Shown here piece by piece: positions 1 through 24,337 of a DNA stretch of 24,337 nucleotides; position 1 is the first letter of the stretch, and the number at the start of each line of letters is the position of its first letter. Source of the DNA: Lepidodermella squamata (Eukaryota; Animalia; Gastrotricha); assembly GCA_047495785.1 (NCBI GenBank), contig JBLDXI010000140.1:1-24337 (forward strand). Direction: 5' to 3'. The position numbers and the translations under genes were made by a program. Below the pieces are notes generated by a model. That model worked only from the letters and a program-made list of their open reading frames with translations. It searched no databases and was not told where the DNA came from.

Positions 1-50
1 AGTTTTCACGATCGCCTCGGCTGATAAGTATTTTATATTAACGATTTTAG

Positions 51-144
51 AATCATCTTGGAAACAGAACCAGTCAATCTTCTTGGCCGAGTAGCTGTCA
101 GGCATGATGAGACGGTACCCATCAGTGAACAAAGTGTTGCTCAG
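51..144 (+). CDS. COPZ: Coatomer subunit zeta (COPI), penultimate exon; gene starts upstream of the window
   Basis: ttttAG acceptor (49-50) and CAG|GTGCGT donor (145). Translates IILETEPVNLLGRVAVRHDETVPISEQSVAQ, matching the zeta-COP C-terminal region as I recall it ([30 protein letters not shown]). Too short for the ORF track. Confidence 0.8.
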
Positions 145-323
145 GTGCGTACTTACTTAGCCGTTTTGAAGGGGTTATCACATTTGCTGCGTTGTCAGTT
201 TTGAAGTTTGTTCAAAGGTTAGCATTATCCTAGTGAACAAGTTTTGCGCGTCCCCATTAACGCTATTTGTGGACAATTAACTCAAAAGCATCTTCGATTT
301 GTGTGCTTTCTAAAAATTTCTAG

Positions 324-371
324 GTTTTGTCATCCTTGTTAAATCCGCCGAAGTCTGGTCGAAGGTTTTGA
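324..371 (+). CDS. COPZ: Probable last exon of the COPZ gene (VLSSLLNPPKSGRRF*)
   Basis: tttctAG acceptor at 322-323, phase 0 compatible with the donor at 145. Begins VLSS, like the canonical VLQS; the remainder is divergent. Confidence 0.45.
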   Translation, partial: VLSSLLNPPKSGRRF

Positions 372-650
372 TGACTGATCGTGGAATGTAGTTACACAAA
401 TATGATGGGCAAAGGAAACGGAGGATCGATAATACACTTTTTCTTAACAGTGTGTTGTGATTTTGAAAATTTCAATACTAATGAAGACAGGTTTTAACCT
501 TAACTGTCCGCGTTATCGCCACGATGCGCTTGCGCCATGAATAAAAATTTTCAAGAAGAGACGCATTTTCTTTATATAATTGCCTCCAATTTCAACTTAA
601 AATTTTATACATCTCATTCGACTTGAAATCAGACATTGCGCCCGGGAAAG

Positions 651-993
651 GTACGATATTTCTCGCGATTGTTTTCGTTTAATTTAGTTTGCCGTAACAA
701 TTTGATTGCTATTCATGCTCGCCATGTGTTTTTATTTATTTTTGTTCTATTCTGTACAGGTCTTACAAACAGCAAAGGAGCAGCTCAAGTGGGGCATCCT
801 CAAGTAAAATATGACCTATTTATCCGAGCGTGATTGGATCTGCAATACCAAACTGGAGTTAACTATTTCGGTTGTCTGCTGCAATTGGTGTCATAAATTA
901 AAAGCTATAGTCGAAATGACTTAATCTCTCTGATCTGGAAAATAATTGAACTAGCGGGCTTGGGTCATTTCAGTTGTTTGCTCTTTTCTTTAG
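651..993 (+). other. Probable 5'UTR intron(s) of Rab6
   Basis: AAG|GTACGA donor at 651; pyrimidine-rich acceptors ending at 759 (tgtacAG) and 993 (ttttctttAG), the latter 31 nt before the Rab6 ATG. Confidence 0.35.
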
Positions 994-1024
994 GCTTGAT
1001 TATAAGCTTTAACTATTACCAACC

Positions 1025-1728
<704 letters not shown>

Positions 1729-3836
1729 TCATATTCCGAGAACGACCTTGCAATTTTTACAAAAATGAGTACAACCTAGAGTCTTTATAAATGATATAGA
1801 GGGAAAGACTGCGAATCTTGATAGTTAATATAAAGAGAGTTGAAAGGGCCGCCTTAATTTTGTGATGACATGGTCTTCCGTTATTTACTCATCTCACGAT
1901 GATGATATAGGTGTCATCAGCTGATTATGTTGTGTCGTATCTAACAGAAATTATACGCCGGTTCTTTGCTTTCTCCACTGACTTTTCGTTGTGCTCAAGC
2001 CGCCTTAATGTGTAATATAATAATAATTATAATGAAATTAGGAGATATTTGGCGCTGTAAACAAAGATACCCAGTAAAATTCGTCAAACGAATGAAAAAG
2101 CCAAACTGGTCTGGTCATCATCGTCAATATATTACGTGGAATGCTAGCTGACAATTGACTAATCTACATTCGCCCTGCTCGGTTCTTTTTATAGAAAATG
2201 ATCGGAAAATTGACATAACAGAGCGCTGTCTTCTCATTTGTCGTACCATGTCTCGTAGCGTTGTGGTCTATAACACAATTTTGCTGTTAAAATATTAATA
2301 TTTATATGAATATCTCGCATATATTTTGTTGTCCGCTTGTGTTATGTGTGCGTGTGTTAAAGATGACGATGACTCCTGACTATATAGGTTGCATAGCTGT
2401 ATTCAAGCTCATTTCTAGCATCTGCTAAGTACATAACTATTATTACTACTATTAATTCTTCAATAAGCTGAACTACTATTCTTGGCCATCTAACAAAACA
2501 AAACAAAACAACCAGAACAGTGCTTGCAATTATTTCGGTCGTTTATTATTATTACTATTATTATATTATATTATATGGGAATACTTCGTGTGCTGCGTGC
2601 TACGAATGAAGAACATTTCAATGAGTTGAAAAATGTTGTTTTCCATATCATGTAGAAATTATTTTGATTATACGTCAAAATTTCCAGCCAGAAAATGGGC
2701 CGGCGATCGCGCAGGAAGGTCGACGCTGTGTAAGTTCAATTAATCTATTAATTATCGCCTTGTACACTTCGAAGATTTTTCTACATAAAACAACATAAAA
2801 TCTTATGGTGTTTTTTCAGGGGGAAAACATCTTGCGTTGTCTGAAAAATTAATCAAATTATCACACTGAGAATCGTCGCAAATTTTAGAGATTTCGATAG
2901 AGTCGCGTTAGATATCACTGGGCCGTGCTGCCGCAACTTATGATAGCTGATTATTCCAGGCCAATTGAAGCACATCCAAGTTATAAATGGGAGAAAATTT
3001 CCGTCTGAAATCTATAATTTATTTTCTCTGTGAACATTTTTCCATGATTTTCCCCATCAACCTGAACTTCTAAGACATCTCGGCAACGCGGTGAAGTCTC
3101 CTCAACTATCGAGGATGAAAACATTCCATGCGTCTGAATCGTTGAAATTCAATTTATAATAGGAAAATTGGCCAAGAGCAGCCTGAAGAATGTTCAAACT
3201 CAAAACACCGGAAACCGAAGGACCTAAAATTGGAAAGTCGGGGAAAATTATAGATTTGAAAATGTGTCAACTCGGCACATTTCCTAGCATTTTGCTTGAA
3301 TTTCGCGCTCGTAACCCTCTCACTACTTGTCACCCATTTCATGTGATTTCTCTATGTTTCGGCACTCCGGTTTAGTTCAGGCATATTTCTAGGTCATAAA
3401 AGTAATTCGATTACTTCAATGGCCATTTAAAAGGTTGACAGGATAATGAGTGAAATGGATGTCATAGATCACACAGGTTTTAATTTTAAATCAGGATATT
3501 CTGTTACCGAAATTTTGAGAAGTATCAATTCAAGACGAAAATAGCAAATTTTGGCGATGTCGCATATTGAGAAAAAAATTTACTCGAGCACGTGCGTAGT
3601 ACAGCAGCGCTTCAGAACAACACACGCGCTTTCATTGTGAAGTTGACCTTAGATAGCCACAATTGACCGGCAGTAGATTTTGGATAAAAAACTCTTATCT
3701 AGAGATTGTTTTGCAAATGGCTAAATAATCTGCAAGGTGGGTATGCAAATTATTTCTCAAGGGGTCTTATGACCAGGGAATTTGATTTTATCTGTTGAAT
3801 TACGAATATTTATATTGAGATTATCTTTTCATTTAG

Positions 3837-4755
3837 AATTGGTGTTGCACTGGTTCTGGGCCTGATCGGGAGTGAGATGCGTCCAGACGGCACCATAGTG
3901 AGCTCGAAAATGCCCAGCAGACTCGAGCAAACCGACGCGGAGATCCAAGCCGCCGAGACGGCTGCGAACGGGCTCGTCGATCACGTGCTCATCGACGAGC
4001 TGGGTCGCATCAAGGGCCTCGACGAGAACATCGCGGGGCACCCGGAGAAGGGCGGCGTCATCCTGCCGGTCATGCCGATGCCCATGCCCAAATCGGCCAT
4101 CCGGCCAGACCACTGCTACAGCTCGTTCTCGGGCAAGGAAGTCAAGCAGGAGCCCGGCCTGCTGTGGCACGTACCCTCGGGCACCCCGACCGAGCACTAC
4201 CATGTGCCGGTGACTTACCCGGTCACCGACGTCCAGTACACCCCGACCGCCTTCGAGCTGCTGCACCAGCGCATCGGCATCGGAGACGCCCAGCACCAGG
4301 AATTACAGGCCGAGTTGGCCGATTTGGTTGCAGCGGTTCGCCCGGCTAGTGGCGAGCAATCGCCTCTGTCTTTCGAGTCGGGGGCTGAACAAAACCCTGA
4401 AGACCTTTTCCGCGATATTTTGGCCGAAAGTGCCGCTCAGTACGATGAACCGGCGCCGTTCTCGCCGTCGAAGGGGCTGTCGCTTGATGACCCCATGTCC
4501 ACTTTCCTTGACCCGACTCAGGACATTTTTCGCTGGATGGAACAAGGAGCTCTGTTCGATCCTGCCTTGGATGGCGCTTCCACTTCACAAACGTCACAGG
4601 ACTTCTTCGGCGCCCAGCCACAGTTTGGCGACTACTCAGGCCAACACGACCTTCCTGCCGCGGATACTGACCGCACTATTGATGAACTGCTGTACGCTCT
4701 CGAGAGCGAGGAGAAAAGTGTGCCTTTTGCTTCTGGATTCGGTGCTGCTAGCTCG
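3837..4755 (+). CDS. CNC-family bZIP transcription factor, upstream exon (acidic/Pro-rich region); true start uncertain (ATG 3877 or a further upstream exon)
   Basis: Acceptor ttttcatttAG at 3835-3836; frame open from 3838 (IGVALVLGLIGSEMRPD...); phase-0 donor TCG|GTAAGT at 4756 joins in frame to the bZIP exon at 5549. Confidence 0.8.
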
Positions 4756-5548
4756 GTAAGTTAACATTATCAGCTTAATAATTATTTCGCTAACTTGGTC
4801 GGACTATGCCGAGAATTGATTGAATCAAGTTGGAAGGCAAATTCCATAGTCTTATGTGGCAGATATAAGAGAAAAAGTGTCAACAAGGCAATTAGTCAGT
4901 TGGATGATGGACAATATTTTTTCTTCGGTAATAATTGAAAAAGTGTAGCAAATGTGGCCCCTTGATTGAAAACTCCATTTTTAGGTGTAGATTCTATTCC
5001 AAATTTTTCTCAAATGTCTCTTATACCTTGTGCCCAAACGATATTTTCTTCGATTATTTTGTAACCCTGAGTAATATTTGGTGGGGTTTACAATTCTGCC
5101 ATAGTCAATGAGTGGGGTAAAAACTGCTGCTAGGGAAATTATTAAAAGTTTATAGAGTTAACAACTCCCGTTATACCACCCAGAATATCTCAAACTTGGT
5201 GGAACCAATGAATCCACAATTTTCTGATTGGTCGGGTGGTCGGCGTATAACGTGGATTTTTTTTATCACTTTCACGCCTTTTTATAGCATTTCGGCCGTA
5301 AAACACGACCATTTCAAATTTTTGATTTGAGATCACTACGCGCACCGAATGTTCGTTCGCGAGTTGGGGATTGACTAAAGTTAAGGATTAAGGAAAAACT
5401 AGGATAAATATTACGGATTTGGAATGCCCTGCACTAGAGACCTATCGATAGGTTAACCCAAATAAATCAGTTCGCGGATTCAACATATTCAATTGAATTT
5501 TCTAATTATTTTAATATTTTCTGATATTCTAATAAACTGTTTCCATAG

Positions 5549-6268
5549 GATCCACAGAAATTTGAACCGATCTACACTGACTGCGACCCACCGGTTACTT
5601 TGATCCCGGAACCTGCTATTGGACTGAACTTGAACGCGACTCGAAAACGCCGATCTGAACCGTCATGGTCCTCAGGCGCTTCATCCTCCTCAAAATCGTG
5701 CGCCTTCGACTACCACAACCACACGTATGACGACGGAGCCGCTGAACGTAGAGCCCAGAAAGTGGCGCGGGCTCGTTGCGGCACCTCCAGTGATGAATCA
5801 TCTGCAAGCGGAGCTCTCCGCTGCAAAGATTTGCAAGACTTCGAAAGACTACGCATTCCGTTCACCTACGAGGCGGTCATCTCGGCCGAACCGAGCGCTT
5901 TCAACTCGATGGTGGGCGATCACAGACTGAATGACGAACAGAAGGCGTTGATGCGGGCGGCCCGCCGGCGGGCCAAGAACCGAAATGCGGCGCGGCAGTG
6001 TCGCCAACGACGTGTCGACGAGGTTGAGGACCTGGCTGACGAAGTGGAGGGTCTAGAGGACGAACGGAACCGACTTGTGTCGGAGATGGACGAAATCGAC
6101 GCGGAAATCGCGGCTCAGCGAGCGGCGAATGAACGGCTACAGGCGTACATCCTCGAGGTGTACTCGCAACAGCGCCCGCCCACCCTCCGCGACGCTGAAT
6201 ACCGCCTGCAGGCGAACCCTCGAAATGGATCATTCACCCTGGTCGAACAACGCGGCATCAGGGCTTGA
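5549..6268 (+). CDS. CNC-family (NF-E2/Nrf/Cap'n'collar-like) bZIP transcription factor, last exon with CNC domain, basic region and leucine zipper
   Basis: Acceptor ttccatAG at 5547-5548. LRIPFTYEAVI..FNSMV..LNDEQKALMRAARRRAKNRNAARQCRQRR is followed by a heptad zipper. The C-terminal EYRLQANPRNGSFTLV resembles the Nrf Neh3 end (EYSLQQTRDGNVFLV). Confidence 0.9.
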   Translation, partial: DPQKFEPIYTDCDPPVTLIPEPAIGLNLNATRKRRSEPSWSSGASSSSKSCAFDYHNHTYDDGAAERRAQKVARARCGTSSDESSASGALRCKDLQDFERLRIPFTYEAVISAEPSAFNSMVGDHRLNDEQKALMRAARRRAKNRNAARQCRQRRVDEVEDLADEVEGLEDERNRLVSEMDEIDAEIAAQRAANERLQAYILEVYSQQRPPTLRDAEYRLQANPRNGSFTLVEQRGIRA

Positions 6269-7618
6269 AGGAAACTATTGTAAATAATATGAGTGATAGA
6301 AAGATCTGATCGAATGATATGAGTGAGTAGAAATTTATTTTGTGGTGTTTGGACGGATCGTTGAGAAATCGACGATTATATAATATAATAATCTGAGTAG
6401 AGTGTGGTCTAACTCATTTCCCTATCTTTTCTCAGGCCATTTTATTATCATCAGATTTCATTGTTTATTGGCGTGGGCCGTTAAATTAACTATCGCATGT
6501 TTATAATCTTATTTATTGTTGAGTTTCAGGTGTTGTTTATGGGTCATTGAGAAATTTCACCACCACCACCACCTCTTCCGAAAACTTGCAGCTTTTCAAA
6601 AGCGATTGATTTGACCTTTGAATGAACGAAAACACACCTAATAATAATTATTTTCTCGCTATCTATCTCTGTTATTGTTATTTATGACGGGCTGATGAGA
6701 ACGATGGTCTCGTGGGAGGTTTTACCACCGAATTATCAGAAATATCTATTCAAGACAGGTTGGTTTTCCGGCCTTCGCTCACCTCGTTCTGTTATTGGTT
6801 CTTCTGGTTGTTGTGTATAACAAATGGGAAAAATTGCTCTTGTATTACCGTATTATATATCGTAATCATGATTTTAAAAATTGAAAAAGCATTAATCAAC
6901 TGTGAGCGTGATGATTTGCTTCGGTTGTGTGAGTGTTATTTGACTTGAAAAGCTGACTTGAAAAATTTCTTCGCACATTCTTGTCTTCTCTCTGGGAAAC
7001 AGAAAAATTCGGTTATTTATCTGGTGATTGATAATCTAATAATATACACTATTCATTATGTGCATTCGTTTTTGCTCCATTTTCTTTGGGTAGGTGTTAG
7101 CAACACGATTATAATTATAAGATCCCGTGAAAAATTCGAAGTGTTCCACAGTTATAATATGTGCTGCTGAGCCATTGCAATGTCTTGCATGATGATGATG
7201 ATTGACTGGTTTAATATATATTAACATCGTCCATACATCAACTTGCATCAGTTTGTCCGGTATATTTTTCTGATTTTTTTATTATAATTTAATAATTACT
7301 ATTCTTCTTCATTTGTGCTGTCTGTGTAAAGAAATATATCGCGACTAAAAAGCTAACAAAGCCACAACATTGGGCCTCGAGTTGTAACTGCCTCAGAATC
7401 CAAGTTAACAAACGATTACCAAAAAATATAATTAGCGGTATTGTCTCTAAAATCTACGCTTTAATGTGCATTCCTTGTAACTTGTAAGAAAAAATATTTG
7501 TGTTATTATTATTTAATGTATTGACACTTAGTTATAGTATTTATCCGATATATATTTGAAAAATCATAATAAAAAATTGAATTTATATGTTTTTGTGTTT
7601 TTTAGTCAAATTGTTTCG

Positions 7619-7637
7619 TATATATATATATATATAT
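7619..7637. repeat. (TA)9 microsatellite immediately 5' of the KANSL2 start codon
   Basis: Direct read; mirrored at 23029-23047. Confidence 0.9.
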
Positions 7638-7639
7638 GA

Positions 7640-10600
7640 ATGTCAGGCGGGCGAGGTTCGAGGAAGAGCCGGCAATCGCCCGAGGCGATATCACCCGGCA
7701 CTTGCGCCTACGCCGAGCGGCTCTGTTCACGTCCTGTGGCCAATCCTTCGACTACGATGTGTTGGGCCCACGTGAATAGCGCGGCTACGAGTCCTCAAAA
7801 ATCGCGAAAGTCAGCCGGCGCATCGCCCGCGAAAACAGTCACTAGCCCAGCCGCCTTGAAACTATCAAAACCGAATGTCAAATCCGAGTTAACAGACGCG
7901 GAACAGCTGCGGAAGTTGACCGAAAAATACGTGGCGCCTCAATTACCTCTGAAAACGGAACATGTGAAAGCCGATGAAGTAGCAGGTCGAGTGCCGAGCC
8001 GGTGTGAATATCTCGAGGCGCTTGGTGCAATCAATGTCGATGACCCAGCCGCCCAGTTCTGTTCTATGGAGGATTCGGCGTCTGACGATGGCTCAGACGA
8101 GTTCGGCAGTACAGCCCCGCTCGGCCACGCCGGCGTTTATTTGGCCGAGGAAGTTGTCTCAGTCGCGTGTGACCGGATGAAACAATTAAGGCGGCTCTAC
8201 GTCGAAGAGTTGAAGCACATATCTGTTCAGTTGAAAGTGTCTCGGCGGCGCTATTTAACCGAAGTAGCGAGGGATCGACGGCGGCGAATCGGTGACCTTT
8301 TGACTGACTATATCGCGACAACGCCCGAGCAGCAGAGGTGTCAGCGTTTGCTAGCGGCAATGCGGCGGCATCGGCGGCGATATCCGTCTGTTGACAATGT
8401 GATACGGTGGAATTTGCGGTCGAAATTAAAGCACGGCAAGGTGGGCCACGTGCAACAAGCAGCGTCAACGTCAAGCGACGCGGCGGTGGTGGATCAAAAC
8501 GCTCCTGTTAACACGACGTGCTCAGTTGTATCGTGCGATCAAAATGTACTACCTTTGACAAAGTATTGCTCAAAACGTAAGTTCAATGCTGAAATGACTG
8601 TAAATGAAAATTTGTAAACGAATTTATAAATTTTATCAATCTCAATAGAAATTCAAGGGAAAAATCTGAAGAGAGCTTAGCGAAAGAAACTAAAGGGAAA
8701 GTTGTCAAAAACGGACGAAGGTTTAGAGCGAAACCGGACTGACTTGGGAAATGAAACGTGGAAAATTACGCACTTAACTAGCTCTCAAGTCATTTTTGGG
8801 TACGAAATTCATACATTTTCGTATTAATAATTAAAGTAGAAATCTAAATCAGGGATTATTGGCCAATTCAAAAATTTCTCTTGTCAGGCAAGGAGCCTGT
8901 ATTTTTCTCCACATCTTTTATTACATTGACGTTTTCATGCGTAAACCGGACTACAAAATCGGCCCGGTTCCCTTATAGCGCAAAACAAGCGATACACTTT
9001 TACCTATTTTAATCGACTAATTTTCGGTCGGATTTGATTCGGTCTTCGGTGTACTTACATTCGGTTTTAAGTTGGCCGCGGAGGAAATTGTTAAGGATCT
9101 AAATACGTGCACCGCCTAAATCTGAGTTTCAGCACTAAATATCAGCATTCAGAGCCTATTACTGCTGTTAAGCCAAGACGAGGCTCTCAGGCATTTTCGA
9201 CCACGCGCCACGCATGCCTAGGTTTTCACCGTATTCCGTATAACCGCGATTATAGGTACATGACAGCTCAAGCCACCTTTATAGTGCTATGAGGTAGACT
9301 TACTGTTTCGATAAGTGTTTGAATTGAGATTAGGATATGATGAACTCGTGCCTTTAGGCTCGCTCGCATAGTTAAGAGAAATGCGGCATATTATGCAAAT
9401 GAGCCATGATGCTGAGATTATCATCACTTTATGATATACTATTTTGATTGGGAATCGTTAACTTGCCCACTGCCGGCAACTCTGCTCCGGAACGCTACCA
9501 CAGTATGGGCTGTATTTCGGTAGCAGTAAAATCGTGCTATTTGCCCACGATTAAGGTAGACTATTCAACATCCTGCCTTATTTGCATAAACCGTCGGAAC
9601 CGTCGAAATATAATTTTTATTCTATATTCATCGGAAACTCGTATTTAAGTTAATATTTAAATATTATTCCGATGGTTTAAGACATCGTTAAATCACGAAT
9701 GTGGAATGAGTCACGAGAATGTATCAATTGAACCTCAATTAAAAGTCAAGCACGACCACGGCTAGCTCGGCCACGCCCACGGCCTCGACCCCGAATGTTA
9801 GCAGTTGGATCTTCTTGTAAGATTACAGCTTGGCCGCGTCCACGGGCAGCGCTTCGAGTAATCACATGTATTGGCTCTGCTTCAAGCACAGGCTGAACCT
9901 TATGCCCACGCCCACGGCCTCGACCACCGATGATGGCAGGTGGCTCCACTTCAATCACAGGTGGAATGATGGCAGCTTGGACTCCTCCGCGACCACGCCC
10001 ACGGGGTCGGCCTAGGCCCCTGCCCCACATTTTTACAACAATTTGATGTTCTTCTCTATATTCAAACATGACTTATGACCGTCGGAAAATGCCTAAATCC
10101 TTACTTCCAAACCGCTTGCGAGCATTCATTTTCACATGAAAATAACACGTTAGCCGCAGTATTACGATACCAAATGACAGTTCTATGGCCGTAGTAATAT
10201 AACTAGCTCCGTCAGCCATTATCGCCAGGGGCATGTTAAATGGCATAAATAATTTCAAACCACGAAAAATCACTTGATACGCTCGGCCATTCTCATTGCT
10301 TGAAACACCAAGAAGAATTGGGTGAAACTTTCGATTTTTGTCAGACGAGCCGCCGATAAAAATCTTGTGGCCGCCATGGATGATTTTGTGAGTAGCATCG
10401 ATTTGAAAGCCGCGGGCATAGACCAATAGATGCTCGTTGTCCGGTTTACGCAACCGTGATTCGCACCATGCTCGAAGCTCGGCAGTTCCATAATTGCTGG
10501 CGCCAGATTCTGGGCGACTTGAATCTTTCGCTTGAACTGTTGCTTTAGGTTTGAACACATCTCGTGAGAGTCGTCTGATCGTTAGGCGAGGGTGATTCCG

Positions 10601-12299
10601 CTCGCGAATGAACTTCGGCCTATCGTTGATATGATCCAGCACATATTTGCGGACATCAGGCGTGATGACTGCCGTCGATGCCTCAGGCTGAACGTGTTTC
10701 CCGCCAGAGGATGGAACCGCTTGATCTGGCGACCACTTAAGAACAGCCTTGTGCGGATAGATCTTGGCGCCAGACTTGTGGAACGGCAGACGTAGTAGCA
10801 GGTCTCCTTGTTGTTGCCGCTCTTCGTGGTGTCAATCCACAGGTCAGGATAGGTTTGCTTCACGTAATCCTTCGACTCTTGGTAAGAGATTGCGTACCGC
10901 AATGACTCGAAGTTATCCCATTCATTCTCGACATTGGGCCAAATCGCATCTTCCCCATCCTCAACAATACCAGGGTCAGCGCTCTCCTCATCATCAAACT
11001 CAGATTCGTCGAAATTCATCCTCATAAGCTTTTGATTCTATGTATTCATCATCGGTCTGACTGTCAGACTCGCAATTTCTCAACAAATCCATCATCGAAG
11101 ATGAAACGAAAGAATTATTAAATAAGTAAGGCTAGGTTATAGCTAGCTGTTTCAAATCAGGCCACGCGTATTCCGACAGCTTAAGCTCGTGTTCCAATGT
11201 AATAATGCAGTAAAATGACTTTTCGATAGTTTAATTTAGTTTATACACCCTTTTTATACATTTCCGACGTTTTAATTAAAAATGGTTCGCGGAAAGAAAT
11301 TATTAGTTTTATGGAATGATGGGTGCCCCAGGTCGATTGGGTGATCTTCTAAGTAACTGCTTCCAGAGGCGTCGCTAGAGTGGCAAGATGACATTCCTTT
11401 CCACGAATTAAGTGGTGGCTTTATATATTTAGTGTTACAGATGTTTATTTTTATTTTGTCTTGAATAGGATTAGTTAGAGCGGCTTTCTAGTACTGGAGT
11501 CACTATTTTAGTATGTGCAGTTGGCACACCCAATTCTTTATATATTTCGATTATAATCAATTTCCGATTATTTCAATGTTGGTATTTTCGCGAAAACACC
11601 GAAATAAAAGACTCTTTCAGCTGACCTGTCCTGCATACCTGGAATAATATTGCTCATAAATAAATAAGATCAAACCAAAAATTAGTACGTATGTAGATAA
11701 AAATCAAAATCATCTGATCGCACAAAATTTATACCGATGGAAAGTACTGATCAAGGGGATCTCGAAATTAAAGAAATCTTTCATGTCGGATTTTTTCGGG
11801 TGAGTTATGGCAGTTTCAATTTTTTTCCGAGATGACATTTTTGTGGCCGCACCCAAATATATACAGTCATAGTATCTAGGAAGGGAATATAAAATAATAA
11901 TTAAATTAAAAAGCTCATTTTAATTTAAATTTTTTTTTCATTTCAGATATTATGCTCGATCGAAGGCAACTGCTATTTTCGAAATGCCCCGGTTTCTTCA
12001 TCGCTCCGTGCGAGAAGCCGCCAGAAAGCGGCGATTTGCCTACAACACCTTCAAGCTTGGACGCTTCGAAGCCACTCCGCCACATCGACTGCGGTCGGTT
12101 GGTTGTTCAAAGCCCGAATCCTCCGCGAGGTCTCTCGAACTCGCCGGTCGCTTCTACTTCGATTTCAACCCGGAGTAGCGGAAATTCGCCGTCTCCGAGT
12201 GTCATGGCATCGGACACTTCTTCTTCAATGCTGTGCTCGATGCACCGGGCTCTGGTGCAAATTTCGTCGACACCTCCGGTGACTAAATCGGCAAAGTGA
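7640..12299 (+). CDS. KANSL2: KAT8 regulatory NSL complex subunit 2, copy 1; exons 7640-8576 and 11947-12299, 429 aa
   Basis: PLGHAGVYLAEEVVSVACDRMKQLRRLYVEELKHISVQLKVSRRRYL matches the KANSL2 signature (PLKHAGVYTAEEV..KLIRLQSLYIDQFKRL). The phase-1 intron C|GTAAGT (8577) .. tttcAG|AT (11946) rebuilds CSVVSCDQNVLPLTKYCSK-H-IMLDRRQLLFSKC, a zf-C3Hc3H finger. Confidence 0.9.
9746..11095 (-). mobile_element. Decayed Mutator-like (MULE) transposase in the KANSL2 intron, copy 1
   Basis: FQIDATHK (first D), FHPILLGVSSNE, IMADGASYITTAI (second D), RLTCYFHV (CxxH). Frameshifts, an in-frame stop and no visible region for the catalytic E. TIR/TSD not found. Confidence 0.85.
10555..10571 (+). other. 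Probable untrimmed PacBio barcode bc1003 + T overhang (technical artefact)
   Basis: ACACATCTCGTGAGAGT(C) replaces TACCT of the mirror arm (20107-20111 rc). Identity to bc1003 is from memory of the PacBio barcode set. Confidence 0.85.
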
Positions 12300-12399
12300 T
12301 TGATTGTGATTGATTGAAGATTTTGTTTTTGTTATTCTGACAGCCGTCCTCGCACTAGTTTTCAACAATGCATAATAATAATTTGATTTTAACGCCGAA

Positions 12400-12405
12400 A
12401 ATAAA
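12400..12405 (+). terminator. Probable polyadenylation signal of KANSL2
   Basis: AATAAA ~100 nt after the stop codon, followed by T-rich sequence. Confidence 0.5.
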
Positions 12406-12522
12406 ACTGCCAGTTCTTTTTTTGAAATTGTGTTTTGATTCGAAAAACTCCACCTTAATGAAATTTGCAGTTACCCGTGAACATGGAGAATAGAAGAGTT
12501 ATCTTTGTGAAAAAATGAATTA

Positions 12523-13428
12523 CTGTAAGCCGGTACAACTTTGAACACCCAAGTCCATGCAAACTTCGATGTGATGTGTAAATTAAACAGATGCGATTTT
12601 GGTCGGGTTTTCAACGTAGTTCGACTGGGGCCGCCCACCGTAACACCCTGATGTTTTCTCGGAAATTCGCAAGCGTAAGGATTTGGCAAGGGGTACCCCA
12701 AAAGTACAACTTTGAGCACCAACATTTCGTGAAATAAAAAATCCACCTTTATTCGTGCGCAGAGAATTTCGCGTGAAATTTGCGATTTTCACCTCACTGG
12801 TGTGCTTCATTCAGGAAAAAACGACGCGTGAAACGTATGATATGTAGCTTGGCACTCACCGCAGTGAAAATATGAAATAAATATATCCCAGGCGACTTCG
12901 CAGAAGTTGTGAGCACTCATCATTAAGTTTCATTTATGCCGCTTGTTAATATTATGAAAATAAATAATGCTGCATTATCATTTAGCCAATTGTAACAATT
13001 AGCGTACATGATTTTAGTTCATTCGATTGCTGCTGCGAGAAGCGACACTAATGCCAAGTGTGTGAGAACGTAGTGCGTGAAAATTGAAAAATAATAAGTT
13101 ATCAACATTTTTATGGTGGACTTTTTACTCGGTATTTGAGATTAATTCGTTGCCATTACGAGATAGGAAGTCGTTTTTCTGATCACTACGTTCTCTATGG
13201 AGCATAGTAGAGTTCAGTAAATGCGAACGAAGTCTATAAAAAACTTGAAACATCATACTCAAAGTCAAAATAATGAATTTCTATCGTTAGAAAATGGCAA
13301 AATGTTAGATCTCAACGAGACCTATATTCAGTAGAATTCCCAAGCGGTAGATTCCCACGGTTTCAGAGAAAAGCTGATTTGCGTGAAATGTTCAAAGTTG
13401 TACCTGTTCAAGTTGTACTGGATTACGG
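12523..13428. mobile_element. Non-autonomous Tc1/mariner-superfamily (pogo/Tc2-like) element, copy 1
   Basis: TA on both sides. Imperfect TIRs CTGTAAGCCGGTACAACTTTGAACA vs (rc) CCGTAATCCAGTACAACTTGAACA; the GTACAACTTTGA motif recurs subterminally and near 12704. No transposase ORF. Confidence 0.7.
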
Positions 13429-13566
13429 TATTGCGTTTTTTTATAAAGTGGGGGCACGTTAATTAATTGTGATAATCGAAAAACATGCTATTGCGAAATG
13501 AAGCACACAATTCAATTCTCGGACGAATTTCTGTTCCAAAAATTCCATCATTTAAGACAAAATTGA

Positions 13567-14354
13567 TCACATGGTTATCCAATAGCATTCACGTTACCGT
13601 CGCAATATACAGCGTCTCTTAAAAGCACAATCGTTTTAAATAAGCACTCAAAGGATGTTACAAGGCCGGTTTTTCGGCCACGGAACACTGATACTACTAT
13701 TGTCAGAATCGTCGATGAATTGCCGACTTCGTCGCCAGTTCTCAGCGACCTTGCGCTGATGCGTGGCTTCGGTTCCAGCGAAAACCGCCTCATCTGGAAA
13801 CCCAACAAAGCAAAATTCACCGAGCGCTTGATTTTACTATGCTGCTATTAGCCTTGTTTTTCTCATCCTGAAACAAACGATGGAATCGATTTCCAAGCTG
13901 AGCTTATTTTCGTTGACGATTTAGTAGCTATTAGGAACATGAAACGGGTTCGAGAGTTTTTGAAGCTAAGCCAATCAAGCATAATCGCGATATTCTTGAA
14001 AAATAGGGAACAATTCATTCTGAACAAAAACGCATCCAAATTTCGAACATTTGCCCCGATTCTATTTCTTCCTCTTCCGTCTCTCATCTTCCTTTTTTCT
14101 ATCTGTTCTTCCATCTGTTCTTCCACTCTTAGTCTTCCTTATTCTTCTCTTAAAAATTTCTGGGTAGTTTTCTGAAGTTGCGAAGCATAGAAGATGCGAA
14201 GATTATACTGTTATCCATAGCTTCAAAAATTATTGGTTCGTCAGAGTTCATCAAAGATTCTCGAGAAGGACAGAAACTTGTTCGAAATGCTACGTGTCTT
14301 CGAACAGCTAAATACATTTTTGTGATATATTTCACCCTTCAACAGAAAAAATAA
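13567..14354 (+). pseudogene. Coding-like sequence of unknown family, interrupted
   Basis: + frame open 13567-14175 except one TAG (13849-13851); a second open frame 14154-14354 follows a CT-rich tract. The minus-strand ORFs here read like antisense shadows. Confidence 0.3.
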
Positions 14355-14445
14355 TAGTAAAAATTCGGGTGGGTTTTTTTTGGGACTCTGACGGCCCTGT
14401 CGCGTAGAGCCGGATCTCTCTAAAATATCTTAATTTAATTTTAAT

Positions 14446-14507
14446 AGATTTCTTTAATGTCTGAAGATGACGTCAGATGACGTCGAAACGTCACAATCTC
14501 AAATAAA
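14446..14507 (+). ncRNA. Minimal type I hammerhead ribozyme motif, Penelope-like element pLTR type
   Basis: TGT-CTGAAGA-T-GACGTC-AGAT-GACGTC-GAAA-CG-TC-ACA: full core, 6-bp helix II, palindromic ACGT helix III, TGT/ACA helix I, and AATAAA at 14502-14507. Predicted cleavage after C14492. Confidence 0.75.
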
Positions 14508-14680
14508 ACAGGAAAATGGTCGCAAATTCTTCGCGCTGTTGTTCACATTAAAAATTACAAAAAACAAACATCTTATCAAATTTTAATAGTAATGTTAATT
14601 TCGCCGCCCCCTCCGATTTCTGGGTCTCACTTCTGCCAACTATATAAAATCGACCACTTCAGTCTCTTGTTTAGGGATTA

Positions 14681-14955
14681 CCGTCAACTGGGGTGACTTT
14701 ACCCAGTGGGGTGACTTCGACGTACCAAAAATGGGGTTACGCGGGGTGAATAAATTTTTCGAAATTTTCTAATGTCCTTAGATCTGTTGTATTGATGTGC
14801 ATTGTACACATCTAGACTGGCCTTTCCTTGGGCTATCCAACGGTACCCCACTCGCGGGGTATTTACCTTACAATCTTTGATTTTTGGTACGCCAAAGTCA
14901 CCCCATTTTGGTACGTCGAAGTGACCCCACTGCCCAAAGTCACCCAAGTTGACGG
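14681..14955. mobile_element. MITE (275 bp), Tc1/mariner superfamily, TA target duplication
   Basis: ~57-bp TIRs (14681-14737 / 14900-14955) beginning CCGTCAACT(G/T)GGGTGACTTT; TA at 14679-14680 and 14956-14957; internal GGGGTGACTT subrepeats. Confidence 0.9.
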
Positions 14956-15034
14956 TATTTCTTGGGCCTAAATTTTAGATGAAAATTTTGCTTTTTTTAA
15001 GGCGGATTTCTTAATATTTTTTAATTAATTATAG

Positions 15035-16345
15035 CGCGTGGCAGAGCAGACCAGCAAGCGAGAAATCGGTCAAACTTTGGATTTATTCCTCCTTATCTGC
15101 TGCGTGACATTTGCTGAGTGGAACTTGACCATGTTCGAAAGCAGCAATGACTATGAAAGTGAAACGGCCGCAACCTCTGAAAAGTTGTTCAAGGCTACGC
15201 TCGATGCCTTTCTACTTGTCGTCACAGATTTTATAGGGAAAATCAAGCCACTCATTTCATTTGCCTACGAACACTGTACCGTGTCAGTCGTAGCTGCTAT
15301 GCGGTTCCGTTACCTCAGCGAGAAAATGATGACTGCAGAGCTTGAACACCGCGACCAAGTTGCCCGAGAATTCTTTGCAATCGATCATTTGGTACGACTA
15401 GGTCTTGTAAATTTGCCTGAAATTCGTTTGCAGAAAATCGTCGAATGCCCCGCTTTTGCCGATAATTTCAGCTTCGGCTTGCTGAAATACGTTGCGTTCG
15501 CCTATCGATACGGTTGGCAGATTGAAGGATCTTCTAACGAGGAGCATTTGCAAGGCGCACTACAGCTTATTGAGAAACTTTTGTATTCCTCGAAGACATA
15601 TTTCGCGAAAAAATTTATCAAGCTTATCGGAAGTGAATTGGCTCACCAGGGACCACCTGGCCACTCAGAAATGACGTTTTGGAACGCTTTGTTCGAGCTG
15701 AAATACGACGAATATGACGAAATCGACTCGCCAGATTGCGCGGCGAGACTGTTGCGGTTTTTGGACAGACCTGGTCGCGAGATGATGTTGAAGAAAAATC
15801 GAGAAGGCCTGCGCCGCATTGGCGTCAAGTTTCTCTGCGATATCATTGAAGATATAGAAGAAGGAATGCTTGGATTCGGTAGCGAGGGCGAGCCTAGCTT
15901 TCCTAAGGAAAATTCGGCCCTGGGACTCGACGCAATAGTCGGCAGTAGATTGCCGATGATGTCTCTTAAAGAACTGATGACCGACCCGGCGCAGCCTCAA
16001 TTTAGCTTCCCTCCAAGTACTGTCAAAGATCTGGCTAGCAAGCTTGTTCAAATGATGAAATGTGATGCGTCCGGCGAGATGGATCGAGTTATGGCAGAAA
16101 TGGCTGCGCTTTTCGGCGGAAGAGCTGCTATGTTTTTCAATAAGAACCAGCTGTCGTCAACCAGCCAAATATCGTGCGTTGCCACCGGCATTTTGACGGG
16201 CAATCTCTTCATCAACGATGCTGAATTTCGCAACCAGTTGCGCAAGACCAAGGGCGTGAAGCAAGCCGTAGCTAATTTCAAAAAGAATCTGGATGTTCTT
16301 ACGAAATCTATAGCCGCTGCCAAGCAGGTTCCTATGAAACACTGA
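15035..16345 (+). CDS. Uncharacterised protein, probably a terminal exon (436 codons), likely mainly helical
   Basis: Long uninterrupted ORF with protein-like composition, directly preceded by an AT-rich acceptor (aattatAG at 15033-15034). No family motif recognised. Confidence 0.75.
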   Translation, partial: RVAEQTSKREIGQTLDLFLLICCVTFAEWNLTMFESSNDYESETAATSEKLFKATLDAFLLVVTDFIGKIKPLISFAYEHCTVSVVAAMRFRYLSEKMMTAELEHRDQVAREFFAIDHLVRLGLVNLPEIRLQKIVECPAFADNFSFGLLKYVAFAYRYGWQIEGSSNEEHLQGALQLIEKLLYSSKTYFAKKFIKLIGSELAHQGPPGHSEMTFWNALFELKYDEYDEIDSPDCAARLLRFLDRPGREMMLKKNREGLRRIGVKFLCDIIEDIEEGMLGFGSEGEPSFPKENSALGLDAIVGSRLPMMSLKELMTDPAQPQFSFPPSTVKDLASKLVQMMKCDASGEMDRVMAEMAALFGGRAAMFFNKNQLSSTSQISCVATGILTGNLFINDAEFRNQLRKTKGVKQAVANFKKNLDVLTKSIAAAKQVPMKH

Positions 16346-17247
16346 TCCTCGATATAATTGCATTCAGTATTGCCTAATCCAGCTTTTTGACATTTTCTTC
16401 GACTGTTTCGGAACTTTCAACTTGTTTCCCAATTTAATTTCAATAATCAAAAGTGAGAGTAAAATAAACAAATGCAATTTGTCGAAAGCTGATTGGCTCG
16501 TCAGTGATTCAAACCACCAGAATTTGTCTATAGAAAAGGAAGAGGGGGAAGATGGAAGAAGAAGAAGAACAGATAGAAAAAAGGAAGATGAGAGACGGAA
16601 GAGGAAGAAATAGAATCGGGGCAAATGTTCGAAATTTGGATGCGTTTTTGTTCAGAATGAATTGTTCCCTATTTTTTCAAGAATATCGCGATTATGCTTG
16701 ATTGGCTTAGCTTCAAAAACTCTCGAACCCGTTTCATGTTCCTAATAGCTACTAAATCGTCAACGAAAATAAGCTCAGCTTGGAAATCGATTCCATCGTT
16801 TGTTTCAGGATGAGAAAAACAAGGCTAATAGCAGCATAGTAAAATCAAGCGCTCGGTGAATTTTGCTTTGTTGGGTTTCCAGATGAGGCGGTTTTCGCTG
16901 GAACCGAAGCCACGCATCAGCGCAAGGTCGCTGAGAACTGGCGACGAAGTCGGCAATTCATCGACGATTCTGACAATAGTAGTATCAGTGTTCCGTGGCC
17001 GAAAAACCGGCCTTGTAACATCCTTTGAGTGCTTATTTAAAACGATTGTGCTTTTAAGAGACGCTGTATATTGCGACGGTAACGTGAATGCTATTGGACA
17101 ACCATGTGATCAATTTTGTCTTAAATGATGGAATTTTTGGAACAGAAATTCGTCCGAGAATTGAATTGTGTGCTTCATTTCGCAATAGCATGTTTTTCGA
17201 TTATCACAATTAATTAACGTGCCCCCACTTTATAAAAAAACGCAATA

Positions 17248-18153
17248 CCGTAATCCAGTACAACTTGAACAGGTACAACTTTGAACATTTCACGCAAATC
17301 AGCTTTTCTCTGAAACCGTGGGAATCTACCGCTTGGGAATTCTACTGAATATAGGTCTCGTTGAGATCTAACATTTTGCCATTTTCTAACGATAGAAATT
17401 CATTATTTTGACTTTGAGTATGATGTTTCAAGTTTTTTATAGACTTCGTTCGCATTTACTGAACTCTACTATGCTCCATAGAGAACGTAGTGATCAGAAA
17501 AACGACTTCCTATCTCGTAATGGCAACGAATTAATCTCAAATACCGAGTAAAAAGTCCACCATAAAAATGTTGATAACTTATTATTTTTCAATTTTCACG
17601 CACTACGTTCTCACACACTTGGCATTAGTGTCGCTTCTCGCAGCAGCAATCGAATGAACTAAAATCATGTACGCTAATTGTTACAATTGGCTAAATGATA
17701 ATGCAGCATTATTTATTTTCATAATATTAACAAGCGGCATAAATGAAACTTAATGATGAGTGCTCACAACTTCTGCGAAGTCGCCTGGGATATATTTATT
17801 TCATATTTTCACTGCGGTGAGTGCCAAGCTACATATCATACGTTTCACGCGTCGTTTTTTCCTGAATGAAGCACACCAGTGAGGTGAAAATCGCAAATTT
17901 CACGCGAAATTCTCTGCGCACGAATAAAGGTGGATTTTTTATTTCACGAAATGTTGGTGCTCAAAGTTGTACTTTTGGGGTACCCCTTGCCAAATCCTTA
18001 CGCTTGCGAATTTCCGAGAAAACATCAGGGTGTTACGGTGGGCGGCCCCAGTCGAACTACGTTGAAAACCCGACCAAAATCGCATCTGTTTAATTTACAC
18101 ATCACATCGAAGTTTGCATGGACTTGGGTGTTCAAAGTTGTACCGGCTTACAG
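17248..18153. mobile_element. Non-autonomous Tc1/mariner-superfamily element, mirror copy
   Basis: Mirror of 12523-13428. Confidence 0.7.
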
Positions 18154-18376
18154 TAATTCATTTTTTCACAAAGATAACTCTTCTATTCTCCATGTTCACG
18201 GGTAACTGCAAATTTCATTAAGGTGGAGTTTTTCGAATCAAAACACAATTTCAAAAAAAGAACTGGCAGTTTTATTTTCGGCGTTAAAATCAAATTATTA
18301 TTATGCATTGTTGAAAACTAGTGCGAGGACGGCTGTCAGAATAACAAAAACAAAATCTTCAATCAATCACAATCAA

Positions 18377-21300
18377 TCACTTTGCCGATTTAGTCACCGG
18401 AGGTGTCGACGAAATTTGCACCAGAGCCCGGTGCATCGAGCACAGCATTGAAGAAGAAGTGTCCGATGCCATGACACTCGGAGACGGCGAATTTCCGCTA
18501 CTCCGGGTTGAAATCGAAGTAGAAGCGACCGGCGAGTTCGAGAGACCTCGCGGAGGATTCGGGCTTTGAACAACCAACCGACCGCAGTCGATGTGGCGGA
18601 GTGGCTTCGAAGCGTCCAAGCTTGAAGGTGTTGTAGGCAAATCGCCGCTTTCTGGCGGCTTCTCGCACGGAGCGATGAAGAAACCGGGGCATTTCGAAAA
18701 TAGCAGTTGCCTTCGATCGAGCATAATATCTGAAATGAAAAAAAAATTTAAATTAAAATGAGCTTTTTAATTTAATTATTATTTTATATTCCCTTCCTAG
18801 ATACTATGACTGTATATATTTGGGTGCGGCCACAAAAATGTCATCTCGGAAAAAAATTGAAACTGCCATAACTCACCCGAAAAAATCCGACATGAAAGAT
18901 TTCTTTAATTTCGAGATCCCCTTGATCAGTACTTTCCATCGGTATAAATTTTGTGCCGATCAGATGATTTTGATTTTTATCTACATACGTACTAATTTTT
19001 GGTTTGATCTTATTTATTTATGAGCAATATTATTCCAGGTATGCAGGACAGGTCAGCTGAAAGAGTCTTTTATTTCGGTGTTTTCGCGAAAATACCAACA
19101 TTGAAATAATCGGAAATTGATTATAATCGAAATATATAAAGAATTGGGTGTGCCAACTGCACATACTAAAATAGTGACTCCAGTACTAGAAAGCCGCTCT
19201 AACTAATCCTATTCAAGACAAAATAAAAAATAAACATCTGTAACACTAAATATATAAAGCCACCACTTAATTCGTGGAAAGGAATGTCATCTTGCCACTC
19301 TAGCGACGCCTCTGGAAGCAGTTACTTAGAAGATCACCCAATCGACCTGGGGCACCCATCATTCCATAAAACTAATAATTTCTTTCCGCGAACCATTTTT
19401 AATTAAAACGTCGGAAATGTATAAAAAGGGTGTATAAACTAAATTAAACTATCGAAAAGTCATTTTACTGCATTATTACATTGGAACACGAGCTTAAGCT
19501 GTCGGAATACGCGTGGCCTGATTTGAAACAGCTAGCTATAACCTAGCCTTACTTATTTAATAATTCTTTCGTTTCATCTTCGATGATGGATTTGTTGAGA
19601 AATTGCGAGTCTGACAGTCAGACCGATGATGAATACATAGAATCAAAAGCTTATGAGGATGAATTTCGACGAATCTGAGTTTGATGATGAGGAGAGCGCT
19701 GACCCTGGTATTGTTGAGGATGGGGAAGATGCGATTTGGCCCAATGTCGAGAATGAATGGGATAACTTCGAGTCATTGCGGTACGCAATCTCTTACCAAG
19801 AGTCGAAGGATTACGTGAAGCAAACCTATCCTGACCTGTGGATTGACACCACGAAGAGCGGCAACAACAAGGAGACCTGCTACTACGTCTGCCGTTTCCA
19901 CAAGTCTGGCGCCAAGATCTATCCGCACAAGGCTGTTCTTAAGTGGTCGCCAGATCAAGCGGTTCCATCCTCTGGCGGGAAACACGTTCAGCCTGAGGCA
20001 TCGACGGCAGTCATCACGCCTGATGTCCGCAAATATGTGCTGGATCATATCAACGATAGGCCGAAGTTCATTCGCGAGCGGAATCACCCTCGCCTAACGA
20101 TCAGACAGGTATCAAACCTAAAGCAACAGTTCAAGCGAAAGATTCAAGTCGCCCAGAATCTGGCGCCAGCAATTATGGAACTGCCGAGCTTCGAGCATGG
20201 TGCGAATCACGGTTGCGTAAACCGGACAACGAGCATCTATTGGTCTATGCCCGCGGCTTTCAAATCGATGCTACTCACAAAATCATCCATGGCGGCCACA
20301 AGATTTTTATCGGCGGCTCGTCTGACAAAAATCGAAAGTTTCACCCAATTCTTCTTGGTGTTTCAAGCAATGAGAATGGCCGAGCGTATCAAGTGATTTT
20401 TCGTGGTTTGAAATTATTTATGCCATTTAACATGCCCCTGGCGATAATGGCTGACGGAGCTAGTTATATTACTACGGCCATAGAACTGTCATTTGGTATC
20501 GTAATACTGCGGCTAACGTGTTATTTTCATGTGAAAATGAATGCTCGCAAGCGGTTTGGAAGTAAGGATTTAGGCATTTTCCGACGGTCATAAGTCATGT
20601 TTGAATATAGAGAAGAACATCAAATTGTTGTAAAAATGTGGGGCAGGGGCCTAGGCCGACCCCGTGGGCGTGGTCGCGGAGGAGTCCAAGCTGCCATCAT
20701 TCCACCTGTGATTGAAGTGGAGCCACCTGCCATCATCGGTGGTCGAGGCCGTGGGCGTGGGCATAAGGTTCAGCCTGTGCTTGAAGCAGAGCCAATACAT
20801 GTGATTACTCGAAGCGCTGCCCGTGGACGCGGCCAAGCTGTAATCTTACAAGAAGATCCAACTGCTAACATTCGGGGTCGAGGCCGTGGGCGTGGCCGAG
20901 CTAGCCGTGGTCGTGCTTGACTTTTAATTGAGGTTCAATTGATACATTCTCGTGACTCATTCCACATTCGTGATTTAACGATGTCTTAAACCATCGGAAT
21001 AATATTTAAATATTAACTTAAATACGAGTTTCCGATGAATATAGAATAAAAATTATATTTCGACGGTTCCGACGGTTTATGCAAATAAGGCAGGATGTTG
21101 AATAGTCTACCTTAATCGTGGGCAAATAGCACGATTTTACTGCTACCGAAATACAGCCCATACTGTGGTAGCGTTCCGGAGCAGAGTTGCCGGCAGTGGG
21201 CAAGTTAACGATTCCCAATCAAAATAGTATATCATAAAGTGATGATAATCTCAGCATCATGGCTCATTTGCATAATATGCCGCATTTCTCTTAACTATGC

Positions 21301-23026
21301 GAGCGAGCCTAAAGGCACGAGTTCATCATATCCTAATCTCAATTCAAACACTTATCGAAACAGTAAGTCTACCTCATAGCACTATAAAGGTGGCTTGAGC
21401 TGTCATGTACCTATAATCGCGGTTATACGGAATACGGTGAAAACCTAGGCATGCGTGGCGCGTGGTCGAAAATGCCTGAGAGCCTCGTCTTGGCTTAACA
21501 GCAGTAATAGGCTCTGAATGCTGATATTTAGTGCTGAAACTCAGATTTAGGCGGTGCACGTATTTAGATCCTTAACAATTTCCTCCGCGGCCAACTTAAA
21601 ACCGAATGTAAGTACACCGAAGACCGAATCAAATCCGACCGAAAATTAGTCGATTAAAATAGGTAAAAGTGTATCGCTTGTTTTGCGCTATAAGGGAACC
21701 GGGCCGATTTTGTAGTCCGGTTTACGCATGAAAACGTCAATGTAATAAAAGATGTGGAGAAAAATACAGGCTCCTTGCCTGACAAGAGAAATTTTTGAAT
21801 TGGCCAATAATCCCTGATTTAGATTTCTACTTTAATTATTAATACGAAAATGTATGAATTTCGTACCCAAAAATGACTTGAGAGCTAGTTAAGTGCGTAA
21901 TTTTCCACGTTTCATTTCCCAAGTCAGTCCGGTTTCGCTCTAAACCTTCGTCCGTTTTTGACAACTTTCCCTTTAGTTTCTTTCGCTAAGCTCTCTTCAG
22001 ATTTTTCCCTTGAATTTCTATTGAGATTGATAAAATTTATAAATTCGTTTACAAATTTTCATTTACAGTCATTTCAGCATTGAACTTACGTTTTGAGCAA
22101 TACTTTGTCAAAGGTAGTACATTTTGATCGCACGATACAACTGAGCACGTCGTGTTAACAGGAGCGTTTTGATCCACCACCGCCGCGTCGCTTGACGTTG
22201 ACGCTGCTTGTTGCACGTGGCCCACCTTGCCGTGCTTTAATTTCGACCGCAAATTCCACCGTATCACATTGTCAACAGACGGATATCGCCGCCGATGCCG
22301 CCGCATTGCCGCTAGCAAACGCTGACACCTCTGCTGCTCGGGCGTTGTCGCGATATAGTCAGTCAAAAGGTCACCGATTCGCCGCCGTCGATCCCTCGCT
22401 ACTTCGGTTAAATAGCGCCGCCGAGACACTTTCAACTGAACAGATATGTGCTTCAACTCTTCGACGTAGAGCCGCCTTAATTGTTTCATCCGGTCACACG
22501 CGACTGAGACAACTTCCTCGGCCAAATAAACGCCGGCGTGGCCGAGCGGGGCTGTACTGCCGAACTCGTCTGAGCCATCGTCAGACGCCGAATCCTCCAT
22601 AGAACAGAACTGGGCGGCTGGGTCATCGACATTGATTGCACCAAGCGCCTCGAGATATTCACACCGGCTCGGCACTCGACCTGCTACTTCATCGGCTTTC
22701 ACATGTTCCGTTTTCAGAGGTAATTGAGGCGCCACGTATTTTTCGGTCAACTTCCGCAGCTGTTCCGCGTCTGTTAACTCGGATTTGACATTCGGTTTTG
22801 ATAGTTTCAAGGCGGCTGGGCTAGTGACTGTTTTCGCGGGCGATGCGCCGGCTGACTTTCGCGATTTTTGAGGACTCGTAGCCGCGCTATTCACGTGGGC
22901 CCAACACATCGTAGTCGAAGGATTGGCCACAGGACGTGAACAGAGCCGCTCGGCGTAGGCGCAAGTGCCGGGTGATATCGCCTCGGGCGATTGCCGGCTC
23001 TTCCTCGAACCTCGCCCGCCTGACAT
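18377..23026 (-). CDS. KANSL2: KANSL2, mirror copy; exons 23026-22090 and 18729-18377
   Basis: Translations identical to copy 1 in the ORF track; same splice sites. Confidence 0.88.
19583..20920 (+). mobile_element. Decayed MULE transposase, mirror copy (cleaner sequence)
   Basis: Acidic N-terminus MMDLLRNCESDSQTDDEY, frameshift near 19662, YYVCRFHK..H (WRKY/GCM-like Zn-domain remnant), frameshift near 20140-20160, MULE core, TAA at 20591, then an in-frame RG-rich tail. Confidence 0.85.
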
Positions 23027-24337
23027 TCATATATATATATATATATACGAAACAATTTGACTAAAAAACACAAAAACATATAAATTCAATTTTTTATTAT
23101 GATTTTTCAAATATATATCGGATAAATACTATAACTAAGTGTCAATACATTAAATAATAATAACACAAATATTTTTTCTTACAAGTTACAAGGAATGCAC
23201 ATTAAAGCGTAGATTTTAGAGACAATACCGCTAATTATATTTTTTGGTAATCGTTTGTTAACTTGGATTCTGAGGCAGTTACAACTCGAGGCCCAATGTT
23301 GTGGCTTTGTTAGCTTTTTAGTCGCGATATATTTCTTTACACAGACAGCACAAATGAAGAAGAATAGTAATTATTAAATTATAATAAAAAAATCAGAAAA
23401 ATATACCGGACAAACTGATGCAAGTTGATGTATGGACGATGTTAATATATATTAAACCAGTCAATCATCATCATCATGCAAGACATTGCAATGGCTCAGC
23501 AGCACATATTATAACTGTGGAACACTTCGAATTTTTCACGGGATCTTATAATTATAATCGTGTTGCTAACACCTACCCAAAGAAAATGGAGCAAAAACGA
23601 ATGCACATAATGAATAGTGTATATTATTAGATTATCAATCACCAGATAAATAACCGAATTTTTCTGTTTCCCAGAGAGAAGACAAGAATGTGCGAAGAAA
23701 TTTTTCAAGTCAGCTTTTCAAGTCAAATAACACTCACACAACCGAAGCAAATCATCACGCTCACAGTTGATTAATGCTTTTTCAATTTTTAAAATCATGA
23801 TTACGATATATAATACGGTAATACAAGAGCAATTTTTCCCATTTGTTATACACAACAACCAGAAGAACCAATAACAGAACGAGGTGAGCGAAGGCCGGAA
23901 AACCAACCTGTCTTGAATAGATATTTCTGATAATTCGGTGGTAAAACCTCCCACGAGACCATCGTTCTCATCAGCCCGTCATAAATAACAATAACAGAGA
24001 TAGATAGCGAGAAAATAATTATTATTAGGTGTGTTTTCGTTCATTCAAAGGTCAAATCAATCGCTTTTGAAAAGCTGCAAGTTTTCGGAAGAGGTGGTGG
24101 TGGTGGTGAAATTTCTCAATGACCCATAAACAACACCTGAAACTCAACAATAAATAAGATTATAAACATGCGATAGTTAATTTAACGGCCCACGCCAATA
24201 AACAATGAAATCTGATGATAATAAAATGGCCTGAGAAAAGATAGGGAAATGAGTTAGACCACACTCTACTCAGATTATTATATTATATAATCGTCGATTT
24301 CTCAACGATCCGTCCAAACACCACAAAATAAATTTCT

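Follow-up and report, generated by a model that had tools for sequence, protein, structure and literature searches.

The window, which is the complete 24,337-b contig JBLDXI010000140.1 (hereafter C140) of the Lepidodermella squamata assembly (121.2 Mb in 151 contigs), carries Rab6 and bZIP/Maf exons in a unique left flank, followed by two inverted arms, each with a KANSL2-like ORF, on either side of a spacer (Table 1). The Rab6 gene proposed in the first-pass annotation has a solid exon: Rab-6A is its closest solved relative, and its match to 4dkx stands ∼45 orders of magnitude above those to other Rabs. The duplicated gene had been named KANSL2. The likeness holds, in that the ESM Atlas leads from the ORF to KANSL2 clusters (0.90), but a firm assignment is not reached: the Pfam zf-C3Hc3H model (PF13891), with its cut-off of 27, scores the ORF at 12.7 bits (E = 0.16), and only model positions 1-20 are matched, by residues 294-312, the domain being apparently interrupted there by an intron. 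In a genome-wide six-frame scan, PF13891 rises above its cut-off only on contig C9. The ORF has a single homologue, P0001 (43% identity), for which there is no Pfam family, and it has no relative in the PDB. The two copies do lie tail to tail as described.

Table 1. Features of C140 and their counterparts on contig C21 of the same assembly (mirror-copy coordinates computed from a 100% complementary pair).
Feature	Position	Strand	Length	Counterpart or evidence
Unique left flank	1-6328	+		Base-for-base C21:355116-361443
Rab6 exon	1156-1728	+		PF00071, E = 4.6e-50; Rab-6A 4dkx, E = 1.2e-86
bZIP/Maf exon	5600-6268	+		PF03131, E = 2.5e-13
Left arm	6329-14111	+	7783 b	C21:361444-369217 read forward
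KANSL2-like ORF	7640-8614	+	325 aa	First exon of gene; mirror copy 22052-23026 (-)
MULE transposase remnant	10073-10642	-		PF10551, E = 6.5e-07
Sole stretch differing from C21	10552-14418	+		Barcode scar, 6 indels, 1 substitution, junction
Untrimmed PacBio bcAd1003 barcode (16 nt) with adapter T overhang	10555-10571	+		Single exact match in C140
Novel junction 14111/14112, probably chimeric	14106-14112	.		6-nt overlap TTCTTC, pyrimidine-rich tract
Spacer	14112-16563	-	2452 b	Reverse complement of C21:369218-371669
Spacer ORF	15038-16345	+	435 aa	No family match
Right arm	16564-24337	-	7774 b	Exact reverse complement of C21:361444-369217

The dead transposon noted in the arms corresponds to the MULE remnant. 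The spacer is the native continuation of the arm in C21, present once, and holds a MITE-like repeat; the hammerhead ribozyme suggested within it finds no Rfam match at gathering scores, nor at E ≤ 1 on 14300-14700. No family emerged for the spacer ORF or for a further ORF at 3877-4764.

The inverted repeat is present in the letters as claimed, with arms of ∼7.8 kb, and BLAST aligns them at 99.756% identity over 7787 columns. A substitution at 13577 separates them, as do four 1-b indels of homopolymer type (10781, 11447, 11719, and 13998) and a complex replacement at 10555-10572, 18 b for 5 b. The right arm does reach the last base, as had been stated, yet it does not run off a window: it stops with the contig itself, the end of which at 24337 had been posed as a check. 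Position 6329, taken earlier as the outer boundary of the palindrome, is merely the mirror image of that contig end and marks no biological limit. A genuine palindrome would have unique flanks beyond both outer boundaries, and here one side has none; its arms would also diverge mainly by substitutions, where these show one substitution, homopolymer indels, and a sequencing barcode.

The same locus lies on C21, a 2.67-Mb contig that carries it once, with no palindrome, and extends for megabases on either side. Positions 1-14111 of C140 equal C21:355116-369217(+), and positions 14112-24337 equal C21:371669-361444(-), on the opposite strand, such that every part of C140 is also found on C21, in single copy and collinear. 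A whole-genome search found no copy of the arm outside C140 other than the one on C21, and a third copy of flank or arm is absent from the assembly; the large contig spanning the locus, where a genuine palindrome would show both arms, has one. Among the 24307 31-mers of C140, only 263 are missing from the C21 locus, in nine clusters that all fall inside 10552-14418, and the contig therefore requires just one new junction. Both inner junctions had been put forward for checking; 14111/14112 is indeed novel, whereas 16563/16564 is simply the native C21:369217/369218.

The left arm follows C21 letter for letter through 10554; beyond that come the scar of the barcode and point differences at five sites. 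Over the whole contig there are six indels of 1 b each, all in runs of a homopolymer or dinucleotide (10781, 11447, 11719, 13998, 14381, and 14418), and a single substitution (A/G at 13577), while the remaining 20.4 kb equals C21 exactly. All eight differences lie between the barcode and a point ∼307 b beyond the 14111/14112 junction; the probability that eight random sites would all fall within such a 16% share of the contig is ∼4e-7 by our own arithmetic. In their type these differences resemble read errors.

The barcode remnant reported earlier is genuine. Its 17 nt, the T included, occur in the left arm only, inside the MULE remnant, and the 16-mer is the bcAd1003 sequence printed in bioRxiv 10.1101/2023.02.19.526140. 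Across the assembly the 16-mer occurs 181 times (150 forward, 31 reverse), as compared to 0 and 0 for its reversed control; it occupies contig positions 1-16 in 22 of the first 100 matches listed, C21 and C2 each end precisely with its reverse complement, and a terminal-type instance lies at C33:2937793-2937808. All eight barcode sites sampled carry the additional T. Because it recurs in so many copies, often exactly at contig ends, we read the barcode as marking where a read or library molecule begins, running rightwards. One barcoded HiFi library molecule starts at 10572, and the sequence from there on reaches the junction after 3.5 kb. This account of the seam is only approximate, as the barcode has replaced 5 bases with 18, rather than one for one. 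At one of five internal barcode sites sampled (C3:3656455), a 198-b perfect inverted repeat adjoins the barcode.

At the novel junction, C21:..369217 ends in the hexamer TTCTTC, which the reverse complement of C21:371670-371675 also reads; the seventh base is mismatched. The two C140-C21 alignments overlap at 14106-14130, with ∼25 b of imperfect two-way similarity around the junction and an 11-nt overlap in another register. The jump, from 369217 to 371669 on C21, spans 2452 b and joins neighboring segments of one locus on opposite strands. Published inverted chimeras of multiple displacement amplification (MDA) mostly have overlaps of 5-8 nt and distances usually <10 kb (PMC9984789), ranges that include both the overlap and the jump seen here.

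The assembly is probably the MDA/HiFi/hifiasm assembly of PMC11660948, for which a single gastrotrich was amplified by REPLI-g MDA, sequenced as HiFi on a shared SMRT cell, and assembled with hifiasm 0.15.2; the paper lists BioProject PRJNA1063365, and a trimming step is not described. That paper quotes inverted chimeras in MDA libraries at up to 1 per 10 kb, flags 3.1% of its reads with a chimera test, and reports no chimeric contigs for this species. It also gives a heterozygosity of 2.987%, at which two alleles would be expected to differ by SNPs in the hundreds across 24 kb, against a single substitution here. We therefore rejected C140 as a second allele or haplotig.

We conclude, with a probability of roughly 0.9, that C140 is a redundant fold-back chimera, most likely from MDA, and not a structure of the genome. 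The locus is held once and unduplicated on C21, so the palindrome is best taken as an artefact of amplification or assembly with no doubled gene, and this locus has the KANSL2-like gene in a single copy. The first-pass annotation had weighed a fold-back chimera of whole-genome amplification against a recent or conversion-maintained KANSL2 palindrome. The former is strongly supported by the single collinear copy on C21, the barcode, the read-error-like differences, and an overlap and jump typical of MDA inverted chimeras; the latter finds no support.

Lasken and Stockwell are said to have set out in 2007 the mechanism by which phi29 MDA yields inverted chimeras. For C140, synthesis running left to right through the locus would have broken off at C21:369217; the freed 3' end, TTCTTC, would have re-annealed to the complementary GAAGAA 2.45 kb farther on, on the displaced strand of like polarity, and extension would then have run backwards over the locus, giving the product A-B-rc(S)-rc(B). 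The chimeric read, having no place on the true path, would be retained by hifiasm and lengthened leftwards (1-10554) by normal reads of the locus, and the contig end would be that of the chimeric read or of a following normal read. With such leftward extension, the 7.8-kb arms would be in part the assembler's enlargement of a shorter chimera. From the confinement of the differences we infer that the junction is carried by a single read or a clonal set. It is not obvious why hifiasm should leave 3.9 kb of read uncorrected at ∼83× coverage.

C140 shares with the phi29 MDA chimeras reviewed in PMC9984789, also treated as “palindromic reads” in connection with Pacasus (PMC6218980), its segments on opposite strands, an intramolecular kb-scale jump, a 6-nt overlap, and its appearance in a long read of a probable MDA library. 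Unlike the usual examples, it forms a contig of its own in a deposited assembly, lengthened by normal reads; its origin in MDA is inferred, and its jump exceeds their 80-300-b mode in short-read data.

A physical chimeric molecule could instead have come from library preparation, through snap-back or ligation in SMRTbell end repair, or the assembler might have mis-joined reads via the CT-rich tract; we consider such a non-MDA artefact very improbable. The junction does lie in a low-complexity pyrimidine tract with two-way similarity, and Sim et al. 2022 (HiFiAdapterFilt, PMC8864876) traced both a “short truncated duplicate contig” (type B) and an “inverted duplicate adjacent to adapter” (type D) to HiFi reads with untrimmed adapters. 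C140 resembles those errors: it is a short contig that duplicates sequence present in full on a large one, it bears a library oligonucleotide and an inverted duplication, and it comes from reads that hifiasm assembled unsanitised. It departs from them in having only the 16-nt barcode and T, with the inversion kilobases away. An exact overlap of 6 nt (11 nt in the other register) is far below that of a HiFi string graph, which argues against a mis-join, and random ligation of two fragments ≤2.5 kb apart in a 121-Mb genome is very unlikely. The palindrome of a missed SMRTbell adapter was rejected outright: the window contains no hairpin adapter, the center is 2.45 kb of native single-copy sequence, and the barcode is well removed from the junction. 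The barcode standing without a hairpin adapter, VecScreen-type adapter screens would miss C140.

An inverted duplication that arose in vivo on the C21 haplotype, whether somatic or mosaic or in the very recent germline, by a template switch at the polypyrimidine/polypurine inverted tract, likewise seems very improbable, even though such a switch would also be consistent with 6 nt of overlap in a CT-rich tract. For a somatic or mosaic fold-back present in a few cells of the sequenced animal, captured and then amplified, the odds are smaller still. It predicts the C21 haplotype, one microhomology junction, and low read support, with which the data are compatible; its sequence would be indistinguishable from that of an MDA chimera, however, and inverted chimeras are abundant in MDA libraries, while the second barcode-adjacent fold-back among the five sampled sites points to a process in the tube. 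If true, an in-vivo fold-back would mean that a KANSL2-like chromatin-regulator gene is doubled in some cells of the animal.

It is extremely improbable that the germline truly carries the inverted duplication, in a fixed or heterozygous state, and with it a doubled KANSL2-like gene, C21 then being the other allele or a collapsed version. The palindrome stands in the deposited sequence, and short junction microhomology suits in-vivo replication-based template switching; like ampliconic palindromes of sex chromosomes and replication-based inverted duplications, C140 has long near-identical arms, a kb-scale unique spacer, and microhomology at the breakpoint. Against this, C21 crosses the locus with one arm, and near-complete identity to C21 in a genome of probably ∼3% heterozygosity leaves no second allele, though there may be a local run of homozygosity at the locus. 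Genuine palindromes further differ in that here the chromosome-scale contig of the same haplotype lacks the second arm, the only outer boundary is a contig end, one spacer junction is native, and the arms differ by sequencing-type errors and a barcode rather than by substitutions. We also rejected a spacer flipped between inverted repeats native to the locus, since C21 has no second arm.

For the biology of this gastrotrich the contig offers nothing new, and neither a change in NSL/MOF dosage nor the upkeep of a palindrome by gene conversion should be concluded from it. What it bears on is the quality of the data: this animal's genome was deposited with at least one redundant chimera among its contigs and with 181 untrimmed PacBio barcode scars, a barcode-only contamination that slips past hairpin-adapter screens; the chimera test of the probable source paper (PMC11660948), based on read ends, is blind to inversions within a locus like that of C140. 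Caution is accordingly due wherever this assembly is used for gene counts or duplicate BUSCO scores, or for annotation close to a barcode scar.

In the window, which is the whole of contig C140, the repeat finder recovered six collinear inverted pairs that jointly form one palindrome, and a global comparison gave 99.756% identity between its arms, confirming the near-perfect palindrome of ∼7.8-kb arms and 2.45-kb spacer described in the first-pass annotation. The right arm had been thought to run off the window, but C140 stops at 24337, so the arm ends with the contig rather than continuing into unseen sequence; position 6329 is a mere mirror image of that end, without meaning of its own.

Features of the C140 window and a further fold-back on C3
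Feature	Position	Strand	Details
Left arm	6329-14111		7783 b
Spacer	14112-16563		2452 b
Right arm	16564-24337		7774 b
Arm-arm substitution	13577		n=1
Arm-arm 1-b indels	10781, 11447, 11719, 13998		n=4; left arm shorter at each
Arm-arm complex site	10555-10572		18 b left arm vs 5 b right arm
Rab6 exon	1156-1728	+	
bZIP/Maf exon	5600-6268	+	
KANSL2-like ORF	7640-8614	+	Cys motifs resembling KANSL2 zinc fingers
MULE remnant	10073-10642	-	
ORF	3877-4764	+	295 aa
ORF in spacer	15038-16345	+	435 aa
Short interspersed repeat	14772-14962		spacer positions 661-851
Short interspersed repeat	14444-14580		spacer positions 333-469
Perfect inverted repeat	L024:1303-1975 (locus on C3)		198 b; left copy ends exactly at barcode + T scar

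Whole-genome searches of the assembly (121,234,032 b, 151 contigs) with flank, arm and spacer queries found one other place each, all on contig C21 (2,674,224 b). When C21:345001-385000 was aligned with the window, window 1-14111 matched C21:355116-369217 on the plus strand, and the reverse complement of window 14112-24337 matched C21:361444-371669. C21 reads flank, arm, S (C21:369218-371669) and further sequence, with a single arm, whereas C140 reads flank, arm, reverse-complemented S, reverse-complemented arm. C140 therefore follows C21 forward to 369217, jumps 2452 b ahead to 371669 and doubles back along the other strand. The “spacer” is native C21 sequence after the arm, and the junction at 16563/16564 is likewise native, which leaves 14111/14112 as the only novel one; in agreement with a single new junction, only 263 of 24,307 C140 31-mers, grouped in nine small clusters, are absent from the C21 locus.

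C140 and C21 agree at every base in the flank (1-6328), over the initial 4.2 kb of the left arm and throughout the right arm. All eight differences fall within 10552-14418: a barcode scar, five distal-left-arm sites and, within 307 b of the spacer's start, two 1-b indels. Of the seven point differences, one is a transition and six alter the length of a run by 1 b (AA/AAA, T5/T6, G/GG, A5/A6, T8/T7 and T/TT). Such a predominance of run-length changes is what a poorly corrected HiFi read shows; between diverged paralogues or alleles, substitutions dominate. The arms differ solely because one of them came from a barcoded read.

The complex left-arm difference consists of ACACATCTCGTGAGAG, a 16-mer, plus T (10555-10571), which has no other site in the window even with up to three mismatches allowed. 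A published methods section (bioRxiv 10.1101/2023.02.19.526140) prints this 16-mer as the bcAd1003 barcode; the strand of that PacBio adapter terminates in the barcode and a T. The “barcode remnant” noted earlier is thus real. The whole assembly holds 181 copies (150 forward, 31 reverse), compared with a chance expectation of ∼0.06 and none for the reversed control. Among the first 100 matches listed, 22 lie at contig position 1-16 (e.g. C2:1-16 and C4:1-16); the reverse complement closes C21 exactly (C21:2674209-2674224) and also closes C2 (locus L023 stops there), and a terminal-type reverse copy ends at C33:2937808. The extra T is present at all eight sampled sites. Small contigs carry several copies each, and C53 has six sites. 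The reads were evidently assembled untrimmed, with barcodes still attached. Given the barcodes at contig ends and the extra T, an internal forward barcode shows where a rightward-extending read begins; in C140 this point lies 3.5 kb to the left of the chimeric junction, which the read crosses.

At the novel junction, TTCTTC is both the end of the first segment and the reverse complement of C21:371670-371675, the stretch just ahead of the second segment; the next base mismatches. The two points lie in a pyrimidine-rich tract and its inverted, purine-rich counterpart, where a register 12 b away gives an exact inverted match of 11 nt. Inverted chimeras of multiple displacement amplification (MDA) are intramolecular, usually spanning <10 kb with overlaps mostly of 5-8 nt (PMC9984789), compared with 2452 b and 6 nt here.

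The favored explanation (probability roughly 0.9) is a fold-back chimera that arose in vitro, most probably during MDA, and was then fixed by the assembler. The first-pass view that artefact was at least as likely as biology is borne out by C140 being redundant with C21, by its one novel junction, by the barcode, and by where the differences lie and what kind they are. Positions 1-10554 would derive from normal reads and 10555 onward from a chimeric read, presumably with low read support. If that read reaches the contig end, its length is 13,783 b, not far from the 13,358-b mean read length of the probable source data set (PMC11660948); alternatively, a normal reverse-strand read may take over shortly past 14418. 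Under either layout, the 7.8-kb arm length would be partly the assembler's work, as the molecule's first arm need be only 3.5 kb.

The present assembly is very probably that of PMC11660948, in which a single Lepidodermella squamata was amplified by REPLI-g MDA and sequenced with HiFi, taking up half of a shared SMRT cell, which implies barcoded reads; the methods give hifiasm 0.15.2 and no trimming step, and the decontaminated assembly had 122,829,359 b in 157 contigs. The raw-assembly N50 in that paper, 2,937,808, coincides with the end coordinate of the reverse barcode on C33. Other artefact routes are improbable. A real somatic event is slightly less probable still. A germline palindrome is very improbable: at 2.987% heterozygosity (PMC11660948), a second allele would be expected to show hundreds of differences from C21 over 24 kb, and we see one substitution. 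The authors of PMC11660948 detected no chimeric contigs for L. squamata, but a read is flagged in their test only when its two ends map to different contigs, so an intra-locus fold-back escapes it.

The window comes from a small animal genome with compact genes, not from a human one. The naming of KANSL2 holds only in part: the Cys motifs and an ESM Atlas lead to KANSL2 clusters favor it, whereas Pfam zf-C3Hc3H stays below threshold in the ORF (E=0.16). A word search gave one database relative (P0001, 43% identity), in which no Pfam domain was found. The ORF, taken unspliced, can be called no more than “KANSL2-like”. In a six-frame genome scan, PF13891 exceeded the Pfam cut-off only at C9:4543846-4544028 (minus strand, 50.6 bits, 511-aa open frame), which may be the true KANSL2/INO80D-type gene, the window ORF being a divergent relative. 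The “dead transposon” of the arms is indeed there, as a MULE remnant. The 435-aa and 295-aa ORFs match no Pfam family, the former also no PDB relative, and may be lineage-specific genes or exons. A minimal hammerhead ribozyme proposed at 14446-14507 in the spacer finds no Rfam support: the whole window has no match at gathering scores, and at E<=1 14300-14700 yields no hammerhead, only a chance-level snoRNA (E=0.19). Copies of both spacer repeats number in the dozens (80-98% identity) and are spread over many contigs; that at 14772-14962 is often found in inverted pairs separated by a few hundred bases, and looks like a MITE.

One of five sampled internal barcode sites (C3:3656455-3656470), inside a multi-megabase main contig, also adjoins a fold-back. 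Short duplicate contigs and inverted duplicates are typical errors of HiFi assemblies from unsanitised reads (Sim et al., PMC8864876), and barcode-only scars are missed by screens aimed at the hairpin adapter. The C140 palindrome is a property of the chimeric contig, not of the genome.

Follow-up and report, generated by a model that had tools for sequence, protein, structure and literature searches.

Contig JBLDXI010000140.1 of the Lepidodermella squamata assembly (hereafter C140) reads as a large palindrome, in which 18 bases of one arm stand where the mirror arm has five. The window analysed here is the whole of this contig, 24,337 bases in length, and the locus raises the question whether the 18 bases, and the palindrome around them, belong to the genome of the animal. 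We hold it to be highly likely that the 18-mer is the PacBio barcode bc1003 plus a T, left at the start of a read, and that the 'palindrome' is an artefact of assembly, derived from a chimeric read that folds back on itself.

Identity of the insertion

The 18 bases at positions 10555–10572 consist of ACACATCTCGTGAGAG followed by TC and are flanked in the window sequence by ...ggtttga and gtctgatcg.... The same flanks enclose TACCT in the mirror arm (20107–20111, minus strand, read as the reverse complement), and the same five bases are found at 365670–365674 of contig C21. The 18-mer is absent from both of these homologous copies. In the inverted-repeat table, the arms 6329–10554/20112–24337 have a coordinate sum of 30666 and the arms 10573–10783/19896–20106 a sum of 30679, a net shift of 13 that results from 18 bases in the left arm against five in the mirror arm and in C21. 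The first-pass annotation had described this replacement and the change of mirror sum, with which the inverted-repeat arms agree. One correction is needed: to the right of the barcode the arms differ further, in one substitution and in four indels of a single base each.

The 16-mer ACACATCTCGTGAGAG occurs once in the window, with 0.01 copies expected from shuffles. At 10555–10570 on the plus strand it matches PacBio barcode bc1003 (bcAd1003) of the published adapter list exactly, in 16 out of 16 bases, as the first-pass annotation had stated. The bcAd1003 oligo in that list reads ...GAGAGAT + ACACATCTCGTGAGAG + T, with ACACATCTCGTGAGAG as the barcode (bioRxiv 10.1101/2023.02.19.526140), and the identical 16-mer was used as 'bc3' in a second paper (PMC11480859). 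Within the insertion, the barcode occupies 10555–10570, and the T at 10571 corresponds to the 3′ overhang of the adapter, whose oligo ends in barcode plus T; the earlier remark that overhang adapters add a T was correct. The C at 10572 is probably the second C of the native TACCT, the next T having been lost. Errors of this kind at read starts are found at other sites too, with a deletion at the read start in locus L077.

Barcode copies across the assembly

The assembly (121,234,032 bases in 151 contigs) was searched for further copies of the 16-mer, as the first-pass annotation had proposed, with at most one mismatch allowed. A total of 190 copies were found, 159 forward and 31 reverse, where simple arithmetic gives about 0.06 chance copies of one 16-mer on both strands (2 × 121 Mb). 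The reversed pattern of the 16-mer, included as a control, had no matches in the assembly. Control barcode bc1002 had none in the assembly either, and a general barcode-like repeat was rejected on this result. All 50 copies inspected were directly followed by a T, with flanks that were unrelated between copies.

Positions were examined for 100 places among the matches listed, on contigs C1–C65. Among these listed matches, the barcode was located at bases 1–16 in 22 of the first 65 contigs, and all 18 reverse copies that could be checked coincided precisely with the final 16 bases of the contig. The internal copies inspected (n = 25, the window's own and 24 others) were all in forward orientation. 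Internal copies were over-represented in repeats and within a few tens of kb of contig starts, places which offer little support for read correction; examples are C9:6216, C11:3958 and C13:1117, and at least six copies are present in the 194-kb rDNA contig C53. This distribution is the signature of contigs built from concatenated prefixes of barcode-keeping reads. An exact barcode, a T overhang, enrichment at contig ends on the corresponding strand and absence from the homologous native sequence were all found, as expected of a bcAd1003 remnant. That an untrimmed barcode at a read start had entered the consensus, as was suggested before, is supported by the 190 copies, their positions at contig base 1 and at contig ends, and the T in 50 out of 50.

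The SMRTbell hairpin had no matches in the assembly with up to two mismatches allowed, by which an internal adapter from an unsplit read was rejected. In the assembly, only the part of the adapter that stays on reads after consensus calling is present, namely the barcode part. The copy at C13:1117 (locus L023, C13:1–2632) lies within a CCCTAA/TTAGGG telomere-type repeat near the contig start, and the end of contig C33 (locus L062) terminates in such a repeat too.

Seven sites, four in rDNA and three in satellite sequence, were compared with a barcode-free homologous repeat unit. At these seven sites the barcode plus T overwrites about as many native bases as it brings in (net 0 to +3), against which the window is atypical with 18 bases replacing five (net +13). 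A start-based layout rule together with indels of the barcode-bearing read (read B, see below) was considered as the source of the +13 and rejected, since it explains at most +4. At the rDNA locus L072 (C53:41568–44583), 89 bases (locus positions 1501–1589) replace 91 native bases and consist of the barcode, its T and 76 bases that repeat, in inverted orientation, sequence located 133 bases downstream.

Inverted sequence was found beside other barcodes as well. An inverted-repeat arm starts within 30 bases of the barcode at five of the 24 other internal sites; when anchors were drawn at random 2000 times in the same loci, the mean was 0.37 and the count never exceeded 3. At two further loci, L008 and L017, palindromes are centred just after the barcode. 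In this library, inverted pieces recur at the ends of molecules. Across L006, L008, L017, L021, L025 and L029, inverted copies of 53–370 bases directly follow the barcode or a palindrome is centred just past it, which suggests chimeric read starts that were written into large contigs.

Relation of the window to contig C21

The window aligns to C21 in two parts. Positions 1–14130 align to C21:355116–369232 on the plus strand and positions 14106–24337 to C21:371675–361444 on the minus strand. The segment 1–10554 (plus strand), assigned to a normal read ('read A'), is identical to C21:355116–365669. It is followed, after the barcode, by 10573–14418 (plus strand), assigned to the prefix of a barcode-bearing chimeric read ('read B'). 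The fold-back junction is situated at 14106–14111, where a 6-base microhomology, TTCTTC, joins the end of the plus-strand C21 sequence at 369217 to the start of the minus-strand C21 sequence at 371675. The 'spacer' (14112–16563, minus strand) is the loop of the fold-back, 2.45 kb in length and single copy, and corresponds, as reverse complement, to what directly follows the arm on C21. The right arm (16564–24337, minus strand) is the reverse complement of the C21:361444–369217 region, and the near-identical arms measure about 7.8 kb.

On C21 the order is one arm, the 'spacer' in the orientation opposite to that of C140, and then other sequence. A second arm is absent from C21, so that the main-assembly locus holds one arm only, and the junction-spanning sequence was found in the assembly on C140 only. 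Judged by these alignments, C140 is a redundant, partly inverted copy of C21:355116–371675. The 2.45-kb loop lies between short and imperfect inverted copies of a motif resembling TTCTTCCATCT, and C140 has no barcode at either contig end.

The loop contains a short element (14679–14957) with 57-base terminal inverted repeats that are 88% complementary. More than 100 related copies of this element, with 80–97% identity, are spread over many contigs, and it looks like a MITE family. The loop also holds an ORF of 435 aa (15038–16345, plus strand), which is present once on C21 as well and had no Pfam match with an E value of 0.01 or lower.

Comparison of C140 with C21 revealed no differences in 1–10554 and in 14419–24337, together 20.4 kb. 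Seven differences other than the barcode were found, all of them in 10573–14418, the 3.85 kb after the barcode. They comprise four homopolymer deletions of one base each (10782, 11448, 11720 and 13999), one substitution (13577) and two indels (14381 and 14418). Such clustering of differences just after the barcode is as expected for one uncorrected chimeric read, and the sequence from 14419 to the contig end probably derives from a normal corrected read. If read B went uncorrected, no other read agreed with it from end to end, which points to single-read support of the barcode join. The first-pass annotation had proposed very thin read support at this place; this is supported indirectly, by the uncorrected homopolymer errors that follow the barcode.

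Public run X1, in the form of Logan contigs that differ from the window by about 2% and have 0.54 of words in common with it, agrees with the C21 state at two of the 1-base indels (10781 and 13998). Among the listed pieces of this run, none spans 10555–10572 or the junction at 14106–14111. Over 9800–15300 it is about 2% different and carries its own alleles only, and it is the only public run found with this stretch. This divergence, with own alleles only, indicates that the run was made from a different individual or strain, belonging to the same species or to one very close to it.

The insertion also affects the predicted genes. In the undisturbed arm, two separate frames are found, an ORF of 247 aa (19653–20396, plus strand) in its own frame and a MULE ORF of 126 aa (20213–20593, plus strand) in another frame, the latter matching the MULE transposase domain PF10551 with an E value of 2.3e-7. 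In the barcode-bearing arm, the shift of +13 joins ...DHINDRPKFIRERNHPRLTIR of the 247-aa ORF frame to the MULE frame, which creates a spurious ORF of 189 aa (10073–10642, minus strand; PF10551, E 6.5e-7), of which the residues RLSRDV are encoded by the barcode. The fused MULE ORF at 10073–10642 had already been called spurious, and the barcode-free arm with its two frames bears this out. The deletion at 10782 truncates the upstream ORF to 147 aa. Adjoining the MULE ORF in both arms (9746–10069, minus strand, and 20597–20920, plus strand) is an RGRGRG-rich ORF of 107 aa, inside which a repeat of about 46 bases recurs at a spacing of 135 bases.

Origin of the palindrome

The proposed course of events starts from a library prepared with PacBio barcoded overhang adapter bcAd1003, of which the consensus reads would have been assembled with the barcodes still on, the hairpin being removed from the reads and barcode plus T kept. 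With the same adapter on both ends, a read from either strand would begin with barcode plus T and end with A plus the reverse-complement barcode. The assembler, by a layout rule that we infer, would write a contig as successive non-overlapped 5′ read prefixes followed by the whole last read. This layout would leave forward barcodes at the contig start and at internal joins, and a reverse barcode only at the very end; unaligned barcode plus T overhangs would survive internally where read correction had too little support. Position 10555 of the window would be such a join, with read A giving 1–10554 and read B starting with barcode plus T at 10555. Read B would then be a fold-back chimera, running forward along C21 to 369217, switching strand at the 6-base microhomology to 371675 and running back. 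Joined on both sides to normal reads of the same locus (read A, and a read C for the rest), it would yield the 24.3-kb C140, with the 'palindrome', the 'spacer' and the fused MULE ORF as by-products. The fold-back itself would have originated in vitro.

Comparable errors have been described. Sim et al. (2022, HiFiAdapterFilt, PMC8864876) trace three classes of error to adapter contamination of HiFi reads, namely errant insertions, duplicate contigs of short length and inverted duplicates that adjoin the adapter, and C140 combines all three. Unlike in that study, the residue here is a 16-base barcode plus T only, with no hairpin matches, and 190 sites are involved as opposed to rare events. In strand-displacement amplification, more than 85% of chimeras were inverted with an intervening deletion, and more than 70% were primed at 2–21 complementary bases (Lasken and Stockwell, PMC1855051); this type of amplification is also known to give palindromic PacBio reads (10.1101/173872). 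C140 resembles an MDA-type inverted chimera in its forward run, its jump ahead and its copy back, with a single-copy stretch in between (the 2.45-kb loop) and six complementary bases (TTCTTC). The likeness concerns the mechanism only, and amplification of this library is conjecture.

Points against an artefact are the net +13, the lack of a barcode at the ends of C140, and the rarity of fold-back reads in standard HiFi data, as ordinary PacBio HiFi libraries are reported to contain almost none (PMC12870357). This rarity implies that the library may have been amplified or may otherwise have been unusual. It is unlikely, in our estimate, that only the barcode is an artefact and that the inverted duplication exists in the animal, as a fold-back rearrangement at TTCTTC, heterozygous or somatic, that through low coverage ended up in a small separate contig. 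Microhomology-mediated strand switching occurs in cells too, the imperfect inverted TTCTTCCATCT-like copies flank the loop, and natural fold-back inverted duplications share with C140 the near-identical arms (about 7.8 kb here), the spacer (here 2.45 kb) and the microhomology where the strand turns. Unlike in natural ones, however, one arm and the spacer are the C21 locus and the second arm is found only on the 24-kb C140, to which the junction is unique. The arm differences, moreover, are of the sequencing type, homopolymer errors that begin at the barcode; no substitution relative to C21 lies outside the stretch after the barcode, so that C140 is not a diverged allele. The uncorrected errors and the surviving barcode point to support by a single molecule, and inverted pieces directly after barcodes, at molecule ends in several unrelated loci, fit a library process and not locus-specific biology. 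We consider it quite improbable that the fold-back in the barcode-bearing read was a rare somatic or germline strand switch at TTCTTC in vivo, in which case the many fold-back palindromes of this assembly would reflect an unusually high cellular fold-back rate and not library chemistry.

Mis-joins at adapter sequence are a described class of error (PMC8864876), which would make the barcode the mark of a chimeric ligation of two unrelated molecules at 10555. This is refuted by the sequence to either side of the barcode, which is colinear with C21 (365669 | 365675); neither a hairpin nor a reverse-complement barcode lies beside the barcode at 10555, and the actual breakpoint follows 3.5 kb later, at 14106–14111, leaving such a mis-join very improbable. 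A native 18-mer, either a polymorphic indel or a piece of a transposon, would match the barcode by coincidence, and the one argument for it is that the contig contains it. Against it stand the 190 copies where about 0.06 are expected genome-wide, the unrelated flanks and following T of the inspected copies, the ties of position and strand to contig ends, and the absence of the 18-mer from the mirror arm and C21. For practical purposes a native origin is refuted, and its probability is close to nil.

The 18-mer and the fused MULE ORF are artefacts, and the 18-kb palindrome is very probably one. About 190 sites of this assembly carry at least 17 non-genomic bases, which usually overwrite native sequence and sometimes bring along an inverted piece. 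Such insertions break exons and invent ORFs, and they are a quality flag for this assembly. As the hairpin part is absent, screens based on UniVec adapter entries would probably miss the barcode. The biological interest of the feature is low and its value lies in quality control: the barcode marks read starts at no extra cost, exposes single-read chimeric joins and can be used to re-examine the palindromes in this assembly.
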